A DNA stretch of 50,382 bases from a virus. Its lineage: Duplodnaviria > Caudoviricetes. The stretch is from positions 1 through 50,382 of IMG/VR virus record IMGVR_UViG_3300037634_004340. One strand, written 5' to 3'. Both the position numbers and the translations under genes were made by a program. The notes beneath the pieces are model-generated. The model ran no database searches. It had not been told where the DNA came from and saw only the letters and a list, made by a program, of their open reading frames with translations. Shown one piece after another: positions 1 through 50,382 of this stretch. The stretch's first letter is position 1. The number at the start of each line of letters is the position of its first letter.

Positions 1-1180
1 TCTCAGGGTCTAAAACAGCCCAGTTACCATTATCAGTAGTAAATGTTCCATTATCAGCATAATCAGATGTTATCATCTCATCTCCATAAAAGACAGATGT
101 AGCATGATTGCCTCTTTGGACTTCTTTCATTATAACATTATCTAAAGTACCTACAAAATTAGCATCAGCAACAAATCTTAAATGTGCTGTTCCAGTTTGT
201 GGTGCATAATATGTAATTGCTCCATCATCAGAAGAACTTAAAGCTGATTGTGCATTATTACCAAAATAAACATTAATATTTCCTGCTGAACAAGTAAAGT
301 CAAATGTTATTTTATATATTTTACCTATTACAAGTATACTATCTTGTCTAAATGTTGTTGCACCAGTTTGTGAACCATCACAATTAGCAACTCCAGATGC
401 AATAGTCCACCCAGTACCTTTTGTCCAATCTGAATCTGTAGAAAATGTACCATTAGTAACTTCTTCACTTCCTAATACTTTAGGACTACCATCAAATATA
501 GTTGTCTGAGGACTTTCAGGATTACCTTCAGTCATTGGATACCAAGCTTTTAGATTAGTAGAAGCTAAAGAAGTACCACTAAAAGTATGTGCTAACATCT
601 CTGGATGAGTATAGTCATTTGTTACATCTGTAGCAGTCCAAGCTGCATCCCATATTTGAACATCAGACATATATCCATTAAAATATCTTCCACCACTTGA
701 TAAACTACCGATACTTTGAAATATTAAATTATCAGCAGACCCAGTAACTACTCCTGTTCCATCTGCTGAACCATTAATATAAAATGTTATTGTATCACTT
801 CCATTATAAGAATAAACTGCTCTATACCAAGTATCTGTACTAAGAGAAGTAGTAGAGGGTCTATATGCTCCAGCATCAGTATCATATACAGTTAATTTAT
901 TTGCTGTACTTAATCCTAAATATTTAGATAAATTGGTTGCAGAATTACTTATAAATATCATATTATCTGATGAAGGAAAAGCTGAACAATTAAACCAAAG
1001 ACTAACTGTCCAAGCACCTGAAGAAAGAGTTGTATCGCTACCTGTACTTAAATAATCCACAACTCCATCAAAGGCTAATGCTCTACCTGACTTAACTGTA
1101 CCTAAGTTTGGTGGATCACCTTTCTTTTGAGGTAGAGAAGCAGCAAAATTTTCTGTTAATGTTATTATTGTACCAGCCAT
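1..1180 (-). CDS. LamG/concanavalin A-like domain tail fibre or virion protein (runs off the window edge)
   Basis: Not in the ORF track. ATG at 1180 overlaps the stop of the upstream gene (TAATG). Manual translation MAGTIITLTENFAAS...ALAFDGVVDY...WTVSLWF...FYING...YFNGYMSDVQIWD is a LamG pattern, followed by a CBM-like 'VTNGTFSTDSDW' repeat. Confidence 0.8.
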   Translation of the reverse strand, partial: MAGTIITLTENFAASLPQKKGDPPNLGTVKSGRALAFDGVVDYLSTGSDTTLSSGAWTVSLWFNCSAFPSSDNMIFISNSATNLSKYLGLSTANKLTVYDTDAGAYRPSTTSLSTDTWYRAVYSYNGSDTITFYINGSADGTGVVTGSADNLIFQSIGSLSSGGRYFNGYMSDVQIWDAAWTATDVTNDYTHPEMLAHTFSGTSLASTNLKAWYPMTEGNPESPQTTIFDGSPKVLGSEEVTNGTFSTDSDWTKGTGWTIASGVANCDGSQTGATTFRQDSILVIGKIYKITFDFTCSAGNINVYFGNNAQSALSSSDDGAITYYAPQTGTAHLRFVADANFVGTLDNVIMKEVQRGNHATSVFYGDEMITSDYADNGTFTTDNGNWAVLDPE

Positions 1181-2649
1181 TATGCTAAAGTCCCATCATT
1201 ATCACCATGTTCATCATCAGCACTTGTATCCAATCCCCACCAGCTTACAAGATTAGTCTTTTCACTTGATGTAAGTTCTGAATAAGTCTTTTCCATTATA
1301 GACTGTATCTGTGCTTGTGTTAAAGTAGCACCCCATAGTGCTATATTTTTAAGTTTACCACCACCTGTATCACCAAGCCAATTATTTGCACCGCCTACAC
1401 ATCCTAATGACAACACTTCAGTATTAGTTGATATAGAAGATGAATAACTTGCTGTATCTACAAGAACACCATCTATATATAATTTATGAGTAGTCTTATC
1501 ATAAGTAGAACAAACATGATACCATGTATTGCTCAAAAGAGTGCCACTCAATACTTCAGCTGTATTATTTAATCTTGCTCGAACTTTTTCAGCATTATTA
1601 ATCATTAATTCATATTTATTGCCTCCTGTAGTATAAGCACCTTTATCTAATATACCTTGCCAAGAATGAGATATATCGCTTGTGTAAAACCATGCACTCA
1701 TTGTTAAAGCATCTGTAAAATTTAAAGAGCTATCGTGAGCAATTTCCACTCTTTCAGCTGAACCATCAAAACTTGCATACCCTGTACCTATAGCATCTGC
1801 CTGTACTGTTAGAGCATTATCAAATCCTCTTGGGATAAGTGGAGTATGTCCACCGTAGAGGGATACAGTCATATTAGAAGTAGTCATATTAACACCAGTA
1901 CCATGATTGCTTCCATGATTATCTAAAGCAGTAGAACCAAGCCATCCAGCTACTCCATCTGATAGAGGCCACCAAGAAACTAATCCTTGAATAAGAGTTC
2001 CTGAGTAGCTATTTAATTCAACATAAGTCTTATACATTACATTCTGTACTTCTGTAGCAGATAAGGTTCTATTCCATATTGCTACATTTTTAATACTTCC
2101 TGTAAAGTCAGCTGCATCATTTGATGCACAACCTATTGTAAATTCTACATCATCATTATCTATAGCTCCAGTTGAATCTGTATCTGTATCTTCAGCTACT
2201 CCATTAATATATAAAATATTAGAGTTTCCTGTTCTATTTCTTGTTAATGCTATATGAACCCAAACTCCTGCTGTATCAGCAGTAGAACTTGTTACAGCAT
2301 GTTCTGTGCCACCAACATAATAACTTGCTGTATATGTATTAGAATCTACAATTATCTTGTAATTTCTTACAGCAGATTCAGCATTTCTACCAAAAAGATG
2401 TGCAGTCTGCCCTGCTGAAGCAGGCTTCACCCAACCCATTAAAGTTATATCATCTGTAATATCTAAAGATGTATCATCACCACAATCTACTTTATCATTT
2501 ATACCATCAAAATATGTACTACCTTCTCCTACAAACTTTACTTCTTTAGGAGAAGTGTAAGGCATATAGAGTTTAAGTCCATTTTTAACATAAGATGAAA
2601 TTGCACCCCCAGCTTTAGATAATGCTGATCCTAAGGATAAACTAGGCAT
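1180..2649 (-). CDS. Virion protein with two tandem LamG-like domains (fibre/receptor binding)
   Basis: Two copies of FDG...T(L)xxW...WxH...LYI(N/D)G...KN(V/I)A(I/L)W...LVSWW. Confidence 0.85.
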   Translation of the reverse strand: MPSLSLGSALSKAGGAISSYVKNGLKLYMPYTSPKEVKFVGEGSTYFDGINDKVDCGDDTSLDITDDITLMGWVKPASAGQTAHLFGRNAESAVRNYKIIVDSNTYTASYYVGGTEHAVTSSTADTAGVWVHIALTRNRTGNSNILYINGVAEDTDTDSTGAIDNDDVEFTIGCASNDAADFTGSIKNVAIWNRTLSATEVQNVMYKTYVELNSYSGTLIQGLVSWWPLSDGVAGWLGSTALDNHGSNHGTGVNMTTSNMTVSLYGGHTPLIPRGFDNALTVQADAIGTGYASFDGSAERVEIAHDSSLNFTDALTMSAWFYTSDISHSWQGILDKGAYTTGGNKYELMINNAEKVRARLNNTAEVLSGTLLSNTWYHVCSTYDKTTHKLYIDGVLVDTASYSSSISTNTEVLSLGCVGGANNWLGDTGGGKLKNIALWGATLTQAQIQSIMEKTYSELTSSEKTNLVSWWGLDTSADDEHGDNDGTLA

Positions 2650-2652
2650 GAC

Positions 2653-2967
2653 TTATCCTAAATATGCTAAAACAGAAGCAGATCCGCTAATACTAAAAGC
2701 AGACCATCTACCAAATATAGTTAAACCTGCTGGAAAAGTTAAAGATGCTGGAATATCATCTCCTGCACCTGATGAATCTCCTGCATATATTGCCCCATTT
2801 ACTGGAGTTAATAAATCTAAAAGAGTATCTTCTATAAAGGTAATTGCTATAAAATCTCCTGATACCGGAGTAATTGTACCTGCTGTGTTTACGAATTGAC
2901 AACCTCCTTGTCCTAAAGAGGCGTTTACAGATTCCTGTACTGTGTGTTTGTGTAGTCCTACCGCCAT
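2653..2967 (-). CDS. Small virion structural protein (hypothetical)
   Basis: 104 aa, beta-rich, AAGGAG RBS, lies in the structural operon. Confidence 0.6.
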   Translation of the reverse strand: MAVGLHKHTVQESVNASLGQGGCQFVNTAGTITPVSGDFIAITFIEDTLLDLLTPVNGAIYAGDSSGAGDDIPASLTFPAGLTIFGRWSAFSISGSASVLAYLG

Positions 2968-3021
2968 AGTTTATCTCCTTTCCGGATGTTCTTTAAGCTC
3001 TTTGGCAAGAGCATGAATGAA

Positions 3022-3423
3022 CTATATAATTGCAGCTATACCTGGAGGTACAACTCTTCTTATTGTTCCTATTTTCCCACTTTCTCGTCTATCTAATAAA
3101 GCAAAAAAGTTCTTCATAAAATATTCTTTTTGGTCTAATTGCATTTGGTCTTCAGCTATTCTAGCCTTTATATAATAAATTAAAGCTTTTGCATATAAGT
3201 CTCCAATATCTATCTCGTCTGTCTCATCTACTATATCTCCACCGTCTTTAGCTTTAGGTCTAGCAACATATTCCAATATAAGGCCGTTATCTACTGTTGT
3301 AACAGGACTTTTCCATAAAGTGTCACCATAGGTGTCTCCATCAGGTAAAGTCTCTGAGTCGATCTCTGAGATAGCTAAATCTCTTCCTCTTAAATAATAA
3401 GCGTATTGTTTAATATCAGCCAT
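3022..3423 (-). CDS. Head-tail adaptor/ring protein, C-terminal-half-like
   Basis: LILEYVARP...ALIYYIKARIAE resembles the C-terminal part of podovirus adaptor/ring proteins; position downstream of the capsid gene. Confidence 0.5.
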   Translation of the reverse strand: MADIKQYAYYLRGRDLAISEIDSETLPDGDTYGDTLWKSPVTTVDNGLILEYVARPKAKDGGDIVDETDEIDIGDLYAKALIYYIKARIAEDQMQLDQKEYFMKNFFALLDRRESGKIGTIRRVVPPGIAAII

Positions 3424-4427
3424 TAAATATCATCCGCATCCTGTTCTAAAGGTTTGTAAATCATTCTAGGGATTTCTCTATACTTATTTTCATTATTTTG
3501 ATGATTTTTAGCTTTTATGCCTATTAAGCTTAACATATCGCTAGGTAAGGGATAATATCTTTTATTCGCAATTATATCCATATAGTTTTGATTAGTACCA
3601 ATTAAAGATATAGTATTTCCTGCAGATTCAGTAGTTAATACATTATCTATTACAATAGCTCCTACAGCAACTGACTTTGCAGTATAATATCCTGTTAAAG
3701 TATTTGTAGATTCATCTGTATCATTAGAAGAAGAACCATCAACTCTTAATTTCATATCTGTAGTAAAATTACCTAATCCGTTAGCAGAATCAGCTATTTG
3801 ATAAGGAGTTATTGAAACATTATCAATAAAAGAATAAGAACCACTTACAGTAGATGTAGTATATATTGTAAGGTATCCTGTTGTAGAGGTTGCTGTAAAA
3901 TCTGATGTATAAGTACCTGTAGTATTTAAATTATTATCAGTATTATCTGAATCATCATACATTTCTGAAGATATTGTAGTTCCTGAAGGTGCTGATTCAC
4001 CTAAATCAATAAATAAACCCATATCATTAAATGTAAAATCAATAGAAAGTTTATATTTAGCACCTTCTATAAGGGATATTGATTGATATATTCCTTGATA
4101 TTCACCATTACCAATTGTTCCAGTAGTTAATATTTTTAATCTATCTGAATCTATATAATAATTCATATCAGAAAGTGCTTCAGATTCGTATTGAGTCCAT
4201 CCTGTAGGTTCAGTAGTACCTGATGCATCTGTCCAATCTGTACCGTTAGTAATAAGAGTTGTGCCTAAACCAAGACTAATTGTATCTGCAGTTGTAGAAG
4301 TTTTTTTACCTGAAAGTACATTTTCTTTAGTGTACATTTCTATTTCTTCTAAGCCATCTTTAATATAAGCTACAGCTCTACCTGTTTCAGTTATACTTAA
4401 TCGTTCCATTACTTCTTTAACTGTCAT
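3423..4427 (-). CDS. Ring/adaptor-like protein with an inserted carbohydrate-binding-like domain
   Basis: N-terminal MTVKEVMERL...AYIKDGLEEI and C-terminal RYYPLPSDML flank a jelly-roll-like insert (LITNG...GIYQSI...YKLSID...IDNVSI). Confidence 0.5.
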   Translation of the reverse strand: MTVKEVMERLSITETGRAVAYIKDGLEEIEMYTKENVLSGKKTSTTADTISLGLGTTLITNGTDWTDASGTTEPTGWTQYESEALSDMNYYIDSDRLKILTTGTIGNGEYQGIYQSISLIEGAKYKLSIDFTFNDMGLFIDLGESAPSGTTISSEMYDDSDNTDNNLNTTGTYTSDFTATSTTGYLTIYTTSTVSGSYSFIDNVSITPYQIADSANGLGNFTTDMKLRVDGSSSNDTDESTNTLTGYYTAKSVAVGAIVIDNVLTTESAGNTISLIGTNQNYMDIIANKRYYPLPSDMLSLIGIKAKNHQNNENKYREIPRMIYKPLEQDADDI

Positions 4428-4933
4428 TAATCTACTACCAAATATTCTACTGCTAAATGTCCTGCATCTGTATTATTAGATCCGTCAAGATCTACAGTTC
4501 TAACATGAAATTTTCCATCTAAACCAGCATTATCATCCTTTAAAACTATAGCTTCTCCAGGGTCTAATATTGAAATAAGAGTTGTTCCTCCAGGAGCCAT
4601 TATCTTTAAAGATTTATTAAGAGCAGCACCCAAAACCGTTGCCGAGTTAAAGGCGTATCCAGTATTTTTTATATATATAAAAGTAGCCGTAGACTCACCG
4701 TCTACTAAGTCTATAGCGTCTGAATCATCTTCTGCTTCTTTGTAATTTACAGTTCTGTCTTTATAACCCTGATTTGCAGCTGTACCCGAATAATTAGTAA
4801 CTGCAGCTGTACCGTTACCACTAAAAGACTTGCCTATTTCACTAGCTATTATATCGTTAGTAATAGAGGTTTCTTCTCCAGCTATTGTTTCAATAGGAGT
4901 AACGCTTACTGAGTATGATATTCTATCAGCCAT
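4427..4933 (-). CDS. Virion structural protein (hypothetical)
   Basis: 168 aa, beta-rich (FIYIKNTG, LDPGEAIVL), translationally coupled within the structural operon. Confidence 0.55.
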   Translation of the reverse strand: MADRISYSVSVTPIETIAGEETSITNDIIASEIGKSFSGNGTAAVTNYSGTAANQGYKDRTVNYKEAEDDSDAIDLVDGESTATFIYIKNTGYAFNSATVLGAALNKSLKIMAPGGTTLISILDPGEAIVLKDDNAGLDGKFHVRTVDLDGSNNTDAGHLAVEYLVVD

Positions 4934-5760
4934 TATGCTTTTCCTTGTTGTGGTGCTTTAGGAGCCATCATACTTGCAAATGAAGCTTGATATTGTCCTG
5001 CTAGCATTTTTAATCTTTCATGAACTCTAGTATAATCAGATGTAATTTTTTGCACTTCTAAAGTTCCTTCTGCTTGTAAATCTTGTACTCTAGCTGTAAA
5101 TTCAGCTACTTTAGCTTGAATTTCTTGAACTCTAGAAGTTAGCATTTCACTATCTTCTTCTGTACTTATCCATGTATTTGTATCAGCCCAATCAGGGGCA
5201 TTCATCAATGGTGAGGCTGGGAGAGTTAACGCTATGCTAGATAAGTTATTTTCTAATGATTTTATACCTGCGTACATAACAACTAAATAATGATATTCTT
5301 CTGGCATATACTGAATAGTTAAGTTATTTTCAGTGATATTATTATCATAACCTATATATTCAACAGAAGCTGTATTACTAACTGTTGCTACAGGTACGAC
5401 TTTAACAACATTTTCTTTTATGTACCATGCTGGATTATGAGCACTTTTATAATGCATACTTGTTGAGTCAGAAATTAAACCAACTAAACTACTTGATATT
5501 CTAGCGCAAGGTAAATCACTCGTACCATTATTTCTAGTAACAGATAATACATCTCCAGTAATAATAACTCCTCCTCCTGTATCAGTACCTACTTTAGAGA
5601 AGAATATTTTCTTATTAGGCATTAAGCCTATTACTTTATTAGTAACATCTTTAACACCATCTTTAAGAAATTGGGCTATCTCGCTCCAATTAGGAGCCGA
5701 TGAACCATCAATGGAAAGACCTGTTAATCCTTCAACTTGTTCTTCAAAAGTTCTTGCCAT
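4933..5760 (-). CDS. Head-tail adaptor/ring (tail tubular A-like) protein
   Basis: QFLKDGVKDV...PAWYI...VEYI...MPEEYHYLVVMYA pattern with a coiled-coil C-terminus; first gene after the capsid cluster. Confidence 0.55.
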   Translation of the reverse strand: MARTFEEQVEGLTGLSIDGSSAPNWSEIAQFLKDGVKDVTNKVIGLMPNKKIFFSKVGTDTGGGVIITGDVLSVTRNNGTSDLPCARISSSLVGLISDSTSMHYKSAHNPAWYIKENVVKVVPVATVSNTASVEYIGYDNNITENNLTIQYMPEEYHYLVVMYAGIKSLENNLSSIALTLPASPLMNAPDWADTNTWISTEEDSEMLTSRVQEIQAKVAEFTARVQDLQAEGTLEVQKITSDYTRVHERLKMLAGQYQASFASMMAPKAPQQGKA

Positions 5761-5770
5761 ATTATCCTAT

Positions 5771-5828
5771 AATAGCGCCTACCCTCTTAGACGAGGAAGT
5801 TTTCCAACTAAGAGGGCAGACTATTATT
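5771..5828 (-). terminator. Long hairpin after the capsid/decoration genes (attenuator or terminator)
   Basis: Minus-strand TCTGCCCTCTTAG pairs with CTAAGAGGGTAGG, with an outer AATAG/CTATT stem. Confidence 0.6.
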
Positions 5829-5845
5829 ATTTAACTGTTAACTAC

Positions 5846-6235
5846 TTAAACTGTTGCTAATGCAACTGAGCCATAATTTACAAGAACTTCACCTGACCCA
5901 ACGCTATCAAAATAAACAGCTATCATTTCATCAGGGGCATTTAATGTAACCTTATTGTTATTGGCTGCATTAAAAGTTCCAGAAGCTAATGTTACTGTAT
6001 GAGCAGCAGTACCAGAAGCACTTGTATTTTTAATTACGACAATTTGTCCAGCGTAATCTTTACCATGCAATCCAGTAATCGCAATTACAACAGATGCATG
6101 ATTTAATTCAATACATCGAACAACAGTACTATCAACTACTGCTGATGCAGTATATGATTGCAGATATGAACTAACATCAGTAATCTTCGCTATTTCACCA
6201 TCAGCTTTGATTTGTCCGTATAATGGATTAGCCAT
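5846..6235 (-). CDS. Putative capsid decoration/auxiliary protein
   Basis: 129 aa, Ala/Val/Thr-rich, directly after the major capsid gene, strong AAGGAG RBS. Confidence 0.5.
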   Translation of the reverse strand: MANPLYGQIKADGEIAKITDVSSYLQSYTASAVVDSTVVRCIELNHASVVIAITGLHGKDYAGQIVVIKNTSASGTAAHTVTLASGTFNAANNNKVTLNAPDEMIAVYFDSVGSGEVLVNYGSVALATV

Positions 6236-6250
6236 AATATACTCCTTTTC

Positions 6251-7792
6251 TTAAGTCCACAGAGCATGAGTTTCTGGACAACAGAACTCCATACCTGCTT
6301 CGGTTAATATTTGATCCACTCTACGATCTACACCACTGTTTTCTAGTGTTTGCACACCAACATAAACTGAAGTGTCTCTATTTAAGCCGTTACCAACTAA
6401 TGGTCTGTAAGCAACATACTTCATGTTAATACCAATCATTTGAACATTAGTGCCATCTAAGTGCACATTACGTGCAACATTCATGTCACCATATATTGTT
6501 GAAATTGTTGTTATATCAACACCAAATACTTTCTTTTTGCCAGTCATAGCAAAATGAGCTTGAGCGTTACCATCATCATGACCTGCTACTGGACTGCCTG
6601 TTGTGGCGCCCCTTCCAGGAACTACCATACCAATATTATTAGCAAAGTATCCAGATAGTTTATGCAACCAATTATAAACTGATGTATTACAAAAGAATAC
6701 AGTTGAAGAAGCATTATTATATCTAGGATCTAACATAGCTGATAAATCATCTAAGAAAGAGTCCTGGCTTTTAGTTGTAGGATCTAAGCTAAAGGTATTA
6801 CCATAAGTAGAGATAAAATCAACTGCGCCTTGAGTTGTATTTATTCCACCAGTTGTAGCTTGAGTTGAAAACAGTAAAGATTGCTCAATATCCCATTTAT
6901 GTTCAATGAGTTTTTCTTTCCATATTCTAGCCCATTCATTAGCTTGATACTTTAGTACTGTAGCACGATCTGTGTTATTCATAACTGCAGATGTTTTAAA
7001 GATCTGAGTTTGACCGTATGAAGTACTGTATGGCTGATCGGCCCATGTTTCAGGATAACCAGTACCTGTACCAAAAGCAGTACCAACAACATAGCATTTG
7101 AAAGGTTCTAAGTCTTCCTGAGCACCTGTTGTTACAGCTACACCAGTTACATCTGCTCCATCAGGAAATCTTAACGCTGCAGAACCTTTTACACAAGTAG
7201 CATTAACTATTGCATAATTAGCAGTATTTAAATCAACCGTGTTTATTTTCCATAACGTATAACCATCCATCAAAGCAGCTGTAAAAGCTCCTCCACCTGG
7301 GGCTTTATTAATTTTAATAATTTGACCAGGAATGAAGAATAAAGGTTGTGTACCAGTTACTCCAGCATAGTATTTGTTAGTTTGACCAACTATATTCTGC
7401 AAGTTACCTTGAGAATTATAATCAGTGTGGAATTTAAATGAATATATACTTGAACCAGCTGTAGCAGCTTCAGCTGAAGTTGCTGCATCGGGATTTGTAG
7501 CCGGTGCTGCTGCTGCAACTTTACTATAAGCTGCCATATAAGCATATCTTTTTGTATATGACGATCTTTTTTCAGTAAATTTGAAAGAAGGGTCATCTGT
7601 TGGTTTTTTAGCTGACATGCTTAAGAACCTAAAGAAAGGATCTTGAGCTAGAGCTAATTCAGACACTTGAGTACCAAAGTTATACTTTCGTCTCAAAGCG
7701 CCTGTATTTAGACCGGTAGTTGTCCCAGTGTGTACGCCAACATCTTGGCCACTATATAGGGAATTACCACCTATTGTATTCATATCAGACAT
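6251..7792 (-). CDS. Major capsid protein (HK97 fold)
   Basis: Portal-scaffold-capsid gene order; motifs PFFRFLS, QTQIFKT, EHKWDIEQSLLF, TQGAVDFI, DQILTEAGME..PETHA. Confidence 0.85.
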   Translation of the reverse strand: MSDMNTIGGNSLYSGQDVGVHTGTTTGLNTGALRRKYNFGTQVSELALAQDPFFRFLSMSAKKPTDDPSFKFTEKRSSYTKRYAYMAAYSKVAAAAPATNPDAATSAEAATAGSSIYSFKFHTDYNSQGNLQNIVGQTNKYYAGVTGTQPLFFIPGQIIKINKAPGGGAFTAALMDGYTLWKINTVDLNTANYAIVNATCVKGSAALRFPDGADVTGVAVTTGAQEDLEPFKCYVVGTAFGTGTGYPETWADQPYSTSYGQTQIFKTSAVMNNTDRATVLKYQANEWARIWKEKLIEHKWDIEQSLLFSTQATTGGINTTQGAVDFISTYGNTFSLDPTTKSQDSFLDDLSAMLDPRYNNASSTVFFCNTSVYNWLHKLSGYFANNIGMVVPGRGATTGSPVAGHDDGNAQAHFAMTGKKKVFGVDITTISTIYGDMNVARNVHLDGTNVQMIGINMKYVAYRPLVGNGLNRDTSVYVGVQTLENSGVDRRVDQILTEAGMEFCCPETHALWT

Positions 7793-7838
7793 AGTCTATC
7801 TCCATATGTTTAGTTCAGGATAGACTTAGAAATTTTAT

Positions 7839-8753
7839 CTACCCGAACAAGTTATCTACACCATCGTCAAGTCCTTTTATCGCATTAAACACCATGTCAT
7901 CTTGCGATAAACTCTGTCCTTGACTGTTTGCTCCGCTAGCAGATGTAGGGATAGCTCGTACATTTTTCATCTGGCTTATCATTTCATTCTTTGTATTTTT
8001 AGCAACATTTTTAGCAACTTCACCACGATTCAAAAGATAATTTATATCATCTAATGACATAACATGTTCTTGTGCTTTCGTTTTAAAGTTTGTAAAATCA
8101 TCATCAGACATATTGTTGCGTTCTTTAAAAGCTTGTTCTTCTTGTGATCTTTTTTGAACTGCAACCATTTGTTTTGCTCGCTCTTTTTCTGCTCCCAACA
8201 TCTGTCCTACTCTACCTTGGACAAGTTTGTCTACATGAGCATTCATGACCTTTGCGCTGTCTGATTCTGGATCTGTTACTGCTTCTTGTTGATCGTAAAT
8301 AAAATCGTCACCTAACTTCAATTCTTCTTGAATTGACTGTGCAGGTGCTCCGCCATTTTCCAAATAACCACGAACATGATCTACTAATCCACTATCGTTT
8401 TTCATAGCGTCTAATACAGGAACAAATTGTTCGACTTCCTGATACTTATCACGCCACTTTACAGCTTGTCTGCTACTATCTTTGTAGCGTTTTTCCCAAT
8501 CTGTGCTGTTATTAGATTGAGATTCCACTGTTCCGGAGCCATTGTCTTGTGTATTGTGGGTTACCTGTTCGGTGCCACTGTTAGGACTTTGGGTTGCCTC
8601 AGTGCTGTCAATTACACTTGAATTGACTTCTTTTTCTATCTCATTAAAAAACTCTAAAGAGCCTGAATCAGCAGTTGCTTCAACGGCTTCAAATGAATCG
8701 CCTTGCATACCTATTTCAGGGTTACTTTGAGTCCCTTCACTCGATTGAACCAT
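7839..8753 (-). CDS. Capsid scaffolding protein
   Basis: Acidic disordered N-terminus, WEKRYKDSSR coiled coil, located between portal and capsid genes. Confidence 0.75.
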   Translation of the reverse strand: MVQSSEGTQSNPEIGMQGDSFEAVEATADSGSLEFFNEIEKEVNSSVIDSTEATQSPNSGTEQVTHNTQDNGSGTVESQSNNSTDWEKRYKDSSRQAVKWRDKYQEVEQFVPVLDAMKNDSGLVDHVRGYLENGGAPAQSIQEELKLGDDFIYDQQEAVTDPESDSAKVMNAHVDKLVQGRVGQMLGAEKERAKQMVAVQKRSQEEQAFKERNNMSDDDFTNFKTKAQEHVMSLDDINYLLNRGEVAKNVAKNTKNEMISQMKNVRAIPTSASGANSQGQSLSQDDMVFNAIKGLDDGVDNLFG

Positions 8754-8790
8754 ATTATATCTCTCCTATTTATAATTTACCAATTTCATT

Positions 8791-8820
8791 AAGTTAAGAA
8801 TCATTTTTATTTGATTCCAA
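8791..8820 (-). promoter_or_regulatory. Putative promoter upstream of scaffold/capsid genes
   Basis: TTGGAA-N18-TAACTT on the minus strand; same layout as three other sites in the window. Confidence 0.4.
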
Positions 8821-11097
8821 ACTATTTTTAAAACTTTGTAGAATGTTGCCTGCTTGTTGGTTTTTTGAATCAGCATTATTCTTTAAAACATTTCTAAGTA
8901 GCTTCTGCTGACCTTCTGTCTCAACATATTGTTTATTAAGTCCAGATTTAACTTCTTCTTTCTTTTTATTTATTTCAACCTCAGCTTGCATAACCTTACT
9001 TTTAATACCAGCTTGTACAAGTTGTCTTTCAAGGGTTTCAATCGTGCCGTCCTTATCTTCGATCGCTTCAGAAAGTTGTTGAACTTGCCCCTGTAACTGT
9101 GCATACATTGATTTCCTTTGTACTATTTGTTCTTTATTACGAAGATCTGTTTCAGCCAATACAGCTATATCATCTACTACTCCTAAATTCATTAGTTGCT
9201 TTAATTCTTCTAAGTATGCCCATCTATTAACAGGCAATGTTGAACCTGATACTATTTTTATATCAAATTTTAATGCTGATATATCCATTGACTTACCAAT
9301 AGCTTCTCCCATATCATTATAGATAGGAATATTTACCTCTTGCTCTTGCCCTCGTTCTTGTAATGCGCTAGGTTGTATTAATCTAAACCTTTTATTAGCC
9401 GTGTAAGTAGCTTGAGCAAATTGCAATAATACTAGACCCATTCTTTTTAAAGCTGGCTCTATAGAAGTACTCATCCATTGTTTTATTCTTCTAGTTCCAT
9501 ATTCATCCATAGCTAACATACCACGATATGTTTCAGTAGCTCCACCAGAATCACCCATCATAGAACTATAAATACCAGCTAAGTATTCCATATCTCCTTT
9601 TCCTTCTTGGACTATCTGAAAGAAAGCATTTGATAAAGGTGCTGGCATTACAGGAGTAGGTCTTTCACCACCAGCTCTAACAGGAAGTAAGGCTCCCGGG
9701 CTAGAGGAATACTTTTCCCAATTAGCAGCATCTATAGACCCTTCTTCATACATCCATCTTAATGAAGAACCTAATGACGCATTATGCACCATTATTTGAT
9801 GAGATTTATTTATCTCTTGCTGTTTACCTATTAATGGCGATACAGCGCTAATTGGAAATGGTGTTCCTGTCCATTTAAAATGAAATGGTATTACAGGATA
9901 TTCAGTTATAGTATCTGGAAGCATAGCTTCATATAATAATTTATCACCTACTACGCAAGTTTGTTTAATCCTTGTATTGTAGAACTGAACTTGCTCTACT
10001 ATATTTTTAGCAAATTCTTGATTTTTAATTAATTCTTTAAATTCCTTTTCAGTAACAACTTGATTTTCTACTTTAGAAGCTTCTGCTTGAAGTTTACTCA
10101 TACATTCTTGCTGATATGCTTTTAATTGCTGTTCTTGCATATCTTGAGCTTTTTTCATTTCAAGCTCATATCTTTCAGGTAACATTCCTCCAGTTTGGAC
10201 AGCTTCTTGCATTTGTTTCTGCTGTTCTAATAATTCAACTTCCATCTCCATTTTCATTTCTTTAATCATTACATCGCATTGCTCTTTTAATGCTCGTAAT
10301 GTTTTTTCATCAGGAGGAACTCTATAGAATACACTTATATAAGAAACTTTTACTTTTTCATATACTTCAAAAAACTCACATAACATATCCGTTTCGCCTT
10401 CTGCATCTAAAGTTTGACTAGTTGAAGTTGGATCATTATATATAAAAAGCTTCTGATTTGAATCGCCTGTTCTTCTTTGAGTATAGGTATTATTTGATTG
10501 CTGATCACTACTTGAGGCATTTATTTTTCTTTTATATTCAGGAAAGATCTTCATTAAATGATTTTTAGGAAGAACTTTTCTAATCATAATATATGCAGCA
10601 TCTGAAAATAACATGTCTCGAGATTTAGAATCTACATATAAGTCAAATGGTTCCGGTTGTTGTAATGTAACTTCTCCCATTCCATTATCAGCGTCTTTAT
10701 CTACAGTAATCATCATATATCCAACTCCTTTTGTAATAGAGTCGTTTATAGTATTATTGTAGAGAGTAGCTCCATTAGAAAGTCCCCAAATATAATCAGC
10801 TAAATCACTAAATACAGCTGCTACATCTGAATCACTACCATCTACACCTATAGCTTGCCACCTAGGATTGTTAGCTGTAGCATAAAAGTTTAACATTTCT
10901 ACAACAGGTAATATCCTGTTTATAGTAAATGTTGGCATACCTTGATGTTCTAATGAATCTTTTTCATCTTTTGTTAATTGTTCGTCATGTGCAAATTCGT
11001 ATCCCTTTTGATTAACTCTTTGCCATTGTTGTCTACTATATTCATTAGACATTTGATAGAGTTGTTTTATTTGAGATACTCTATTTAATTTAGCCAT
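8794..11097 (-). CDS. Portal protein (P22/crAss-like podovirus type)
   Basis: 767 aa directly after TerL; PTFTINRILPVV, DSITKGVGY, YPVIPF, QQEINK motifs; coiled-coil C-terminal barrel. Confidence 0.88.
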   Translation of the reverse strand: MAKLNRVSQIKQLYQMSNEYSRQQWQRVNQKGYEFAHDEQLTKDEKDSLEHQGMPTFTINRILPVVEMLNFYATANNPRWQAIGVDGSDSDVAAVFSDLADYIWGLSNGATLYNNTINDSITKGVGYMMITVDKDADNGMGEVTLQQPEPFDLYVDSKSRDMLFSDAAYIMIRKVLPKNHLMKIFPEYKRKINASSSDQQSNNTYTQRRTGDSNQKLFIYNDPTSTSQTLDAEGETDMLCEFFEVYEKVKVSYISVFYRVPPDEKTLRALKEQCDVMIKEMKMEMEVELLEQQKQMQEAVQTGGMLPERYELEMKKAQDMQEQQLKAYQQECMSKLQAEASKVENQVVTEKEFKELIKNQEFAKNIVEQVQFYNTRIKQTCVVGDKLLYEAMLPDTITEYPVIPFHFKWTGTPFPISAVSPLIGKQQEINKSHQIMVHNASLGSSLRWMYEEGSIDAANWEKYSSSPGALLPVRAGGERPTPVMPAPLSNAFFQIVQEGKGDMEYLAGIYSSMMGDSGGATETYRGMLAMDEYGTRRIKQWMSTSIEPALKRMGLVLLQFAQATYTANKRFRLIQPSALQERGQEQEVNIPIYNDMGEAIGKSMDISALKFDIKIVSGSTLPVNRWAYLEELKQLMNLGVVDDIAVLAETDLRNKEQIVQRKSMYAQLQGQVQQLSEAIEDKDGTIETLERQLVQAGIKSKVMQAEVEINKKKEEVKSGLNKQYVETEGQQKLLRNVLKNNADSKNQQAGNILQSFKNSLESNKNDS

Positions 11098-11131
11098 TAA
11101 AATCCCTTTGTGCTTTTTTATTCATTTCCCA

Positions 11132-12685
11132 TTATGCTGTTACCCAGCTTTTTGCTTTAGGTTTAGCTTTAGACCATTTACCTTTAGCCTCAGATAGACC
11201 TGTTGGAGGATGTGAATGTTTACAGGCATATGCCAAAGCATCAATCGTATCATCATGAGACATTCTGGGTCCAAATGTAGTTATCTCTCTATCTAAATCA
11301 TAGTGTGTTTTTTTAATATGTACTTGGCCTACTGCAAATCTTTGTGCGAGAATTTCTTGTATCCTATCTCTTTTAGACATCCTATTGCCAGGTTTCTCTT
11401 CTTTAAATGGAATAATAAATTCATTCCTTCGTCTCATCTCTGCTCTAATAGCTTGAAATACAGGTTTAGACATAGAAGTGTCTTCAATAGTAAATAGAGA
11501 TGGTTTATAAAATTTAGCATAATCAAACAAATAATCTACTATTCCTTTCTTATCTGTACCTGGAATACCTATAACAGGTAAAGATCTGTTCCTGACATAA
11601 TCTAAAATATAAATATTATTATCTGGAGTTACAGCTATAGCCATAATAACACTAAAATCAGTATTACGTCTAGCTGAATCTGTAGCTGGATCAACTCCTA
11701 CAAATACATTACATGGTTTAGGATCATCTCCATCCGGTATAATAAATGTTAATTCTGAGTCAGGATCTTTTAAAAACTTACCATCCCAATATTTTATATG
11801 ATCTCTTGTAAATATAGAGTCTGCTTCATTCTGCACTTCCATCATATATTCTTGATAGAATTTCTGAGGAGTACCTGAATCAGTATAAAACTTTTTCTTT
11901 CTAGCCATTTCCTTATGCCCAAACCATGAAGGCCATAAAGTAGTTCCATCGTTTTGTAAAGCTTTATATGTTATAACATCCCAGGAATAATCTTCTCCCT
12001 TCCTTGTAGCTTGATCATATCCTACGAGTATTCTTTGTATAAAAGCATCATAATGTACTGGAGTTCCATTTATTCTTAATCTTCCAGATCCAGGTTCTAA
12101 TGCCGGGAATACTACAGCTGTTACTAAGTTTGATATTTTATTTCTAGATTCAGGAGTTATAGTATTATTCTCGTCTTCAAAGTCATCTAGTACAATAAGA
12201 TCATATCTTTTATGTAGTTTAGCTCCGCCTCTAATACCTGATAAGTTTGATTTTGATATTAATTTACATCTATTTTTTAATTCTATATCATCCTCTGTCC
12301 ACTTCTTTCCTCGTAGATCTCCAAAGTAATATCTTAATTTTTCATTAAATTCTAAGTGGTATTTTATATAATCTAAGTTAGGTACGGATATTTTAGAACT
12401 TGCGGCTACCCATCCATAAAAGAGGGGTTCTGTAGTAAAACAGAAATCATGTAGTATATTGCACTTAGTTAAAACCGTCTTACCATGACCCCTAGGTAAT
12501 ATAATAGCTAATTGTCTTTTATTTAAATCCATTAAAGAATCAGCTACTTCATAATGGAAAAAGGGTGTTTCTGAACGCATAAAATCTTCATGAAGAAATA
12601 ACTTTCCAAAAGCTATTAGATCTTTATTAGCTAATTGAAGTTGTTCTTCCATCTGATTGACGTTATGAAGATTTATATTAGACAT
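11132..12685 (-). CDS. terL: Terminase large subunit
   Basis: Walker A PRGHGKT, Walker B LIVLDDFE, GTP motif III, FYQEY, RNase H-like VGVDPA and HDDTIDALAYA. Confidence 0.95.
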   Translation of the reverse strand: MSNINLHNVNQMEEQLQLANKDLIAFGKLFLHEDFMRSETPFFHYEVADSLMDLNKRQLAIILPRGHGKTVLTKCNILHDFCFTTEPLFYGWVAASSKISVPNLDYIKYHLEFNEKLRYYFGDLRGKKWTEDDIELKNRCKLISKSNLSGIRGGAKLHKRYDLIVLDDFEDENNTITPESRNKISNLVTAVVFPALEPGSGRLRINGTPVHYDAFIQRILVGYDQATRKGEDYSWDVITYKALQNDGTTLWPSWFGHKEMARKKKFYTDSGTPQKFYQEYMMEVQNEADSIFTRDHIKYWDGKFLKDPDSELTFIIPDGDDPKPCNVFVGVDPATDSARRNTDFSVIMAIAVTPDNNIYILDYVRNRSLPVIGIPGTDKKGIVDYLFDYAKFYKPSLFTIEDTSMSKPVFQAIRAEMRRRNEFIIPFKEEKPGNRMSKRDRIQEILAQRFAVGQVHIKKTHYDLDREITTFGPRMSHDDTIDALAYACKHSHPPTGLSEAKGKWSKAKPKAKSWVTA

Positions 12686-12709
12686 TTATTACGCATATTA
12701 TTATTTTTT

Positions 12710-13525
12710 TTATTCTACTGTTTGTAATAATTCATATAATGATTTTTCATTTGTACTTGTCATATATTCTTCTAATAATGGCTGTACTACTTTATGGGCA
12801 TAATATTCCTCAGTTCCAAGTTTATCATAAGCCCCGTGTTGAAGATGAGTCTTATATTTTTCTGATACTGGTAAAAGTCCTGTAATTATATCTACAATCT
12901 CACCTGTATAGTAAGGCATATTTTTCCATTGTCTCTTCCAAAAACTCTTATCCTTATTTGTAAAGGATAATGAATGTCCTGCTTCTGCTATAAAACTATT
13001 TATAAGATTATCTTTTTTTCGTTTTTTACTATAAGGAGTATCACTAGATTCTATTAAATTAGCCTTATGAACATTTATCCCATGTTTTATTGGACTGTAA
13101 GAAGCGTAAGCACCTGTTGTATGCTTTCCAGCTTCTAAATTAATATAAGGTTGTTTAGATTCATTCCAGATATTAGCAAGTTTTATTAAATGGGTAATAT
13201 TTACTGGATCTGTGTTATGAGTTCTTTTATTCCAATAGTCCGTATCAGGGCCTAGTGTAGGGTATGATGTCCCCTTTATCATTCGCCCCTTTTCATTTCT
13301 CCCAGATAAAGTTTCATCATAAGTAGCATCCTCAAATAAAGTAAGGGTATTATCCCGACTATAGCCTTCTTCCCATGATAAACCTTCCTTAAGGTTTATA
13401 TTCTCAGATAAATCTGTATCCCAAGCTCTAGACTCAGCTTTAGTTAAATTATCTATATCGTTAAGTACATCTAATGCATCTATGAATTTTGAAAAACTTT
13501 CTGTTCTTTCTTTTTTAGGAGGCAT
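12710..13525 (-). CDS. Hypothetical protein, possibly a degenerate zincin-like peptidase
   Basis: FIAEAGHS followed by a distal EYYAH resembles HExxH...E but lacks the first His. Confidence 0.35.
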   Translation of the reverse strand: MPPKKERTESFSKFIDALDVLNDIDNLTKAESRAWDTDLSENINLKEGLSWEEGYSRDNTLTLFEDATYDETLSGRNEKGRMIKGTSYPTLGPDTDYWNKRTHNTDPVNITHLIKLANIWNESKQPYINLEAGKHTTGAYASYSPIKHGINVHKANLIESSDTPYSKKRKKDNLINSFIAEAGHSLSFTNKDKSFWKRQWKNMPYYTGEIVDIITGLLPVSEKYKTHLQHGAYDKLGTEEYYAHKVVQPLLEEYMTSTNEKSLYELLQTVE

Positions 13526-13878
13526 TAGTCGCTAAAATCAAATATATCTTTAAATTTATTCTTTACACTATGCCACATCTTTTCACTGTGTGTATTTATC
13601 TCCCATCTGCGTATTGCACCTTGTATTTTATCAGATTCTATCTTTATATGTCCATCAGGATAATATACATCTGCAGAGTCTAGATATTCCATACTTAATA
13701 ACCGTAAAGCCGCTGCTTCGTTAGGATCCCACATAGTATGATTCTGTTGAGCATGTGTAAATATATCTTGGTCTGCTTGATTCCAATTCACATCATCTCC
13801 TGCACCTTCAGGCTTCTTTTTAGAGTAGTAAGCTCTACCTCCTAAAAAACCACTCCTTGGTTCTTTTTCATCAGACAT
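13525..13878 (-). CDS. Hypothetical protein
   Basis: 117-aa ORF with TAATG coupling on both sides. Confidence 0.6.
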   Translation of the reverse strand: MSDEKEPRSGFLGGRAYYSKKKPEGAGDDVNWNQADQDIFTHAQQNHTMWDPNEAAALRLLSMEYLDSADVYYPDGHIKIESDKIQGAIRRWEINTHSEKMWHSVKNKFKDIFDFSD

Positions 13879-14315
13879 TATTCGTAATCTCTAGAAAGAA
13901 TATCATCCCGAAGAGCATTATATTCCTTATGTTGTTTCGAAATATCTTCTCCTTCTTTGTAATGAGATTGCCCAAATCTCACTTTTTCTAAGTCAAATAA
14001 TCGATTTAATTCATCAGGCGTTACCCCATATTTATTCTTAGTTCCCCAGTTCAAATTGCTCATTACTTTGTCTCGCACACTTTCTCCTTGGGTTTTTCTA
14101 TACCAACTGTCTACATCATCGATATTAGAACCAACTCCAGGATTTGCTTTCCTAAATTTCTGAATAGTATGTTCTAAATCTCTTTTTGGCTCTAGGAGTC
14201 CTTCTAACCAATCATTTCTAGTTTCCCAATCATCTTTTTTAAACATTCCAGCAGTAGGATCTGCTGTAGCAGCATTCATGTTATTAAAAGCTGCTGAATC
14301 AATATTATCTGCCAT
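13878..14315 (-). CDS. Hypothetical protein (N-terminus shared with the toxin at 32218-32874)
   Basis: 145 aa, AAGGAG RBS, begins MADNIDSAAFNNM. Confidence 0.6.
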   Translation of the reverse strand: MADNIDSAAFNNMNAATADPTAGMFKKDDWETRNDWLEGLLEPKRDLEHTIQKFRKANPGVGSNIDDVDSWYRKTQGESVRDKVMSNLNWGTKNKYGVTPDELNRLFDLEKVRFGQSHYKEGEDISKQHKEYNALRDDILSRDYE

Positions 14316-15045
14316 TGCTTATCTCCTTTGGCCTTTCAGCCTCTTGTAACGCATCTTTACTAAAGCCTTGGAAGACAGCTCCTGTAAGTTGCGTTGTTTG
14401 TGTTTTACTCTTATCTTCCATATCCATAATGTCCGATAATTTAAATAAAGCTTTTAATTTAGATTCTTCTTTACTATCTTCTGAATCTATTACACCCTTT
14501 ATGTTTCTAAGGATATATGTCTCGTCTATACCTAATTCTTCCATGTAAGGAATTAATTCTTCTTTCATAGCTGTTTTTATCCTTGTAGTCTTTATTAACT
14601 GACCAGCTCTATAGTTAGCATAATGAGGGTTATTTGTAGGGAAAGCTTTTAAATAAGCCTTCATAGGATCTTCTCCTCTACTAACTAGCTGTACAAATAA
14701 CTCTTCTTTATTAGAGAGTTTTTCTCTGTCATGTAAGCGCTCATTACGCCCTATATCTCCTCCAAATGAGTATATATTAACTCTTTTAGAAGTATCCATT
14801 AAAGTTTTATCTGCCACTATAAAAGTGCCTGTACATGTCCCTAAATACCGGCGTTCTTTAATCTTGCCCTTAGGTTGGAACATCTTCCCTTCCCTAAGTA
14901 TTTGTATATAACAGTCATCATCAGCTTTTACCCAGTCGCCTATACTGGCCGCTTTCCAATCCTGAAGACAGTCAAGCCCCCGAGGTAACTCGTCTTCAGA
15001 ATCAAATACCGTATGTTCTACTTTATTTACTTTGTAATGCCTCAT
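14305..15045 (-). CDS. terS: Probable terminase small subunit with an N-terminal extension
   Basis: C-terminal half KEELFVQL...MKAYLKAF...AGQLI...LGIDETYIL...KLKALFKL follows the HTH plus oligomerisation-helix pattern of TerS; upstream of TerL. Confidence 0.65.
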   Translation of the reverse strand: MRHYKVNKVEHTVFDSEDELPRGLDCLQDWKAASIGDWVKADDDCYIQILREGKMFQPKGKIKERRYLGTCTGTFIVADKTLMDTSKRVNIYSFGGDIGRNERLHDREKLSNKEELFVQLVSRGEDPMKAYLKAFPTNNPHYANYRAGQLIKTTRIKTAMKEELIPYMEELGIDETYILRNIKGVIDSEDSKEESKLKALFKLSDIMDMEDKSKTQTTQLTGAVFQGFSKDALQEAERPKEISNGR

Positions 15046-15245
15046 TAAGCTACTCCAATTACATCACTCATTACATATTTAGCTAACTCTTGTGGCAATT
15101 CAATATCTAAATCTTCAACAGTAAATAATATCACTTCATCTCCTTCGTCAAGTACTTCTATATCTGTTACAGCGCCAGTTTTAGTATTAAATCTTAATGC
15201 TAATATTAGCTCTTTTTCCATATTTACTCCAAATCTTAATTTCAT
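15045..15245 (-). CDS. Small hypothetical protein
   Basis: 66-aa acidic ORF, TAATG-coupled to TerS. Confidence 0.55.
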   Translation of the reverse strand: MKLRFGVNMEKELILALRFNTKTGAVTDIEVLDEGDEVILFTVEDLDIELPQELAKYVMSDVIGVA

Positions 15246-15259
15246 CGGGATACAGTTCT

Positions 15260-15480
15260 CCCCTGAGCACTAAAGTACTTTTTAAAAAATTTTAATTTTA
15301 AATTTCACTTAAGGCCAGTAATAGCTCCCATACCTTTAGCTTATAATAAAACAATTTTTACTGGTTATCGGAGAAAACTCAGTCTACTATTTTGAAGACC
15401 TACAATCCGACTTCTGACCCATTTAGCAGAACCATCTCAGGGGTACTAACTGGGTGATAACTAAATAATAGTTACCAGTG
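15260..15480 (-). ncRNA. Structured leader RNA of the packaging operon (candidate)
   Basis: Long-range CCCCTGAG/CTCAGGGG and ACTGGT/ACCAGT pairings that cross each other, plus internal hairpins; begins just after a promoter-like site. Confidence 0.4.
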
Positions 15481-15485
15481 GGAAT

Positions 15486-15514
15486 AATATACAATGACTT
15501 CTATATTTTAACAA
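15486..15514 (-). promoter_or_regulatory. Putative leftward promoter
   Basis: TTGTTA-N17-TATATT on the minus strand at the start of the structural operon. Confidence 0.55.
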
Positions 15515-15630
15515 AGGTTTTAAAAATAGGAGGATTTTGGTGTATAGAGTTATTATTTACCCTACCCCCCTATCGGGGGGATTATGATATATATAATTAA
15601 GTTATTTTTGATTTCATTTTTATTGTTTTT

Positions 15631-15894
15631 ATGTATAATTATGGAGTTTATATGGCAATAGTCATTGATTGGGCTGAACGTTTTATGAGTCTTGTAGATT
15701 TATATCATGATCAGCATAATGCAGCACCACAGTATAGTTATAAGAGTAGAATAACTAAGACCAAAGTCTTAAGTAAGTACAGTATTAAGATGGAGTTCAT
15801 AGATAATCTAACAGAGATGGCTATACTATGTGATGATCAAGCAGTAAATGATAAGATAGACAAACTCATTCAAAAGTATGAGAAGCAACGTTAA
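15631..15894 (+). CDS. Hypothetical early protein (likely start 15652)
   Basis: First rightward ORF; GGAG RBS precedes the ATG at 15652. Confidence 0.55.
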   Translation: MYNYGVYMAIVIDWAERFMSLVDLYHDQHNAAPQYSYKSRITKTKVLSKYSIKMEFIDNLTEMAILCDDQAVNDKIDKLIQKYEKQR

Positions 15895-16057
15895 CCTTAA
15901 CCTGACCGAAATGTCATTAAACTATTTTTTCCTTATGTGTTTATGTATGTATTAGTACCAACATAGACCCAACATTGTATAAGTAATCTTAATTGGTTTA
16001 TGTTACTTGTATAATTTAGCCTGTCTTAAAGAACCCGATAGGAGTATTCCACCAAAA

Positions 16058-16105
16058 GCAAGATAAAGGTGTACATCTCACCCAAGAGGATAAAATGGGT
16101 CTTGC
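16058..16105 (+). ncRNA. Pseudoknotted RNA motif, copy 1
   Basis: GCAAGA/TCTTGC outer stem; inner hairpin with ACCCAA loop complementary to downstream TGGG; similar to 17241-17307. Confidence 0.45.
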
Positions 16106-16207
16106 AAAGATTTAATTTCTAAGGTAAAACCATTCAGACCTTTTGCAACAATGGACAACACTGATTATGTATTGCAAGGACATAATTAGATAGAAAGGAG
16201 CCTTGCT

Positions 16208-16261
16208 ACTCTTAATGCAGCCTGATGACGGTCACAAGCCCGTGTAATGCAGAGTGGGAGT
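16208..16261 (+). ncRNA. Twister self-cleaving ribozyme (P1 type)
   Basis: ACTCT-TAA-TGCA-GCC...ACGGTCACAAGCCCGT...TGCA-GA-GTG-GGAGT matches the twister consensus: UAA cleavage loop, P2 UGCA/UGCA, L4 UCACAAGC, and a T1 pseudoknot with a compensatory CAC/GUG. Confidence 0.85.
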
Positions 16262-16286
16262 TTATATTTAAATAAACGGAGGTATA

Positions 16287-16466
16287 GTGAAAAGAAAGAT
16301 ATTCTTTACACATTATAAACGGAGAACTGGATCTAGCAAGAATTGTAATAATGCTTGGGAACGAGTATTAATACGTGAGAAGGGTTCTAAAATTAGAGCT
16401 ATTAGAAAAGCATTGATAGCTATTCAAAATGTAGGTAAACAAAAACAATTATCTAAAGAGGTATAA
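16287..16466 (+). CDS. Small basic hypothetical protein (59 aa)
   Basis: GGAGGT RBS, GTG start, stop overlaps the next ATG (TAATG); below the ORF-track cutoff. Confidence 0.55.
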   Translation: MKRKIFFTHYKRRTGSSKNCNNAWERVLIREKGSKIRAIRKALIAIQNVGKQKQLSKEV

Positions 16467-16984
16467 TGACTATTTTAACCAATGGCGCAGTAGTAATTAA
16501 AGCTAAAGAACAATCTTTAGTATTTCCTGAAATTGTGCATGATGATCATAATATTTCATTCGATCATATGCATTTTATTCAAACTAATCCTGAATTACTA
16601 TTATTACCTGTAGGAACACGTATTGCTAAACTCTTCAAATTACCTGATGGTATGGAAAGAGTACAAAGTGCTTTATATGGTCCTAGTGCAGGTGATAAAC
16701 CTATTAAGGAAAGTGAAGTAATTTATGAAAAACGTGTAACATGTACTAAATGTCATTCAGCACGTCGAGGTTATAGCAGAATGGTAGATAAACCTACTAG
16801 GCCTGCTAATAACATTGTAGTTATTGGTATAATAGGTAAAGTAGCATTCACTATCTATGGTACTCAAGCCAATGCTGTTAGCCCTAAAGAACCATGGGAC
16901 AGTGGTTGTACTGATTCTGTTGAAGATTATGAATATTCAAAGAATTTTTGGGCAATACATGCTTTAAGTATGCATGAAAATTAA
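16466..16984 (+). CDS. Hypothetical phage protein
   Basis: 172 aa with motif-like LYGPSAGD, SRMV, TIYG, PKEPWD, FWAIHAL and a CTKC insert. Confidence 0.7.
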   Translation: MTILTNGAVVIKAKEQSLVFPEIVHDDHNISFDHMHFIQTNPELLLLPVGTRIAKLFKLPDGMERVQSALYGPSAGDKPIKESEVIYEKRVTCTKCHSARRGYSRMVDKPTRPANNIVVIGIIGKVAFTIYGTQANAVSPKEPWDSGCTDSVEDYEYSKNFWAIHALSMHEN

Positions 16985-17240
16985 ATCTTTCTTTAGGATA
17001 AATGAGACTACAGTGAGCTGTGTGCATGGCACTGACGCAATAATCAGTAGTATATTTAAAATAATTTATCTTTTAGGATTACAAATCAATAAGCTCTTTA
17101 AGAGGTTAGTCGACGCCTTGATGAGAGCTTAATGATTATGTTGCATAATGTCAAGTTTTGCAAACGCATGTTAATTAGAACACCTGCAGAAGGTAAGTAT
17201 AATTTATCGGGGGAGTGCGAGAATCTTTCCCACAATAAGT

Positions 17241-17307
17241 CCTCTTGCTTATAAAAGCGTATGCATCCTACCCAAGGGTCCTATGGTATAGTTGGGGTGG
17301 CGAGAGG
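17241..17307 (+). ncRNA. Pseudoknotted RNA motif, copy 2
   Basis: CCTCTTGC/GCGAGAGG outer stem; ATCCT-ACCCA-AGGGT hairpin whose loop pairs with downstream TGGG. Confidence 0.45.
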
Positions 17308-17688
17308 CAAGAATTGAGAGGTATGGAATATTGCCTATTAAGACTTCTATACAGTGATATATTCTCATAGAACAGTATAGAGCACCTCTCTTTTAGTTTA
17401 ATCGGACTGCGATTAATACGAGATGGATTATAAAAATGTGTTATTGCATTTTATTATTCTTCTTTTTTTGAAAAGTAGGGGTAGACTACACGGCAGGCCA
17501 AGGCTGAGCATGAACATACCCCGAAAATTTATAAATAGGCATAATTAGTATTGTCATTATATGTAGCGCATTGGTATCTCAATGAACATAATGTGAGCCA
17601 ATACATGAGAATTATGCCTAGAATTATTAAAATACAAAGTAGTTTTAACTACATTTTGTCCACTAATATATATAATAAACTGGACATA

Positions 17689-17724
17689 TTAGGTTACTTT
17701 TTAGGTTACTTTTTAGGTTACTTT
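17689..17724. repeat. Three perfect tandem 12-bp repeats TTAGGTTACTTT
   Basis: Read directly at 17689, 17701 and 17713. Confidence 0.95.
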
Positions 17725-17782
17725 TAGAACGTATCCTTTGGGAAAAACAATGAGCTAATGTAAGAGAATTGTGTCCAGATTT

Positions 17783-18163
17783 AGATGAAAGCGTTATAAT
17801 TAAAGAATAATTAACTTTATTTATAATGACTTAGAAACCTGTGTATTGTACGAAGATTGCAAGCAGGTAATCAGTTAGAGTAGTTGTACTCGCTCCGGTT
17901 ATCAAATGATAAAGAGAACGATTAATCAACGAACTGATGTAGTGTGATAAAAAGACTGATAGTCTTCAACCTTATTAGATGTGTTTACGCCAACTCTCTC
18001 TGCGGGCTGCACATACTTTCAATTAACTGTGATGGTTATAAGCAATGTATTACCTCAGCTAGGTGATATAAGTTTAGAGCGACAGCTTAAAGGAAGGATA
18101 AGGAAGCAATTATGAGAGCGCATTTACAAGTATATCAGAGTCTTGTCTAAGATTCTTTCATCT
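17783..18163 (+). ncRNA. Large (~380 nt) multibranch structured RNA candidate
   Basis: Terminal 9-bp stem AGATGAAAG/CTTTCATCT, nested CTTAGA/TCTAAG and many internal helices; no ORF of 60 aa or more. Confidence 0.55.
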
Positions 18164-18197
18164 TTAACTTTAAGTTGTCAATGTTATTAAAATAAAT

Positions 18198-18297
18198 GGA
18201 GCTTTCATAGAGGAATCATAGAGTTGTTGATTTTCAATTCTACCCAGGATAAAGATGTGTTGATTTTCATATCTCCTATGCTCAAGGTTGAAAGTCC
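18198..18297 (+). ncRNA. Twin-hairpin RNA with identical UUGAUUUU loops
   Basis: TAGAGTTG-TTGATTTT-CAATTCTA and AGATGTG-TTGATTTT-CATATCT, enclosed by CATAG/CTATG and CTTTCA/TGAAAG. Confidence 0.6.
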
Positions 18298-18588
18298 TAT
18301 ATAATTAACGATTTGAAATATGTATACATTAAGTTGAGGGATTACGAGCCCAAGTATACAAAACTTGCTAGCATGCCAAGGGAGAGACTTATGAAATCAC
18401 CGGTGGGTGAGATCCAAGCATGCTAAACATTAACACCATTCTAATGGTGTTCGGCTATGGAGGAAAGTGAGGTGTTCTAACGTATTTCGCTACCTAGGAT
18501 AATAAAAATTCTTTAATGAGGTATATTACCCAGAAAAAGAACCTTAAACCCTCCTCGCTGTGATTTTATATAAAAAAAAAGAGGTGTA

Positions 18589-18714
18589 ATGATAGAATAT
18601 TATATAGCAATTATGATTGGATTTATAGCAGGTTATTTTGTAGCCTGTTTAATGATGATAGCAAAAGGAAATACAAAAATAGATATGGATGTCCATAGCT
18701 GGAGAAATAAATGA
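18589..18714 (+). CDS. Small single-pass membrane protein (41 aa)
   Basis: GAGGTG RBS; MIEYYIAIMIGFIAGYFVACLMMIAK hydrophobic helix. Confidence 0.6.
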   Translation: MIEYYIAIMIGFIAGYFVACLMMIAKGNTKIDMDVHSWRNK

Positions 18715-18881
18715 GACAATTTAAACGAAAAAAAGAAATCCATCATCAACCTTGTGAGAATTATAATTGTATTAATTATTATAATACTTTATATAAGGAT
18801 GCTAATGGTAAGTGTAAGCCTTGTAATATCGTAGAAAAGGCTAAATCTAAAACAACCAATAAGGAGCTAAATGTTAGTTAA
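18711..18881 (+). CDS. Small Cys4 zinc-finger-like protein (56 aa)
   Basis: GGAG RBS, ATGA overlap, C-x4-C-x14-C-x2-C. Confidence 0.5.
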   Translation: MRQFKRKKEIHHQPCENYNCINYYNTLYKDANGKCKPCNIVEKAKSKTTNKELNVS

Positions 18882-19254
18882 AAAGCAGGAAAAAATAAGT
18901 GCTAGAGGTACAACTTTATATCCATTAAGAAGTAATGTACCAGCACCAGTTACAATTGAAAATACTAGATTATTAGGTTTTGTTAAAAGAAGAGCTGTTG
19001 ATTACATGCTTACAATGAAACGAGGCCAATCATTCTTAGTTGCAGGATTAACAAAAAAAGGTAATACTAAATTTGCAACAGTTAAAGAATGGATTAAAGA
19101 TGCACATAGACAATATTGTCGATTACATAAAATTGATGCTCCACGAGGAATAGATTTCTCAAAGAAAACTCCAATAGAATTTATAGCTCAAAATGTTGAG
19201 GATAAAATCCCAAAAGGAACTATAAAAGGAGTTAGAGTGTGGAGAGTAAAATAA
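18871..19254 (+). CDS. Small basic putative DNA-binding protein
   Basis: MKRGQSFLV...GVRVWRVK pattern seen in small phage DNA-binding proteins; AAGGAG RBS. Confidence 0.5.
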   Translation: MLVKKQEKISARGTTLYPLRSNVPAPVTIENTRLLGFVKRRAVDYMLTMKRGQSFLVAGLTKKGNTKFATVKEWIKDAHRQYCRLHKIDAPRGIDFSKKTPIEFIAQNVEDKIPKGTIKGVRVWRVK

Positions 19255-19453
19255 GAGGATCATGCGATAATTATCATAATTGCAATAGAGTCATACCTCC
19301 TCTGTTGTTACTTACAATGATCCTCTCCTATTCTTTAGGAAGCGAAATGAGGTAATTTATAAGGCAGATTCAGCAATTTAACATTGGAATTTTCATTTCC
19401 TCCAAACTTTGAGTCTGCCTTATTATTAACGGAATAAAAACGAAAGAAGAATT

Positions 19454-21370
19454 ATGAATGATATTATATCAATTTATAAACAAGGGCAAAATATACAATT
19501 GCCTAGTAATTTAGCTAATTTTAGAAATGTTACTATTTCAGATAGAGATAGAAGAGAGTATATATGTCAAAATCTAGGAATTATATTAAATTATTATTTA
19601 GGTTGGCATACAAGTACTGCATCTTTTGAAGCCGGAATTATTGCAACAGGTGACATGAATCAGTATCAATTAGAAAAATATAATAGTATTGCACCTATTC
19701 GTATTACTCCTTCATTTAGATTGGCCCCGGGTGAAGCAAAAAGAGTAGCTCAAAGATTAAAGTATGTACCAATGGTATGGTCAAAAGTAAGACATGGTTG
19801 GTATAGTAACTGTGATAGATATATAAAAGCTAATGAAGATCTTATTGTTAAAGATACTCAAACTCCTAGTGTTATAATTAATAAATATAAATTTAGAGGA
19901 AGTAGAAATAACTCCTTTAGAAATAATAATATAGATGTTAATACTGAGTTTTGGAATCTTCAAAGTGAACATTGGGAACAATCTACACAGAGAAGTGAAC
20001 AAAGTAGAATTGAAAATACTTATTATCATAGTAATAGAGATAGAGCATATGAGGATCTTTATTTAAGAGATTTTATTAATCCAAATACAGGAAATAATAA
20101 TTGGAGATATAGTTGGGATAGAAATTCATCTTCAGAATCATCACTTATAAACTTACAACATTATACAATTCAAAGTTTTTGTGCTGATGTGTTCAATTTA
20201 CTTAAAGAATCATTAACAATTAGAAGAAATACTCCTGAAATAGAATATAATGATGAAGAAGATTATACTCAAATGAGAGAGTTTCTTCTTAATCAAATAT
20301 CTGAAATTGATAGATGTAACACAATTGTTGAAAATATAGCAAGTATAAGAGAAGTGATATTAACTAAGTATCGAGGTTCTATTAAAATGTATATGAAATT
20401 TATATTAGAAGAACCACATATTGATATTAGTCATCCTTCTGGTAGCAGTGAGTATTCTTCTGTAACTAGGAATATAAAAGATATTAATGGTAATATTTCT
20501 GATTTCATAGGAGTTATTCAATTTGAATTAAGTCTTATAAATAATAAATTTAGAAGAAGAAATGTTATATTTTGTGGATATAATGATAATTCTCATGTAA
20601 ATCCTGGATTATATAATACAGCTAATCGTGATTCAAGAATAGCTAGAGTTATTAGAGGTATATTTAATTGTTTTACTTTAGATAGTCTCCAAAATAATAC
20701 TTGTCTTAGTGAATATGAACATGATATTATGTCTTCTATTAAAAGATTAGACTATTTAACAATGCTTATTAATATTGTTAGCTGGTATACTGTTTATGTA
20801 CCAGGTAGAACTAATCCTTATAGACATCCAAGACAATTATTCTTTGGTATTCCAAATGATATTCCTGAATGGTATAAAAGTCAGCATGATAGTAGTGTTG
20901 CAGCATGCGAAGCTCTTGTTATGACTGAATATGGTACAGGAGAAGCACGAAATGATAGTGAAACAGATATACTTAGACGTGTTACTGATGATAATTTAAA
21001 AGCATTATTGTTAAATCATTGTCATAATTGTTTTCATAATACTGATTGTCGTGTTAATTCTTATGCAAAAGGGATTGTTTATGGTGACAATGAAGTTGCT
21101 TATCAAGAAGCATTAATAGCACGTGAAGGGGCAATACAAATGCAAGAAGCGCTTGATCCTGGTGTAGCAGCTAGAGAGATTGAAGAAGAATCTGAATTAA
21201 GTCACAGTGAAGTTCAAGAGATTATTGAAGAAATTGTTGATACAGATCCTAGGCCTGCACATAGAAGAGTTGAACAGGTTATAGAATATGATGATCATGT
21301 AGTTCCGATTGAAACTGATCAAGAACGTACAATGAGATTAATGTCCGCCTGGAGTCAGGCAGAAAGGTAA
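19454..21370 (+). CDS. Large protein with a putative divergent E2 (UBC-like) domain and a Cys-rich region
   Basis: Beta-strands, then HVNP...NTCLSEY (Cys417), helices and SWY..Y...TNPY; distal C...CHNC..C; first gene of the JAB/E1/Ubl operon. The E2 call rests mainly on context. Confidence 0.45.
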   Translation: MNDIISIYKQGQNIQLPSNLANFRNVTISDRDRREYICQNLGIILNYYLGWHTSTASFEAGIIATGDMNQYQLEKYNSIAPIRITPSFRLAPGEAKRVAQRLKYVPMVWSKVRHGWYSNCDRYIKANEDLIVKDTQTPSVIINKYKFRGSRNNSFRNNNIDVNTEFWNLQSEHWEQSTQRSEQSRIENTYYHSNRDRAYEDLYLRDFINPNTGNNNWRYSWDRNSSSESSLINLQHYTIQSFCADVFNLLKESLTIRRNTPEIEYNDEEDYTQMREFLLNQISEIDRCNTIVENIASIREVILTKYRGSIKMYMKFILEEPHIDISHPSGSSEYSSVTRNIKDINGNISDFIGVIQFELSLINNKFRRRNVIFCGYNDNSHVNPGLYNTANRDSRIARVIRGIFNCFTLDSLQNNTCLSEYEHDIMSSIKRLDYLTMLINIVSWYTVYVPGRTNPYRHPRQLFFGIPNDIPEWYKSQHDSSVAACEALVMTEYGTGEARNDSETDILRRVTDDNLKALLLNHCHNCFHNTDCRVNSYAKGIVYGDNEVAYQEALIAREGAIQMQEALDPGVAAREIEEESELSHSEVQEIIEEIVDTDPRPAHRRVEQVIEYDDHVVPIETDQERTMRLMSAWSQAER

Positions 21371-21373
21371 GAT

Positions 21374-22312
21374 ATGGATGATAAATTCATAATGGCCCAA
21401 AAAGACTGGGATAAAATTATAGCTTATTCAAAAATGAGTTATGACAAATGGAAAACTGAAATCGGCGGCATGTGTGTCGCCCTTTTCGATGAAAAAAATA
21501 AAATTATGGTTATTTCAGATCCTGTAATTGGTAAACAAGAAGTATCTAGTACTCTTTGTACATTAGATAAGGAATGGCTTGCTGATTATTATGTAGAAAT
21601 GGCTGTAAAATATGGTACAAAAGTTAGATTTGTTTGGTGGCATAGTCATCACACAATGGGTGTAAGTTGGAGTGGTACTGATACTGATACAATGCAAGAG
21701 TTTAATCAAGGTGATTACTCTATGTCTTTAGTAGTTAATTTAGCAGAAAATCATACATTTAGAATAAGCTGGTGGAAACCTACATCTGGATATATTGATA
21801 CTAAATTAAAAGTATTAAAACCTGAATTTCAAGTAACTAAAGAAATGCAAGGAATTTTTGATGAATTAGTTACAAGACCAGCAAAAAGTATTACTAAAAT
21901 TAATACTAATATTTATAATAATGGTTGGAGTAATGCAGGATGGAGAAATCAATATAAACAGCCAGGTAATTATGGTCCAGGTTATGTTGATGCTCAGTTG
22001 ATGGATAGAACACAGACTCTTCAAGAGAAGTTTTGCGATACAATGGAAAAACTTTTAGATGAGGCGTTTACATATCAAAAGAAATGGCCTGATTTTGAGG
22101 AAGAATGGAAAGAAATTATAATAGATGCTGGAAAGCATGATATAGTTATTGAAGAATTTCCTAAATCAGAATTTGTTGAACTTACAGTAAAAGGAGAATT
22201 TCCTGATGCAACAGACTACTTTGAAAGCCCTGACCCTGAACTCTTTCTCACAAGAGGATGTACCGATGGATATGGGAATCCGCTACAGGAAAATCTGTTC
22301 AGAAATAGATAA
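21374..22312 (+). CDS. JAB/MPN+ (JAMM) metalloisopeptidase
   Basis: Intact EIGG...WWHSHHTMGVSWSGTD (E, HxH, S, D) motif. Confidence 0.9.
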   Translation: MDDKFIMAQKDWDKIIAYSKMSYDKWKTEIGGMCVALFDEKNKIMVISDPVIGKQEVSSTLCTLDKEWLADYYVEMAVKYGTKVRFVWWHSHHTMGVSWSGTDTDTMQEFNQGDYSMSLVVNLAENHTFRISWWKPTSGYIDTKLKVLKPEFQVTKEMQGIFDELVTRPAKSITKINTNIYNNGWSNAGWRNQYKQPGNYGPGYVDAQLMDRTQTLQEKFCDTMEKLLDEAFTYQKKWPDFEEEWKEIIIDAGKHDIVIEEFPKSEFVELTVKGEFPDATDYFESPDPELFLTRGCTDGYGNPLQENLFRNR

Positions 22313-22934
22313 ACATCATTACAGCATATTTGGTTGCGGAGCTATAGGTAGTTCCGCAGCTGTATGTCTTGCTAAACATAATGCTAGGCATTTTTATCTT
22401 TATGATAATGATACAGTTAGTCCAGAAAATATAGGTATTAGTATGTTTAGAGAATTTGACATAGGTGAATCTAAAGTTGAATCTCTGAAGGAAATACTTG
22501 AAATAGGTGGAACTAATAGTAAAATACAAGTACAACCTCATAAAGAGTGGTTAGATCAAGATTCCGCCTTTACAAGTTATAAAGATGGACTTAATATTGG
22601 TATTTTATGTTTTGATAATATGTATTCTCGTAAAGAGATTGCAGGTATATGTTTTAGAGATAAGTTTAATTATATAATAGATGCACGTATGGGTCGTGAA
22701 CAGATTCAGTTGTATACTGTTAAAAATATTAAAACTTATGAAAAATATTGGTATCCTGATTTTCAAGCAAGTAGTGATACTTGTGAAGAAAAAGGAACAC
22801 CAGATGTTAGTATGATTTCCGGATCACTTATAACATCACAAATCAGGAAAATTGTTAATAAACAACCTTATCCTGAAGAAGTTTGCTTTCACATTCCTAG
22901 CATGGCGCTAGAATGTAATACCATGGTAAAATAA
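22206..22934 (+). CDS. ThiF/E1-like adenylyltransferase (likely start 22266)
   Basis: GCGAIGS nucleotide loop, YDNDTV..ENI, K, CFDN...R and IIDARMG; candidate thioester Cys in DTCEEK. Confidence 0.92.
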   Translation: MQQTTLKALTLNSFSQEDVPMDMGIRYRKICSEIDKHHYSIFGCGAIGSSAAVCLAKHNARHFYLYDNDTVSPENIGISMFREFDIGESKVESLKEILEIGGTNSKIQVQPHKEWLDQDSAFTSYKDGLNIGILCFDNMYSRKEIAGICFRDKFNYIIDARMGREQIQLYTVKNIKTYEKYWYPDFQASSDTCEEKGTPDVSMISGSLITSQIRKIVNKQPYPEEVCFHIPSMALECNTMVK

Positions 22935-22946
22935 CAAGGAGGGCTT

Positions 22947-23153
22947 ATGCCTAATATACACTTAATGCACAACTCTGATAGCTTTGATCCAACAGATACA
23001 GAAGCTGTAACAGTTGGTGCTCTTAAAACAGAGCTTGGTGTACCTTCCACTTCTAGAGTTAACGTGAATACTGCAGTTGCGCAAGATTCCACCACATTGA
23101 ATGATGGTGATATTGTTGCAGTAGTTACAAAAGACAAAAAAGGTGGAAGATAG
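22947..23153 (+). CDS. Ubiquitin-like (beta-grasp) protein ending GG-R
   Basis: 68 aa; TVGALK helix, VNVN, LNDGDIVAVV, C-terminal KKGGR; AAGGAGG RBS. Confidence 0.85.
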   Translation: MPNIHLMHNSDSFDPTDTEAVTVGALKTELGVPSTSRVNVNTAVAQDSTTLNDGDIVAVVTKDKKGGR

Positions 23154-23167
23154 TTAACCCTATCATT

Positions 23168-23198
23168 AAAGTCCTCGGAGATTATTTCGGGGACTTTT
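23168..23198 (+). terminator. Intrinsic terminator closing the ubiquitin-like operon
   Basis: AAAGTCCTCGGA-gattat-TTCGGGGACTTT followed by T. Confidence 0.75.
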
Positions 23199-23212
23199 AA
23201 TTAAAGGACAAT

Positions 23213-23449
23213 ATGTTAGAAATTAAAAAAGAATATGAAAAAACAATAGAATTTCCGATTAGAGGCAGAATATATAATGTTATTACTAATCAAGGTAATA
23301 TTTATAGAAGATTATATTTTGTAGGTTATAGTAATGGGGTTGCAAAACCTCAATATATTTTTAAAGAATTAAACGGAACTAGAGTAAGTATAAACCCATC
23401 TTATCAAGTAGAAATGTGTGAAACTGACATACCTGATAATATTGTATAA
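23213..23449 (+). CDS. Hypothetical protein
   Basis: 78-aa beta-rich ORF with AAGGA RBS. Confidence 0.6.
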   Translation: MLEIKKEYEKTIEFPIRGRIYNVITNQGNIYRRLYFVGYSNGVAKPQYIFKELNGTRVSINPSYQVEMCETDIPDNIV

Positions 23450-23471
23450 TAGGGTATATTCTTTGTATATT
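23442..23471 (+). promoter_or_regulatory. Putative promoter of the replication genes
   Basis: TTGTAT-N18-TATATT. Confidence 0.45.
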
Positions 23472-23508
23472 TAAAACCCCGCTAATTTTTAATTTAGGAA
23501 AATAGACG

Positions 23509-24204
23509 ATGTCAATCATAACAAAACGAACACAACCTCTTACAGTAAATCCAGGTTTAACTTTATTATATGGAAGTAGAAAAGCTGGTAAAACTACTAT
23601 GTTAGGAAAGCTAGACGATTGCTTAATAGTAGATACTGAAAGAGGTGCAAACTTTATTACAGGTGATATAGCTTCAATGGAAGGGCTTACAGATTTGAGA
23701 GATCTAGTCACTCATTTAGTTGGAGAACAATCAAAAGGTAATAAATATAAATATATAGCTCTTGATACTTTAAATAAAATAGTAGAATGGGCCGAAGAAG
23801 CAGTAGTATATCAACATAACCAAGCTAATCCAGGAGATAAAATTATATATTTTGGAGATTTATCTTATGGAAAAGGACATGCATTAGTTAGGGAGAAAAT
23901 TGATAAACTTATTGATACATTTATTACTTTAACTGATCATTTAATATTGATTGGTCATAATAAATTAGCTTCTGCTGTAAATGAAACTAGTACTTTAGTA
24001 GATCCTGCATCACTTAATTTAACTGGAAAGTTAAAGAATATGATAATGGCTAAATGCGATAGTATAGGTTATGTTTTTAGAGAAGATGAAGATAGCACAT
24101 TAAAAATATCTTTTAAATCTAATTCTGCTCTTGAAGCAGGATCAAGATGTGAACATTTAAAAGGTAAAGTGTTAGACTTTAAATGGGAAAATATCTTTAA
24201 ATAA
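23509..24204 (+). CDS. AAA_24/Sak4-like ATPase (single-strand annealing/recombination)
   Basis: LLYGSRKAGKTT, VDTERG, IALDT, YGKG, ILIGH, CDSIGY. Confidence 0.85.
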   Translation: MSIITKRTQPLTVNPGLTLLYGSRKAGKTTMLGKLDDCLIVDTERGANFITGDIASMEGLTDLRDLVTHLVGEQSKGNKYKYIALDTLNKIVEWAEEAVVYQHNQANPGDKIIYFGDLSYGKGHALVREKIDKLIDTFITLTDHLILIGHNKLASAVNETSTLVDPASLNLTGKLKNMIMAKCDSIGYVFREDEDSTLKISFKSNSALEAGSRCEHLKGKVLDFKWENIFK

Positions 24205-24217
24205 AACAGGAGATAAT

Positions 24218-24796
24218 ATGCTGGATATACCAGTTAAACGAACAGGCACTGGGAGTGGTCCTATTTATGTTAATAAAGCAACAGTAATAGATATTACAGC
24301 TGAAAAGGGAAAATATTCCGAAATTAGCTTAATTGTTAAAGCTGTTTTAGACAATGAACAGAAATGGGAACGTACATTTTATTTTAATGGTGGCTGGGAA
24401 AGAGATGAAGCAGGTAATATTATAGGATGGGGAGATATGGTTAAGCAAATTTTACCTTTCTTTCGATCTTTAAATATACCTGAAGACGTATTAACAAAAA
24501 TGGATGAAACGGGCATTAAGGGTGCCTTTGGAGATTGCCTTCAGAAAGATTTCTCTTTTATTAGTTATCTAAATGATGAAAATAAAAGTAGAACTTCTAA
24601 AATTGTAGGACCCGCTGATGATGATGACGCTTTAATTGAAAAATTCAAAGAACAACATAATTATTGGGGAAAGAGGGCAAAGAAAAAGCAATGGTGGCCT
24701 AAAGACTTTAAAGGTTTTACACCTTCAGATAAAGCTGATTTTCAAATGAATAACAGTTATACTGGAGATAGCGAAACAGCCTCTATTCCATTTTAA
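24218..24796 (+). CDS. Putative single-stranded DNA-binding protein
   Basis: Follows the Sak4-like gene; acidic tail ending SIPF. Confidence 0.6.
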   Translation: MLDIPVKRTGTGSGPIYVNKATVIDITAEKGKYSEISLIVKAVLDNEQKWERTFYFNGGWERDEAGNIIGWGDMVKQILPFFRSLNIPEDVLTKMDETGIKGAFGDCLQKDFSFISYLNDENKSRTSKIVGPADDDDALIEKFKEQHNYWGKRAKKKQWWPKDFKGFTPSDKADFQMNNSYTGDSETASIPF

Positions 24797-24808
24797 TTAA
24801 TCTATATT

Positions 24809-24851
24809 AACAGCGTTATATCTTGTAGTATATGTATAGCGCTGTTTTTTT
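24809..24851 (+). terminator. Intrinsic terminator
   Basis: AACAGCGTTATA/TATAGCGCTGTT stem followed by a T run. Confidence 0.75.
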
Positions 24852-24853
24852 AT

Positions 24854-26719
24854 ATGGAGAATAGTATGAAAATTTATAAAGAATTTGTTAGAGGCCAAGT
24901 TAGACATACTGCAGATATTGTATCTATTGATGATATAGCTTTAAGGGCAAATACTGCGAATGGACAAGCTATGTTTATGTCTGTTTATGATTTTGAAGAA
25001 GATTATAAAAATTATGCAGAAGAAAATAATTCAATAGCTGGTTATAATGGTTCTGTTTCTATATCGAAATTATTCTTTGACATTGATTTGGGCAAAGGTG
25101 ATAATGCTATAACAGATGAAATGTGTTTAACAAAAGCTAGAAATTTAGTAGATGAATTAGTAAATAAATGGGATTTAAATCCTTTTTATATTCAACCTTG
25201 GTTTAGTGGTAGGGGTTATCATATCATTACTCCTGACTTCTTTGGTTTTCAGCCTGGAATTGATACTCCTACGCATGTAAAGGCTACTCTAACGCATTAT
25301 TTTAAAGATATTGATCCAATGGTTTATGATAAAACTAGGCTGCTTAGAATGGGTAATAGTAAGCATGCAGATAGTGGTTTATTTAAAATTCCTTTAGAAA
25401 TTGCAGAATTGATGAATTTGAAACCTTCAGAAATACAAGAATTAGCTAAAGAAAAAAGAATAAATAATAAGTTTTTATCTGATTGGTCTAAATTTTCTCC
25501 TCAATTTGAAGATAAGATCAAAACTAAACTTAAAACACAAAGCGCTAAAATAGTAGAACGAGATAAATTAACTAATTTATATTCTGATGCTAATGATTAT
25601 CCAGATCCAACAGCATTTGTTACTTGCTGCCAAACTATGTATAATCAGGGGCCCGTTAAAGGAAATAGGCATCATACTATATTAGTATTAGCTGCTTGGA
25701 TGAGAAGAGCAGGTATGGCTAGAAATTTAGCAAGTAGAATGTTAGTTGATTGGGCTGCTGCAGATATAAATGATGAATCAGATTCTTTAACAGCTAAGGA
25801 GGTTATCCGCTGCTCTAATCAAGTATTTGATAAACCTTACTTTTATTGGTGTGATAATAAATTAATGTCTAAATATTGTAATGAAAAATGTGTTTATTAC
25901 AGCCAAAGAGATGATAGAAGCAGTTTTAAAGCAAATAATATAATATCTGCTCAATTTATAGATTGGTATATGAGTTTCAATACTGATAATAGCGTAGATA
26001 TAGGTACTTTTTGTGGCTCGTCTAACGCCTGGTGGGCAAATCCGTCAGAATTAGTCATACTATCGGGAGATTCAGGTGCAGGTAAAAGCGCATTTATGCA
26101 AAATCTTATGGTACATTGTGGACTAAAAACAGCTTACTATCAAATGGAAATGGGCGAAGAGTTGGATAGATTGAGGTTTAATAAAATGTATTTTAAGAAA
26201 GATGATGAAGAACTGAAAGAATTTTTCTCATCTATGTCTAGGGATGAAATGATAGAAAGTCAAAAAGTATTTGATAATATCTATTTTAAATCAGCTAGCC
26301 CTAATATACATAAGATTAAACAAGAAGTTTCCTTGTTTGAACCTAAATTAATTGTTATTGATACTATGGATATGATTCAAAGTAGAGCTTACAATAGATT
26401 AGATCAGCAAAGAGAGGTTGTTGTTTCTTTAAAGAAATTAGCAATAGAACTTAATACTATAGTTGTAGCTATAGCGCATAAAAATAAGTCAGCATCTGAT
26501 ACTAATAGTGAATATTACAATAATGATAATAACGCTATATCTGGCGATGGATCTATTTTCCAAAAAGCAGATAAAGTATTATTTATTACAACTCCTAAAG
26601 GACAAAGTTCTAGGGAGCGTAAGGTAATATCTTCTAAAAATAGAAATGAAGGCTTATTAAATGAAGATATGATATTTATTGGAGAAAAGATGGTTTATAT
26701 ACCAAAGGAGGAATATTAA
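24854..26719 (+). CDS. AEP primase (PrimPol) - SF4/DnaB-like helicase fusion
   Basis: FFDID, FSGRGYH, D..RLLR, Cys-rich primase C-terminal domain, Walker A GDSGAGKS, IVIDT, AIAH, QKAD, KNR. Confidence 0.9.
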   Translation: MENSMKIYKEFVRGQVRHTADIVSIDDIALRANTANGQAMFMSVYDFEEDYKNYAEENNSIAGYNGSVSISKLFFDIDLGKGDNAITDEMCLTKARNLVDELVNKWDLNPFYIQPWFSGRGYHIITPDFFGFQPGIDTPTHVKATLTHYFKDIDPMVYDKTRLLRMGNSKHADSGLFKIPLEIAELMNLKPSEIQELAKEKRINNKFLSDWSKFSPQFEDKIKTKLKTQSAKIVERDKLTNLYSDANDYPDPTAFVTCCQTMYNQGPVKGNRHHTILVLAAWMRRAGMARNLASRMLVDWAAADINDESDSLTAKEVIRCSNQVFDKPYFYWCDNKLMSKYCNEKCVYYSQRDDRSSFKANNIISAQFIDWYMSFNTDNSVDIGTFCGSSNAWWANPSELVILSGDSGAGKSAFMQNLMVHCGLKTAYYQMEMGEELDRLRFNKMYFKKDDEELKEFFSSMSRDEMIESQKVFDNIYFKSASPNIHKIKQEVSLFEPKLIVIDTMDMIQSRAYNRLDQQREVVVSLKKLAIELNTIVVAIAHKNKSASDTNSEYYNNDNNAISGDGSIFQKADKVLFITTPKGQSSRERKVISSKNRNEGLLNEDMIFIGEKMVYIPKEEY

Positions 26720-26889
26720 TGGCTTATTCAATCGATCAAATGATTGCTGAAAAGGTTAAGAAAGAGCTTGTTTCGCTTAAAATAGAAGTCGTAAAATTAT
26801 TGAATGATCGCATAGATTTATGTGAGAAAGAAATAACTTATGAAGAGGAGTGTATTAACAATGGTACATATAGGGATAGATCCGGGTAA
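26719..26889 (+). CDS. Small hypothetical protein (56 aa)
   Basis: GGAGG RBS and TAATG coupling; manual translation MAYSIDQMIAEK... Confidence 0.5.
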   Translation: MAYSIDQMIAEKVKKELVSLKIEVVKLLNDRIDLCEKEITYEEECINNGTYRDRSG

Positions 26890-27298
26890 AGGAGGTGGTA
26901 TTTGTTTTATAAAAAATAAGGATATAGCTGTAGCATATAAATGTCCTGAAACTATAGAACAAATGACCTCAATTCTTAAAAAAGAAATTAAAGGATTTAG
27001 AAAGAAACAAGCAACAATTGAAAATGTACACAGTATGCCTAGAGATGGCGTAGTAAGTGCTTTTAGTTTTGGAAGAAATTTCGGCACTTGGCTAGGTATA
27101 CTGACAGCATTAAATATTGATTTCAACATGGTTTCTCCACAAAAATGGATGAAAACCTTTCACCCCCTTCCAAAAGAGAAAAAATCAAGAAAACATAAAT
27201 TAAAACAAATAGCTTTTGATTTACATCCTGATGCTAAAAATACATTATCTACTGCTGATGCTGTTCTTATAGCTCATTATGGTTTAACTTTAAAATGA
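26840..27298 (+). CDS. RuvC-like Holliday junction resolvase (likely start 26861)
   Basis: IGIDPG..GG, IENV, FSFG..FG, V.PQKW, ADAVLIAHYG. Confidence 0.9.
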   Translation: MKRSVLTMVHIGIDPGKGGGICFIKNKDIAVAYKCPETIEQMTSILKKEIKGFRKKQATIENVHSMPRDGVVSAFSFGRNFGTWLGILTALNIDFNMVSPQKWMKTFHPLPKEKKSRKHKLKQIAFDLHPDAKNTLSTADAVLIAHYGLTLK

Positions 27299-27471
27299 TT
27301 TCTCAATCAGATTCAATAAATACAGTTATAAAAGAATGGATAAATAAAGGATGTATAGACCCTCATACAGAGTTGTTATGTAAATCCTTATTAGCTGTTA
27401 TTAAGGAACAAGAAAGAACTAATTTATTATTATTGGAGATTTTAAATCGACAAGCTAGAGATAAAAAATGA
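27295..27471 (+). CDS. Small hypothetical protein (58 aa)
   Basis: ATGA overlap with the RuvC-like gene; fills the gap in the operon. Confidence 0.5.
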   Translation: MISQSDSINTVIKEWINKGCIDPHTELLCKSLLAVIKEQERTNLLLLEILNRQARDKK

Positions 27472-27676
27472 ATGTTGGACTTGCATATATCAAGGTCTTA
27501 AGGGTAATACTTTTTTAGGAAATTGCCTTTTTTTTAGAATTTTAGGAAAAGATCCTAAACCTATACCGATGGAAATTATAGATAAAGGTTGTTCTAATTG
27601 GAAAAAGAAAAATAAAGAAAATCATCCATTATTAGTGGATATAATTAAAACATTTAAAGGAAGAGTATTATTATGA
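27461..27676 (+). other. Cys-rich reading frame lacking a canonical start (ATA start, frameshift or pseudogene)
   Basis: Open frame IKNECWTCIYQG...NC...KGCSNW...; the ATG at 27468 is one base out of frame. Confidence 0.4.
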
Positions 27677-28395
27677 TAGATTTTAAAATAATCTTAGGAA
27701 CATGGATGGGCTATTGTAATGAATCTAATAGAAAAGAACGTTACGATGGTATGGAGGAATGGTATGGTGGATCTTCTAGCGGAAGCTGTAGAAGGAAACT
27801 ATATTATAAAGCTAAATCATATAAAAAAACTAACGAAACTAGCCAAGAATCATTAAGAAAAATGCGCTTAGGAACGATATTCCATGAAGACATGGAAAAA
27901 GCATTAGAAATGTTTAATGATCAAAGTCAAATAGAAGGTTGGAAAGAAGGTAAATTTCATATTGAAAAAGAATTACGAGTACCTGATTTAAATTTAAGAG
28001 GATTTGCTGATGCTATTTATGAATCTCCTGACGGAAAGATTTATTTATATGATTTTAAAACAGCAGGTAGTTTCCCTTGGAAATTAAAATTTGGGAAAAA
28101 GGGTAAAAAAGATGATATACGATATAGTTTACAATTAGGATCTTACGGTGAAGCTGTTAAGAGAACTTTTGGAAGACTTGATGGAATGTATCTTGTTTAT
28201 TACAATAAAGATAATTCAGATATGCAAACAGTTGAAGTACCTCTTTATTATACAGAAGAAGCCATTAAATGGTGGAAAGAAACAAATAAATCTCATGAAA
28301 ATGGACTACCTCCTCTTAAAGTTGGAGAGAATCCTTCTGCAGTATGGGAATGTAATTATTGCGATTGGAAAGACTGTTGTATTGGGTTTGAATAA
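27673..28395 (+). CDS. Cas4-like PD-(D/E)XK exonuclease with Fe-S cysteines
   Basis: N-terminal CRR, GTIFH, GFAD, YDFKT, QLGSY, C-terminal CNYCDWKDCC. Confidence 0.88.
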   Translation: MIDFKIILGTWMGYCNESNRKERYDGMEEWYGGSSSGSCRRKLYYKAKSYKKTNETSQESLRKMRLGTIFHEDMEKALEMFNDQSQIEGWKEGKFHIEKELRVPDLNLRGFADAIYESPDGKIYLYDFKTAGSFPWKLKFGKKGKKDDIRYSLQLGSYGEAVKRTFGRLDGMYLVYYNKDNSDMQTVEVPLYYTEEAIKWWKETNKSHENGLPPLKVGENPSAVWECNYCDWKDCCIGFE

Positions 28396-28585
28396 GAAAG
28401 AAAAAAGTATTTATTGGAAAAAGTATGGCGAGAAATACCGATCTAATAAAGCTAAAATAATGGAAGAAGCCTCTGGCGGTAGATGGTGGTTAAAAGCTTA
28501 TTTTGAAATATCTGAGTATGAAAATCGTATTGCCCGTGGTAATATTAAACCTAAAATTAAAAATGATAAGGATTATAATGAGTAA
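28388..28585 (+). CDS. Small hypothetical protein (3' part of track ORF 28148..28585)
   Basis: TTG start at the end of the Cas4-like gene; fills the gap in the operon. Confidence 0.45.
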   Translation: MNKKEKSIYWKKYGEKYRSNKAKIMEEASGGRWWLKAYFEISEYENRIARGNIKPKIKNDKDYNE

Positions 28586-28901
28586 AGTTGGTGAATATTA
28601 TAGAGAAATAGAGGAATTAAATATTATGAATACAAATGTAAGAACTACTAGTTTAAAAGCATTTAAAGAATTAAATGAAACTGGTAATAGTGATAATCAA
28701 CAAAGTCAAATATTAAATTGTATGGAAATAGGAGAAAATTATTCCTTGAGGGAAATAAAATCTCTTGTTCATATAGATATTAATGCTGTTAGTGGTAGAG
28801 TAAATACTTTAAAGAAAAAAGGAAAACTTAAAGAAGCTTCAAAACGAAAATGTTCAATAACAGATAGATTAATAACACCAGTTTATAAAGTTATAATATG
28901 A
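28503..28901 (+). CDS. Winged helix-turn-helix protein (likely start 28578)
   Basis: QILNCM...SLREIK...INAVSGRVNTLKKKG pattern. Confidence 0.65.
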   Translation: MKYLSMKIVLPVVILNLKLKMIRIIMSKVGEYYREIEELNIMNTNVRTTSLKAFKELNETGNSDNQQSQILNCMEIGENYSLREIKSLVHIDINAVSGRVNTLKKKGKLKEASKRKCSITDRLITPVYKVII

Positions 28902-29200
28902 AAAAAATCATATTTGATGCACTTATGAAAATGGATATTATACCTGCTATAACTGAAACTCGTGAAGAAGGTCAAAAAGAATATGCTCATGATGTAAATA
29001 ATATATTTGCTAATTTTGAGCGTGTAGCAGACACTTTATCTATTAAAAGGGAGAAAGTATTAATGGTTTACTTTCTTAAGCATATAGACGGTATTATAGC
29101 TCATATAGATGGACATAAGAGTCAACGAGAACATATACATGGGAGAATTACAGATGCAATTGTCTATTTAACTTTATTATGGGGAATGCTTGATGAATAA
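28898..29200 (+). CDS. Nucleotide modification-associated domain 1 (DUF1599-like) all-alpha NTP pyrophosphatase fold
   Basis: KEYA...FANFE...KHID.I...ITDAIVYLTLL. Confidence 0.65.
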   Translation: MKKIIFDALMKMDIIPAITETREEGQKEYAHDVNNIFANFERVADTLSIKREKVLMVYFLKHIDGIIAHIDGHKSQREHIHGRITDAIVYLTLLWGMLDE

Positions 29201-29351
29201 TTATAGAGATTTAATATTTTATTTAAAAGGGTTAATAATAATATTAGAGGGCTTAGATAGTCAAGATGACTCTGTTAAAGTTGGAATGATAAGAGATGTT
29301 GAAAAAAATATTGGAATATTGGCTAATAACTTAGAAAGACTGGTTAACTAA
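29193..29351 (+). CDS. Small hypothetical protein (52 aa)
   Basis: Overlaps the previous stop; last rightward ORF. Confidence 0.45.
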   Translation: MNNYRDLIFYLKGLIIILEGLDSQDDSVKVGMIRDVEKNIGILANNLERLVN

Positions 29352-29413
29352 ACAGATCGGGTAGTGTAATAGCGCTTTAAATGTAAGTCATTCTTACAGC
29401 CTGGCCTCTGTTT
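29350..29413. terminator. Branched stem-loop at the convergence of the two transcription units
   Basis: AAACAGA/TCTGTTT and CGGGT/GCCTG stems enclose two hairpins (AGTGT/GCGCT and TGTAAG/CTTACA). Confidence 0.5.
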
Positions 29414-32207
29414 ATGTTAAATATGTTTTTGCTGTAGCTTTCTTTCTATGCTGCTCAAGTTTTTCCAAAGCGTCTCTTATTTCTTTTGGTATTAATGCTG
29501 GATTTCCTATTGAACCTTCAAATGCATCTTTCTTTAACTCTTTAGATTCTTTAGTTTGATATAAACCTAATTCATATTGTAATCCTGAACCTATATTGCC
29601 TTGTAAAATACTAGGTAATGTTGAATATAATCCTCTTCCTAAAGCTACATTTAATAATCTAATAGTTTCATAAGCTTTTTTATCATCAGATTTTAATGCA
29701 TAGTCTTCATAACCTGTTAATAGCATTTGTAAAGTATCATCGTCCATATGAGTAAATTCCCATATATTACCTAATGCTAATGCATCTGATACTACAGGAG
29801 CTCCTATAAATGGTAGACCTGTTAAAACACCTTTGCCATAGTAAGCTTTTTTTATATCTTCTTCGTCACCTGTAAAGAGAGCCCATAGTTTATCTATTTG
29901 TTCTTTTACACTATGTTCTACTATATTTCCAAAGTCTAATCCAGTTACTGCTGATGCTATAGCAGGTGCCATGAAATATGTTAAACCCATCTTGTATGCT
30001 TTTTGTGCTCTAGCGCCAGTTATATCGCCTGCTAGTATATCATCACTTGCATTTAATGCTAAATCTTTATTGTATTCTAAGAACTTCATACTATAATGTT
30101 GGAACTGACCTAGTAATCTACCTGCAGGATTAGTTAACCATGAAGCTTTCGCTATATCAGCATAATCAAAATGCATTAATGATACTTTTTTAATAGCATA
30201 ATTTCTAGCTCTTTTAATAATTTCAGCTCTAATTTGTGTATCAGACATACCTTCTTTAGTTAAAGCAGCCTTATAATTAGTAGAGTTATCTAGCTGATTA
30301 TACATCTCATAAAAACCAGTTTTAAATGTAACCTTTCTATTCCAATTTTCAACTTTAGACATCATAAAACCACTTTTACCAGCGAATGCCTTTATTTTAT
30401 CATGTATTCCTGATAATGGAGAAGGTTTTCTAAATTCTATTGTTTCATTATTAGTTATTCGTATTTTCTTTGTAAAGTTTTTACCAACAGTTTGCCCTTC
30501 TACTAGTTCAGGAGGTGCGTCCGTGGAGAATAATATACCAGCCTCGTTCATCATGTCTTCCACTTTACGACTTAAAGTTAAATTATTTTTATAGAATGAA
30601 TTTGATTTAGCCATCATAATAGGGCCAAACTCTACGATATTTAATAGTCCTTGAGTTGCATTTTTAAATGGAGATCTTAAATTGAATCCCAATTTTGAAG
30701 TAAATTCTAACGCCAGAAGACTTCGCATAGCTAATTCAGCTGTTTCATTTTCAAATCCTTTAGAACCTTTCATACGTTTATTCATATCTTGCATCATCTC
30801 AACTGTACCGCTAGCAAATCCATCTAAAGGTTGACCATTTTTAAATAATTCTTTGGCTTGATTTAAAGATTCCCTAGTATATTTATCAGCATGAGAGATC
30901 ATATTAAATCTGTCTATCTCATCGACATATCTTTTTAAAGTGGGAAAGAAATTTCTTGAGTATTCATTCTTAGTATCAACCCCTTTACCTAAATCTACAT
31001 GAGCTCGACTCTTAGCTCTGCCAGATGTATACCCTCTTAATTCTGTGATAGCTTGTTCTACATTGTTAGAATTTGAATATAGGCTTTCAGATACAGCATC
31101 AGATACTCTTTGCAAGTGAGGCATTAAATTGTCTAAATAATCTGTATTTAATAATCTTCGATAATGAGGGAAATATCCTACTACTTTATCTGGTGTAATT
31201 TTTTTCTTTATATTAGTAACTATTTCGTCTAATTCTTTTGTACTATATTTACCAAGCATGCCAGCTCTTATTGAATCGACATAAGCATTTATTCCGCCTT
31301 CTAATACAGTATGCATTTCATTCATTAAATCCACATATTCTATTATAGCGTTACGCATAGAAGCAGATTTTATTTTCTCGCTTAAAATAGGCTGTAAAAC
31401 CTTAGAGCGTATACTTTCATACTTCTCTCTGGTCATCTTGCCTTTCATCATGTCCTTTTTATAGACTTTAGCCTGATCTAACCACTTACCTAAAGATTCT
31501 TGGTGTAACTTAGGGAGAACTTTTTCAACAGTCTCTAGCATTTCATTAAAAACTTTACCCTCGCCTTTAGTATAAAAATCGTCTTCTTTTTTCAAAGCAG
31601 AAGTTAATTTATTTTTTGCTCTAAGTACATTATTATATACATCTAATGAAAGTTTTTCTATATTAGCTTCAAATTCAGTAGCTTTTTTTGTAGCCTGAGC
31701 AACTTGCCTATCAATAGCTATAGCATTAGGCAAAACAGACTTTAATGGTTTAAAATCAGCTCCAAATCCTAATTCAAGCATATTTCTCTTCATATAGTTT
31801 AATATATTATTAAAAGATCTATTATGTCTATTTGTTCTACCTTGATATGCTAAGTTAACATTATGTAGATTGTCTGTAAGAGTAGCTAATTGAGGATTAT
31901 TCCTTGAGATAGAATCTGGTAAATAAAACATGGAACCAAACTTATGTGTAAGCGTTCCCTTTTCTGAAGCACTATTAACTTTAGCTAATTCTCTCCTAAA
32001 TGTTTTAAGTAAGCCTTTAGTATAAGGAATTTCAGCTACTCGCTCCATGCCCATATCGAATATCTTTTCATGGACAGTACGAACAATAGTATCTGTTTCT
32101 TTTCCAAATCTTTTCTGCATAGCTGGATTCTCAGTAAACTCAAGAGCTATTTTAAACATCTCTCCAGCTAAACCTGTTATGTCACAGCCTGGTCCAGTTG
32201 ATCTCAT
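29412..32207 (-). CDS. Large internal virion (DNA ejection) protein
   Basis: 931 aa, helical; LGFNLRSPFKNATQ, ENWNR, FDY, LGQFQHY resemble the C-terminal regions of large ejected proteins; next to the virion RNAP. Confidence 0.6.
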   Translation of the reverse strand: MRSTGPGCDITGLAGEMFKIALEFTENPAMQKRFGKETDTIVRTVHEKIFDMGMERVAEIPYTKGLLKTFRRELAKVNSASEKGTLTHKFGSMFYLPDSISRNNPQLATLTDNLHNVNLAYQGRTNRHNRSFNNILNYMKRNMLELGFGADFKPLKSVLPNAIAIDRQVAQATKKATEFEANIEKLSLDVYNNVLRAKNKLTSALKKEDDFYTKGEGKVFNEMLETVEKVLPKLHQESLGKWLDQAKVYKKDMMKGKMTREKYESIRSKVLQPILSEKIKSASMRNAIIEYVDLMNEMHTVLEGGINAYVDSIRAGMLGKYSTKELDEIVTNIKKKITPDKVVGYFPHYRRLLNTDYLDNLMPHLQRVSDAVSESLYSNSNNVEQAITELRGYTSGRAKSRAHVDLGKGVDTKNEYSRNFFPTLKRYVDEIDRFNMISHADKYTRESLNQAKELFKNGQPLDGFASGTVEMMQDMNKRMKGSKGFENETAELAMRSLLALEFTSKLGFNLRSPFKNATQGLLNIVEFGPIMMAKSNSFYKNNLTLSRKVEDMMNEAGILFSTDAPPELVEGQTVGKNFTKKIRITNNETIEFRKPSPLSGIHDKIKAFAGKSGFMMSKVENWNRKVTFKTGFYEMYNQLDNSTNYKAALTKEGMSDTQIRAEIIKRARNYAIKKVSLMHFDYADIAKASWLTNPAGRLLGQFQHYSMKFLEYNKDLALNASDDILAGDITGARAQKAYKMGLTYFMAPAIASAVTGLDFGNIVEHSVKEQIDKLWALFTGDEEDIKKAYYGKGVLTGLPFIGAPVVSDALALGNIWEFTHMDDDTLQMLLTGYEDYALKSDDKKAYETIRLLNVALGRGLYSTLPSILQGNIGSGLQYELGLYQTKESKELKKDAFEGSIGNPALIPKEIRDALEKLEQHRKKATAKTYLT

Positions 32208-32217
32208 TAGTTATCCT

Positions 32218-32874
32218 TTACTTATGCACTTTCTTTAAAAATTCTTTAGGTATCCCACCTGCTATTCCATAGTTATATACCAGCATATCACTATCATCAT
32301 AAAGAGATTTGCCTCTTAAATCGCTAATTTTTTCCATCTTCTCAAATTTACTTTTAGGGATTTCAAATTCTAAAACAGTCACCTTTTTTCCCTTTTTCCC
32401 CCATATTCTTGCTTCAGCAAAATTATTACTAACCCAAGCAGTTCCTTTGGATAGATCATCCTTTCCTGTTGAAGGATTAAATCTACTATAATCTGAGCCT
32501 ACAAACTTACCTTCTTTGACCATTTTGCCCGAATGCCACTTATCTACCCCTCTATATAAAGTCACCATTTCTTCACCAGCTTCTTTAGCGGCCTTTAAAG
32601 CTCTTTTACCAGCAACAAACTGTCCAATAATAGGAATAGCTGAAGCTCCTGACAATACAGCTTCTCCAAACTCTCCTTCAGCAGCATATAATAATGCATC
32701 CGCTGCATCAGCCACATTCCCATATCCAGGGGTAAAACCAGCAGCCATTAAAGCTGTATGAAGACCTTCAGTGCTAGTATCACTCTCTTGCTTAAAAAGA
32801 TTAGCAATAGTTTTGTCTGGCTCTGCAACTTGTAGCATATTATTAAAAGCTTCTGTGTCTATTTTATCTGGCAT
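32218..32874 (-). CDS. Polymorphic-toxin-like protein: pre-toxin TG domain plus ADP-ribosyltransferase-like C-terminus
   Basis: GFTPGYGNVADAADALLYAAEG...SAIPIIG (PT-TG-like), then TLYRG...WVS...A..W...VLEFEIP (ART R-S strands). Confidence 0.6.
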   Translation of the reverse strand: MPDKIDTEAFNNMLQVAEPDKTIANLFKQESDTSTEGLHTALMAAGFTPGYGNVADAADALLYAAEGEFGEAVLSGASAIPIIGQFVAGKRALKAAKEAGEEMVTLYRGVDKWHSGKMVKEGKFVGSDYSRFNPSTGKDDLSKGTAWVSNNFAEARIWGKKGKKVTVLEFEIPKSKFEKMEKISDLRGKSLYDDSDMLVYNYGIAGGIPKEFLKKVHK

Positions 32875-35800
32875 TATTTAGGGCAAGCTCTTGCAGCTTT
32901 ATTAAACTCATTAAAAGAATCTCTTACTGACCCTGAAGATTTCTGACTCTCTTTTATATCACGGCCTTGCTTTATAAACTTACGCAGCATACTTAATCTA
33001 TATTCACTTAATAATGCTAATGGTTTTATTGAAGCTCCACCAGATGAACCTGCCATTAATGCTAATTCAGGGCTCATGCTATAACCACTTATCTCAGAAA
33101 CACCTTCTTCGCCTATTCCTTTAGTTATTACTTTACCAAGACCCATCTCTGTTAACTTCTGACGAACACCTTCTTGCATAAGATGATAAGATATAGGATC
33201 TAAATAGTTATTTTGCATCATTAACTGATTAGTATAAGATAACGCTGTCTCTAGCTTTTTATAGTCAGGGCCTTTATGATTTAATAGCTTTGTATTTATA
33301 AGATTTCTAAAAAACTCTATATTAGTATCATATTCAGGACCCATTCCAAAGACATCTTTATTAAACACGCCTTTTTCAGTATTTATAGACTCATATCTAT
33401 CCCAAGTATTTACAAGTTTACGACTATATCCAGGAACATTATTAATAATACCGAGTATACCCTGATCATTTGTTGGAATTAATCCAAAATTACCGTCAAA
33501 GAAATTACTATAAGCAGAATAACGCTTAGTTAAGTGCTCTATTGTAAGTTTTAAATTGTTTTTTTCTTGATGATTTGTCTCATTATTAAACTTATCTAGT
33601 AAAAACTTAACAACTCTTTTAAACCTACCAGACGCTTTAGAACTAACAGCTATGGGATTACCGTTATATATACCTATTGTAGTCTCAGCTTTAGTAGGCA
33701 TTGCATATTCTAGTAAAAAAGGCATACCATGATCCCCATAACCTTGATTTAACGCTAAAGCTAAATACTCTTCAACCTCCATAGGATCTTTTTTAGTACT
33801 CATCCTTTTTTTCATCATCTCAGGATTTATCTGAGTCATCTCTTGATATTCAGAAGTTGTGCCCGCACTAAAGTATTCACTATATTCTTGAGCAGTTTCA
33901 GCCTTTAAAGCTGTAACTTCTTTATAGAAATTACTTACATCGCCTGCAGTTGTAAACTTTTGACTTAACTCATGAAGAGTATACCATTGAACGGTCCCTT
34001 CAAGCATATCTTTATCTCTAGAAATATCTACAAACTTTATACCCTCTAAATACTTAGCATCACCTGTTTTTAAGTATTTATCCGGGAGATAGCCTTTTAA
34101 TACAGCTTCTTTTTCTTTAATTAATTCAATTAAAGATTCTATTCTGGCTTTTCTTAAATTCTCAGGAATCTCTTTATTTCTAGCTATATTTCCTATTTGT
34201 CTTTTCCAATATTTAATTATCTTAACATCTGAGTTTACCTTACCTGTTAATTGAGGTATGATTTCACGCATACGATCAGTTAAATTGCCTTCTCCAAATG
34301 ACTCTTTAGAGTAGATTATTTCATTAGCGACTGCCTGCATTTCTTTAAAGCCTTCACCCTGGAGTAAGATATTCCCTTTTCCATTATTACCTAAAGGATC
34401 GTTATGCATTATCTCTCTATAAATTCTTTCTACAACAGAGCCGTGATCACCTCCAGAAGCAGCAGTCATTATACCTTTATCCATAGCACCTTGCACTAAA
34501 GGAGACTCGTTCCACCATCTATACATATATTTGCCAGACGATTTATTGTCACCCCTCTCTCTCATTAACGCTGCATCATATTCCTCTAAAGCCTTCCCAT
34601 ATAACTTATCAGCTGTCTTGTTATATTTAGCCCTAAGTTTTTGATGAGGTTTAAACATTGATTTTACTAATTCATTGTCACCATGTTTAGCTTTTACGTT
34701 TTTATAAATTGTACTCGTCATGTCCTCTAAATGTCCAAAATAAGCATGAGTTATAGACATTATATCTTCATATTTTGCAGGACTACCTTGACCTGTATTA
34801 TCATATACTTCAGTACTTAAAGTTAATAATCTGCCATGCTCAGACATTAAAGTTTTTATAATAGTTCTTTCTTCAGGAGTTAAATCGTATTCTCCTGTAG
34901 GATTATCTTCAGTTTTAGGACCAAATTTTCTAAACAATCTAATTCTACTATTTTGAGGACCCTTAACACTTTGCGCCGTCTTTTGCGCAGATAAACTTGG
35001 AACATCGTCTTTAGATATAGATTTATCCATTATAGGGAAGAGATAATCATTTCTCCAATCCATCATCTTATTTACAATTCTTTGATCGACGCCTTTCCAA
35101 TAATCAATAATAAGCTGGGATTCTAAGGCAGATCTTTCAAAAAAGCTAGCATTGTCATAGTCTACAGATACAGTAAACTCATTCTCTCCATGTGTGTATT
35201 TTAATAAATCTTTACGCCCAGTTGTTTCATTAGTAGTGCCCAGCTCAGATAAATGGTTTACTAGCCTAACAGTTTTCTGTACAAGTCCTATGCCTTTTTT
35301 AAGCACTCTATTATTACCATCAAATGTATTCCAACCAGCATTTTCTCTCCCAGAATTAGATAAACTAAGTTCAGGAACCTTTCCTTCATAATTACCTGTA
35401 TTTACAGTATTTACCCAGTGCCGTTGTACTCTTTGATTGTGTTCCCAGGTACCTCTATTCATACCCCAAAAGAAGTCAATTTCATCTACATCGTAATCAC
35501 CTTCAAATATATTAAGAACATCAAAGTCATTAGCTATAGCTGTGTTTCCATGGTCTTTACCTAGGAATCCTTTAAGTCTAAGTATAGCTAAATCATTAGG
35601 CGTAGTCCTTGGATAACGTGTAGTCATTATACCTACAGCTAAGTCTTCCCCTAAGGCTTTATTTAATACTTCAATTTCTGAATGCAATAAGCCTAAGTTT
35701 CCATCAATAGTAGTTTTCTCCCAGAAATCTCTAAAGCTTAACTTAAGTCTATCGCCTTGCTTTTTCAGCAGAGCATCGTATTCGTTATACATTTTCTCAA

Positions 35801-38800
35801 GTCTTTGCTTTAAAGGGAATACTCCACCATTATTATCCACGATCCTAAGCTCTAAGTCTTTGGTTTTTCCTGAGAAATCAATCGAACCTCTAGCTGTAAA
35901 TTCAGGAAGCATTATATCGCCATGGAATATTTTAGTGTCTTCTTTCTCACCCGTACGAACAGTAGGCTTTAAATTTCTAAATTCAAAATTCTGTTTTAAT
36001 ACAGACTTACCACCATAAGCATTACCACCCATAATAGAAGGAGGGCTCATAATAGGATCTAGGAAGTGAGATTTCACCGCATCTATTAATACGCCTTCGC
36101 CTAACATCCTTACATCTCCACCCATAGCAGCTATTTGCATATGATGTCCTAAGTTCTCAAGACCTTCAGGGCTATTCTGCATATCTTCTAGCGTTGTACG
36201 AGGATCTATTTTTTTAAGTTTTAGTAAAGCTAATCTTTTATATAAACCATCTTCAACAAACTTAGCCATTGTACCATCTACTAATAATTTGTCTAATCTG
36301 TTTTTATAGAAAGCGTTATAATATTCACCAGCCTCAATAGATTCCATATAATTAGGAATAGAGTATGATTGCCTAGCTGGCATTTCAGCTTCAGGTATAA
36401 TGCTAATACCTACTTTATCTTTAGGTATAGTTCTAATAAACCGATCTATTTCCGAACCCTCTATTTTAATCATTTGATCAACAGTTTTATCTATATATCT
36501 AGGTCGATCCTGATTAGAGCTCTTTTCCCACTCCGCCTGAGATATAGCTGATTTCATCTTATCTGCACTGCGAGTTATAATCATATCTAAATTTTTACTT
36601 TTGCCAAATATCTCAGATTGAATATGAGGATCATATACAAACACTGTTTTAGCATACATCATATCATTTCCTTCACCATTAGATGATACGATAGGCTTAA
36701 AGACAGCAGCTCCAGTAGTTCCATAATACAGATTTAAAAAGTCAGCATAATCTTTAGAAATAAACGATATACTGTCATAACTAGACTCATCATTTCTGTC
36801 GCCAAGCATTTTCTTCCAACTAGTGCCTCTAAACTTTAATGCTTCCTCATTTCTTGTTGAAACTTTAGCATGATCTTTATCATTCCAAACTATATAGCCT
36901 AAATCTCTTTTTTCAAAACTTCTTAATAAATTCATATCAGAAACATTAGTTAAGCTTTTTCTTAATGCAACTAATAAATCAGCATCCATACGTCTAAACG
37001 ATGGAGTATGAAAAAGACTAACTCTCTTACTCATTTCAGCTAACTCTGGGCTATTCATCGTTAATGTTTCTAAGAATCGTCCTTGTACTTTACTGACAAG
37101 CATATCATTTATAATGATAGATCTCATTGCATCTTCATGTACAGCGCTCCAAGTTTTAGTCTTCTCGAGATTATCCATCATCTCTTTTAATCGACTGCCT
37201 TGTGGATTCTTCATATCTTTTTTATAATACGGTTTAAATATCTTTTCTCTATAAAGTTCAGCAACTTCTTTAAAACTAGACTCAGGAACACCAATTGGAT
37301 TTTTAGCATTACCCATACGAATAATAGCCATCCCTTTATGATCTCCAGTAGCTTCATCCCAAGTATATCTTTTTATAGTATCATAAAAATGTTTTTGTTG
37401 AGCCTCAGCAAACTGTTTACCTCGACGGTCCGTAGATACTGATGAATCATAATCTAATACATTTAGGGAAGCAGATTTTACCTTCCCTCCTTTAAAGTAA
37501 TGTGTAAAAGATTCGCCATTAACAAAGACATAAGGGATACCAGATTCATCTAGAAGATCCGTAAATGGACTTCTCTGCTGGTTTTTCATCTTAGACACAG
37601 GATCACCCCGGTTTACACTTAACTCAGGTTTAGAGATCGTTCCCTTTCTTAATATAAATATTTTTTGAACATCTCTTGAAGCTCTTATATATTCAGCTTG
37701 ATAGTTTGGATTAGATACAACTTCACTACCTGTGACTTTATTTCCACCTATAGTGAACTCCATTTGCTCTATAAGTCTTTCGTGTGGATTTTCATTTACA
37801 TCTTTAGTAGTTGGGTTATATAATGCTTTTTCTATTAAATCGTTTTGCTCTACAGCTTCTTGATATTTACTACCCATTCCTCGTTCTAATGGAAAATACT
37901 TCTCAAAGAAACCTTGTTGTGTCATAGCACTACTATGGTCTTTAAATTTAGATCGGACGTCTAAATCAATATCCGCTGAACTTATTTTATTCTCTATATC
38001 CGACATATATACGCCAGATTTTTGTAACCATTCCTGTAATTCTGATCTAACTTCAGCTTTTAGCTCTCCAGTATCAGTAAGGAAATCTTTATTTATAATA
38101 TATTCAAGAGTATTTTGTCTTTTATTAGTCGTTATAAGACCTTTACTTATCATATTAAAAAGTAAATCGTTAGGCCTTTCAGCATTTTCTACCCATTGAA
38201 CCAAACCATGTTTTAATGGATCTGCTCCATTTAATGTAGCAATAAAGTCTATTAAAGTTTCTTGAGCCTGTTGTTGCTGTTTTGCTTCAGATTTTCTTAT
38301 AATTGTATCTAAACCAATAGCTTCTTGTTTACTAACCCGAATACCTCTGCGTGTAACTCTATCAGACACAGTCGTAGTTATAGCCCCATCAAAGTCCATT
38401 ATAGATTCATCTAAATTTATAAATGACTTACCCTCATAAGTGGCTCTTTTTATTAAATTATATATATAATCATTATATCTTTTAGCTAGTTTATAATGAG
38501 TTGTCCTCCCGTCTAGAATAGATAAATCTATTTTTCTAACAGAGAAACCGGTACCACCATCAACTGTAGTACTGTAATTTGCAAATGGAAGTTCTAACCC
38601 AGATAAATCTGCAAGAATAGCGACATCATTATTAGTTATTTCTGTATTTTTTATAATTTCAGATGTAATTCTTTGAGTAATATTAGCCCTAAACATATCT
38701 AATATCTCTTTTTGAGTATTTATCTTATTGGCGTTTAAATATTCATTAAGTTCATGTATTTTTTCTACTTTAATTGTAACTTTATCTGTGGTATTTACAT

Positions 38801-41375
38801 TTATAGACTTATTCCCTTTAGTAGCTAATATACCTATAACTGATTTTAATAAAGCCTCTTCATTCCCACCTTTGTAATCAAGCTCTCCCTTGTCAATTTC
38901 TACATTATGGAATGAAAGTAAATCAAATAAAGGTAAATCTTCTTTTGTAGCATCTTTTCTATCAGCTCTTGGTTTTATTATACCTACATCTACAAGCCTG
39001 GATCGTAATTCACCAAACTTTTCATTTTTTGTATCATCAAAAAACTCAGATATTAAATCCATACTTTTATGACCATGTCTAATCATTAATGGAGCTGTAT
39101 AATGGTCCATCTCATTAAAGGTAAAGTTCAAAGATTTCTTTCCAGTATTAAACTTTTCATTAACACGTTGCTCTCCAAGTCTCACTTGCTCTACCATACT
39201 TCTAACTTGAGCTTCACTAGTTAATTCAGCATGCCATTCAGCTGGATTAGAGGTTATTTCACCTTTCATAATACCATTATTAATTTCTATTAATTTGTTT
39301 GTACTTTGTTGAGCTTTTAAAACAGTTTCAATTTCAAGTCCTTCATAATTACCTTTTTTAATAGCATCAAGTAGTCGCTGATTTATAGTTACCATTTCAG
39401 GCAATGTACCTAAACTTCCACTACTAGGATCATTTAAAGACCAATTGTCTGTAGAATTATTAAGTATTTCCCTAAGGCTATGCCCTAATTCACGCTCTAA
39501 AGAATCAGTCAATTCTTCAGTAGACTCTCTCATTATATCTTTAAAGTCTTGTAATGTCTTTATTTTTTTAGTGCCGAAAGAAACTTTTTTAATTACTCTT
39601 TCTATTTCAATCATTTCTTTTTCAGTAATTTGTGCTGTAGGTTTTACAGATAATTCTCCAGAGGCACCCGCAATCCATTTCATAAACTCATTAAATAAAG
39701 GTCTATCTACCTTAGATGCTCCTATTGTTGGAGATCCGTCTTTTGTACTTATTACTAAATCTTCATTATTCTCGCCTATTATACCTAATTCTCGGGCTTT
39801 ATCTCTAAGTTCTTTAAAAGCAGGATTTGTTAATGGATTAATACTTGCAAATTGATCTTCTGATAATGTAGGATATAAATCATACATATGTGTTTGTGGA
39901 GTACCGTGTACATGTAGTCCTCTTCGTAATGCTGACATTTTTTGCATATTCATATCAGGGGTAAGAGGTCTACCTTTTCTATTAATAAATGCTCCAATTA
40001 ATAAAGAAGTAGCTATATCTTCAGCAGGCATTTCATAGCCTTTAGATAAATCTATCATTGTTCTTGCATTCATTATTGCTGTACCGGCTATAACTCTAGG
40101 CCAATTAGCTAAAGTACTTTGGAAGTCTTCAGTTACAGCTGCTAGCATCATATCTCGGCCGTATTTTCTCTTTTGTCCTTCTAGAGCAGCTCTTAGTACT
40201 TCTGTAGCTTTTGCTTTATTTCCACCTACATGCGTTAATATATTACTCATAGGATCTTGAAGATTAATTTCCATTCCTTTATAAGATATAATAGATGATT
40301 CTCCGTTAAGCTGTAAGCTTTTACCTATTAATTCAGAATGCTTTTTCAATTCTGTTTCAGACAACCCTTTATATCTAGGCTTGGAAAATAAAGTTTTAAC
40401 TCCAGCCATAAAATCATCACTAGTAATAGAAGATTTACCTGCTGCAGGAAGTAACTTAAGTGTACCAAATGCAGCACCTACACCTACACCCCATAAAGGA
40501 GCTGTAAAATCATAAGGTCTATCGTCGTGAATTGAATGAGATACTTCCATAGCTGCGTCTATTAATCCAAACATAACACCTTCTTGAATCATACTTCCTA
40601 CTACAAAACCGAATTTATTAGGATGTCGCTTCATCATTAAATCAACAAAATCTTGCATAGGCCTTGTGCCTATGTTTTTATCGAACTGCTCTCTTATAAG
40701 TCTAGCTTGCTTGTGAGTTATATCGCCCCTTATAACACCACCCTTAACAACTTCTTTAATAGCTTTGCTAGCTGAATCACCCCAATTAGTAGCAACACCT
40801 TTAGCTGCTTCTGTAAACCTAGCTGTATGAGCTGTATGAATAAGTCTTTTCTTTATAGTCTTATCAACTAAGTTTTTAGCTGTTTTAGTACCACCCTCTT
40901 TAAATATTGTAGCACTAGTCTTCTTAACTATTTGGTCTACCGTCTCTGCCCCAACCTTCTTAATAATTGGCTTAGCTAATAAGCTTGTAGCTTTAGCACC
41001 AACTTTCATAGGAGCACCCCATATAAAACCTAGTGTACCACCAATAGCAGAGCCTACTTTACCAGGTATTGTTTGTGGAGTTAAATAATTTTCTTCCAGC
41101 TCTTTACCAAAAAGATAATTTGATGCAGGAGCTAAAGTTCCAAAAGCAGCTTCATCAGCAAAAGACCATAAACCTTGCCCTACCATATCTATAAGGGCAT
41201 TTCTCTTCTCACGAACTTGTACATCTTGTTTTACATCAAATTGGTTATAATCAGGTATTGCATCTGACTCCATGAAGTTTGGAGTTTTAAAGTATTCATC
41301 TAAAGTATTTGTTTGTATTCCACCTAAGCTATTCTCGTCTTCAGTGTTATAGTATACATCATATAAGCTTGGCAT
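32874..41375 (-). CDS. Giant virion-packaged double-psi beta-barrel RNA polymerase (crAss-like)
   Basis: 2833 aa; TTRYPRT about 40 aa before EGDYDVDE (DxDxD catalytic loop); YAKT and SADK upstream; hydrophobic N-terminal helices; sits in the ejection cluster. Confidence 0.8.
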   Translation of the reverse strand: MPSLYDVYYNTEDENSLGGIQTNTLDEYFKTPNFMESDAIPDYNQFDVKQDVQVREKRNALIDMVGQGLWSFADEAAFGTLAPASNYLFGKELEENYLTPQTIPGKVGSAIGGTLGFIWGAPMKVGAKATSLLAKPIIKKVGAETVDQIVKKTSATIFKEGGTKTAKNLVDKTIKKRLIHTAHTARFTEAAKGVATNWGDSASKAIKEVVKGGVIRGDITHKQARLIREQFDKNIGTRPMQDFVDLMMKRHPNKFGFVVGSMIQEGVMFGLIDAAMEVSHSIHDDRPYDFTAPLWGVGVGAAFGTLKLLPAAGKSSITSDDFMAGVKTLFSKPRYKGLSETELKKHSELIGKSLQLNGESSIISYKGMEINLQDPMSNILTHVGGNKAKATEVLRAALEGQKRKYGRDMMLAAVTEDFQSTLANWPRVIAGTAIMNARTMIDLSKGYEMPAEDIATSLLIGAFINRKGRPLTPDMNMQKMSALRRGLHVHGTPQTHMYDLYPTLSEDQFASINPLTNPAFKELRDKARELGIIGENNEDLVISTKDGSPTIGASKVDRPLFNEFMKWIAGASGELSVKPTAQITEKEMIEIERVIKKVSFGTKKIKTLQDFKDIMRESTEELTDSLERELGHSLREILNNSTDNWSLNDPSSGSLGTLPEMVTINQRLLDAIKKGNYEGLEIETVLKAQQSTNKLIEINNGIMKGEITSNPAEWHAELTSEAQVRSMVEQVRLGEQRVNEKFNTGKKSLNFTFNEMDHYTAPLMIRHGHKSMDLISEFFDDTKNEKFGELRSRLVDVGIIKPRADRKDATKEDLPLFDLLSFHNVEIDKGELDYKGGNEEALLKSVIGILATKGNKSINVNTTDKVTIKVEKIHELNEYLNANKINTQKEILDMFRANITQRITSEIIKNTEITNNDVAILADLSGLELPFANYSTTVDGGTGFSVRKIDLSILDGRTTHYKLAKRYNDYIYNLIKRATYEGKSFINLDESIMDFDGAITTTVSDRVTRRGIRVSKQEAIGLDTIIRKSEAKQQQQAQETLIDFIATLNGADPLKHGLVQWVENAERPNDLLFNMISKGLITTNKRQNTLEYIINKDFLTDTGELKAEVRSELQEWLQKSGVYMSDIENKISSADIDLDVRSKFKDHSSAMTQQGFFEKYFPLERGMGSKYQEAVEQNDLIEKALYNPTTKDVNENPHERLIEQMEFTIGGNKVTGSEVVSNPNYQAEYIRASRDVQKIFILRKGTISKPELSVNRGDPVSKMKNQQRSPFTDLLDESGIPYVFVNGESFTHYFKGGKVKSASLNVLDYDSSVSTDRRGKQFAEAQQKHFYDTIKRYTWDEATGDHKGMAIIRMGNAKNPIGVPESSFKEVAELYREKIFKPYYKKDMKNPQGSRLKEMMDNLEKTKTWSAVHEDAMRSIIINDMLVSKVQGRFLETLTMNSPELAEMSKRVSLFHTPSFRRMDADLLVALRKSLTNVSDMNLLRSFEKRDLGYIVWNDKDHAKVSTRNEEALKFRGTSWKKMLGDRNDESSYDSISFISKDYADFLNLYYGTTGAAVFKPIVSSNGEGNDMMYAKTVFVYDPHIQSEIFGKSKNLDMIITRSADKMKSAISQAEWEKSSNQDRPRYIDKTVDQMIKIEGSEIDRFIRTIPKDKVGISIIPEAEMPARQSYSIPNYMESIEAGEYYNAFYKNRLDKLLVDGTMAKFVEDGLYKRLALLKLKKIDPRTTLEDMQNSPEGLENLGHHMQIAAMGGDVRMLGEGVLIDAVKSHFLDPIMSPPSIMGGNAYGGKSVLKQNFEFRNLKPTVRTGEKEDTKIFHGDIMLPEFTARGSIDFSGKTKDLELRIVDNNGGVFPLKQRLEKMYNEYDALLKKQGDRLKLSFRDFWEKTTIDGNLGLLHSEIEVLNKALGEDLAVGIMTTRYPRTTPNDLAILRLKGFLGKDHGNTAIANDFDVLNIFEGDYDVDEIDFFWGMNRGTWEHNQRVQRHWVNTVNTGNYEGKVPELSLSNSGRENAGWNTFDGNNRVLKKGIGLVQKTVRLVNHLSELGTTNETTGRKDLLKYTHGENEFTVSVDYDNASFFERSALESQLIIDYWKGVDQRIVNKMMDWRNDYLFPIMDKSISKDDVPSLSAQKTAQSVKGPQNSRIRLFRKFGPKTEDNPTGEYDLTPEERTIIKTLMSEHGRLLTLSTEVYDNTGQGSPAKYEDIMSITHAYFGHLEDMTSTIYKNVKAKHGDNELVKSMFKPHQKLRAKYNKTADKLYGKALEEYDAALMRERGDNKSSGKYMYRWWNESPLVQGAMDKGIMTAASGGDHGSVVERIYREIMHNDPLGNNGKGNILLQGEGFKEMQAVANEIIYSKESFGEGNLTDRMREIIPQLTGKVNSDVKIIKYWKRQIGNIARNKEIPENLRKARIESLIELIKEKEAVLKGYLPDKYLKTGDAKYLEGIKFVDISRDKDMLEGTVQWYTLHELSQKFTTAGDVSNFYKEVTALKAETAQEYSEYFSAGTTSEYQEMTQINPEMMKKRMSTKKDPMEVEEYLALALNQGYGDHGMPFLLEYAMPTKAETTIGIYNGNPIAVSSKASGRFKRVVKFLLDKFNNETNHQEKNNLKLTIEHLTKRYSAYSNFFDGNFGLIPTNDQGILGIINNVPGYSRKLVNTWDRYESINTEKGVFNKDVFGMGPEYDTNIEFFRNLINTKLLNHKGPDYKKLETALSYTNQLMMQNNYLDPISYHLMQEGVRQKLTEMGLGKVITKGIGEEGVSEISGYSMSPELALMAGSSGGASIKPLALLSEYRLSMLRKFIKQGRDIKESQKSSGSVRDSFNEFNKAARACPK

Positions 41376-42418
41376 TAATTAGCCTTTATTATTTTATTAT
41401 ATAAATTTATTTTCTTATTATATTCTTTCTCTAAATCTGCTTTCCTTATTTGAGTCTTATTCTTAAATGAAACTAAGCCAGTACTTACACCAAATTCCTT
41501 ACTCCAATCTATATACATCTTTCTTTTTCCAAGATTACCACTTCCTAAACCCTTTTGATGAAATTTCAATGAACTCTCTATAGCATCTATTTCTTTTTTC
41601 AACTTTTTAGTCGTAGTTCCCCATGAATATTGTTCAGTATCTTTAATAACTGAAGGTTGAAGCTGTAAAGGAAAGGATATTAAATGATCTATATCAAAAT
41701 CAGGATCAAGTTCTTCTATCATAGATACTTCGGTTTCAGATAACTTTATCCCTTCAGGAAGTTTACCTCCACCTAATTCTGTTGATTCTAAAGCTTGTTG
41801 TTTCAACCTATTTAAACTATTAAATATTTCATTAGCTGCATCTATTTTTGACAACTTTCTTATAGCCGGAATCCTATGACCAGGAGTTGCAACTTGTCCT
41901 AATCCATATCCGCCCCCTCCTGTGTCTCTAGGTGTTTTATGCCAATAATCATCTATCTTTTTGATTCCAAGTCCTATAGAATTATAGGTGTTACGTATAT
42001 CTAAATATCTTTTTTCAAGTTTATCGTTTCTAGAGCCGAACATTTTAGCTAATACATCAGGATAAGCAAGGGATTCAGCATATATTAAAGATTTATAAAG
42101 CTCTGCTTGCTCTTTTTGTAATCCTAATATCTCGTCCATATCTGCATTGTATTTCTTTTTTATATCCGTATAATCCTTTACAGCTGTATTATATCTCTCT
42201 GTTTGTTCTCCAGCAAGGTCTAATGCATCTTCAGCTTGAAATTCTAAAGCTGTATAGGCTTCTGGTGTCATAAATTGACTATTCAGAATATTAGAGTCTA
42301 TTAATGTATTTGTTATTTCTTTAATCTTTTGATTAGATATATCTGCGCCTGTAGTATCTATAGGAATAGTATCTTCTGCCATGTATTCTAAAAAGTTAAA
42401 TATTTTTGGTTGGGCCAT
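41375..42418 (-). CDS. Putative internal virion protein
   Basis: 347 aa, helical, in the ejection cluster. Confidence 0.5.
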   Translation of the reverse strand: MAQPKIFNFLEYMAEDTIPIDTTGADISNQKIKEITNTLIDSNILNSQFMTPEAYTALEFQAEDALDLAGEQTERYNTAVKDYTDIKKKYNADMDEILGLQKEQAELYKSLIYAESLAYPDVLAKMFGSRNDKLEKRYLDIRNTYNSIGLGIKKIDDYWHKTPRDTGGGGYGLGQVATPGHRIPAIRKLSKIDAANEIFNSLNRLKQQALESTELGGGKLPEGIKLSETEVSMIEELDPDFDIDHLISFPLQLQPSVIKDTEQYSWGTTTKKLKKEIDAIESSLKFHQKGLGSGNLGKRKMYIDWSKEFGVSTGLVSFKNKTQIRKADLEKEYNKKINLYNKIIKAN

Positions 42419-42427
42419 ATTATACTC

Positions 42428-43894
42428 CTATTTGATATACATTAAAGAAGTTCTTGCTAATTCTATCTCTAACCATTGTTCTAGTTGTTTATACATCGCA
42501 GGATTTGTTTTTCGTACGCTTTTAAGTTGCATTTTAATATCTGCTTGTAGACTATTATATTCAGGAGTTTTTTCCATTCCTTGAAATTCTAAGGATCTAA
42601 GTTTATTAAACTTAGATGAAAATCCCCTCTTATCCATCATTCGGTGAAATGGCGTAGGATCTAAATTAGGTTTAACTAAATTACCTTCATTATCTAAATT
42701 ACCTTCATTAGTTGTTTTAATCCATTCATCTGACAGTCTTGCTGCTTTATCTAGTTTTATAAACATATTATAAGATACAGAGAGAGCCTTAGCTGTACTA
42801 GGTCTAAATTTAGTCAGTAATTCCATATATTTATTGCCAGTAGAGCCTTTTTTGCCTAATCCAACTCCTCTTAAATATTCTAAGGTAGCATCTGTTCCAC
42901 CACCATCTTTTCCTACATACCATAACCCTCTAACAAAAGATTTAAATCCTATTATATCGGGATGGTTTTTTCCTAGGACTGTATCAATATTATCTTCTAT
43001 ATCGGCAAGTGTTGCAAGGCCCATACCATCTGGCGTTCTCCACATCATAACAGCTGTTTCGTCAGCCCAAATTGGACTAACAGCTGACCCTACAGCTATC
43101 TTACTTGAAGCAAAAACTCTACTTGCTTTTTTACTAAGTCCTCCACCTGCAATAGCGTCTCCTATTTGAATATTATTAAGCATTTTTGTGTGCTCATCCT
43201 GTAAATATTCTTGATTGGTCTTAAACCACTTATTGTTTGGATCGGCTAATCCAGATTCAAATCCTTTATAAAAATTATTAATATGTTCTTGTGCATCAGC
43301 ATCAGCAACATAAAGTCCATTTACTTGTGTTAAACCCATGTCAGGACTAGCATAACCCATTTCAACCATCTTAGTAATAACCATAGGATCATCAAGATCT
43401 TCTCGGAATTTTTGAAAATCATCTAAATCTCCTGGAGTCATAACTCCCGGGGATACATCTCCACCTACCTCTAGAGGTAAAGTAGGATGCACACTACCGC
43501 CAAGATGGGTTAAACCTTTATTTCGTCCTTGTCTGTAAAATAATAATCTTTTACTTAACTCATCAGAATCACCATCTGTACTAAGCGAAGCAGCCATTAA
43601 CCCTTCAGTAACTGATGCTATATTTTGTGTTATATGAGCTGTAGATTTCGTATAATCATAACCCGCTAAATCTACATATCCTGTATCTTCATTTATTGTA
43701 ACGCCAGGATATTGTAAGGACATCTGAGCATTATATCTTTCTTTGTCATTGTCATGAGCTTTATCCATCTTGGTAATTTCATGCTCTCTACTAATAGCTG
43801 CATTTAAAAACCCGGCCTTTTGTTCTATCCGTCTCTCTTTTATAGCTTGTTGTTGCTGAATTATTTGTAATACTTGATTTAAACCACTAGCCAT
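42428..43894 (-). CDS. Putative internal virion/ejection protein
   Basis: 488 aa, Gln-rich coiled-coil N-terminus. Confidence 0.5.
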   Translation of the reverse strand: MASGLNQVLQIIQQQQAIKERRIEQKAGFLNAAISREHEITKMDKAHDNDKERYNAQMSLQYPGVTINEDTGYVDLAGYDYTKSTAHITQNIASVTEGLMAASLSTDGDSDELSKRLLFYRQGRNKGLTHLGGSVHPTLPLEVGGDVSPGVMTPGDLDDFQKFREDLDDPMVITKMVEMGYASPDMGLTQVNGLYVADADAQEHINNFYKGFESGLADPNNKWFKTNQEYLQDEHTKMLNNIQIGDAIAGGGLSKKASRVFASSKIAVGSAVSPIWADETAVMMWRTPDGMGLATLADIEDNIDTVLGKNHPDIIGFKSFVRGLWYVGKDGGGTDATLEYLRGVGLGKKGSTGNKYMELLTKFRPSTAKALSVSYNMFIKLDKAARLSDEWIKTTNEGNLDNEGNLVKPNLDPTPFHRMMDKRGFSSKFNKLRSLEFQGMEKTPEYNSLQADIKMQLKSVRKTNPAMYKQLEQWLEIELARTSLMYIK

Positions 43895-43895
43895 A

Positions 43896-44441
43896 TTAGC
43901 TCCACATTCCTTCCCAGAAACCTTCTGGTTGGGCTTCTATATCTGTTAATAACGCTTGTCTTTCTTGGTCAGCTTGTAATTTACTACGCTTTACGCCTTG
44001 CTCCCCTCTAGCAAATGCAAGATCGGCACTTTCAAAGCCGTATTCTTTAGATTTAGTAAGATCTACAATACTCTGTTTATATTTATCCAGGACATCACTC
44101 GTAGCTACTTTTTCCTTTGAAGATATTTCTGTACTTGTAGCAAAACCAGATTTCTTAGTAGCAACATCAGTTCCTGCTGTTATTTTACCTACTACATCGC
44201 TGGCCTGTGAACCTGAAGCAGCTGTACCAACTAAATAATCTTGAGAGGCTTTAGCTTTAGTAAGTGCTTGAGTTTCTCCTAATATATCTAAATCTTTATC
44301 TGCTAAATTTAATTTATCTTGATATATTTGTTCAACAGCATCTTTTTGTGCTTGTATTTCACCTGCAGAAGCGGCACCAAACCCACCTATAACTTTATCA
44401 GCACCCCACATTACTGCAGCACCAACGGCTACCCAGCTCAT
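43896..44441 (-). CDS. Pilot/ejection protein (T7 gp14/P22 gp7-like)
   Basis: MSWVAVGAAV Gly/Ala-rich hydrophobic N-terminus followed by coiled coil. Confidence 0.6.
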   Translation of the reverse strand: MSWVAVGAAVMWGADKVIGGFGAASAGEIQAQKDAVEQIYQDKLNLADKDLDILGETQALTKAKASQDYLVGTAASGSQASDVVGKITAGTDVATKKSGFATSTEISSKEKVATSDVLDKYKQSIVDLTKSKEYGFESADLAFARGEQGVKRSKLQADQERQALLTDIEAQPEGFWEGMWS

Positions 44442-45046
44442 ACAGCCTCCTTAATTTTTTCAGCATGTATTTCGTAATTTTTACTTATAATATTATTCTC
44501 TATTTTTCTTAAATCTTTAGATTTAGTAGAATGCACAGTGATAAATATACAATCTTTATGGGTATATATAATTCTCTTTGTTCCAGGATTAGTAATTCCA
44601 TGAAAGGGAGCCTTAATTCTTACAGCTTTATTTTCATCAAAAATAGTCATCTCACCTTTCATTAAAAAGAAAGGATGTGTTGTTTTATGTATCTTTGTTA
44701 CTAATAATTCTCCTTTTGGATTAAAAATCTCTCTAATATAAAGATTATCACCAAATCTATGTTTTAAAGGGTTGACTCGATTAAGTTTAGCTCCTGTTAG
44801 CCCTTTAGAGCTACTTTTAATACGCTCTTCAACCCTTACTATCATTTCTCTAAACTCCGCCTTAGAAGGGTAGTTATCGTTCAATTCTGCTAAGTTCTTA
44901 TTCCAGCGTTCTTTATTAAGCTTTTCTAACTTTTTAGCTTCATATTCTTGAGTTAATCTCCAAACATCTTCAAATGGAAGTTTATGTGAAAGTCCTAAAG
45001 TATTAGTCCAAAAATCAAATTGAAATTTATAATCTTCTTTATTCAT
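44438..45046 (-). CDS. Cupin-fold protein
   Basis: HRFGDNLYIREI..PKG....KIHK..H....KG...PGTKR......D..FITVH. Confidence 0.65.
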   Translation of the reverse strand: MNKEDYKFQFDFWTNTLGLSHKLPFEDVWRLTQEYEAKKLEKLNKERWNKNLAELNDNYPSKAEFREMIVRVEERIKSSSKGLTGAKLNRVNPLKHRFGDNLYIREIFNPKGELLVTKIHKTTHPFFLMKGEMTIFDENKAVRIKAPFHGITNPGTKRIIYTHKDCIFITVHSTKSKDLRKIENNIISKNYEIHAEKIKEAV

Positions 45047-45526
45047 TTACGGATTTGTCGGATTTATATTTTTATTATCGCCATACCATTGGTCATATAA
45101 AGTTTTCCCATGCTTAGCTAACTTAGGATCATATTTCTCTGTAAGTTTTCCTACAGCTCTTATGTCGCTTGAATCATACTTTGTTTCACCAAACTCAAAT
45201 CCTTCAGAAGGTTTCTGAAATCTTTTTAGGCTAAACCTGTTCTTAATATCGGTAGCTTGTCCTCCCCATGTATTCCAATCCGTAAGTTTAAAATCTGTTT
45301 TATCTAAATTTAAATGAGGGTTTTGACTTTGATAGCCTGGATTTATCATTTTTGCTCCAGCATCATATTCATCCCATGCAGTTTTACTTTCACTTGCTTG
45401 TCCTATCAGAAATTGGCCTATACTAGCAGCATCACTAAACATGTTTTTATACATATTTGTAGTTTTTTTATCGCCTATTTGTTTTCGTTTAAGAGCCCCT
45501 AATTGAGCATATCCAGATGTTGCCAT
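45047..45526 (-). CDS. Hypothetical protein (possible internal virion protein)
   Basis: 159 aa, GGAG RBS, first gene after a promoter-like gap. Confidence 0.55.
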   Translation of the reverse strand: MATSGYAQLGALKRKQIGDKKTTNMYKNMFSDAASIGQFLIGQASESKTAWDEYDAGAKMINPGYQSQNPHLNLDKTDFKLTDWNTWGGQATDIKNRFSLKRFQKPSEGFEFGETKYDSSDIRAVGKLTEKYDPKLAKHGKTLYDQWYGDNKNINPTNP

Positions 45527-45550
45527 TTTTTATCTCCAGTTTTTACTTGT

Positions 45551-45580
45551 AATTTATACTATTTCTTTTGTATGAACCAA
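45551..45580 (-). promoter_or_regulatory. Putative promoter of the ejection cluster
   Basis: TTGGTT-N18-TAAATT on the minus strand. Confidence 0.4.
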
Positions 45581-45605
45581 TTTAAAAATTATGTTATTAT
45601 ATCTC

Positions 45606-46967
45606 CTAGCTTCCTGTCGTTATTACACTTGGTAGTGTAGTCGCTTTAATAATGATTGGTGGGTTATAATAAGTTGAACTATGATGATAATTTTTCCCAT
45701 GATAGATGTAACACTTATTTAATGAACCATTAGTTGAACCCCATACATAATATGTTTTACCACTTGAAAGTCCTGTTAAAACCCATTTAACAGTCATCAT
45801 TAACATATCAGATTCATCTGCATAATGTACAAATTCATTGTAATCCCCTTCAGTTGTAACAGAGGTGTAAGATGAGTTACTTTCACTAAGTCCAAGCCTT
45901 AGATAATCATTAGTTGAGCTAACTAAACAAGTCAATGATACTTCAACATTAGTTGATGGGGGAGCTGTAAAATTTACTGAAAGGTTTGTACCTCCTACTG
46001 CTGTAGTTAATAAGGCTGGAGTTGCCCCTGCTACTTCTATTCTCCCTGAATTTGCTACAATACTATTATTATATATATGAGTATACCCAATTATGGAGCT
46101 ACTATCAACATAAGCTTTAATTGATTGCTGAGTAGCGACTCCTGTATTATTATTAGATGCCATATCATCTTCATCTAATATTGCGTCAAAACTCCCACTA
46201 CCATCAATACTTAAAGAGTTAAGATTTTGTAGATCACTACCATCCATATCAATATTACCTGACATAGTTCCACCTGCAAGAGGAAGCAATCCTGACCCTG
46301 CTGCATTTTTAAACCCAGCGCTATCTACGCTCCCTACAGCTGAACCATCTACAAAGAACTCTACTTTTTTAGTATCTGGAACTTTAATATTAATGTTATC
46401 ATCATCTTCTGTATCTGCTCCAGTCTGTTCAATTGTCAATATCCCTGAAGTTGTACCTAGAGTAGTAGTAGTTAAACCAGGAGAGATATTATGAGCAAGA
46501 ACTTCAGTAGCATCATTATTATCAGAACTTCCACTATTAACTTGCAGTTTTGCAGCAGCCCCTACACCTACTTGAGAAATTGATAAATCGCCTATATAAA
46601 TAGTTTCTGCCCCAAGATGTACATCCTTAAACCTTTTAACTGTACTCCCTAAACTTATCTCTAAATCTTTTTCAGGCAATAAATCAGAAGTTATAGTTTT
46701 TTCTTGAGAACCTGCAATAGAAGCAGCAGAAGTAGATCTTTTATCATCAATTTTAGTTAGTACATTTTCATAAAGTTTCCCCTTATGTTTTACATACATA
46801 GCTAAGTATTCAGCAACAGGAGCATTTGCTGCAGGGTCATCAGTATAAATTTCCCTTATAACAGGAACACCCTCTTGCAGATCTCCTATTTTTGGTTTCC
46901 CTTTAGAAATCCTTACTCTATTTTGCTTATTATGTAACATATTTCTAGAAATTCTATCAAAAGGCAT
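45606..46967 (-). CDS. Tail fibre/needle-like protein
   Basis: SLGSTVKRFKDVHL, LPLAGGTMSGNI and ILDEDDMASN...ATQQSIKAYVD fibre motifs; beta-rich C-terminal head. Confidence 0.65.
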   Translation of the reverse strand: MPFDRISRNMLHNKQNRVRISKGKPKIGDLQEGVPVIREIYTDDPAANAPVAEYLAMYVKHKGKLYENVLTKIDDKRSTSAASIAGSQEKTITSDLLPEKDLEISLGSTVKRFKDVHLGAETIYIGDLSISQVGVGAAAKLQVNSGSSDNNDATEVLAHNISPGLTTTTLGTTSGILTIEQTGADTEDDDNINIKVPDTKKVEFFVDGSAVGSVDSAGFKNAAGSGLLPLAGGTMSGNIDMDGSDLQNLNSLSIDGSGSFDAILDEDDMASNNNTGVATQQSIKAYVDSSSIIGYTHIYNNSIVANSGRIEVAGATPALLTTAVGGTNLSVNFTAPPSTNVEVSLTCLVSSTNDYLRLGLSESNSSYTSVTTEGDYNEFVHYADESDMLMMTVKWVLTGLSSGKTYYVWGSTNGSLNKCYIYHGKNYHHSSTYYNPPIIIKATTLPSVITTGS

Positions 46968-49189
46968 TATTTTAACCCTTTCATTCTAAATATTATAGAT
47001 ATACTGTTGATCTTAAAATCTGCCGCAGCAGTGCCACCTATAACTATCTGAAAGCTACTAACACTATTGATTGAAACAACTGGTTTTAATTCAGCTTTTA
47101 ACCAATCAGTTATTCCTGCAGGACCACTCCATAATGGAGTAGTGCTATCAGTAGCCCCTGAAGTTGAACCATCAGTAGCGGATGTTATTTTATAAAAGTT
47201 TCCTGGAGTAGCAGTATTCTCGCCATTAGTTCGATAGCCTACAGTAACTGCACTACCATCCCCTTGATATGTAATATATACTTTGTGAATCTTTTTTCTT
47301 TGAGCTGGTTGTCCAAAATCAAAATCTTTAGTTTTTATAGAGATAGTTTGAGCAACAGAAGTATCACTCCATTTCATTATATCAAGGTCAGTACCACCAT
47401 TTTTTCCAATTATTAAATCGCCTTTAAAATTCCTAAAATTTGTTTTATGCTCATCGCCTAACGATAATGAACCTGTAACCCAACTCCTAGTAACCATATC
47501 AAATATATAGGCATCATCATTATTAGAAGCATCATCATAAGATTTGCAAATAATTAATTGACTTTTAAAAGCATTATATCCTATAAGAGATTCATCACTA
47601 ATAAATGCAGCCCATAAATTCTCATCTATTATTTGCACTCCTTTTTCTGTCAATAGATTAGTAACTGACTTTCCATCATAGAAAAAACATCCATTCTCGT
47701 TTATCCAGGCTATCCCAACATCTGTTTTTGTTACTGCTCCAAAATTAGCCACACCTTTATGGTCATAAACTGCTTCTATAAAATCTATTTCTTGAGATAT
47801 ATTTATTAATGTTAATTTTCTTTTCTTAAATTGTAATAATCTATCAGCATATTCTTCCAATTTAACAATAGCATCACCATCGTTAACAGCTGATTCAAGA
47901 ACTCTTTCAGCAGGGAAAACATCTAATTCATTTACAGGGCTTTTTATTATAGCATCACCTCTCCATACATCTTGATGTACATTTCCTATATAAGCGATTC
48001 TATTTGCTACTACAGCTGTTTTTATCTGACGAACTATCTGATTTCCTATACCAGGATAACCATTTCTATCTTCATATGTTACTGCTGTAGGAATTGTAGG
48101 ATATACTAATAAAGCTGAATTTCTTATCTTATCAGTGTCATAAGTTGCCCAAGTGGTACTCTCTACTGATAAGGGAGAGGATATAACACCTTCACCATCA
48201 TCTACAGTGGCAGCCTCAATAAGTAAATAAGCTGAGCCATAAGCAACTCCAGCTTCATTAACCTTTCTAACATAGATATTAACTCCAACTACACTAGGAT
48301 TATTTGATGTATCTGGAAATAAATATAATCTAAGACTTACTTCTTTAGCGTAAGTTGTGGTTGTATAAGAAGATATTAATTGTAATTTTGATTCTTGTGA
48401 ATTTGCTTCTGAAAAAGGGTATCTTTTATTAAACATAACTGAATAATAAAATGCATGATGACCGGCCCAATTATCTCCTACACTTAGCGATCCAGCGCCA
48501 TTAAATGATAATCCTATAGGATAAGTAGTGCTCATTAAGGTAATCGCTGCCTCAGTGCCATAACCACTAGTGGCTTGACTATTAGAATTAAACCTAGAAA
48601 GTGCACTCGTTCGTATTTTAGCATCTATAGCTTGAGGGCAAACTTTCCATCCATCTACAGCTGTTCCTGATACAGATAGTATTTTATTAGCGTCTCTTTT
48701 TATATAAGATAATGATTGAGGCCAATTAGAAGTGTTAGCAGTATTTCCGTCGAATACCCTTAGATCACCATCTGCATAATAATAGTGATAGTGCATATTA
48801 CCACCAATACCCATATCAAACCCAGTTATATCTACATCCCAGCCATCTCTGTCACTCCATAAGCTTAAAAGTCCAGTCCAACCATTAGTACCACTAATAG
48901 CTATATAATTTGTTTCAGCCTCAGTGGCAGGTGCATCCATATCTTCAGCGCCTTGCCTGTCATGAGAAAAAGTGAATAATCCTAAACCCACACAAGAATC
49001 AGCATCATGACTAGTATTTGTGGCGACACTGGGATGTACTATCATAGAACCTAAAGTTCTTATAGTACCTATTTCATCAACCATTACTCCATCTAATTCA
49101 GCAAATTGATGATCAGCTATATCTCTAGGGTCAGCATTACTATTAATACCACCATGAAACTTATCTATTTTCCATACTTGTTTCGGCAT
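46967..49189 (-). CDS. Tail nozzle/stabilisation protein (tail tubular B/P22 gp10-like)
   Basis: N-terminal FHGGINS..DPRDI, beta-propeller-like repeats, C-terminal KTKDFDFGQP..RKKI.KVY. Confidence 0.75.
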   Translation of the reverse strand: MPKQVWKIDKFHGGINSNADPRDIADHQFAELDGVMVDEIGTIRTLGSMIVHPSVATNTSHDADSCVGLGLFTFSHDRQGAEDMDAPATEAETNYIAISGTNGWTGLLSLWSDRDGWDVDITGFDMGIGGNMHYHYYYADGDLRVFDGNTANTSNWPQSLSYIKRDANKILSVSGTAVDGWKVCPQAIDAKIRTSALSRFNSNSQATSGYGTEAAITLMSTTYPIGLSFNGAGSLSVGDNWAGHHAFYYSVMFNKRYPFSEANSQESKLQLISSYTTTTYAKEVSLRLYLFPDTSNNPSVVGVNIYVRKVNEAGVAYGSAYLLIEAATVDDGEGVISSPLSVESTTWATYDTDKIRNSALLVYPTIPTAVTYEDRNGYPGIGNQIVRQIKTAVVANRIAYIGNVHQDVWRGDAIIKSPVNELDVFPAERVLESAVNDGDAIVKLEEYADRLLQFKKRKLTLINISQEIDFIEAVYDHKGVANFGAVTKTDVGIAWINENGCFFYDGKSVTNLLTEKGVQIIDENLWAAFISDESLIGYNAFKSQLIICKSYDDASNNDDAYIFDMVTRSWVTGSLSLGDEHKTNFRNFKGDLIIGKNGGTDLDIMKWSDTSVAQTISIKTKDFDFGQPAQRKKIHKVYITYQGDGSAVTVGYRTNGENTATPGNFYKITSATDGSTSGATDSTTPLWSGPAGITDWLKAELKPVVSINSVSSFQIVIGGTAAADFKINSISIIFRMKGLK

Positions 49190-49197
49190 ATTAGATA

Positions 49198-49271
49198 AGT
49201 GTGTACACTATCGTAAGTGAGTCGAAACCACACGAAGGAAGAGAGAACTTCGGTAACGGAGTGCACACACT
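49198..49271 (-). other. Intergenic branched stem-loop
   Basis: AGTGTGTACACT/AGTGCACACACT 12-bp outer stem enclosing two hairpins. Confidence 0.6.
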
Positions 49272-49287
49272 ATACCATTTAGTATTA

Positions 49288-50073
49288 TCAGTTATTACCA
49301 TTTATTACTTCTCCCCATAAACTTGTTTTTCCATTAATTATATGTATAGGCTGAACACTGAATAAGCCACCTTTATAAAAATCTACAATAGCAAAGGCAT
49401 GTGCCCAATTAACATTTCTATTTTCAAGCCAATCATTAGATTTTGGGCTCATATCTTTTAAACAACCCATACTCCAAGCAGACTTTACTCCGTCCATATG
49501 AGTCATTGAATGTTGTTGTAAATCGTGCCAATGTCCATACATTACATTACAACCCATCTTTCTAAGGTGATTGGCTGCATGATATTGACCTCCATATTGA
49601 TGACCATGATAAAAATAAAGTTTACCCATCTTTAAAGGTCTACCAAACTTATAGTATTTATATCCTCTACCTTTTAAATCTACCGCTTGAGCAAATTTAT
49701 ATTGAGGTATATATGGATATTTAGCTACAGCATAATTTAACCAATTATCATGATTTCCTTCTGTAATATATTTTTCACTACAATTAACCTTGTCTAATGA
49801 CTCGTCAATTTGATCCATTCCTGAATTTACATCATCTATATCCTCATCAAATGATTCTATCATAAACTCTAATGGAGGAGCTTTTTTTCTCTTATATTTC
49901 CAAACTGAGAAAGCGCTCCACTCCCCAACATCACCTAGATCAACATAAGCATCAGGCCTTACTATTTCTATTGTTTGCTTTAAACAATTAATAGCAGGCT
50001 GATCATGTAAAGGAAAATGTTTATCTGGAGTAACTATTACTCTTTTAACAACTCCTTTATCTATTTTTGACAT
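49288..50073 (-). CDS. Calcineurin-like metallophosphoesterase
   Basis: PDKH, LGD, EGNHD, HGH and GHWH motifs. Confidence 0.9.
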   Translation of the reverse strand: MSKIDKGVVKRVIVTPDKHFPLHDQPAINCLKQTIEIVRPDAYVDLGDVGEWSAFSVWKYKRKKAPPLEFMIESFDEDIDDVNSGMDQIDESLDKVNCSEKYITEGNHDNWLNYAVAKYPYIPQYKFAQAVDLKGRGYKYYKFGRPLKMGKLYFYHGHQYGGQYHAANHLRKMGCNVMYGHWHDLQQHSMTHMDGVKSAWSMGCLKDMSPKSNDWLENRNVNWAHAFAIVDFYKGGLFSVQPIHIINGKTSLWGEVINGNN

Positions 50074-50074
50074 A

Positions 50075-50269
50075 TTACTTATCTATAGCTTCCTTTAAAG
50101 CTTCCTGTAAGGCTTCATATAATGCATCTAACAATTCAGCTTCAGTCTCTTCTGAAATCATTGGTATATTCATCTTCTTATTAAGCTGTACTATAACTTT
50201 TTCTTTAGTCTTATCATTAAGTATCATTTCTACAGCCATCTTCTTTAAGGCTTTCACTAAAGCATTCAT
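50075..50269 (-). CDS. Small hypothetical protein
   Basis: 64 aa, AAGGAG RBS, NIPMISEETE motif. Confidence 0.6.
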   Translation of the reverse strand: MNALVKALKKMAVEMILNDKTKEKVIVQLNKKMNIPMISEETEAELLDALYEALQEALKEAIDK

Positions 50270-50272
50270 TTA

Positions 50273-50382
50273 TCATTCTCCTTCATATATTGTTTTATTG
50301 CAGAGATTTCTCTCTCTATTTCTTTAAATCTAACTTCTTGCTCTTGAAATACATCTGTTATTTCATCTATAATAGGAAACTT
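50273..50382 (-). CDS. 3' end of a hypothetical gene (start lies outside the window)
   Basis: Open frame ...KFPIIDEITDVFQEQEVRFKEIERNLCNKTIYEGE*. Confidence 0.45.

Follow-up and report, generated by a model that had tools for sequence, protein, structure and literature searches.

Two short stem-bounded elements and a covarying putative leader RNA beside the terminase genes of an uncultured marine phage

The gene-poor region beside the terminase genes of an uncultured marine phage carries two short stem-bounded elements (copy 1 and copy 2), the second of which, judged by comparison of related sequences, is a genuine small, discrete, non-coding conserved module. Copy 1 is probably related to copy 2 and to E0, a larger element on the opposite strand; E0 is the most solid new object near the copies, and it lies outside Rfam 15. 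We tentatively propose that the copies are non-catalytic, promoter-proximal, cis-acting leader RNA modules related to E0, a reading to which we give somewhat less than an even chance.

Genome region and features

The window, i.e. the whole stretch of DNA analyzed, is a virus record of 50,382 nt from IMG/VR with an estimated completeness of 92%. It comes from a group of uncultured marine phages, and its DNA was found in marine metagenomes; a look for RNA runs covering 15000-19500 found none listed. The TerL protein has at least 599 relatives in IMG/VR, from which a comparison set of 80 loci was drawn; its best match in cultured phages is less than 28% identical. TerL was present in all 80 related loci and TerS in 62 of them. 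The TerS, TerL and portal genes are located on the minus strand, the rightward genes run from 15631 to ~29200, and the region 15045-19454 is gene-poor. The early region is hypervariable, as six ORFs between 16287 and 21370 were found in none of the 80 related loci. Close homologues were sought by way of two neighbouring proteins, encoded by the 172-aa and 638-aa ORFs, and none was found; the cultured-phage collection likewise gave no DNA match to 15900-17500. No tRNA or tmRNA gene was identified in the whole window by ARAGORN, and there was no Rfam 15 match at the gathering threshold. The features considered below are the following.

14305-15045, minus strand: TerS gene
15360-15479, minus strand: E0, upstream of a small ORF and the TerS operon, with an AUC plus ACCCA:UGGGU signature
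16009-16018, plus strand: promoter-like box GTATAATTTA, with TATAAT at 16010-15, 42 nt before P1 of copy 1
16058-16105, plus strand: copy 1
16058-63 with 16100-05, plus strand: P1 of copy 1, GCAAGA with UCUUGC, 6 bp
16064-67, plus strand: UAAA of copy 1
16068-77, plus strand: near-palindrome GGUGUACAUC of copy 1, with AUC at 16075-77
16080-85, plus strand: ACCCAA of copy 1, enclosed by the 4-bp hairpin stem UCUC/GAGG
16096-16100, plus strand: UGGGU of copy 1, complement of ACCCA at 16080-84
16209-16260, plus strand: type-P1 twister ribozyme without P3 (RF03160, 54.5 bits, E 1.3e-10, full model 1-68)
17197-17206, plus strand: promoter-like box GTATAATTTA, with TATAAT at 17198-17203, 37 nt before P1 of copy 2, and TTAGAA 17 nt upstream
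17241-17307, plus strand: copy 2 from P1 to P1', within the conserved module 17237-17312
17241-48 with 17300-07, plus strand: P1 of copy 2, CCUCUUGC with GCGAGAGG, 8 bp including one U.G
directly after the P1 5' strand and before AUC, plus strand: GCGUAUGC of copy 2
17265-67, plus strand: AUC of copy 2
17270-75, plus strand: ACCCAA of copy 2, enclosed by the 3-bp hairpin stem CCU/GGG
17292-97, plus strand: UUGGGG of copy 2
17311-17396, plus strand: long hairpin (86 nt), GAGAGGU at 17316-22 with ACCUCUC at 17384-90, then UUUU; fold -19.1 kcal/mol

Sequence and fold of the two copies

Every letter of the layout listed in the original prediction (P1, UAAA, near-palindrome, AUC, ACCCAA and UGGG) is present in both stretches. 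The P1 strands had been described as completely different and yet paired. They do pair, over 6 bp and 8 bp; the complete difference was overstated, as UCUUGC and GCAAGA make up both P1 helices, the two hexamers having changed places between copy 1 and copy 2. For copy 2, an alternative P1 formed by UCUUGC with GCAAGA at 17307-12 was discarded, because a C.A mismatch in a related genome (G041, see below) breaks the pairing.

Standard folding recovered P1 and the small hairpin in both copies, and the fold energies were unexceptional relative to shuffled sequences (z -1.28 for copy 1 and -1.05 for copy 2). In copy 1, ACCCA and UGGGU can form either a nested helix or a pseudoknot combined with the alternative hairpin UCUC/GAGG. 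The nested fold, consisting of P1, a 17-nt 5' bulge ending in AUC-UC, the 5-bp helix ACCCA:UGGGU and an 11-nt loop, was calculated at -7.1 kcal/mol, compared to -7.0 kcal/mol for the originally drawn P1 plus hairpin. In copy 2, the nested fold (-14.2 kcal/mol) is much weaker than the minimum free energy (MFE) structure (-21.5 kcal/mol), in which AGC.GUAUGC pairs with GUAUAGUU in a P2-like helix, giving the twister-like order P1-P2-hairpin. Copy 1 has P1 and the 4-bp hairpin and lacks a P2 3' strand. The copies differ in length, in spacer and in the presence of a P2-like helix. Of the loop-to-3' pseudoknot suggested originally, the pairing itself is possible, but its pseudoknot nature gained no support, since the nested fold of copy 1 is equally good and the E0 counterpart is nested.

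Copy 2 is a discrete conserved module

Copy 2 was identified in a second phage genome, G041 (60,955 nt, comprising loci L146 and L205). Positions 17237-17312 of the window and 5237-5313 of L146 are 96.1% identical over 77 nt, with unrelated flanks. Nothing else aligns near this island, and the TerS proteins are only ~42-49% identical (tblastx segments). The island extends 4-5 nt beyond P1 on either side and contains three differences between the two genomes: (i) U to C, which turns the U.G pair of P1 into C-G, (ii) A to G within the A-rich joiner, and (iii) one extra G in the G-run. The last of these is a 1-nt indel inside the conserved island, which leaves no conserved reading frame and speaks against a coding reading of copy 2.

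In L204, a metagenome contig from the same lineage as the window, copy 2 is unchanged. In L204 and in contigs of runs X3 and X5, positions 17311-17396 are absent and AA stands in their place, so natural variants break exactly at the 3' end of copy 2. The 86-nt hairpin that occupies this interval in the window is terminator-like in its predicted fold. Riboswitch-type switching between copy 2 and this hairpin was considered and rejected, as the alternative pairings that were drawn still leave the terminator-like hairpin.

A covariance model built on copy 2 (R1) recovered the element in the window, G041 and L204. Among 40 related full records, R1 found the module in only one, which indicates that it is rare. 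The description of a conserved, compact, unrecognised element is thereby borne out for copy 2 (a 96% identical island outside Rfam 15), while copy 1 is only probably related to it.

Resemblance between copy 1 and copy 2

The gap-free cores of copies 1 and 2 are identical at 17 of 25 positions. The core of copy 2 was matched at 17/25 or better by 16 sites in 1,682,596 nt of DNA from related phages, which corresponds to ~1 per window; since about one chance match per window is expected, core identity alone is uninformative. Topology by itself is equally meaningless, because a loose twister-like descriptor (P1, UAA, hairpin and the complement of a 4-nt loop stretch) is ubiquitous in shuffled sequences, with a mean of 653 matches per shuffled window. 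Similarity searches did not join the copies either: at a threshold of E ≤ 10, neither copy recovered the other when used as a single-sequence nhmmer query against 1.69 Mb, and copy 1 was not among the R1 matches in 879,393 nt. The covariance-model search for homologues proposed at the outset thus added G041 and L204 to copy 2 and left copy 1 unlinked. Neither nhmmer nor the two covariance models (R1 and, below, R2) connect the copies.

The combination of features is much less common. Among background sites with at least 16/25 core identity, a P1 of at least 6 bp together with a loop/3' complement beside P1' was found in 1 of 53, and the corresponding after-the-fact empirical test of the pair as a chance event gave p ~0.02 (roughly 1 in 50). 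Three public collections were scanned with the core pattern; of the ~131 unrelated matches (97 from viral, 14 from metagenome and 20 from genome contigs), one had GGG next to a P1 of 6 bp or more. This single case (L188) has a 7-bp P1 and lies inside a 356-aa ORF, and it was taken as chance. The scan of viral contigs returned 99 stretches, two of them real, and that of metagenome contigs 17 stretches, of which three were real, all belonging to already known lineages; none of the 20 stretches from genome contigs was real. A copy-2-specific pattern gave three stretches, two of these by chance. As only three lineages carry copies, the copies' own helices are beyond covariation testing. The evidence for copies 1 and 2 as one family is modest, and on balance we regard true kinship as the likelier case.

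Promoter-like boxes upstream of the copies

The identical 10-mer GTATAATTTA, which encloses a perfect TATAAT, precedes both copies. TATAAT occurs in the window at a rate of 0.00146 per nt. The sequence GTATAATT has three sites in the window (15633, 16009 and 17197), all on the plus strand and all intergenic, and the one at 15633 precedes the first rightward ORF; a total of three is within expectation, and the informative part is the placement. Neither box before the copies was listed by a simple promoter scan, because their -35 hexamers are weak. In G041, no TATAAT was found upstream of its copy 2. The placement of TATAAT suggests that the copies lead the second and third rightward transcription units, and both are probably 5' leader elements.

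E0 is a covarying RNA upstream of TerS

A search with the minus strand of window positions 15340-15485 gave 47 matches at E ≤ 1e-3, and an alignment of 40 rows (38 distinct) was constructed. The element, E0, is ~120 nt long and has the order P1, hairpin H1, AUC joiner, arm H2, CAGA(A/C)G joiner, and P3 with hairpin H3, arm H2 opening with ACCC(A):(U)GGGU. Folded singly with RNAfold, E0 of the window adopts the four-way-junction shape (-34.0 kcal/mol, z -2.2), and in the RNAalifold consensus helices H2 and P3 reappear, with changes on both strands. Pair 49-87, for example, is CG in 30 rows, UA in 5, GU in 3, and UG and GC in one each.

The H2 arm was compared with shuffled controls. In the alignment, 90.6% of its cells are paired, compared to 75.1% in shuffles, and 64 cells carry double changes, compared to 23; the observed values were reached in 0 of 500 shuffles in both cases. 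With slid partners, 18-48% of cells are paired. P1 is formed in 40/40 rows, 34 of which have 6 bp or more, and takes 21 distinct pairings; H1 and P3 show 31 and 9, respectively. The ACCC:GGGU helix of E0 is an ordinary nested helix with covariation, and not a pseudoknot. Rfam 15 gave nothing at E0 on either strand. As TATA[AT]T is found just upstream of E0 in 35 of 40 rows, E0 probably lies at the very 5' end of a leftward transcript, that of the terminase/structural operon.

Possible kinship of the copies with E0

A match of 14+6 exact nt (UCACCCAAGAGGAU, of 14 nt, and UGGGUC, separated from it by 14 nt in L284) links copy 1 to a related marine phage contig, L284, and to its relative L345, in which the sequence lies on the strand opposite the twister of L284. 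This pattern has six occurrences in IMG/VR, namely the window lineage, L284, L345 and three GC-rich stretches. The 3' part of the L284 element is 84% identical over 56 nt to window positions 15421-15366 on the minus strand (E 3.6e-7), and it also matches many TerL relatives just upstream of TerS. By its 3' domain the L284 element is a member of E0, and L284 and L345 are divergent members. The near-palindrome of copy 1 occupies the position of H1 in E0; L284 has the hairpin CAC-GAAA-GUG at this position, and the loop is GCAA in L345, hence of the GNRA type in both.

The pattern ATC-N0-2-ACCCA-N8-40-TGGG[GT] was found at 18 sites in 1,884,986 nt, comprising 12 E0 elements, 4 copies and 2 others. 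It should be noted that the expression was composed with the copies already known, and that the background is 2 non-family sites per 1.88 Mb. Both copies carry the AUC plus ACCCA:UGGG signature, but with 2 extra nt between AUC and ACCCA, and both lack the invariant CAGA and the entire 3' domain (P3/H3) of E0. A covariance model of the E0 5' domain (R2), run with filters off, gave 14 matches at E ≤ 10, with neither copy among them; in the window it matched E0 alone (76.4 bits), and the divergent members in L284 and L345 scored 25 and 24 bits. G041 contains copy 2, and E0 was not found there. Judging from the sequences, the copies would be cut-down, portable relatives of E0 with a nested fold.

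A true twister ribozyme lies between the copies

The block 15895-16271, which contains copy 1, is 100% identical in the related contig L002, compared to 87% for the ORF just upstream, and the homology ends right after 16271. Within this block, 104 nt 3' of copy 1 and hence between the two copies, lies the twister at 16209-16260. Helices P1, P2 and P4, the conserved U-A-A, L4 and the T1 pairing are all present, and the shortfall of the score (54.5 bits) against the gathering threshold (67.2) is due to the missing optional P3. In T1, CAC at 16233-35 pairs with GUG at 16254-56 rather than CCC with GGG, both strands having changed with pairing maintained. Cleavage is predicted between U16213 and A16214. 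The original prediction saw a likeness to twister; the copies themselves match no twister model, and a genuine twister does lie between them.

The same twister subtype was found in at least 114 IMG/VR stretches, several loci having two, and also in L284, where a pistol (52.2 bits, gathering threshold 34.5) and the twister (55.5 bits) occupy successive gaps between rightward genes. Among 40 related records the twister was present only in a near-identical one. In variants, a gene cassette of 389 nt is inserted just 3' of the twister (~16271-16285). Two types of candidate element from twister-bearing loci were set aside, type (a) because its pattern of variation is suggestive of a coding region, and type (b) because it is a 5' UTR that contains a ribosome-binding site and a small hairpin.

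Alternative explanations

One or both copies might belong to a new type of small self-cleaving ribozyme, with a core like that of twister, and process early transcripts, as twister and pistol do from comparable intergenic positions; we consider this improbable. The proposed core would comprise P1, U-A-A after P1, the CCCAAG loop and a loop-to-3'-junction pseudoknot beside P1'. The copies do share with twister (RF03160, clan CL00120) a closing P1, with U-A-A following its 5' strand and a G-run next to its 3' strand, and a hairpin loop, CCCAAG, with which that G-run can pair, and the P2-like helix in the MFE structure of copy 2 adds the twister order. The main support is the company that these elements keep, i.e. 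the true twister downstream of copy 1 and the pistol and twister in successive intergenic gaps of L284; in 2015 Weinberg et al. reportedly found new ribozyme classes beside known ones. However, no ribozyme or riboswitch family scores at E ≤ 10 on the copies: there was no twister, twister-sister, pistol, hatchet or other Rfam match in 16040-16125 and 17225-17325 at this threshold, and no twister-clan match on the copies in a search of 15000-19500 either. Copy 1 is without the P2 3' strand. A T1-like complement is present in both copies and a T2 complement is visible in neither, and the L2 nucleotides GCC/UAAA are missing. The passages of PMC6154101 that deal with the fold present the double pseudoknot L4-L1 (T1) and L4-L2 (T2) as a critical part of all known twisters, and the general base G45 described there has no clear counterpart in copy 1. 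Finally, CCCA:UGGG is nested in the related E0 family.

A larger share of probability, though still well short of an even chance, goes to the view that the copies are unrelated and their common layout coincidental, copy 2 being a conserved mobile RNA module and copy 1 either a chance resemblance or what is left, as a fragment or relic, of a hairpin of E0 type. In its favour are the failure of nhmmer, R1 and R2 to connect them, the expected frequency of a 17/25 core, the ubiquity of the loose topology, and the differences in length, spacer and P2-like helix. It has to contend with the rarity of P1 plus complement among core matches (1/53 and 1/~131), with the identical GTATAATTTA at a similar distance (42 and 37 nt) before both copies, and with their location on the same strand of the same gene-poor region. 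Conservation might also act at the DNA level, the elements being module-exchange linkers, regulatory cassettes or protein-binding sites with an incidental RNA fold; we judge this to be as improbable as the ribozyme. The mosaic breakpoints at the 3' end of the twister (~16271-16285) and of copy 2 (17310) and the hypervariable early region, with six ORFs in 0/80 relatives, are compatible with it, and T4-type phages are said to carry promoter-stem-loop (PeSL) cassettes, reportedly described by Arbiol et al. in 2010. However, the G.U pairs of the helices (P1 of copy 2, P4 and the P2-like helix) work only on the plus strand, the change between the window and G041 in P1 is U.G to C-G, the island conserved in G041 leaves out the promoter-like sequence, and E0 shows covariation of the RNA type.

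Proposed role of the copies

According to the leader-module proposal put forward here, the copies would lead two rightward early transcripts from sigma-70-type promoters (GTATAATTTA), each element beginning ~30-35 nt after the presumed transcription start. Each would fold as P1, a long 5'-side bulge ending in AUC, and the inner helix ACCCA:UGGG(U), and this AUC-plus-helix arrangement would be the same signature as that of arm H2 of the much commoner E0. The copies may serve in cis as a recognition module for a factor shared with E0, for which RNA polymerase, a phage protein and an RNase are candidates, and the outcome would be control of elongation, processing or stability of the copy's own transcript, with no self-cleavage by the copies. 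The twister would sever the leader carrying copy 1 at U16213/A16214, leaving a 5'-OH mRNA and a free leader of ~190 nt, and the terminator-like hairpin 3' of copy 2 would fit a role in elongation control. We infer the leader role and the mechanism from position and from the resemblance to E0; what has been observed is the sequences themselves, TATAAT at its place before the copies, the conserved state of copy 2 and covariation in E0.

E0 shares with the copies the promoter-proximal position and the AUC junction followed by the ACCCA:UGGGU helix, and copy 1 has 20 exact nt in common with the L284/L345 form, but in the copies P1 closes straight after the helix and P3/H3 is missing. The lambda nut and HK022 put sites are small structured leader RNAs that occur twice per genome, shortly downstream of early promoters. 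The copies resemble them in being similar in layout and different in stem sequence, and in the terminator-like hairpin that follows copy 2. In contrast, there is no similarity of sequence or fold, no N-like protein was identified, and the tether would be severed by the twister that follows copy 1. The RNase III sites of the T7 early mRNA are repeated bulged stems in intergenic gaps of a polycistronic early region; the stems of the copies are far shorter (5-8 bp), with a one-sided bulge of 16-21 nt.

A broader reading, rather unlikely in our estimation, is that the elements with AUC plus ACCCA:UGGGU form a new class of promoter-proximal phage RNAs acting on the transcription or processing machinery. 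Such elements may provide put-like read-through of the hairpin at 17316-17394, or may represent a new small self-cleaving fold. Were this reading true, E0 would be a functional RNA, widespread and hitherto undescribed, in a marine phage group that is abundant and also exchanges GOLLD, twister and pistol RNAs in this region. A literature search, supplementary motif lists lying outside it, found no description of the copies or of E0.

The gene-poor stretch beside the terminase genes of this phage group appears as a depot of structured RNAs, containing the twister of the window, the pistol and twister of a relative, GOLLD (present in 6 of 37 relatives), E0 (~40 relatives) and the two copies. Should a common factor act on E0 and the small elements, as the leader-module proposal would have it, they would offer a handle on the control of long operons in these phages, and would bear on why ribozymes occupy the joints at which gene cassettes are exchanged. 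Being short, portable and stem-bounded, the elements are convenient for bench work.

A structured leader RNA and a twister ribozyme in the window

Several elements were distinguished in the window besides the two copies of the small RNA element:
15360-15479, minus strand: E0, a four-way-junction RNA of ~120 nt
15565-15580: perfect hairpin CCCCCC-UAUC-GGGGGG
16209-16260, plus strand: type-P1 twister ribozyme lacking P3, with T1 formed by CAC:GUG
16087, 16995, 18246 and 18496: AGGATAA motif
17311-17396: 86-nt hairpin element
17684-17725: three tandem 12-nt repeats (TTAGGTTACTTT)

E0, the leader RNA family defined in this analysis, is located at the 5' end of the operon comprising a small ORF and the terminase gene TerS, and was found in approximately 40 of the 80 TerL-related loci compared. 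Strong covariation was observed in all four of its helices, and the family has no entry in Rfam 15. A peak in contig depth covering 15302-15452 was present in each of the four runs, which fits the wide conservation of E0. The divergent transcription units are separated by the perfect hairpin.

The twister ribozyme lies 27 nt upstream of the ribosome-binding site and start of the ORF at 16287. In contigs L002 and L204, as well as in metagenome run X3, mosaic breakpoints occur immediately 3' of this ribozyme.

Ribozymes and large RNAs in related phages

The following RNAs, and one tract that may be an RNA, were recorded in related phages:
L146 3735-4117 (4902-5284 in the phage genome G041): GOLLD RNA, Rfam family RF02032
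L284 (a marine viral contig) 6884-6947 and 7668-7719, plus strand: pistol and twister ribozymes, respectively
L284 about 5700-6010, minus strand: GC-richer tract of ~300 nt with four GAAA loops

GOLLD was identified in 6 of the 37 related phage records (L146/G041 and five others), four of them exceeding the gathering score. In these relatives it occupies the same variable region, adjoining TerS; it was not found in the window. The pistol and twister of L284 are placed in consecutive intergenic gaps between rightward genes. The GC-richer tract, situated 3' of an E0-like element and 5' of a 107-aa ORF, gave no match in Rfam and looks like a larger structured RNA.

Non-coding elements of the variable region

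The 1.6-kb stretch 16985-18588, which includes the tandem repeats, contains no ORF longer than 60 aa; some of its blocks are differently arranged in variant contigs, and it may harbor further non-coding RNAs. The 86-nt hairpin element is absent from L204, X3 and metagenome run X5. Since a separate 200-nt contig of run X3 spans only 17315-17390, the element may reside there in another context.

AGGATAA is over-represented in the non-coding stretches of the window (5 observed, 0.37 expected), and at three of the four listed sites it precedes an AUG and tiny ORFs, each 2-6 codons long.

An intergenic element of Ca. Planktophila and freshwater contigs

Contig L208 (4981-5038) and nine other Ca. 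Planktophila or freshwater contigs share an intergenic element that is highly conserved and was detected solely through its fit to the search pattern for the copies. It gave no match in Rfam. An 11-bp stem (AAACCUGAGUC/GACUCAGGUUU) encloses CAUCUUACCCAAGAG, with UGGGGUA downstream, and the element is followed by a 687-aa ORF.

Follow-up and report, generated by a model that had tools for sequence, protein, structure and literature searches.

We conclude that positions 16985-18588 of the window, the 50,382-nucleotide stretch of phage DNA analyzed here (IMG/VR record IMGVR_UViG_3300037634_004340), probably represent a genuine noncoding island, which is not a single element and instead forms a mosaic whose plus-strand RNA units can be exchanged one by one and are set in AT-rich, fast-changing linkers. 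Near-identical genomes differ by the gain, loss, or rearrangement of whole units, and, judged from the sequences, the natural changes within units appear to preserve base pairs. The initial annotation had proposed an RNA island at this position, a proposal supported by the noncoding look of the DNA, the discrete cassettes, the compensatory changes in some units, and the RNAs found in relatives. The island may contain RNA types not yet described.

In the genome of this uncultured marine phage, the island is found close to where the rightward (replication-side) gene block begins, and this position suggests that it may be expressed early, as the initial annotation had it. It would be transcribed rightward together with the neighboring genes, and cleavage at ribozyme and hairpin sites might then release stable fragments from the transcript. 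Module C (in other genomes, the RNA we call X) could fill the role of the phage RNA GOLLD and act in trans during infection, and elements D and E may serve as structured leaders of downstream genes. The features are collected in Table 1.

Table 1 Features in and around the island, in window coordinates.
Feature	Position	Strand	Remarks
Twister-P1-like ribozyme candidate	16209-16260	+	RF03160; upstream of the island and outside the initially annotated interval
M2 hairpin	17091-17130	+	8-bp closing stem around an inner 5-bp stem
Ultraconserved 77-nt element (initially 17241-17307)	17237-17312	+	Identity to L005/L019
M4 hairpin cassette	17315-17390	+	Stem-closed, 75 nt
M5 hairpin	17478-17522	+	1 of 45 positions differs from L014
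Long hairpin B (M6)	17536-17620	+	Compensatory change relative to L014
Three tandem 12-nt repeats (TTAGGTTAC core)	17689-17725	+	In a linker; 3 copies
Module C, largest unit (381 nt)	17783-18163	+	Constraint, RNA libraries, position
M8, twin hairpins	18198-18297	+	Internal covariation
Element D (about 195 nt)	18369-18560	+	Apparent covarying three-domain fold
D1 hairpin, invariant 5' flank AAACUUGCU	18369-18425	+	5 of 17 pairs compensatory; z -3.33
D2 hairpin	18432-18451	+	8-bp stem; window, L014, L002
D3 multi-helix domain (initially a GGAGG/CCTCC module, 18459-18554)	18452-18560	+	3 compensatory pairs relative to L002
Element E, structured intergenic leader before the 638-aa gene	19255-19423	+	Outside the initially annotated interval

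The island does not look like coding sequence

The description of this interval as ORF-free was borne out: under translation table 11, there is no ORF of at least 60 aa in 16985-18588 (or up to 18560, where the island was first taken to end), and each of the six frames contains 31-46 stop codons. A recoded gene was ruled out by reassigning single stop codons; reading TAG as Gln or TGA as Trp gave a longest ORF of 91 aa, and reading TAA as Gln gave only scattered frames requiring up to eight read-throughs.

Phage early regions typically encode very small proteins, and several of 37-58 aa could lie here under the 60-aa cut-off. There are eight plus-strand ORFs of this size, two of which (16974-17132 and 17132-17254) abut via a TAATG stop-start overlap, and genuine small genes (41, 56, and 59 aa) flank the island. 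Nevertheless, we regard this explanation as very improbable. Codon log-odds for all ten island ORFs of 37-58 aa, at -0.38 to +0.08 per codon, fell short of 0.28, the 5th percentile for true coding segments, and every one of ten held-out neighboring genes used as controls scored higher (0.22-0.57). Searches of the small ORFs against Pfam and PHROGs returned no family match at E < 0.001. There is no translated conservation; protein-level similarity between the island and its relatives is confined to spots conserved as DNA, where it matches in several frames. No AGGAG/GAGGT-type ribosome-binding site precedes 16974 or 17132, unlike 16466, 18589, and 18871.

No DNA match to cultured phages was found, the highest TerL identity among the 12 matches listed is 27.5%, and neither the 172-aa nor the 638-aa protein, searched alone, returned direct relatives. 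The search for a family or a solved relative of the 638-aa protein also returned nothing.

Stem number is at chance and folding statistics are mixed

The initial annotation described an array of 11 closed modules, and the stems it listed are present where it placed them. Their number, however, is not above chance: we counted 18 Watson-Crick inverted repeats (7 nt, within 130 nt) against 14.5 ± 4.0 in shuffled sequence, at least 18 were reached in 71 of 300 dinucleotide shuffles, and four coding controls behaved like the island. Nor is the island thermodynamically more stable than its coding flanks, with a mean plus-strand z of about -0.7 over 21 windows of 150 nt in the island versus about -0.9 over 24 downstream, mostly coding windows. 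The z-scores of the 11 modules as first delimited were mixed; three reached -3 or lower (17091-17130, 17536-17620, and 18369-18425), four fell between -1.8 and -2.1, and four lay above -1.3, including 17007-17050 at +1.06, and all of these values are biased toward structure because the windows had been picked for closing.

The claim of AT-rich linkers held, with 39.1% GC in modules versus 26.6% in linkers, and the claim that G-U pairs favor the plus strand held in part: the minimum free energy is lower on the plus strand for 8 of 11 modules, whereas the z-score is better on the plus strand for only 6 of 11. Where a natural substitution gives rise to a G·U pair, that pair is on the plus strand. 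Promoter or terminator signals in the island were not above shuffles, a linker motif shared among modules was not above chance, and no paralogous module copies were found within the window.

Taking all lines of evidence together, seven of the 11 modules are independently supported, namely 17241-17307, 17316-17390, 17478-17522, 17536-17620, 17783-18163, 18369-18425, and 18459-18554. Support is partial for two, consisting of internal twin-hairpin covariation for 18198-18297 and of the z-score for 17091-17130, and none was found for 17007-17050 or 18321-18360.

Units move as blocks between near-identical genomes

The near-identical relative L014 and sequencing run X3 contain the same blocks as the window with one deleted, two swapped in order, and a 531-nt block inserted. 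Both lack 17316-17396 and carry hairpin B after module C, on the side opposite to its place in the window; in L014, a 16-nt duplicate of B's start flanks C. M4 is the missing cassette (absent from L014 and from the main X3 contig, where the joint skips 17311-17396), and a separate contig of X3, 200 nt long, contains it with three differences and between unrelated flanks. An exact scan with an M4 19-mer gave no matches.

Differences from L014 are concentrated outside the units, at 7 of 955 module positions versus 27 of 459 linker positions (Fisher p 1.7e-8), although 24 of the 27 linker differences fall in two linkers adjoining rearrangement joints and the 172-aa gene is 99.4% identical too, so mosaic recombination could mimic constraint. 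The seven module changes comprise one compensatory pair, two that form G·U, and three at predicted unpaired sites. The compensatory pair is in B, where 17542 U>C and 17614 A>G together convert one predicted pair from U-A to C-G; in the same hairpin, 17537 A>G yields a G·U and 17568 is unpaired. The single change in M5 (17498 C>U) turns G-C into G·U on the plus strand, and the 81-nt linker upstream of M5 carries 16 differences. Module C differs at 1 of 381 positions and its adjacent linker at 8 of 56. M2 is identical in L014, and the X3 differences at 17059, 17082, and 17147 fall outside it.

Among these units, plus- and minus-strand z-scores were -3.62 (1 of 200 shuffles as good) and -1.36 for M2, -1.80 and -2.48 for M4, -2.09 and -0.22 for M5, and -3.13 and -3.80 for B. 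M8 (z -1.20), a block present in L014 and not in L002, contains two 22-nt hairpins (18220-18241 and 18253-18274) with a common loop, UUGAUUUU, whose stems differ yet pair.

The 77-nt element is conserved over a much greater distance. Both L005 3885-3961 and L019 match it at 96% identity, with dissimilar flanks, and the proteins which the L005-type phage shares with the window are only 25-71% identical. Its sole structural hint is one U·G to C-G change (z -1.28), and it has no Rfam match. A 20-mer from its core gave no matches in genome contigs and, in viral contigs, matched the L005 contig only.

These patterns bear on two further explanations. The island could be functionless debris of recombination, made of decayed genes and the scars of repeated illegitimate recombination at a hot spot. 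The block-wise indels and reordering, the 16-nt duplicate beside C, stem frequencies at chance, and the lineage-specific genes upstream of the island fit such an origin, as do the three tandem repeats, which are dispensable in that they are absent from L014 and X3. We nonetheless consider it unlikely; it does not account for compensatory changes in D, E, and B, for substitutions being kept out of modules, or for the conservation of the 77-nt element across distant lineages, and no frame retains protein similarity in relatives, Pfam, or PHROGs. The other explanation is a replication origin composed of iteron-like repeats and AT-rich DNA hairpins upstream of replication genes. The island does lie 6 kb upstream of a primase-helicase gene, its linkers are GC-poor, and a tandem-repeat copy number of three was reached in 0 of 100 shuffles. 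Against this, the near-identical L014 and X3 do without the repeats, cumulative GC skew reaches its minimum near 15200-15500 and not in the island, and substitutions that create G·U make sense only for a plus-strand RNA, leaving an origin a very slim prospect. A mosaic of exchangeable RNA units is the reading we prefer over both.

Cassette exchange of this kind has a precedent in T4-type phages, where mobile gene cassettes are flanked by promoter-stem-loop (PeSL) elements. The island resembles them in that small units appear, disappear, and change places block by block within a hyperplastic early region. It differs in that its cassettes have no ORFs and a search for a repeated flanking motif found none.

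Elements D and E carry compensatory changes

Element D appears to adopt a covarying three-domain fold. Double changes occur in 8 of its 51 pairs, a number reached in 0 of 500 shuffles, slid controls show no double changes, and 99.3% of cells pair versus 37-49% with slid partners; this covariation comes from only two independent lineages, whose sequences also served to derive the structure. With a covariance model (R1), full D was detected in the window, L014, and L002 and nowhere else, and an exact scan with its core recovered only the known contigs in viral contigs and nothing in genome contigs. D1 has a wider distribution, being conserved in the window, L014, L002, and L008/L017, and its flank occurs once in the window. 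In D2, one pair goes from A-U to G·U on the plus strand, and the three compensatory pairs of D3 lie in its closing helices. The conserved D2 hairpin had been overlooked in the initial annotation.

Element E shows compensatory changes in 6 of 28 pairs among the window, L014, and L002. In L014 the loop interior of its 14-bp hairpin is deleted and the stem is kept, and the 150-nt window at 19275 has a z of -4.2.

The placement of D and E raises the question of whether the island is a cis-acting spacer that shapes expression of the flanking early genes, its hairpins being processing sites of the RNase III/E type, terminators or attenuators, and 5' leaders. D is separated by 23 nt from the downstream ribosome-binding site of the 41-aa ORF and, in L002, sits directly before the start of the 56-aa homologue; D1 alone lies about 25 nt before the ribosome-binding site of a 635-aa gene in L017; E directly precedes the 638-aa gene; and B and E contain long, near-perfect stems which fold about equally on both strands. 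We give this explanation a minor share of the likelihood, larger than that of the other alternatives, and it leaves several observations unexplained: a 381-nt block recovered alone in RNA libraries, large covarying RNAs (GOLLD and X) at the same slot in relatives, and a 77-nt element that stays near-identical between phages with diverged proteins. Sequestration of the Shine-Dalgarno by D3, which we considered and rejected, was not seen in minimum-free-energy folds of either lineage; D3 is closed and the Shine-Dalgarno is free in both.

The early transcript of phage T7 contains RNase III processing hairpins between genes. The island is similar in that stem-loops, each several tens of nucleotides long, are spaced along an early polycistronic region, and it differs in that its units swap as cassettes, D is predicted to be multi-helix and covarying, and one unit spans 381 nt. 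Within the mosaic of RNA units that we favor, D is a candidate new cis-regulatory or structured leader RNA.

Module C lies at a position occupied by GOLLD or X in relatives

Contigs from three RNA libraries cover 17914-18163, 17840-18077, and 17927-18119, that is, module C only. The comparison spanned 16000-19600 (3.6 kb), and its uncovered parts say nothing on absence of transcription; the RNA runs were chosen by words from the island itself, and their contigs give neither strand, expression level, nor proof of transcription. Twenty further runs carry small shares of this interval and do not enter into the evidence. For the full unit, the predicted fold of C has a z of -1.95 (minus strand, -1.32), and the score vanishes without the closing stem (+0.42 for 17840-18163). 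C has no Rfam match, the homologues found are near-identical copies only (L014 among them), and a scan with a 17-mer from its core gave one chance match, in a coding region without BLAST similarity.

C lies 1.3 kb upstream of the conserved 638-aa gene. In relatives, GOLLD (L003, L004, and L005) or X (L002) occupies a corresponding position, so that each of the three RNAs is found 1.25-1.7 kb upstream of a 638-aa homologue. The GOLLD model scored 183 bits in L003, 159 bits in L004/L010, and 153 bits in L005/L019. X is an RNA of about 480 nt in L014, L002, and L008, with 36 of 142 pairs covarying.

Two identities for C were rejected. As a divergent GOLLD, it would be expected to resemble the GOLLD model (RF02032, threshold 150 bits for the conserved 3' domain), which had no match in the window at its gathering score, none at E <= 10 in 16800-18750 or 17760-18180, and none in the window's genome. 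The GOLLD hairpin motif GAUGAGU.UAACUCAUUGGCAUUG had no matches in the window with up to three mismatches allowed, and the GOLLD block AAGUAAAAUAGCAU occurs in 10 of 21 loci, all of them on GOLLD-carrying contigs, and in neither L014 nor the window-derived L001. As a divergent X, C was tested with covariance model R2, whose best score in the window was 8.6 bits with filters off.

GOLLD and ROOL are large, ornate RNAs of phages and prophages. A recent report (bioRxiv 10.1101/2024.12.08.627333) describes these abundant, elaborately folded molecules as phage-encoded, of unknown function, often near tRNA islands, and forming RNA-only cages. C is like them in being a large ORF-free phage unit, and it sits at the same distance from the same gene as GOLLD does in three sister lineages. 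It is unlike them in size (381 nt, whereas GOLLD exceeds 800 nt), and at E below 1 the island matches no Rfam family, ROOL included. GOLLD in L003-L005 also has tRNAs beside it, whereas the window has none by ARAGORN or Rfam RF00005; relaxed ARAGORN thresholds gave only low-score calls, mostly off module boundaries. Among relatives, tRNAs occur in L002, L003, and L004/L010, the last two designations being one contig.

We tentatively suggest, at well under even likelihood, that C and X are new large phage RNA classes that replace GOLLD at one slot, a swap site for equivalent "ornate" RNAs which possibly form RNA-only assemblies, and that the 77-nt element and the mobile hairpin M4 contribute one or more self-cleaving ribozymes or processing signals not yet described. 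If GOLLD, X, and C are interchangeable at one locus before the same genes, they would constitute a natural complementation series. Such interchange would suggest that the three share a task, would make the conserved 638-aa, 312-aa, and ThiF/ThiS-like neighbors possible partners, and would supply new sequences for structural work.

Ribozyme-like RNAs upstream of the island and in relatives

The initial annotation had suggested that the island's RNAs might be decoys, anti-defense RNAs, or ribozymes. An Rfam search of 16800-18750 at E <= 10 gave nothing beyond eukaryotic snoRNA and miRNA noise, every hit at E > 1, and the hammerhead, pistol, hatchet, twister-sister, and HDV-like models had no match inside 16985-18560. 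Outside this interval, 725 nt upstream of the island, RF03160 matched at 54.5 bits (E 3.9e-11; E 3.5e-13 per genome), which is below its gathering score of 67.2, and we therefore refer to this RNA as a twister-like candidate. In the alignment, all P1 (4), P2 (4), and P4 (3) pairs form and the middle hairpin is deleted; the conserved blocks UAA, GCC, GGUC.CAAGCCCG, and GUAA...GAG are present with one C>A change. The same model also matches L003 212-299 (54.9 bits) and L014 15-66.

Known ribozyme classes commonly associate with phage genes and with one another, and new self-cleaving classes were earlier found in such ribozyme-rich neighborhoods, as stated in a published study (PMC4604425). The window differs from phage intergenic regions where twister, hammerhead, pistol, and hatchet ribozymes cluster in that no ribozyme family matches 16800-18750 and in that its twister-like RNA, a candidate for self-cleavage, is sub-gathering and one hairpin short. 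It is like them in having this match at all, along with those in L003 and L014 and a pistol ribozyme in L002 which passes the gathering score. In the equivalent region, relatives carry GOLLD, tRNAs, pistol, and twister-like RNAs, and the island supplies several short, sharply bounded candidates in this ribozyme-rich neighborhood.

Exchangeable cassettes in an ORF-free stretch

Our best reading of the stretch is a plus-strand RNA island of exchangeable cassettes. Related locus L014 has flanks 99% identical to the window's, and between them whole blocks differ: 17316-17396 and the 12-nt repeats are missing, hairpin B (17535-17642) stands after module C (17731-18167) and not before it as in the window, and an insert of about 531 nt, block X, precedes 18167. 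DNA run X3 has joints identical to those of L014; in addition, another contig of this run contains 17315-17390 in an unrelated sequence context. The boundaries of the exchanged blocks are those of M4, B and C as drawn in the initial annotation, and the modules are single-copy within the window.

Using these initial borders, which were set without knowledge of L014, we found differences at 7 of 955 aligned module positions versus 27 of 459 linker positions (Fisher p 1.7e-8). Modules are also the more GC-rich part, at 39.1% versus 26.6% for linkers. In predicted folds all seven module changes are structure-neutral. Two of them (17542 U>C and 17614 A>G) turn one U-A pair of hairpin B into C-G, those at 17537 and 17498 form G·U pairs on the plus strand where the minus strand would have A·C, and those at 17568, 17807 and 18209 fall at unpaired sites. 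Recombination mosaicism contributes to the module/linker contrast, since 24 of the 27 linker changes sit in two linkers next to rearrangement joints and the adjoining 172-aa gene is also nearly identical to that of L014.

Features of the island, its surroundings and related loci (window coordinates unless a locus is named)
Feature	Position	Strand	Description
Twister-like element	16209-16260	+	in a second ORF-poor stretch, 15895-16286
77-nt element	17237-17312
M4	17316-17390		hairpin cassette
M5	17478-17522		hairpin
B	17536-17620		hairpin
C	17783-18163		large module
Twin hairpins	18220-18241; 18253-18274	+	common 8-nt loop UUGAUUUU
D	18369-18560		D1 hairpin; D2 hairpin (missed initially); D3 multi-helix domain
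E	19255-19423	+	conserved structured intergenic region preceding the 638-aa gene; 6/28 pairs compensatory
Gene block	19454-23153	+	638-aa and 312-aa proteins, then ThiF-like (22206-22934) and ThiS-like (22947-23153); kept in all relatives
Small and large terminase subunits, P22-type portal, SU10-type capsid protein		-
Primase-helicase, Sak4-like protein, PD-(D/E)XK nuclease, ThiF/ThiS pair		+
X	L014 2225-2720; L002 2420-2912; L008 30-480		~480-nt RNA
Pistol ribozyme and tRNA genes of relatives	L002 212-272; L003 1030-1103; L004 3142-3216		same early region

Coding potential and folding energy

The claim that the stretch is ORF-free was borne out: 16985-18588 contains no ORF of at least 60 aa, every frame has 31-46 stops, and reassigning TAG, TGA or TAA opened no long frame there. 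With a codon log-odds model trained on the window's long genes, the ten 37-58 aa ORFs of the island scored -0.38 to +0.08 per codon and ten held-out neighbor genes (including those of 41, 56 and 59 aa) scored 0.22-0.57; for true coding segments the 5th percentile is 0.28. Six-frame island peptides matched relatives only at DNA-conserved spots, in several frames each, and the island matched no Pfam or PHROGs family at E < 0.001.

The stems named initially are all present in the sequence. Short stems are not in excess, with 18 7-mer inverted repeats within 130 nt versus 14.5 ± 4.0 in dinucleotide shuffles (71 of 300 shuffles were as high). In sliding 150-nt windows, the hand-averaged z-score was about -0.7 for the island (21 windows) versus about -0.9 for the downstream genes (24 windows), no better than those genes. 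When the 11 modules were folded at their initial borders, three reached z <= -3, four were near -2, and four folded like shuffles. Judged by thermodynamics alone, the claim of folding better than shuffled controls would fail. The strongest local fold of the scanned 5 kb, 16275-16424 (+; z -5.05), lies outside the island within the region of the 59-aa ORF.

Known and candidate large RNAs in one slot

Via the primase-helicase and alignment of the 638-aa protein we recruited four viral contigs, and several from metagenomes, as relatives. All of them keep the downstream gene order (638-aa, 312-aa and ThiF-like genes), and the upstream genes are lineage-specific. In each of L002-L005, though not in L017, the 638-aa homologue is preceded by a stretch poor in ORFs. 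At Rfam gathering scores, GOLLD, a large phage RNA, is found in L003, L004/L010 and L005/L019 and tRNAs in L002, L003 and L004/L010; L002 also has a pistol ribozyme (57.8 bits versus a gathering score of 34.5). Neither pistol nor tRNA genes were found in the window, and neither GOLLD nor X is detectable there. The distance from the end of GOLLD to the 638-aa homologue downstream is 1.25-1.7 kb, and the ends of C in the window and X in L002 both lie 1.3 kb upstream of that gene. X has no Rfam match and shows double changes in 36 of 142 pairs; its L014 and L002 copies share 90% identity, and the 638-aa proteins of these two loci match the window's at only about 37-40% identity.

Module C was recovered from three RNA libraries (three samples) as one short contig each, covering 17914-18163, 17840-18077 and 17927-18119; such contigs show neither strand nor transcription. 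These runs were picked by words taken from the island itself. The libraries yielded nothing else of 16000-19600, and DNA run X3 spans the whole stretch. One contig stops at 18163, the module end drawn initially, six bases past a predicted 8-bp hairpin (18138-18157) followed by a U-rich run, which together suggest a possible 3' end. No divergent homologue of C was found, the known copies being near-identical, and its z-score was -1.95 as a closed unit (17783-18163) and +0.42 for 17840-18163. GOLLD and ROOL are described in a preprint as phage-encoded, often near tRNA islands, forming RNA-only cages, and themselves without known function (bioRxiv 10.1101/2024.12.08.627333); we therefore propose, with modest confidence, only that C is a trans-acting structured RNA made during infection.

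Structured leaders and short units

The alignment of element D with L002 shows 72% identity, with double changes in 8 of 51 pairs and 99.3% of cells pairing. Slid partners paired at 37-49% with zero double changes, and none of 500 shuffles reached the observed values. Because many pairs are G·U, we assign D to the plus strand. Its covariance model found the full element only in the window, L014 and L002, and D1 alone in L008/L017, immediately 5' of the 635-aa gene. In both lineages the D3 fold leaves the downstream Shine-Dalgarno sequence free. For element E, L014 has deleted the loop interior of a 14-bp hairpin and kept the stem.

The 77-nt element is 96% identical in L005/L019, with flanks lacking any similarity; exact-core scans gave no further carrier, and it matched no Rfam family. 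The stems of the twin hairpins differ yet pair, a pattern reminiscent of paired protein-binding sites such as nut/boxB.

In the arrangement we propose, C would occupy the GOLLD slot, D and E would act as structured leaders preceding downstream genes, and the 77-nt element, M4, M5 and B would be short self-contained units lying in between. Island units may serve as signals for processing or as sites of protein binding, or they may be catalytic RNAs. Phage RNA islands with GOLLD, tRNAs and ribozymes are already known. New here is that, at a fixed locus, GOLLD seems to have been replaced by large RNAs unrelated to it; keyword searches of an open-access library turned up no paper on such an exchange. 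Also new are C, D, E, X and the 77-nt element, none of which is in Rfam 15.

Ribozyme neighborhood and genome setting

The twister-like element matches twister-P1 at 54.5 bits, below the gathering score of 67.2 (E 3.9e-11 in a scan of 15200-16500); its P1, P2 and P4 stems align with the model, as do the conserved loops, and it lacks the middle hairpin. The family also matches L014 15-66 and L003 212-299, upstream of the GOLLD and tRNA of L003. According to one study, genes for hammerhead and twister are commonly found alongside phage genes and other ribozymes, and pistol was discovered through such association (PMC4604425). Just 3' of the twister-like element is another indel hot spot, where L014 (92-467) has 376 nt inserted at a point matching window ~16285; this insertion carries two overlapping ORFs of 72-73 aa.

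The 50,382-bp viral record is an estimated 92% complete. Comparison with 50,697 deposited phage records gave no DNA match, and TerL identity is at most 27.5% among the 12 matches listed. Gene orientation switches near 15250-15630, so the island starts ~1.4 kb inside the rightward block. For the 638-aa and 312-aa proteins neither a family nor a solved relative was found; their block may constitute a ubiquitin-like or sulfur-carrier module and is a candidate partner for the RNAs encoded upstream. On the minus strand, 32874-41375 encodes a 2833-aa ORF that matched no PHROGs family at E <= 1e-5; among podophages, virion proteins this large are often virion RNA polymerases.

Follow-up and report, generated by a model that had tools for sequence, protein, structure and literature searches.

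The locus analyzed here raises the question of whether a virus can carry its own ubiquitin-like (Ubl) protein-tagging cascade and, if so, to what end. The cassette originates from a 50-kb IMG/VR record of an uncultured marine phage and comprises four packed plus-strand genes at positions 19454-23153 of the window (the whole 50,382-nucleotide stretch that was analyzed), followed by a stable hairpin (Table 1). An earlier note had described these genes as an E2-like protein, a JAB protease, an E1 and a Ubl, carried by the virus itself; the source record is indeed viral. So far, conjugation by CBASS Cap2, Bil and Bub has been elucidated as a means by which hosts resist phages, and in the cassette a defense-type Ubl toolkit is phage-borne and conserved beside phage replication genes. 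On balance, we consider it probable that the cassette equips the phage with a Ubl conjugation cascade whose E2-like carrier is new. This would be a case of viruses turning Ubl tagging to their own ends with a carrier that databases do not recognize.

Table 1. Features of the cassette, in window coordinates
Feature	Position	Strand	Description
E2L	19454..21370	+	ORF, 638 aa
JAB/JAMM metalloprotease	21374..22312	+	ORF, 312 aa
ThiF-type E1-like adenylating enzyme (predicted)	22266..22934	+	222 aa, single domain
Ubl, ThiS/MoaD-type beta-grasp (predicted)	22947..23153	+	ORF, 68 aa, ends KKGG-R
Hairpin 3' of Ubl gene	23165..23201	+	likely intrinsic terminator, short U-tract

The four genes occupy 3.7 kb with intergenic spacings of +3, -47 and +12 nt, in keeping with the tight packing noted earlier; the 47-nt overlap is that of the E1 gene with the JAB gene. 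The third reading frame is open from 22206 to 22934, and the likely E1 start is the ATG at 22266, which is preceded by AGAGGA at 7 nt on its 5' side and gives the 222-aa product. Given the base composition, chance alone would produce open frames of 222, 312 and 638 codons 3e-4, 4e-7 and 3e-17 times in the window, respectively. A 68-codon frame alone is unremarkable (~18 expected in the window), and the Ubl gene is preceded by a strong AAGGAGG ribosome-binding site. Of the closing terminator that had been proposed, the stable hairpin was recovered (-18.7 kcal/mol, z -3.57, with 1 of 200 shuffles as good), but the U-tract within the sequence that follows it, UUUUAAUU, is weak and a simple consensus terminator scan made no call at this hairpin; an intrinsic terminator remains a plausible reading.

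Family match and C-terminal Gly-Gly identify the 68-aa protein as a predicted ThiS/MoaD-type Ubl, as had been claimed. Pfam ThiS is its sole family match (25.7 bits, cut-off 22.5), and the Gly-Gly end is invariant in all 14 Ubls compared, ten of which end exactly in GG, three in GG plus K or R and one in GG plus QA. The window Ubl has one extra residue (R) after the diglycine, and the occurrence of one or two residues past GG in 4 of the 14 would explain the need for an adjacent JAB. The 222-aa protein is assigned as a ThiF/MoeB/E1-like adenylating enzyme based upon Pfam ThiF (1.6e-19, 70.5 bits, cut-off 28.1) and its Gly-rich loop GCGAIGS (residues 23-29), which is invariant in 12/12 sequences. 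Cys173 is also invariant and falls opposite the Cys in the ALTCVEAGV segment of MoeB; an alignment to PDB MoeB 1jw9_B was obtained (1.1e-6), and the PADLOC matches to E1-E2 (1.7e-11) and BilD (5.2e-6) were both partial. The E1 is closest in sequence to ThiF and MoeB, which activate sulfur carriers, and a weak match to the SAMP-activating E1 (1e-3) was found in NCBIfam, where all matches fell far under the equivalog cut-offs. ThiF proper (TIGR02356; 59 bits vs. a cut-off of 275) was rejected, as was MoeB proper (NF004281; 49 bits vs. 266, with no CxxC and no sulfur-gene neighbors). As the earlier note had observed for the paired zinc motifs, the 222 residues contain no CxxC, and they contain no rhodanese domain.

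The JAB retains the full JAMM motif that had been reported as intact, E29...H90-x-H92-x7-S100-x2-D103, which is invariant in 15/15 homologs. Its catalytic domain covers approximately residues 1-140, and the C-terminal 170 residues are conserved and belong to no known family. Matches to PADLOC JAB (3.1e-4) and to PDB 6fjv (Rpn11-like; 6.9e-4, the alignment spanning the JAMM motif) were sub-threshold, and Pfam Prok-JAB fell below its curated threshold (0.073, 13.4 bits vs. a cut-off of 25). With scores above or near curated thresholds and functional motifs invariant across homologs, the Ubl, E1 and JAB identities are assigned on sequence. The cassette genes evolve under purifying selection, with dN/dS values against close relatives of 0.14 for the JAB, 0.27 for the E1, 0.22 for the Ubl and 0.24 for the E2-like part of E2L.

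E2L, whose family ranges from 500 to 700 aa, begins with a helical N-terminal region (residues 1-261) and continues into an alpha+beta, E2/RWD-like domain (~270-485) bearing SH381-x2-P384 and C417, after which come an invariant four-Cys cluster (C485, C523, C526 and C532), an acidic linker modeled with low confidence and, at the C terminus, a conserved M-x2-W tail. C417, the candidate E2 cysteine singled out in the earlier note, is invariant in 37/37 family members that are otherwise 15-40% identical, and is one of five invariant cysteines in all. It is preceded at 12-33 residues by an [HF]P[YF][IL] motif (Pro in 33/37), a spacing that far exceeds that in E2s. The domain was modeled with a pLDDT of 91.1 and a pTM of 0.87 (pLDDT 75 for the whole protein) and runs through a helix, a beta-meander, the [HF]P[YF][IL] loop, Cys417, helices and an invariant N-P loop, an arrangement of motif, cysteine and loop that we take to resemble the E2 active-site signature. 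Secondary-structure order suggests that Cys417 lies at the position of the E2 catalytic Cys.

The window E2L matched no sequence model in Pfam, PHROG, PADLOC, NCBIfam or PDB. Pfam gave none of the 37 members an E2-family match (UQ_con, Prok-E2) at E up to 10, PADLOC gave none a match to E2, Cap2 or BilB, and neither a PDB profile search nor the ESM Atlas linked E2L to any E2 family. Judged by these searches, E2L is an undescribed, virus-only protein family that databases do not recognize. Structure prediction, which had been suggested as a check together with Foldseek, yielded the confident E2-like domain model, but Foldseek found no match in the PDB at E <= 1e-3 for either the domain or the whole-protein model. 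In the VIA-wide fold search with the domain, 22 of the 50 matches listed were titled E2, UBC or UEV, with 107-163 residues aligned; the pdb_via search likewise listed 22 of 50. Bacterial Cap2 was among the matches listed (residues 7-153 in the E2L-domain search, Z 5.4; overall Z 5.2-5.5), and the whole-protein model gave the same picture. The best Z among the matches listed was 6.6, never reaching 8, and belonged to the LTN1 and KNL1 domains (Z 6.0-6.6), which we take to be RWD-type and non-catalytic; unrelated folds, namely CapZ (Z 5.9), SPLUNC1/BPI-like and JHBP, tied with the E2 rows. The earlier proposal that the 638-aa protein is an E2 is thus favored by the topology of the model but finds no sequence match; with E2/UEV/RWD structural matches that are weak and tied with unrelated folds, we grade an E2 role as no more than likely.

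Nineteen related loci were fetched (14 from IMG/VR and five from metagenomes, some probably the same contigs in two collections), and the JAB and E1 genes directly follow the E2L gene in 19/19; in L006, L007 and L013, which gave no phmmer match to the window E2L, the E2L gene was placed by a tblastn match only. The Ubl was found in 17/19, being absent only from L010 and L018, where contig ends cut it off. It is the last gene of the cassette in the window clade, and 11/12 loci of the distant clade are arranged Ubl-E2L-JAB-E1, the twelfth being cut. In this comparison of synteny, a check that had been proposed earlier, the four genes keep together in every related locus and are co-inherited, with E2L identity among the divergent phages down to 15-20%. 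The cassette sits in a replication/recombination block, always directly upstream of a Sak4-like gene, with Sak4-like recombination and primase-helicase genes as its neighbors; of the early-region placement given before, the block itself is observed and the early timing is read from position. This suggests a fixed part of the replication block rather than a variable accessory island. The phages that bear the cassette are lytic-looking. Pattern-limited scanning of the genomes of 185,579 bacterial and archaeal species returned no relative of the cassette, and therefore no sign of exchange with host defense islands.

In the conjugation cascade that we favor, the Ubl would be made with an extra C-terminal residue (GG-R), which the JAB would trim, exposing Gly-Gly; the JAB may additionally reverse conjugates. 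The small E1, which probably forms homodimers as MoeB and UBA5 do, would adenylate the terminal glycine of the Ubl with ATP and may carry it as a thioester on Cys173, from where the tag would move on to Cys417 in the E2-like domain of E2L. The helical N-terminal region and the C-terminal four-Cys (probably zinc) module of E2L would pick the target, and the tag would finally be attached to a lysine in a protein of the phage or of the host. We infer every chemical step of this scheme, as well as the E2 role of E2L. If E2L is a true E2, it would widen the known sequence range of the fold and would constitute a natural fusion of an E2 with a specificity module. Since the window tag ends in K-K-G-G, trypsin should leave a di-Gly remnant as it does for ubiquitin, and standard K-epsilon-GG proteomics could reveal the targets of the cassette directly.

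Conjugation might instead proceed through the E1 itself, as in the SAMP/UbaA or TtuB/TtuC type, with E2L serving as an RWD/UEV-like non-catalytic adaptor, a Cys-cluster E3-like specificity factor or the main substrate rather than as a thioester carrier. Archaeal conjugation of the SAMP type is not known to require an E2, so the role of carrier need not fall to E2L, and the minimal single-domain E1 with its weak match to the SAMP-activating enzyme, the lack of any sequence tie between E2L and E2 families, and the non-catalytic RWD type that we assign to the top fold rows listed (LTN1 and KNL1) are consistent with this. We nevertheless regard it as unlikely in view of the retention of Cys417 in every member of so divergent a family, between a motif and an N-P loop that resemble an E2 active site; the four other invariant cysteines suffice for a full set of four ligands, so that Cys417 is not needed there. 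According to Iyer, Burroughs and Aravind 2006 (PMC1779556), RWD domains lack this Cys. A sulfur-carrier pathway appears more doubtful still: the E1 would adenylate the Ubl, a host persulfide source would give the thiocarboxylate, the JAB would only mature the carrier, and the Cys-rich E2L would use this sulfur for the thiolation of a small molecule, a cofactor or a nucleic acid, possibly yielding a phage DNA/tRNA modification made in the replication module. The Ubl does match only ThiS and the E1 best matches ThiF and MoeB, E2L has its five invariant cysteines, the cassette lies among DNA-metabolism genes, and JAB-matured sulfur carriers exist (PMC1779556). Against this, the 43 window ORFs of at least 60 aa on coding strands that the search covered yielded no match to a rhodanese, cysteine desulfurase, PP-loop ATPase or radical-SAM family, nor to any thiamine, MoCo or cysteine-synthesis family, as the earlier note had stated of the last three. 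The E1 has no rhodanese fusion and scores far too low against ThiF/MoeB equivalogs (e.g., 59 vs. 275 bits), E2L matches no nucleotide-binding or PP-loop family, and E2/UEV/RWD chains, not sulfurtransferases, dominate its fold matches listed. As described in PMC1779556, E1+JAB operons with E2-like genes never occur with rhodanese.

The same chemistry could also be directed in a Bil-like manner at the structural proteins of rival phages, in inter-phage warfare or superinfection exclusion, instead of aiding the replication of the phage itself. The roles that the earlier note had offered, namely takeover, counter-defense, decoy or attack on rival phages, are conjectural. Bil systems attach their Ubl to phage tail proteins (PMC11601596), and the distant clade has the BilABCD gene order. 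We give this only a slim chance, given a cassette fixed in the replication block in 19/19 loci of divergent phages, no relative in the pattern-limited scans of bacterial and archaeal genomes, and neither E2L nor the Ubl matching in PADLOC. Returning to the favored cascade, its target may, as a guess from the constant position directly upstream of Sak4-like/primase-helicase genes, be a protein of DNA replication, of recombination or of host DNA metabolism. The broadest form of this reading, which we hold tentatively and as somewhat improbable, is a virus-only conjugation system fixed in the replication of a broad group of uncultured lytic phages, tagging a host or phage DNA-replication/recombination protein and built on a new E2-like class, each chain of which would unite a diverged UBC-like core with a helical region for targeting and with a zinc module. 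If it is true, protein tagging would be a step of phage replication rather than defense. The JAB+ThiF pairs of crAss-like gut phages, found at the same genomic position, may be an analogous system.

Among known systems, SAMP/UbaA/HvJAMM1 and Thermus TtuB/TtuC combine a GG-ended ThiS/MoaD-type Ubl with a minimal E1 resembling MoeB and with a JAMM protease, all of which have counterparts in the cassette. Neither system is known to have an E2, and the same proteins double in sulfur transfer; the cassette, in contrast, always adds a conserved Cys-bearing protein and has no sulfur partner among the 43 ORFs. With Bub and Type II CBASS Cap2/Cap3 the cassette shares a minimal E1, probably of the homodimer type, and a JAB that would cleave a pre-Ubl, and bacterial E2-like domains are highly diverged (PMC11601596). 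Bub (6E) has fused Ubl-E2 and JAB-E1, a catalytic Ser in its E2 and the BubE protease, and Cap2, in which an E2 is fused to an E1, has a cyclase rather than a Ubl as the protein that it conjugates (PMC11601596). Neither architecture is present in the four genes, and both were rejected as identities. The lambda/T1 proteins I and K resemble the cassette in pairing a phage-encoded Ubl with a conserved C-terminal Gly beside a JAB peptidase; as described in PMC1779556, they lie in the tail-assembly cluster, are accompanied by neither an E1 nor an E2-like gene, and are viewed as a matter of processing alone.

PRTRC was likewise rejected, PRTRC_ThiF scoring 27 bits against a cut-off of 144.75 and PRTRC_A 13.7 against 101.8 (JAB of L004), with no match for E2L or the Ubl (NCBIfam TIGR03734-03742); the cassette also differs in having no ParB gene and a JAB extended C-terminally rather than by an N-terminal JAB-N. 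Operon class 6d of Iyer, Burroughs and Aravind 2006 (PMC1779556) is similar in that its Ubl is small and carries a C-terminal Gly, its JAB and E1 are encoded by separate genes, it occurs on mobile DNA, and its E2-like protein has a conserved Cys but not the classical HPN His; it has a largely alpha-helical protein, and E2L has a helical region fused ahead of its E2-like domain. Bil, in types I and II, consists of BilA (Ubl), BilB (E2), BilC (JAB) and BilD (E1) (PMC11601596). Membership in Bil, to which the earlier note had likened the set, is not borne out, the E1 being a single 222-aa domain unlike the tandem-domain BilD of the same source; the PADLOC BilD match covers positions 214-355 of 453. 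E2L (500-700 aa) matches neither a BilB nor an E2 model, the Ubl consists of one ThiS-like domain of about 67-68 aa, and the cassette lies in a phage replication block, not in bacterial defense islands. The likeness to Bil lies in the same four functions (the E2 role of E2L being predicted), a JAB that can mature the tag, an expected path from E1 to E2 to lysine and, in the distant phage clade, the order Ubl, E2-like, JAB, E1, which is that of BilA-D (PMC11601596).

Judged from sequence comparison, the cassette is a real, conserved and selected four-gene Ubl system in an uncultured phage lineage. All four ORFs claimed by the earlier note, encoding a candidate E2-like carrier (E2L), a JAMM metalloprotease (JAB), a ThiF-type enzyme (E1) and a ubiquitin-like protein (Ubl), are present as described, with intergenic spacings of +3, -47 and +12 nt along the cassette. 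For the E1 gene the likeliest start is ATG 22266, with an AGAGGA ribosome-binding site upstream, which yields a 222-aa product and an overlap with the JAB gene. At the composition of the window, frames of 222-638 codons are beyond chance expectation, whereas the 68-codon frame is within it; the Ubl gene call therefore depends on its family match and on conservation. The proposed closing terminator was borne out in part: a stable hairpin (-18.7 kcal/mol, z -3.57) lies 3' of the Ubl gene and is followed by UUUUAAUU, but it was left uncalled by a consensus terminator scan. The 199-nt gap 5' of the cassette contains two inverted repeats, read by eye, namely AGAGGATCAT...ATGATCCTCT and, immediately upstream of the E2L start, AAGGCAGATTCA...TGAGTCTGCCTT; these may represent a terminator and a regulatory site. 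After the terminator-like hairpin lies a 78-aa gene with no family match. Its counterpart, of 72-103 aa in L002, L003 and L019-L022 (related loci fetched for comparison), is always located between the Ubl and Sak4 genes, and the gene is conserved solely within the window's own clade.

Table. Coordinates of cassette features, other window features and the crAss-like regions compared
Feature	Sequence	Coordinates	Strand
Strand-switch region	window	16000-18600	
Sak4-like annealing protein, primase-helicase, Holliday-junction resolvase, Cas4-type exonuclease	window	about 16.4-29.2 kb	+ (plus-strand block)
Gap 5' of cassette	window	19255-19453	
E2L gene (638 aa)	window	19454-21370	+
E2L residues 560-638	window	21130-21370	+
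JAB gene (312 aa)	window	21374-22312	+
E1 gene	window	22266-22934	+
Ubl gene (68 aa)	window	22947-23153	+
Hairpin 3' of Ubl gene	window	23165-23201	
78-aa gene	window	23213-23449	
2833-aa ORF	window	32874-41375	-
Large terminase, P22-like portal, SU10-like major capsid protein, lectin-type fibre proteins	window		-
crAss JAB+ThiF region	L016 (MT774392.1, cr128_1)	1614-6370	
crAss JAB+ThiF region	L017 (MT774387.1, cr111_1)	1785-6331	

Three of the four parts, E1, JAB and Ubl, are securely identified. E1 matched Pfam ThiF (1.6e-19), MoeB in the PDB (1.1e-6) and the E1 halves of Cap2-type PADLOC models (up to 1.7e-11), and every score against NCBIfam equivalog models was far under the cut-off. Both a CxxC motif and a rhodanese domain are absent from E1, in agreement with the earlier description of an enzyme devoid of paired CxxC zinc motifs. 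In the PDB alignment, Cys173 of E1 pairs with the Cys of the MoeB segment ALTCVEAGV, which we take to be the crossover-loop residue through which ThiF forms its acyl-disulfide. Cys173 is invariant in 12/12 relatives in one comparison, and Cys173 together with a Gly loop in 15/15 of the locus set. The protease, previously called intact, has the full motif E29...H90-x-H92-x7-S100-x2-D103, likewise invariant (15/15); the motif region aligned with the Caldiarchaeum Rpn11-like protein 6fjv (PDB, 6.9e-4), and the Pfam score was under threshold. No family match was found for the last 170 residues of JAB. This C-terminal extension (residues about 140-312) is conserved, terminates in an aromatic G-W/Y motif in the distant clade, and could serve as a docking domain for E1 or E2L. 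Ubl scored above the Pfam ThiS cut-off and ends in KKGG-R, matching the beta-grasp protein ending in GG-R that had been reported; among 14 Ubl C-termini, ten end exactly in GG, three in GG plus K or R, and one in GG plus QA. Values of dN/dS versus close relatives were 0.14 for JAB, 0.27 for E1 and 0.22 for Ubl.

The remaining protein, E2L, belongs to a new family and is a probable, though undemonstrated, E2-like carrier. Searches of Pfam, PHROGs, PADLOC, NCBIfam and PDB sequences turned up no match to it, the PADLOC defence-system models matched nothing in its family, and a search of the ESM Atlas gave no usable match. Five relatives were found among 5.8 billion proteins by a word-indexed search and 40 among 1.84 billion representatives by a profile search, 13 of these below 1e-30. 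No Pfam family was above threshold in the 21 relatives scanned, the sole match listed being DUF5721 in one of them, P0037 (20.1 bits versus a cut-off of 25). Pattern-limited scans, whose negative outcome does not prove absence, detected no relative in one genome from each of 185,579 prokaryote species; to the extent surveyed, the family is viral.

Eight residues are invariant across 37 E2L family members (C417, W444, P455, G465, C485, C523, C526 and C532). An [HF]P[YF][IL] motif is located 12-33 residues upstream of C417, with its Pro present in 33/37, while [LFM][SDG] directly follows C417 and a T/S-N-P loop occurs further downstream. The E2 signature is HPN...C-L-D, which the motif set around C417 resembles, with a longer spacer. 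The four distal Cys would make up a complete metal-ligand set, thus leaving C417 free. At the C-terminal end of E2L, a conserved M-x2-W motif stands behind an acidic low-confidence linker. It belongs to a longer tail motif, R-x-M-x-L-M-x2-W-x-Q-A-E-R, which is kept even in relatives of 15-20% identity and looks like a tethered docking peptide; in some relatives the linker carries an extra C-x-H-G...C-x2-C insert. Versus close relatives, dN/dS was 0.39 for the N-terminal region, 0.24 for the E2-like part (from 3 changes in 239 codons), 0.52 for the Cys cluster and 0.89 for the tail.

The full-length E2L model had a pLDDT of 75, and the model of residues 262-560 (37 sequences) a pLDDT of 91.1 and a pTM of 0.87, with elements in the order long helix, beta-meander, HP-motif loop, extra helix, C417 loop and helices. 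Foldseek searches of the PDB with both models gave nothing at E 1e-3 or better. VIA-align comparison of the domain model with 48,161 representative chains reached Z 6.6 at best; 22 of the 50 matches listed were titled E2, UBC or UEV, the Cap2 N-terminal part was listed too, and the top rows were chains of LTN1, KNL1 and FANCL, presumably RWD-type domains. A second-look list, headed by CapZ (Z 5.9), also had E2 or UEV entries as 22/50 of the matches listed, along with SPLUNC1/BPI-like and JHBP folds. According to VIA-align guidance, a Z under 8 possibly reflects just a common arrangement of elements, and because all values fall below this, an E2-like fold is suggestive, not established. In BFVD, nine viral proteins matched the model at E 1e-3 or better, seven of them without a name and the named ones uncharacterised; weaker rows included a phage 'Type II CBASS E2 domain' protein (0.038) and a Marseillevirus E2 (0.13). 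The proposal that the 638-aa protein is an E2 gains from the invariant C417, the [HF]P[YF][IL] motif and the prominence of E2/UEV rows, but a Z of at most 6.6 and the lack of any sequence match leave it short of confirmation. Separately, residues 28-264 showed a weak similarity to Pol I-family helical regions (Z 5.4-5.6), regarded as generic resemblance between helical proteins.

Two IMG/VR loci of the window's own clade share the order E2L-JAB-E1-Ubl, followed by the small 72-103-aa gene and Sak4. Twelve more encode a distant E2L of roughly 520 aa (15-22% identity) in the order Ubl-E2L-JAB-E1-Sak4; in L006, L007 and L013, E2L was missed by phmmer with the window protein and located by the tblastn hit through which the locus had been retrieved, and L010 starts within E2L, its Ubl position lying off the contig. 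Five metagenome loci are consistent with this picture, three of them being probable duplicates of IMG/VR contigs and one, L018, stopping within E1.

GenBank phages, searched at the DNA and protein levels with the cassette and two E2L proteins, gave no match; E1 alone led to crAss-like phages and Dulem virus 41. In crAss-like gut phages (Steigviridae), a JAB-type 'metalloprotease' (Pfam Prok-JAB, 6e-5) is directly followed by a ThiF E1 (1.1e-17). The pair sits in the replication block between primase and UDG, downstream of two further genes, whose products are 201-211 aa and 426-435 aa long, the latter of unknown family and bearing an invariant H-S-H...C-x-G-x-G-P, a layout that parallels the window cassette. 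The larger protein has 168 relatives, 32 of which were aligned (A8); it was rejected as an E2L relative at the sequence level, with an hhalign probability of 0.5% for A8 versus the E2L family alignment (A4). The 201-aa protein showed no sign of being a Ubl: the Ubl of locus L004 gave no BLASTP alignment with it, and Pfam detected no Ubl.

The window record is complete in appearance (50,382 bases; CheckV completeness of 92% in IMG/VR). A search of 50,697 deposited phages with its terminase returned a single distant match (25% identity), placing the phage in an uncultured lineage. The sign of GC-skew flips at each border of the plus-strand block, and no tRNA genes were found in the window. Between the packaging and replication blocks, the strand-switch region has short ORFs only (40-58 aa listed), contains a change of GC-skew sign, and is probably an early promoter or origin region. 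Neither PHROGs nor Pfam matched the 2833-aa ORF of the structural block, and the neighbours of this ORF (931, 740, 488 and 453 aa) are mostly unmatched too. None of the 43 window ORFs scanned fell into a recognised DNA or RNA polymerase family; polymerase functions may come from host enzymes or be hidden inside the large unmatched ORFs.

Of the readings that give each of the four conserved parts a role, a conjugation cascade is the simplest. JAB would expose the Gly-Gly end of Ubl, E1 would adenylate it, perhaps forming a thioester on C173, and Ubl would then be handed to C417 of E2L, with modules flanking the E2L core choosing the target lysine. The constant position of the cassette just upstream of Sak4-like and primase-helicase genes suggests that it serves a replication and recombination programme, which is only a guess. 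SAMP-like conjugation that dispenses with an E2, E2L being an adaptor or substrate, is unlikely and is kept because the best structure rows for E2L are non-catalytic RWD domains. A sulfur-carrier route for Ubl and E1 is quite unlikely, weakened as it is by the nature of E2L and by the lack of a sulfur-transfer gene among the 43 window ORFs scanned; the earlier note had likewise seen no thiamine, MoCo or cysteine-synthesis partners. A Bil-like role against competitors is very unlikely. The tested E1 architecture (Pfam, PADLOC) differs from that of the Bil E1, as presented in PMC11601596, which speaks against membership of the Bil systems that the earlier note named for comparison.

Among known systems, Iyer, Burroughs and Aravind 2006 (PMC1779556) defined five bacterial E1+JAB operon classes, of which class 6d combines JAB and E1 with a small Ubl, one helical protein and an E2-like protein that has the Cys but lacks the HPN His. 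The window cassette stays below the cut-offs of the NCBIfam PRTRC models. Literature searches confined to openly available articles found no description of this cassette. The cassette would work like the known Ubl-E2-JAB-E1 systems, yet by the available tests is a member of none.

What the first reader, a model, noticed from the sequence alone, without database searches (positions are those of the whole stretch)
19454..21370. Large cryptic E2-like protein that may also choose the substrate
Seen: HVNP...NTCLSEY (Cys417, codon at 20702), followed by amphipathic helices, W..Y...NPY and a C...CxxC..C cluster, preceded by about 300 aa of unrecognised sequence. Known: prokaryotic E2s carry an HP-type motif before the catalytic Cys, then helices. 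Inference: a divergent E2 fused to targeting and zinc-binding domains that could act as a built-in E3.
Basis: inference. Interest (0 to 1): 0.7.

Follow-up and report, generated by a model that had tools for sequence, protein, structure and literature searches.

The report
Phage-encoded giant E2-like conjugating enzyme
A 638-residue phage protein of no known family probably contains a very divergent ubiquitin-conjugating (E2-like) core and sits in a conserved four-gene set with a ubiquitin-like protein, its activating enzyme and a trimming protease, which suggests that some phages carry their own protein-tagging system.

Summary
No Pfam, PHROG, PADLOC or NCBIfam model matches it.

It belongs to a phage-only family. 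I assembled 70 sequences, 42 of them from the 44 viral contigs found.

- **Gene context:** the gene always lies with a JAMM protease (21374-22312), a 220-aa ThiF-type E1 (22272-22934) and a 65-70-aa ThiS-family Ubl ending in Gly-Gly (22947-23153).
- **Conserved residues:** Cys417 is invariant (67/67). It follows an [H/F]-P motif by 10-35 residues, and most members read HPY..GxVCLDxY.
- **Fold:** an AlphaFold model (mean pLDDT 80.8) places Cys417 after a helix plus beta-meander. An unbiased structure search lists 22 E2 enzymes among its top 50, but at weak Z (4.2-5.6). Foldseek finds nothing.
- **Profile comparison:** against bacterial E2s the match is weak (P 0.005; 0 of 120 shuffles reach it), but it aligns HP with HPN and Cys417 with the catalytic Cys.

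Verdict: X is a divergent E2-like enzyme of a phage-borne Ubl system (about 0.7). The "built-in E3" idea is untested. The Cys cluster looks like one four-Cys zinc site, although Cys526 stays invariant where the other three are lost.

The parts
19454..21370 (+). X: 638-aa protein of a new phage-only family, proposed E2-like Ubl-conjugating enzyme
   Evidence: ORF. No Pfam, PHROG, PADLOC or NCBIfam hit. Family of 70 sequences. AF2 mean pLDDT 80.8.
19454..20245 (+). N-terminal region (res 1-264), mostly helical. Res ~105-235 is an insertion specific to the window's clade.
   Evidence: Secondary structure. The stretch res 105-236 holds 114-133 residues in the window's clade and 31-32 in most other rows. 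Conserved T85, P92 and G93. Function unknown.
20246..20863 (+). UBC-like core (res 265-470): helix 272-291, beta-meander 296-377, loop, helix 395-404, Cys417 loop, helices 419-446, NPY loop
   Evidence: All 10-residue pLDDT blocks from 271 to 470 are 80 or more. VIA-wide rows for E2 enzymes span model ~270-465. hhalign versus E2.
20600..20605 (+). Asn383-Pro384, the window's version of the family's [H/F]-P motif (counterpart of the E2 HPN motif)
   Evidence: At column 383: H 34, F 19, R 6, Y 4 of 66. P384 is 64/66. hhalign aligns it with HPN of the cyanobacterial E2s.
20702..20704 (+). Cys417 codon (TGT), proposed catalytic cysteine
   Evidence: Invariant in 67/67 rows. Aligned with the E2 catalytic Cys by hhalign.
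20906..21049 (+). Cys cluster C485, C523, C526, C532 (H528 only in the window's clade): probable four-Cys zinc site in a helical subdomain
   Evidence: C485, C523 and C532 are each 59/66; C526 is 68/68. Seven rows lack the other three but keep C526. Helices 482-493, 512-523 and 533-543. Zinc binding is inferred.
21029..21031 (+). Cys526 codon: second invariant cysteine
21317..21364 (+). C-terminal helix (res 622-637) carrying the conserved M..WA motif, after an acidic low-confidence linker (res ~580-616)
   Evidence: M630 57/63, W633 62/63, and A at position 634 in 52/63 (the window has S). pLDDT is below 50 for res 580-616 and 89 for the 621-630 block.
21374..22312 (+). JAMM/MPN+ metalloprotease (312 aa; JAB domain in the N-terminal ~135 aa)
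   Evidence: Motif HSHHTMGVSWSGTD at residue 90. HxHx7SxxD is present in 44 of 44 homologues. PADLOC JAB 3.1e-4. No Pfam hit at 0.01.
22272..22934 (+). Minimal ThiF-type E1 (about 220 aa; the longest ORF starts at 22206 and overlaps the JAB gene)
   Evidence: Pfam ThiF 1.6e-19, 70.5 bits. PADLOC E1-E2 (Cap2) 1.7e-11 and BilD 5.2e-6. NCBIfam ThiF/MoeB hits all fall below their cut-offs. Invariant GCGAIGS, D115 and Cys171 in 33 rows. The start at 22272 is inferred from homologue lengths.
22947..23153 (+). Ubiquitin-like protein (68 aa, ThiS family) ending ...KDKKGG-R
   Evidence: Pfam ThiS 25.7 bits, above the cut-off of 22.5. G66 and G67 are invariant in 25 rows. 25 of 30 homologues stop exactly after GG.

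Best explanation
X is a very divergent, oversized E2-like enzyme and the conjugating component of a phage-encoded ubiquitin-like modification system. All steps below are inferred.

1. The JAMM protease removes the single residue after Gly-Gly of the 68-aa Ubl.
2. The 220-aa ThiF-type E1 adenylates the Ubl C-terminus, probably holding it as a thioester on its invariant Cys171.
3. The Ubl passes to Cys417 of X.
4. X transfers it to lysines of target proteins without a separate E3, as bacterial BilB and Cap2 do.

The N-terminal ~265 residues, the zinc-stabilised helical subdomain and the conserved C-terminal helix would supply partner or target binding. The JAMM protease may also reverse conjugation. 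The cassette sits at the head of the replication/recombination module, directly upstream of Sak4. Targets are unknown.
For: **Shown here**

1. *Context.* X homologues were found in 44 viral contigs.
   - A JAB gene follows in 44 of 44, and all 44 carry HxHx7SxxD.
   - A ThiF E1 follows in 42 of 44. The other two contigs end first.
   - A Ubl was found in 30 of 44. In the other 14, X starts within 445 nt of the contig end.
   - The Ubl sits after E1 in the window's clade and just before X in the other clade, so the four genes travel together despite rearrangement.
   - 25 of 30 Ubls stop exactly at GG.

2. *Residues.* Cys417 is 67/67 and P384 is 64/66, preceded by H or F in 53/66. Most members read [H/F]PY[IV]..x(8-20)..G[TN]VC[LF]D.[YF]. 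By recall, this resembles the E2 HPN...Cys signature.

3. *Fold.* In the AF2 model (70-row alignment, mean pLDDT 80.8, blocks 271-470 all at least 80), the element order is helix, beta-meander, loop with N-P, Cys, helices.
   - By my recall, about 11 more rows are RWD or UEV domains of the same superfold.

4. *Profile-profile.* The X core (res 265-480, 67 of 70 rows) against 106 cyanobacterial PF00179 E2s gave score 24.0, P 0.0051.
   - The register places HP on HPN and Cys417 on the catalytic Cys.
   - Controls: reversed E2 P 0.16; E1 P 0.69; Ubl P 0.43.
   - 0 of 120 column-shuffled E2 profiles reached 24.0 (mean 13.1, sd 2.6, max 21.3).

Against: - No sequence model of any E2 family matches X or any of 70 family members, even at E up to 10. 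PADLOC and NCBIfam also find none.
- Foldseek against the PDB gives no hit at E of 1e-3 or better (best 0.21), and no E2 appears in the rows shown.
- The hhalign probability is only 7%.
- In the window's own protein the His of the motif is Asn, and the Pro-to-Cys spacing is 32 residues. By recall, classical E2s have about 8.
- The Ubl is of the ThiS type and the E1 resembles ThiF/MoeB. These are also the parts of sulfur-carrier pathways.
- By recall, archaeal SAMP and Thermus TtuB systems conjugate without any E2, so an E2 is not logically required.
Confidence: 0.7

Rival explanations
1. Sulfur-carrier pathway. The Ubl is a ThiS/MoaD-type sulfur carrier activated by the ThiF-like E1. X is the terminal, Cys-dependent sulfur-transfer or sulfur-insertion enzyme, for example acting on a nucleotide, DNA or a cofactor. 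The JAMM protease releases a Ubl adduct, as in the CysO/Mec+ and QbsE/QbsD systems (both recalled).
For: - The Ubl passes the Pfam ThiS cut-off (25.7 against 22.5 bits).
- The E1's best NCBIfam matches are ThiF and MoeB, all below cut-off.
- X has two invariant cysteines and a Cys cluster.
- The cassette lies among DNA-metabolism genes.
- A plasmid operon found with the E1 as query is ThiS-ThiF-YcaO-TfuA, so such E1s do serve sulfur chemistry.
Against: - No rhodanese, cysteine desulfurase, PP-loop or other sulfur-transfer family was seen in the 35 (PHROG) and 20 (Pfam) window ORFs scanned.
- The only fold and profile signals for X point to UBC/RWD.
- The E1 also matches the E1 parts of Cap2 and BilD models.
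Confidence: 0.12
2. X has the UBC/RWD/UEV superfold but is not a catalytic E2. It would be a scaffold or adaptor, or the main substrate of an E2-independent E1-Ubl system, as in archaeal SAMPylation. Cys417 would be structural or redox-active.
For: - By recall, E2-less Ubl conjugation is known.
Against: - Cys417 is invariant in 67/67 rows over sequences that are only 13-20% identical to the window's protein. It lies in the position that hhalign equates with the E2 catalytic Cys and is flanked by an E2-like motif.
- By recall, non-catalytic UEV and RWD domains lack this Cys.
Confidence: 0.1
3. The resemblance to UBC is chance. X is an unrelated replication or takeover protein that merely neighbours the Ubl genes.
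For: - Foldseek and all HMM libraries are silent.
- hhalign probability is 7%.
Against: - Strict co-occurrence with JAB, E1 and Ubl across two clades with different gene order.
- 22 of 50 unbiased structural rows are E2s.
- 0 of 120 shuffles reach the real hhalign score, and the register matches both motifs.
Confidence: 0.05

Closest known systems
BilABCD (bacterial ISG15-like) systems, E2 BilB (Type I and II); passages of PMC10557695 read
   Same: - Four parts: Ubl, E1, E2 and a JAB protease that trims the Ubl C-terminus.
- No E3.
- The E1 lacks a UFD.
[quoted passage not shown] X also has a variable 10-35-residue stretch before Cys417.
   Different: - Bil is a bacterial anti-phage defence system; this cassette is on phage genomes only. 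There were no relatives in two scans of 185,579 species' genomes.
- X is 490-640 aa with extra N- and C-terminal domains and matches no PADLOC Bil model.
- The E1 here is a single 220-aa domain, whereas BilD has tandem inactive and active adenylation domains plus a CYS domain.
- The Ubl is of the ThiS type.
CBASS type II Cap2 (E1-E2 fusion) with Cap3 (JAB)
   Same: - The E1 matches the E1 part of many PADLOC 'E1-E2' models (best 1.7e-11).
- A JAB partner is present.
   Different: - There is no CD-NTase gene and no E1-E2 fusion. Compare the Nostoc plasmid operon CD-NTase - Cap2 - JAB.
- Here a free Ubl is the moiety transferred.
Eukaryote-type UBC domain (Pfam PF00179), including the E2/E3 hybrid UBE2O
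   Same: - Helix plus beta-meander, then the Cys loop, then helices.
- hhalign register on HPN and Cys.
   Different: - No HMM match.
- The motif is [H/F]P without the Asn, and it is N-P in the window.
- The motif-to-Cys spacing is longer.
- There are about six strand segments, and an extra helix (395-404) in the window's clade.
Lambdoid/T1 phage tail-assembly Ubl (TAPI) with a JAB-NlpC protein (TAPK); passages of PMC1779556 read
   Same: A phage-borne Ubl with a C-terminal Gly, plus a JAB peptidase.
   Different: That pair lies in the tail-assembly cluster and has no E1 or E2. The present cassette has both and lies in the replication module.
ThiS/MoaD-ThiF/MoeB sulfur-carrier pairs and archaeal SAMP/UbaA
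   Same: A ThiS-family Ubl ending in GG and a small ThiF-type E1 with a conserved loop Cys.
   Different: Those systems have no E2-like partner (recalled). Here a UBC-like protein with an invariant Cys is an obligate neighbour.

Membership tests
UBC/E2 superfamily (structural) | UBC fold: N-terminal helix, antiparallel beta-meander, then the active-site loop and helices | tested here: inconclusive
UBC/E2 superfamily (structural) | Conserved catalytic Cys in the loop after the beta-sheet | tested here: met
   Cys417 is 67/67. It lies between strand 365-377 and helix 419-430. hhalign aligns it to the E2 Cys. Catalysis itself was not tested.
Classical UBC (Pfam PF00179 UQ_con) | Match to the family HMM | tested here: not met
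   No PF00179 or Prok-E2 hit in X or in any of 70 members at E up to 10. hhalign probability 7%, P 0.005.
Classical UBC (Pfam PF00179 UQ_con) | HPN tripeptide about 8 residues before the Cys (feature recalled) | tested here: not met
   The window has V-N-P 32 residues before the Cys. The family has [H/F]-P-[Y/F] 10-35 residues before it.
Prokaryotic Ubl-conjugation operon (E1 + E2-like + JAB + Ubl; Iyer 2006 class 6d / Bil) | Co-located Ubl with C-terminal GG, E1-like, JAB and E2-like genes | tested here: met
   JAB in 44/44 loci, E1 in 42/44 and Ubl in 30/44; the misses are at contig ends.
BilABCD | Match to Bil protein models; E1 with tandem inactive and active adenylation domains | tested here: not met
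   Only the E1 hits a PADLOC BilD model, weakly (5.2e-6). X has no hit. The E1 is 220 aa with a single ThiF domain.
CBASS type II (Cap2/Cap3) | CD-NTase gene and an E1-E2 fusion protein | tested here: not met
   No CD-NTase among the scanned window ORFs. E1 and X are separate genes with JAB between them.
E3 ligase domains (RING, HECT, RBR) | Match to a RING, HECT or RBR model, or an eight-ligand cross-brace zinc motif | tested here: not met
   No such Pfam hit. Only four conserved Cys (C485, C523, C526, C532), three of which are dispensable in 7 of 66 members.
ThiS/MoaD sulfur-carrier pathway | ThiS-type carrier plus ThiF-type adenylyltransferase | tested here: met
   ThiS 25.7 bits, above the cut-off. 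ThiF Pfam 70.5 bits.
ThiS/MoaD sulfur-carrier pathway | Sulfur donor or acceptor enzymes (rhodanese, desulfurase, ThiG/MoaE/CysM/TtuA-like) nearby | tested here: inconclusive
   None found in the ORFs scanned, but many window ORFs have no annotation and host enzymes could serve.
UBC/E2 superfamily (functional) | Ubl~Cys thioester formed by transfer from E1 | not testable with these tools
   Needs biochemistry.

The most novel reading that the evidence does not exclude
X is a self-contained E2/E3 hybrid that relays the Ubl between two cysteines. Cys417 in the UBC-like core would pass it to Cys526, which stays invariant (66 of 66 informative rows) even in the seven members that have lost the other three ligands of the zinc site. 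X would then tag host or phage replication or defence proteins early in infection.

The same X-JAB-E1 gene order in crAss001 (gp78-gp77-gp76) and in Flavobacterium phage FpV4 would make phage-run ubiquitin-like tagging a widespread and so far unrecognised trait of Bacteroidota phages, including the most abundant human-gut phages.
Probability: 0.15. Interest if true: 0.9.

Novelty: new variant of a known kind. Interest (0 to 1): 0.72.

Why it matters
Ubiquitin-like conjugation in bacteria is currently known as a host defence against phages (type II CBASS, Bil, Bub). A complete Ubl-E1-E2-like-JAB set carried by the phages themselves, fixed at the head of their replication module and conserved over sequences only 13-20% identical, would turn that picture around. 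Phages would be tagging proteins for their own ends, whether takeover, counter-defence or control of replication.

X would also be a new and very divergent branch of the E2 superfamily. It has built-in extra domains and no E3, which bears on how E2s choose substrates.

The same gene order in crAss001 and FpV4, both cultured phage-host pairs, would make the question testable at the bench.

Tried and rejected
- **First AF2 run** on 5 sequences: mean pLDDT 53, unusable.
- **Sequence searches that found nothing.**
  - tblastn of X against 50,697 phage records: no match.
  - phmmer of X against PDB sequences gave only chance hits, and the A4 profile gave only coiled-coil noise.
  - ESM Atlas search of res 265-480: no usable hit.
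- **hhalign of the X core against single sequences** (Nostoc Cap2 N-terminus, Crinalium E2): probability 0.1.
- **hhalign of the X family against FpV4 420-aa and crAss001 gp78:** probability below 0.1. Their homology to X rests only on BFVD Foldseek hits (an unnamed 420-aa entry at E 1.9e-4; crAss-like entries at probability 0.6-0.8) and on shared gene order.
- **Complex prediction** (E1 + Ubl 1-67 + full X as partner): score 0.00 in two runs, controls not run, verdict 'no answer'. It is neither support nor evidence against.
- **Genome scans** for X in prokaryote genomes: none found, so there is no host clue from prophages.
- **Other searches.**
  - Promoter and terminator scan of 15-24 kb: counts at shuffle level.
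  - tRNA scan: none.
  - tblastn of the 2833-aa ORF against phages: no match.
- **Literature.** Seven searches listed no paper describing an E1/E2-like/JAB/Ubl cassette in a phage replication module. The search was too loose to be informative. Supplementary tables of the Bil and Bub papers, which list operons, could not be seen and might include phage or prophage cases.
Full report
**What the window is.** The 50-kb window is a phage genome segment.
- One arm carries portal, large and small terminase and tail-fibre genes.
- The other carries Sak4, a primase-helicase, a Holliday-junction resolvase and a Cas4-like exonuclease.
- The tools treat it as a virus record.
- The finding's ORF (19454-21370, +, 638 aa; here called X) opens the rightward replication arm.

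**Observation.**
- HVNP lies at 381-384 and NTCLSEY at 415-421, with Cys417 encoded by TGT at 20702-20704.
- SWYTVYVPGRTNPY lies at 443-456.
- The Cys cluster is C485 plus C523-x2-C526-x5-C532.
- No Pfam, PHROG, PADLOC or NCBIfam model matches X.
- tblastn against 50,697 phage records finds nothing.

**The neighbours.** The three genes downstream explain why an E2 was suspected.
- 21374-22312 encodes a 312-aa protein with a perfect JAMM motif, HSHHTMGVSWSGTD, and weak PADLOC JAB hits.
- 22206/22272-22934 encodes a ThiF-family E1: Pfam 1.6e-19, PADLOC Cap2-type 'E1-E2' 1.7e-11 and BilD 5.2e-6.
- 22947-23153 encodes a 68-aa protein that passes the Pfam ThiS cut-off (25.7 against 22.5 bits) and ends ...KDKKGG-R.

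**The family.**
- A word-indexed search found 4 homologues.
- An exhaustive phmmer search of 1.84 billion representatives found 29 at E of 0.001 or better. I dropped two low-complexity multi-stretch hits (P0017, P0018) and one 74-aa fragment (P0016).
- None of the 21 proteins scanned from that list carries a Pfam domain, apart from noise in the two dropped proteins.
- Pattern scans of IMG/VR gave 2 + 42 = 44 loci. All 44 hold an X ORF by an HMM of the family.
- I aligned 70 sequences as A4: 28 proteins plus 42 locus ORFs. L001 and L016 were left out as duplicates.
- Two scans of one genome for each of 185,579 prokaryote species found no relative. So far the family is phage-only.

**Synteny.**
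- JAB follows X in 44 of 44 loci, and every copy has HxHx7SxxD.
- The E1 follows in 42 of 44. L028 and L035 end inside or just after JAB.
- Sak4 follows in 42 of 44.
- A Ubl was found in 30 of 44. In the other 14, X begins within 445 nt of the contig end, so the upstream DNA is missing.
- In the window's clade (window, L001, L002) the Ubl lies after the E1 and carries one extra residue after GG (R or K). In the other clade it lies immediately upstream of X.
- 25 of the 30 locus Ubls stop exactly after GG. The other five are L001 and L002 (one extra residue) and L016, L023 and L040 (2-11 extra residues).
- The four genes therefore stay together through a rearrangement and down to 13-20% identity in X.
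- The E1 alignment (33 rows) has invariant GCGAIGS, D115, R139 and a loop Cys171.
- The Ubl alignment (25 rows) has an invariant GG.

**Conservation in X.**
- Cys417 is 67/67, W444 67/67, P455 67/67, G465 66/66 and C526 68/68. Two of the C526 rows are fragments aligned doubtfully, which leaves 66 informative rows.
- P384 is 64/66, Y448 65/67 and Y474 64/67.
- The residue before P384 is H in 34 and F in 19 of 66. The window has N.
- Most members read [H/F]PY[IV][SA]-x(8-20)-[YW]G[TN]VC[LF]D.[YF].
- The Pro-to-Cys gap ranges from 10 to 35 residues, and is 32-35 in the window's clade. The Cys417-to-W444 gap is 26 in 66 of 67 rows.
- By recall, the pattern resembles the HPN...Cys signature of E2s, with a longer and variable loop.
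- In the passages of the Bil preprint that I read, Type II BilB also has an extended variable loop before its catalytic Cys, proposed to pick targets.

**Structure.**
- With 5 sequences AlphaFold2 failed (pLDDT 53).
- With A4 it gave mean pLDDT 80.8 and pTM 0.64. Every 10-residue block from 271 to 470 is at 80 or more.
- The order of elements is: helix 272-291; strands 296-306, 309-318, 322-325, 337-340, 351-362 and 365-377; a loop with N383-P384; helix 395-404; a loop with Cys417; helices 419-430 and 434-446.
- Foldseek against the PDB found nothing (best E 0.21).
- Even so, 22 of its 50 rows are E2/UBC enzymes by title. They are seven UBE2O entries, a Plasmodium E2, Cap2 residues 7-153, UbcH5b/c, Ubc9, UbcH10, Ube2W, UBE2E1, UFC1, Ube2K, UBE2J2, E2S, 1yrv and 4ccg.
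- By my recall, about 11 more rows are RWD or UEV domains of the same superfold (Knl1, Listerin twice, Yih1, Spc24/25 twice, VPS37A, FTS and others). The other 17 rows are unrelated.
- The E2 rows cover model residues ~270-465.
- The tool warns that a single domain of a protein longer than 400 residues scores low.
- I read the fold evidence as pointing to UBC/RWD but not proving it.

**Profile comparison.**
- I obtained bacterial E2s by tblastn of the E1 against plasmids. One hit was a Crinalium plasmid with a Bil-like operon containing an annotated E2.
- Its relatives, most of them carrying PF00179, came from two searches.
- hhalign of the X core (res 265-480; 67 of 70 rows, the three N-terminal fragments dropped) against 66 close E2s gave P 0.018.
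- Against 106 E2s it gave score 24.0, P 0.0051 and probability 7%. The default local alignment covers X 381-435 against E2 90-118, putting the X 'hP' on HPN and Cys417 on the catalytic Cys.
- Controls: reversed E2 profile P 0.16 (score 14.9), E1 profile P 0.69, Ubl profile P 0.43.
- 0 of 120 column-shuffled E2 profiles reached 24.0 (mean 13.1, sd 2.6, max 21.3).
- The signal is weak by HH-suite standards, but it is a single prespecified test with the expected register.

**The rest of the protein.**
- Res 1-264 is mostly helical. Res ~105-235 is an insertion confined to the window's clade (114-133 residues against 31-32 elsewhere).
- Res 480-560 is helical and holds C485, C523, C526 and C532, which I take to be one four-Cys zinc site (inference).
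- Seven of 66 members (L027, L028, L032, L034, L040, L041, L044) have lost C485, C523 and C532 but keep C526. C526 may therefore do more than bind zinc.
- No RING, HECT or RBR model matches.
- After an acidic low-confidence linker comes a C-terminal helix with a conserved M..WA motif (M630 57/63, W633 62/63). It could be a docking peptide.
- A complex prediction of E1 + Ubl + X returned no verdict. I do not count it either way.

**Mechanism proposed (all steps inferred).**
1. JAMM trims the residue after GG.
2. The E1 adenylates the Ubl and loads it on Cys171.
3. The Ubl moves to Cys417 of X.
4. X conjugates it to targets without an E3. JAMM may also deconjugate.

Targets are unknown. The fixed position next to Sak4 and the replication genes suggests replication, recombination or host-takeover proteins.

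**Rivals.**
- *A sulfur-carrier pathway.* The Ubl is of the ThiS type and the E1 is ThiF/MoeB-like. A related plasmid E1 sits in a ThiS-ThiF-YcaO-TfuA operon. Against it, no sulfur-transfer family appears among the scanned ORFs, and the only fold signal for X is UBC-like.
- *A non-catalytic RWD/UEV-like adaptor or substrate.* The invariant Cys argues against this.
- *Chance resemblance.* The synteny and the shuffle control argue against this.

**Wider distribution (seen in passing).**
- The E1 has distant relatives (24-29% identity) in 72 phage records. Most are Flavobacterium psychrophilum phages and crAss-like Bacteroides phages, annotated as 'thiamine biosynthesis protein'.
- In FpV4 and crAss001 the E1 is preceded by a JAMM protein and then by a 420- or 444-aa hypothetical protein (crAss001 gp76, gp77, gp78). 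This is the same order as X-JAB-E1, again in the replication module.
- BFVD Foldseek links X to seven unnamed viral proteins at E of 1e-3 or better, one of 420 aa, and more weakly to crAss-like proteins.
- hhalign sees no sequence similarity to these proteins.
- No GG-ending small ORF lies within 5 kb of either triad.

**Novelty.**
- Seven literature searches listed no description of such a phage cassette.
- The 2006 survey of prokaryotic Ub-like systems mentions phages only for the tail-assembly Ubl-JAB pair (passages).
- I saw the Bub preprint only as outline and abstract and the Bil preprint only as passages. Supplements were closed.
- I rate X a new variant of a known kind: an E2-like enzyme of a new, oversized, phage-borne family.

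**Verdict.** The E2-like interpretation is supported at about 0.7. The 'built-in E3' part is open.

Noticed in passing
L046 (crAss001) 1998-5669; L045 (FpV4) 2536-5606: The same gene order (hypothetical 420-444 aa, then JAMM protease, then ThiF E1) occurs in the replication modules of crAss001 (gp78-gp77-gp76) and Flavobacterium phage FpV4. The two hypothetical proteins share a GYMHSH motif. No GG-ending small ORF lies within 5 kb.
   Followed up: partly
window 22947-23153 versus L003-L040 upstream of X: The Ubl gene changes place between clades. It lies after the E1 with one extra residue after GG in the window's clade, and directly before X ending exactly at GG in the other clade. The JAMM protease is kept in both.
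   Followed up: yes
window 21029-21031 (Cys526): Seven of 66 family members have lost three of the four clustered cysteines but keep Cys526, which is invariant.
   Followed up: partly
window 21317-21364: A C-terminal helix with a conserved M..WA motif follows an acidic disordered linker in nearly all family members. It may be a docking peptide.
   Followed up: no
window 32874-41375 (-): A 2833-aa ORF with no PHROG hit, only a chance Pfam hit, and no tblastn match in 50,697 phage records. A 931-aa ORF (29412-32207, -) is also unannotated.
   Followed up: partly
window 15250-18870: About 3.6 kb between the two divergent gene arms holds only short ORFs (the longest is 172 aa at 16466-16984). There are no tRNAs, and promoter-like sites are at shuffle level.
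   Followed up: partly
window 23213-23449: A 78-aa ORF between the Ubl and Sak4 is conserved in L001 and L002 (phmmer 8e-29 and 7e-25) but was not found in the other clade. Its function is unknown.
   Followed up: no
L049 5099-5676 (Crinalium plasmid): The Bil-like operon used as the E2 source carries two tandem, near-identical Ubl-like ORFs. One ends ...AEGGY and the other ...YVEVS.
   Followed up: no

Follow-up and report, generated by a model that had tools for sequence, protein, structure and literature searches.

A predicted ubiquitin-like protein precursor in a phage-borne cassette with a JAB peptidase, a minimal E1-like enzyme and a putative E2-like protein

Introduction

In the Bil system of bacteria a ubiquitin-like protein (Ubl), BilA, is encoded together with an E2 (BilB), a JAB peptidase (BilC) and an E1 (BilD). 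Passages of the report on BilC describe how the E. aridi enzyme cuts BilA between G97 and A98, one residue from its end, and also cleaves conjugates, and they mention Type II BilA homologs with up to nine extra residues (10.1101/2023.09.26.559546). Maturation by JAMM peptidases is likewise described, in the relevant sections of another study, for QbsE of the thioquinolobactin pathway, which ends GG-CF and is processed by QbsD, and for CxnE of the chuangxinmycin pathway, in which ten residues follow the GG and the peptidase is CxnF (PMC5925218). In the Bub system, as outlined in the published account, the pre-protein BubAB is cut by BubCD immediately after a conserved Gly (PMC11601596). Phages are represented by tail assembly protein I (TAPI) of Lambda and T1, a Ubl with a C-terminal Gly whose release by the JAB of protein K was predicted by Iyer and colleagues (PMC1779556). 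Bil, Bub and CBASS type II are bacterial anti-phage defenses; the cassette that we describe here belongs to a phage.

The DNA that we analyzed is an IMG/VR record of 50,382 bp with an estimated completeness of 92% and a G+C content of 33%; we refer to this whole stretch as the window. Its structural genes, among them those for an SU10-type capsid protein, a P22-type portal and a terminase, lie on the minus strand, and a replication block on the plus strand carries Sak4-like, primase-helicase, resolvase and Cas4-like nuclease genes. The samples that match the window are marine metagenomes, with no RNA data set among the 24 runs listed, and its source is a marine podovirus-like phage. The cassette sits in the replication region, on the strand opposite to the structural genes. 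A first-pass annotation of this DNA had proposed a cascade of Ubl, E1 and JAB. All three genes are borne out, with a ThiF-family E1 and a JAB protein adjoining the Ubl, and a fourth conserved gene at 19454-21370, which that annotation had overlooked, encodes a protein of 638 residues (p638).

Judged by its genes, the cassette works like Bil, which corresponds to operon type 6d of Iyer et al.: the same four kinds of gene are present, and in both systems the Ubl is made with residues beyond its reactive Gly. The differences are nevertheless substantial. This cassette is phage-encoded and lies beside replication genes rather than in a bacterial defense locus. Its Ubl is a 67-residue ThiS-like domain, and the putative E2 is contained within a protein of 420-835 residues that has an insert between the HP and Cys positions and a Cys-rich tail. 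The E1 is a single domain of 222 residues, whereas the Bil E1 is described as a tandem IAD-AAD-CYS protein in the pertinent passages of the Bub study (PMC11601596), and the PADLOC BilD match to the phage E1 spans only positions 214-355 of the 453 in that profile. PADLOC assigned neither the Ubl nor the large protein to any family, and hence to no Bil model. Judged from its single-domain E1, the absence of a PADLOC Bil match for the Ubl and p638 and its location in a phage, the cassette falls outside Bil.

Resemblance to CBASS type II Cap2/Cap3 and to Bub lies in E1-like, E2-like and peptidase activities that act on a C-terminal Gly, and the E1 here matches the adenylation domains of both Cap2 and BubCD. 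However, CBASS, a bacterial system, lacks a separate Ubl and joins E1 and E2 in one protein, and in Bub, also bacterial, the peptidase is not of the JAB type and is attached to an E1 without a catalytic Cys. As in tail assembly protein I, some homologs of the Ubl described here bear a domain of 30-60 residues after the GG, but the tail assembly protein I/K pair is encoded in a tail module and comes with neither an E1 nor an E2-like gene. A last parallel is yeast Atg8, from which a single C-terminal Arg is removed by Atg4 before E1 activation. Atg4 belongs to the cysteine proteases and Atg8 has a lipid as its target; the resemblance is one of analogy only.

Removal of one residue from BilA by BilC has already been published, so a capped-precursor mechanism would not be new. 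What is new is a phage-borne system that is Bil-like but distinct, in which the E1 is minimal and the E2-like protein is giant and bears an insert. Our literature search, which covered article listings and passages, found no description of a phage-borne cassette of this kind.

Results

The cassette is syntenic across viral relatives

Scans of IMG/VR identified 335 relatives with an alignment of the JAB and 375 with an alignment of the E1; the best 80 from each scan were kept, and the two sets overlap. Alignments were needed for this purpose, as one E1 sequence used as the query retrieved no loci. A JAB with an intact HxHx7SxxD motif is encoded in 72 of the 80 E1-anchored loci, and the other eight end less than 450 nt upstream of the E1. 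Among these best 80 of 375, the JAB accompanies the E1 in every locus that has at least 669 nt of upstream sequence (72/72), and a p638 homolog lies immediately upstream of the JAB in every locus that has at least 2600 nt (57/57). We relied on the E1-anchored count because the corresponding figure for the JAB-anchored loci, 79 of 79 with an intact JAMM motif, is circular, those loci having been found by that motif. In most of the loci examined the order is Ubl, large protein, JAB, E1, and it is only in the clade of the window that the Ubl follows the E1.

Beyond IMG/VR the cassette was rarely encountered. Neither blastn nor tblastn with the operon, the Ubl or the JAB gave a match in 50,697 deposited phage genomes, and a JAB scan of one genome from each of 185,579 species returned three loci only. 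Two of the three, in Deltaproteobacteria metagenome-assembled genomes (MAGs), share the Ubl-X-JAB-E1 order and encode Ubls with the endings GG-N and GG-M.

An invariant diglycine is followed by a labile tail

The Ubl gene occupies positions 22947..23153 of the plus strand and encodes 68 residues, beginning MPNIHLMH and ending VVTKDKKGGR, with GGT GGA AGA TAG as its final codons (23142-23153). This reading of the ORF and its translation bears out the earlier observation that the protein ends in KKGG, a single Arg and a stop. The protein is a ThiS-type beta-grasp domain: it matches Pfam ThiS (PF02597) with an E-value of 1.7e-5 and 25.7 bits, above the curated cut-off of 22.5, and the Ubl of a related locus (L083) does so at 1.3e-7. 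Gly66 and Gly67, encoded by GGT GGA at 23142..23147 (+), form the predicted activation site, and the predicted mature form comprises residues 1-67. In an alignment of 49 Ubl homologs V60, K64, G66 and G67 are invariant. Beyond the predicted mature form lies a one-residue cap, Arg68, encoded by AGA at 23148..23150 (+) and followed directly by TAG.

The Arg68 codon is genuine. Contigs from three other marine samples span 23142-23152 unchanged, and a fourth sample gave no contig there. One of the contigs is a variant that keeps the Arg codon in spite of 24 differences elsewhere in a 321-base stretch, and in one the stop alone differs, by TAG>TAA at 23153. Eleven database proteins are 75-100% identical to the Ubl, of which two end GGR, one being the window's own, and nine end GGK. 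Contigs from three samples and eleven of eleven homologs ending GG-K or GG-R thus rule out a sequencing artifact, a possibility that the first-pass annotation had named as one that would refute its interpretation.

We collected Ubl homologs with a profile, which gave 63 ORFs in the JAB-anchored set (62 loci and the window) and 53 in the E1-anchored set, or 86 unique sequences. The GG and whatever follows it could be read in all 86, one GGG case being ambiguous by a residue, and K-x-G-G is kept throughout. What lies beyond the GG is a different matter: no tail is present in 31 of the 86, and the other 55 carry between 1 and 60 unrelated residues with no common tail sequence. Tails of a single residue were found in 17 unique sequences (K in 10, C in 5, R and Q in one each), tails of two and of three residues in 12 each, tails of 4-18 residues in 11, and tails of 30 or 60 residues in 3. 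In a tree of 85 E1 proteins, made by a quick maximum-likelihood method and with 27 of its 82 inner branches unresolved, the tail appears or disappears at least 10 times, and close sisters differ from one another (K and none, K and DKE, C and SY). An invariant GG beside a free-running tail is expected if everything past the GG is removed before use, and the pattern supports the view that the Ubl is a precursor cut after the GG. The first-pass annotation had predicted that homologs would combine a conserved GG with a variable tail, and the 86 unique homologs agree with that prediction.

The peptidase and the E1-like enzyme retain their signature motifs

The JAMM/JAB metallopeptidase is encoded at 21374..22312 (+) and has 312 residues, of which about 1-160 make up the JAB domain and the remainder a variable C-terminal half. 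The E...HxHx7SxxD signature is intact, and E29, H90, H92, S100 and D103 are invariant in 22 sequences. PADLOC returned generic JAB models alone (E 3.1e-4), and the match to Pfam Prok-JAB (E 0.073, 13.4 bits) falls under the cut-off of 25. The family profile, by comparison, best matches the Rpn11-like structure 6fjv at an E-value of 3.2e-6, followed by Rpn11 chains at about 0.03. By this profile comparison the nearest solved relatives of the JAB appear to be Rpn11-like deubiquitinases.

The E1-like adenylyltransferase lies at 22266..22934 (+) and overlaps the end of the JAB gene by 41-47 nt. Its ORF opens at 22206; conservation, however, begins near the ATGs at 22266 and 22272, which gives a protein of about 222 residues. 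This single adenylation domain, which has no rhodanese domain, matches Pfam ThiF at an E-value of 1.6e-19 (70.5 bits, cut-off 28.1). All 65 aligned sequences keep the GCGAIGS loop and, in ORF numbering, R26, D67, D137, R142 and C193; the last of these, which would lie in a crossover loop, is the putative catalytic Cys. Profile matches in the PDB include UBA5, MccB, ThiF, MoeB, Cap2 and BubCD; in NCBIfam the closest models, those for ThiF and MoeB, all score below their cut-offs.

The fourth conserved protein is probably UBC-like

The gene for p638 is located at 19454..21370 (+). Members of its family range from 420 to 835 residues, and in the protein of the window a putative UBC/E2-like domain at about 270-470 is followed by a Cys-rich segment. 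C417 is invariant, and C485, C523, C526 and C532 are each conserved at 92% or more. The family consensus reads HP[FY]IS...C.G[DN]...T.PLN, with the Cys invariant. The window's protein has N-P where HP aligns, and 33 residues run from P384 to C417, compared with 8 between Pro and Cys in the MAG relatives.

Searches that rely on named families did not place this protein. It has no family in Pfam, PHROG, NCBIfam or PADLOC, and Pfam E2 models matched none of 53 family members. A search of BFVD returned 7 viral proteins without names and nothing else, the ESM Atlas gave no usable match, a PDB profile search with the family produced coiled-coil noise only, and the best 150 of 411 relatives in a representative library gave no bridge to named E2 families that could be followed. 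A TrmO_C match was dismissed as sub-threshold (19.8 bits against a cut-off of 27.1).

Two lines of evidence point to a UBC-like fold. The first is structural. AlphaFold2 with the family alignment modeled the whole of p638 at a pLDDT of 79 and residues 262-545 at a pLDDT of 85 and a pTM of 0.84. In VIA comparisons this domain aligned with RWD and E2 chains at Z 4.3-6.3, values that, by the tool's own warning, lie in the range of common arrangements (Z under 8). The matches include the RWD domain of Listerin (Z 6.2, rmsd 3.7, 105 aligned residues), the Knl1 RWD (Z 6.0), FANCL (Z 5.4) and chain C of the bacterial E1-E2-Ubl complex 8TYZ (Z 5.0, rmsd 3.8, 105 aligned), which, judged from its length, would be the E2; Ubc9, UBE2O, E2S, Ube2K, E2 J2 and UbcH10 follow at Z 4.4-4.9. 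Folds other than UBC (P1 head protein, HPF, BPI-like) reach similar Z against the same domain, and Foldseek found nothing in the PDB at an E-value of 1e-3 or better for either the whole protein or the domain. Residues 28-262, upstream of the domain, show weak VIA matches to polymerase fingers at Z of about 4.

The second and stronger line comes from the X proteins of the MAG loci. These read HPH[VI]xxxGxxC[LW]GN, invariant in six relatives, and the spacing of HPH[VI]xxxGxxC is one that we take to be that of the E2 active-site motif. An hhalign comparison joins the phage p638 family to the MAG X-protein family (85.5%, E 5.7e-6) over 57 columns in which HP, Cys and NP are aligned. The MAG-family profile gave colinear, sub-threshold rows for E2 A and UBE2L6 in the PDB (E 0.5-0.9), and a search for MAG-type X proteins found 5 relatives, none carrying a name. 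Taken with the models, these comparisons lead us to regard p638 as probably UBC-like. A complex prediction with E1, Ubl and residues 262-545 of p638 gave a score of 0.00 and a mark of 0.32, a result that speaks neither for nor against binding.

Discussion

Conjugation or sulfur transfer

What we observed is the sequence and fold family of the Ubl, the motifs, a cassette of four strictly syntenic genes and a tail that changes readily; from these we infer a scheme that includes every chemical step, the cutting enzyme, the part played by the E2-like protein and the targets. Cleavage after Gly67 would come first, most likely by the Rpn11-like JAMM peptidase of the cassette itself. The minimal ThiF-type E1 would then adenylate Gly67 and probably take the Ubl onto the invariant Cys193, from which it could be passed to the invariant Cys417 in the UBC-like domain of p638 and on to protein targets of the host or the phage. 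The JAB could also reverse the conjugates. We hold with moderate confidence that the gene encodes a genuine ThiS-fold Ubl precursor that feeds a phage-borne conjugation cascade of JAB, E1 and E2-like proteins.

The most serious competitor is a sulfur-carrier system, in which a Ubl of the ThiS/MoaD/QbsE type would be trimmed by the JAB, adenylated by the E1 and thiocarboxylated with the help of a host donor; p638 would then be a Cys-rich, sulfur-using enzyme, whose substrate for thiolation could be, for example, a nucleotide, a tRNA or a cofactor. A JAB-matured ThiS-like protein and a ThiF-like E1 equally make up known sulfur-carrier pathways. The best Pfam family of the Ubl is ThiS itself, the E1 is a bare adenylation domain of ThiF/MoeB size whose nearest NCBIfam models, below their cut-offs, are those two proteins, and the four further conserved cysteines of p638 could hold a metal or a cluster. 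QbsE and CxnE are sulfur carriers matured by JAMM peptidases, and like the cassette their clusters, as portrayed in the sections of that study devoted to them, pair a ThiS/MoaD-like protein bearing residues after its GG with a neighboring JAMM peptidase and ThiF-like activation (PMC5925218). Marine viromics has, moreover, filed thiF, moeB and mec under "sulfur relay system" in the portions of two surveys that list such genes (PMC10134843; PMC8276007).

Several features do not fit this picture. The Qbs and Cxn clusters serve small-molecule biosynthesis and use a rhodanese-bearing E1 (MoeZ), whereas the E1 here, at about 222 residues, has no rhodanese domain, genes for a sulfur donor or for biosynthesis were not found in the window, and the product of the fourth conserved gene resembles a UBC protein. 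A scan of the 36 other ORFs of the window detected no rhodanese, cysteine desulfurase, PP-loop or radical-SAM domain, and thus neither a linked sulfur donor nor a sulfur-accepting biosynthetic enzyme in a genome that is roughly 92% complete; a donor could be supplied by the host. The models of p638 are UBC/RWD-like with an HP...Cys motif, unlike known sulfur-transfer enzymes, and the nearest solved relatives of the JAB are deubiquitinases. We therefore consider a sulfur carrier unlikely and clearly favor conjugation over it.

If proteins are indeed conjugated, the cassette would show a virus employing ubiquitin-like tags in prokaryotic hosts and would offer a small, tractable set of E1, E2, Ubl and deubiquitinase. 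It is possible, and we put it forward tentatively, that hundreds of marine phages carry a self-contained Ubl conjugation machine that tags host or phage proteins during infection and so mirrors the Bil defense. Were this the case, much of what marine viromics records as "sulfur relay" genes (thiF, moeB, mec) would be this cassette, which may in any event form part of those gene counts, and such genes would have to be interpreted differently; p638 would belong to the UBC fold as a branch not recognized before, its active-site loop carrying an insert. The proposal lends itself to a direct search for targets: as the Ubl ends K-K-G-G, trypsin should leave Gly-Gly on the target lysines, and di-Gly remnant proteomics could reveal them.

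Who trims the Ubl and what the cap is for

The JAB of the cassette is the obvious candidate for trimming the Ubl, in view of its intact JAMM motif, its Rpn11-like character, its partnership with the E1 in 72 of 72 loci and the precedent of BilC. The first-pass annotation went further and proposed that the JAB licenses the cascade by removing the cap. That idea is weakened by the homologs, 36% of which (31/86) are uncapped and yet keep an intact JAB. As these 31 need no trimming, trimming cannot explain why the JAB is conserved, and capping is not a conserved control step. The constant job of the JAB is more likely to be deconjugation or recycling, and the cap probably has no regulatory function of its own. 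If the peptidase cuts after the GG whatever follows, the stop codon is free to drift, which would give tails of 0-60 residues.

The same 31 tailless homologs that retain a JAB lend some weight to a different division of labor, in which a host carboxypeptidase or another protease does the trimming and the cassette JAB only deconjugates or acts on another substrate. A single basic C-terminal residue is, in addition, an easy carboxypeptidase substrate. Tails of up to 60 residues, however, require an endopeptidase that cuts exactly after the GG, and JAB enzymes make precisely such cuts in the Bil and Qbs systems. We regard trimming by a protease from outside the cassette as improbable and retain the JAB as the candidate.

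A further possibility is that the Ubl keeps its cap and acts non-covalently, for example by serving as a beta-grasp adaptor or by decoying an E1 or JAB of the host. This is compatible with sequence-based results in which neither cleavage nor conjugation appears, but a non-covalent adaptor would not be expected to keep K-x-G-G invariant next to a free-running tail or to occur so strictly with an E1 whose adenylation residues are intact, and we consider this very improbable.

Expression signals around the Ubl gene

An AAGGAGG Shine-Dalgarno (SD) sequence at 22936..22942 (+) lies 4 nt upstream of the Ubl ATG. The motif is not enriched across the window, where it occurs 8 times against 5.2 expected and where 14 of 100 shuffles reach 8. 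When the 25 nt ahead of each start were scored against a generic anti-SD sequence, the duplex at the Ubl start (-11.9 kcal/mol) was the second strongest of 43 start sites; those of the three upstream cassette genes are -3.5, -5.9 and -6.7 kcal/mol. This site had earlier been taken to suggest that the Ubl is the most abundant product of the operon. The suggestion stands as a rank of predicted SD strength only; the rank fits a product needed in stoichiometric amounts.

Directly 3' of the Ubl stop is a terminator-like hairpin at 23165..23201 (+), detected by comparing folding with shuffles and not among the predictions of a consensus terminator scan. The segment 23154-23212 folds at -18.7 kcal/mol (z -3.98), and none of 200 shuffles is as good. 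With so strong a hairpin right after its stop codon, the Ubl gene is probably the last of its transcription unit.

Ubl tails and cassette composition

Homologues of the ubiquitin-like protein (Ubl) at loci L043 (674-1111), L044 (13-450) and L092 (1079-1393) carry an extra segment after the diglycine, which is 60 residues long in two of them and about 30 in the remaining one. These proteins look like Ubl-X fusion pre-proteins, and such pre-proteins would require an endopeptidase that cuts exactly after the GG. In the clade of Ubls with an NKSGG motif, whose genes lie some 1.6 kb upstream of JAB (L008, L009, L015, L019, L020, L027, L036, L040, L046, L049 and L063), the tail often has a cysteine within it or at its end (C, CQ, SSC), and these cysteine tails alternate with SY among near-identical phages.

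Three loci, L065, L113 and L149, encode the large protein, JAB and E1 and include at least 4,000 nt of upstream sequence, yet the Ubl profile found no Ubl reading frame in them. Their Ubl may lie farther away, be too diverged or be absent.

The Ubl-X-JAB-E1 cassette seen in phages is also found on two contigs of metagenome-assembled Deltaproteobacteria genomes (L083, 3273-6291; L084, 850-4994), where X, a relative of the large protein, has a canonical-looking HPH..G..C motif. Because a short integrase-like reading frame (2582-2752) lies directly upstream of the L083 cassette, this copy could belong to a mobile element or be what is left of a prophage.

JAB and E1 in the window

The E1 reading frame (+ strand) opens at 22206, inside the JAB gene (21374-22312, + strand), and shares the last 107 nt of that gene (22206-22312). 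Even from the likely E1 start codons, at 22266 and 22272, an overlap of 41-47 nt with JAB remains, suggesting that the two genes are translationally coupled. The C-terminal half of JAB (residues ~165-312) is weakly conserved across the family and matched no known family.

Structural arm and probable fibre genes

Two reading frames of the structural arm on the - strand, of 2833 (32874-41375) and 931 residues (29412-32207), gave no family hit in Pfam or PHROG under the thresholds applied. Two adjacent - strand reading frames (2-2649) contain concanavalin-like lectin (Laminin_G_3) domains, with weaker Pfam matches to further lectin-fold families, and they probably encode receptor-binding fibre proteins.
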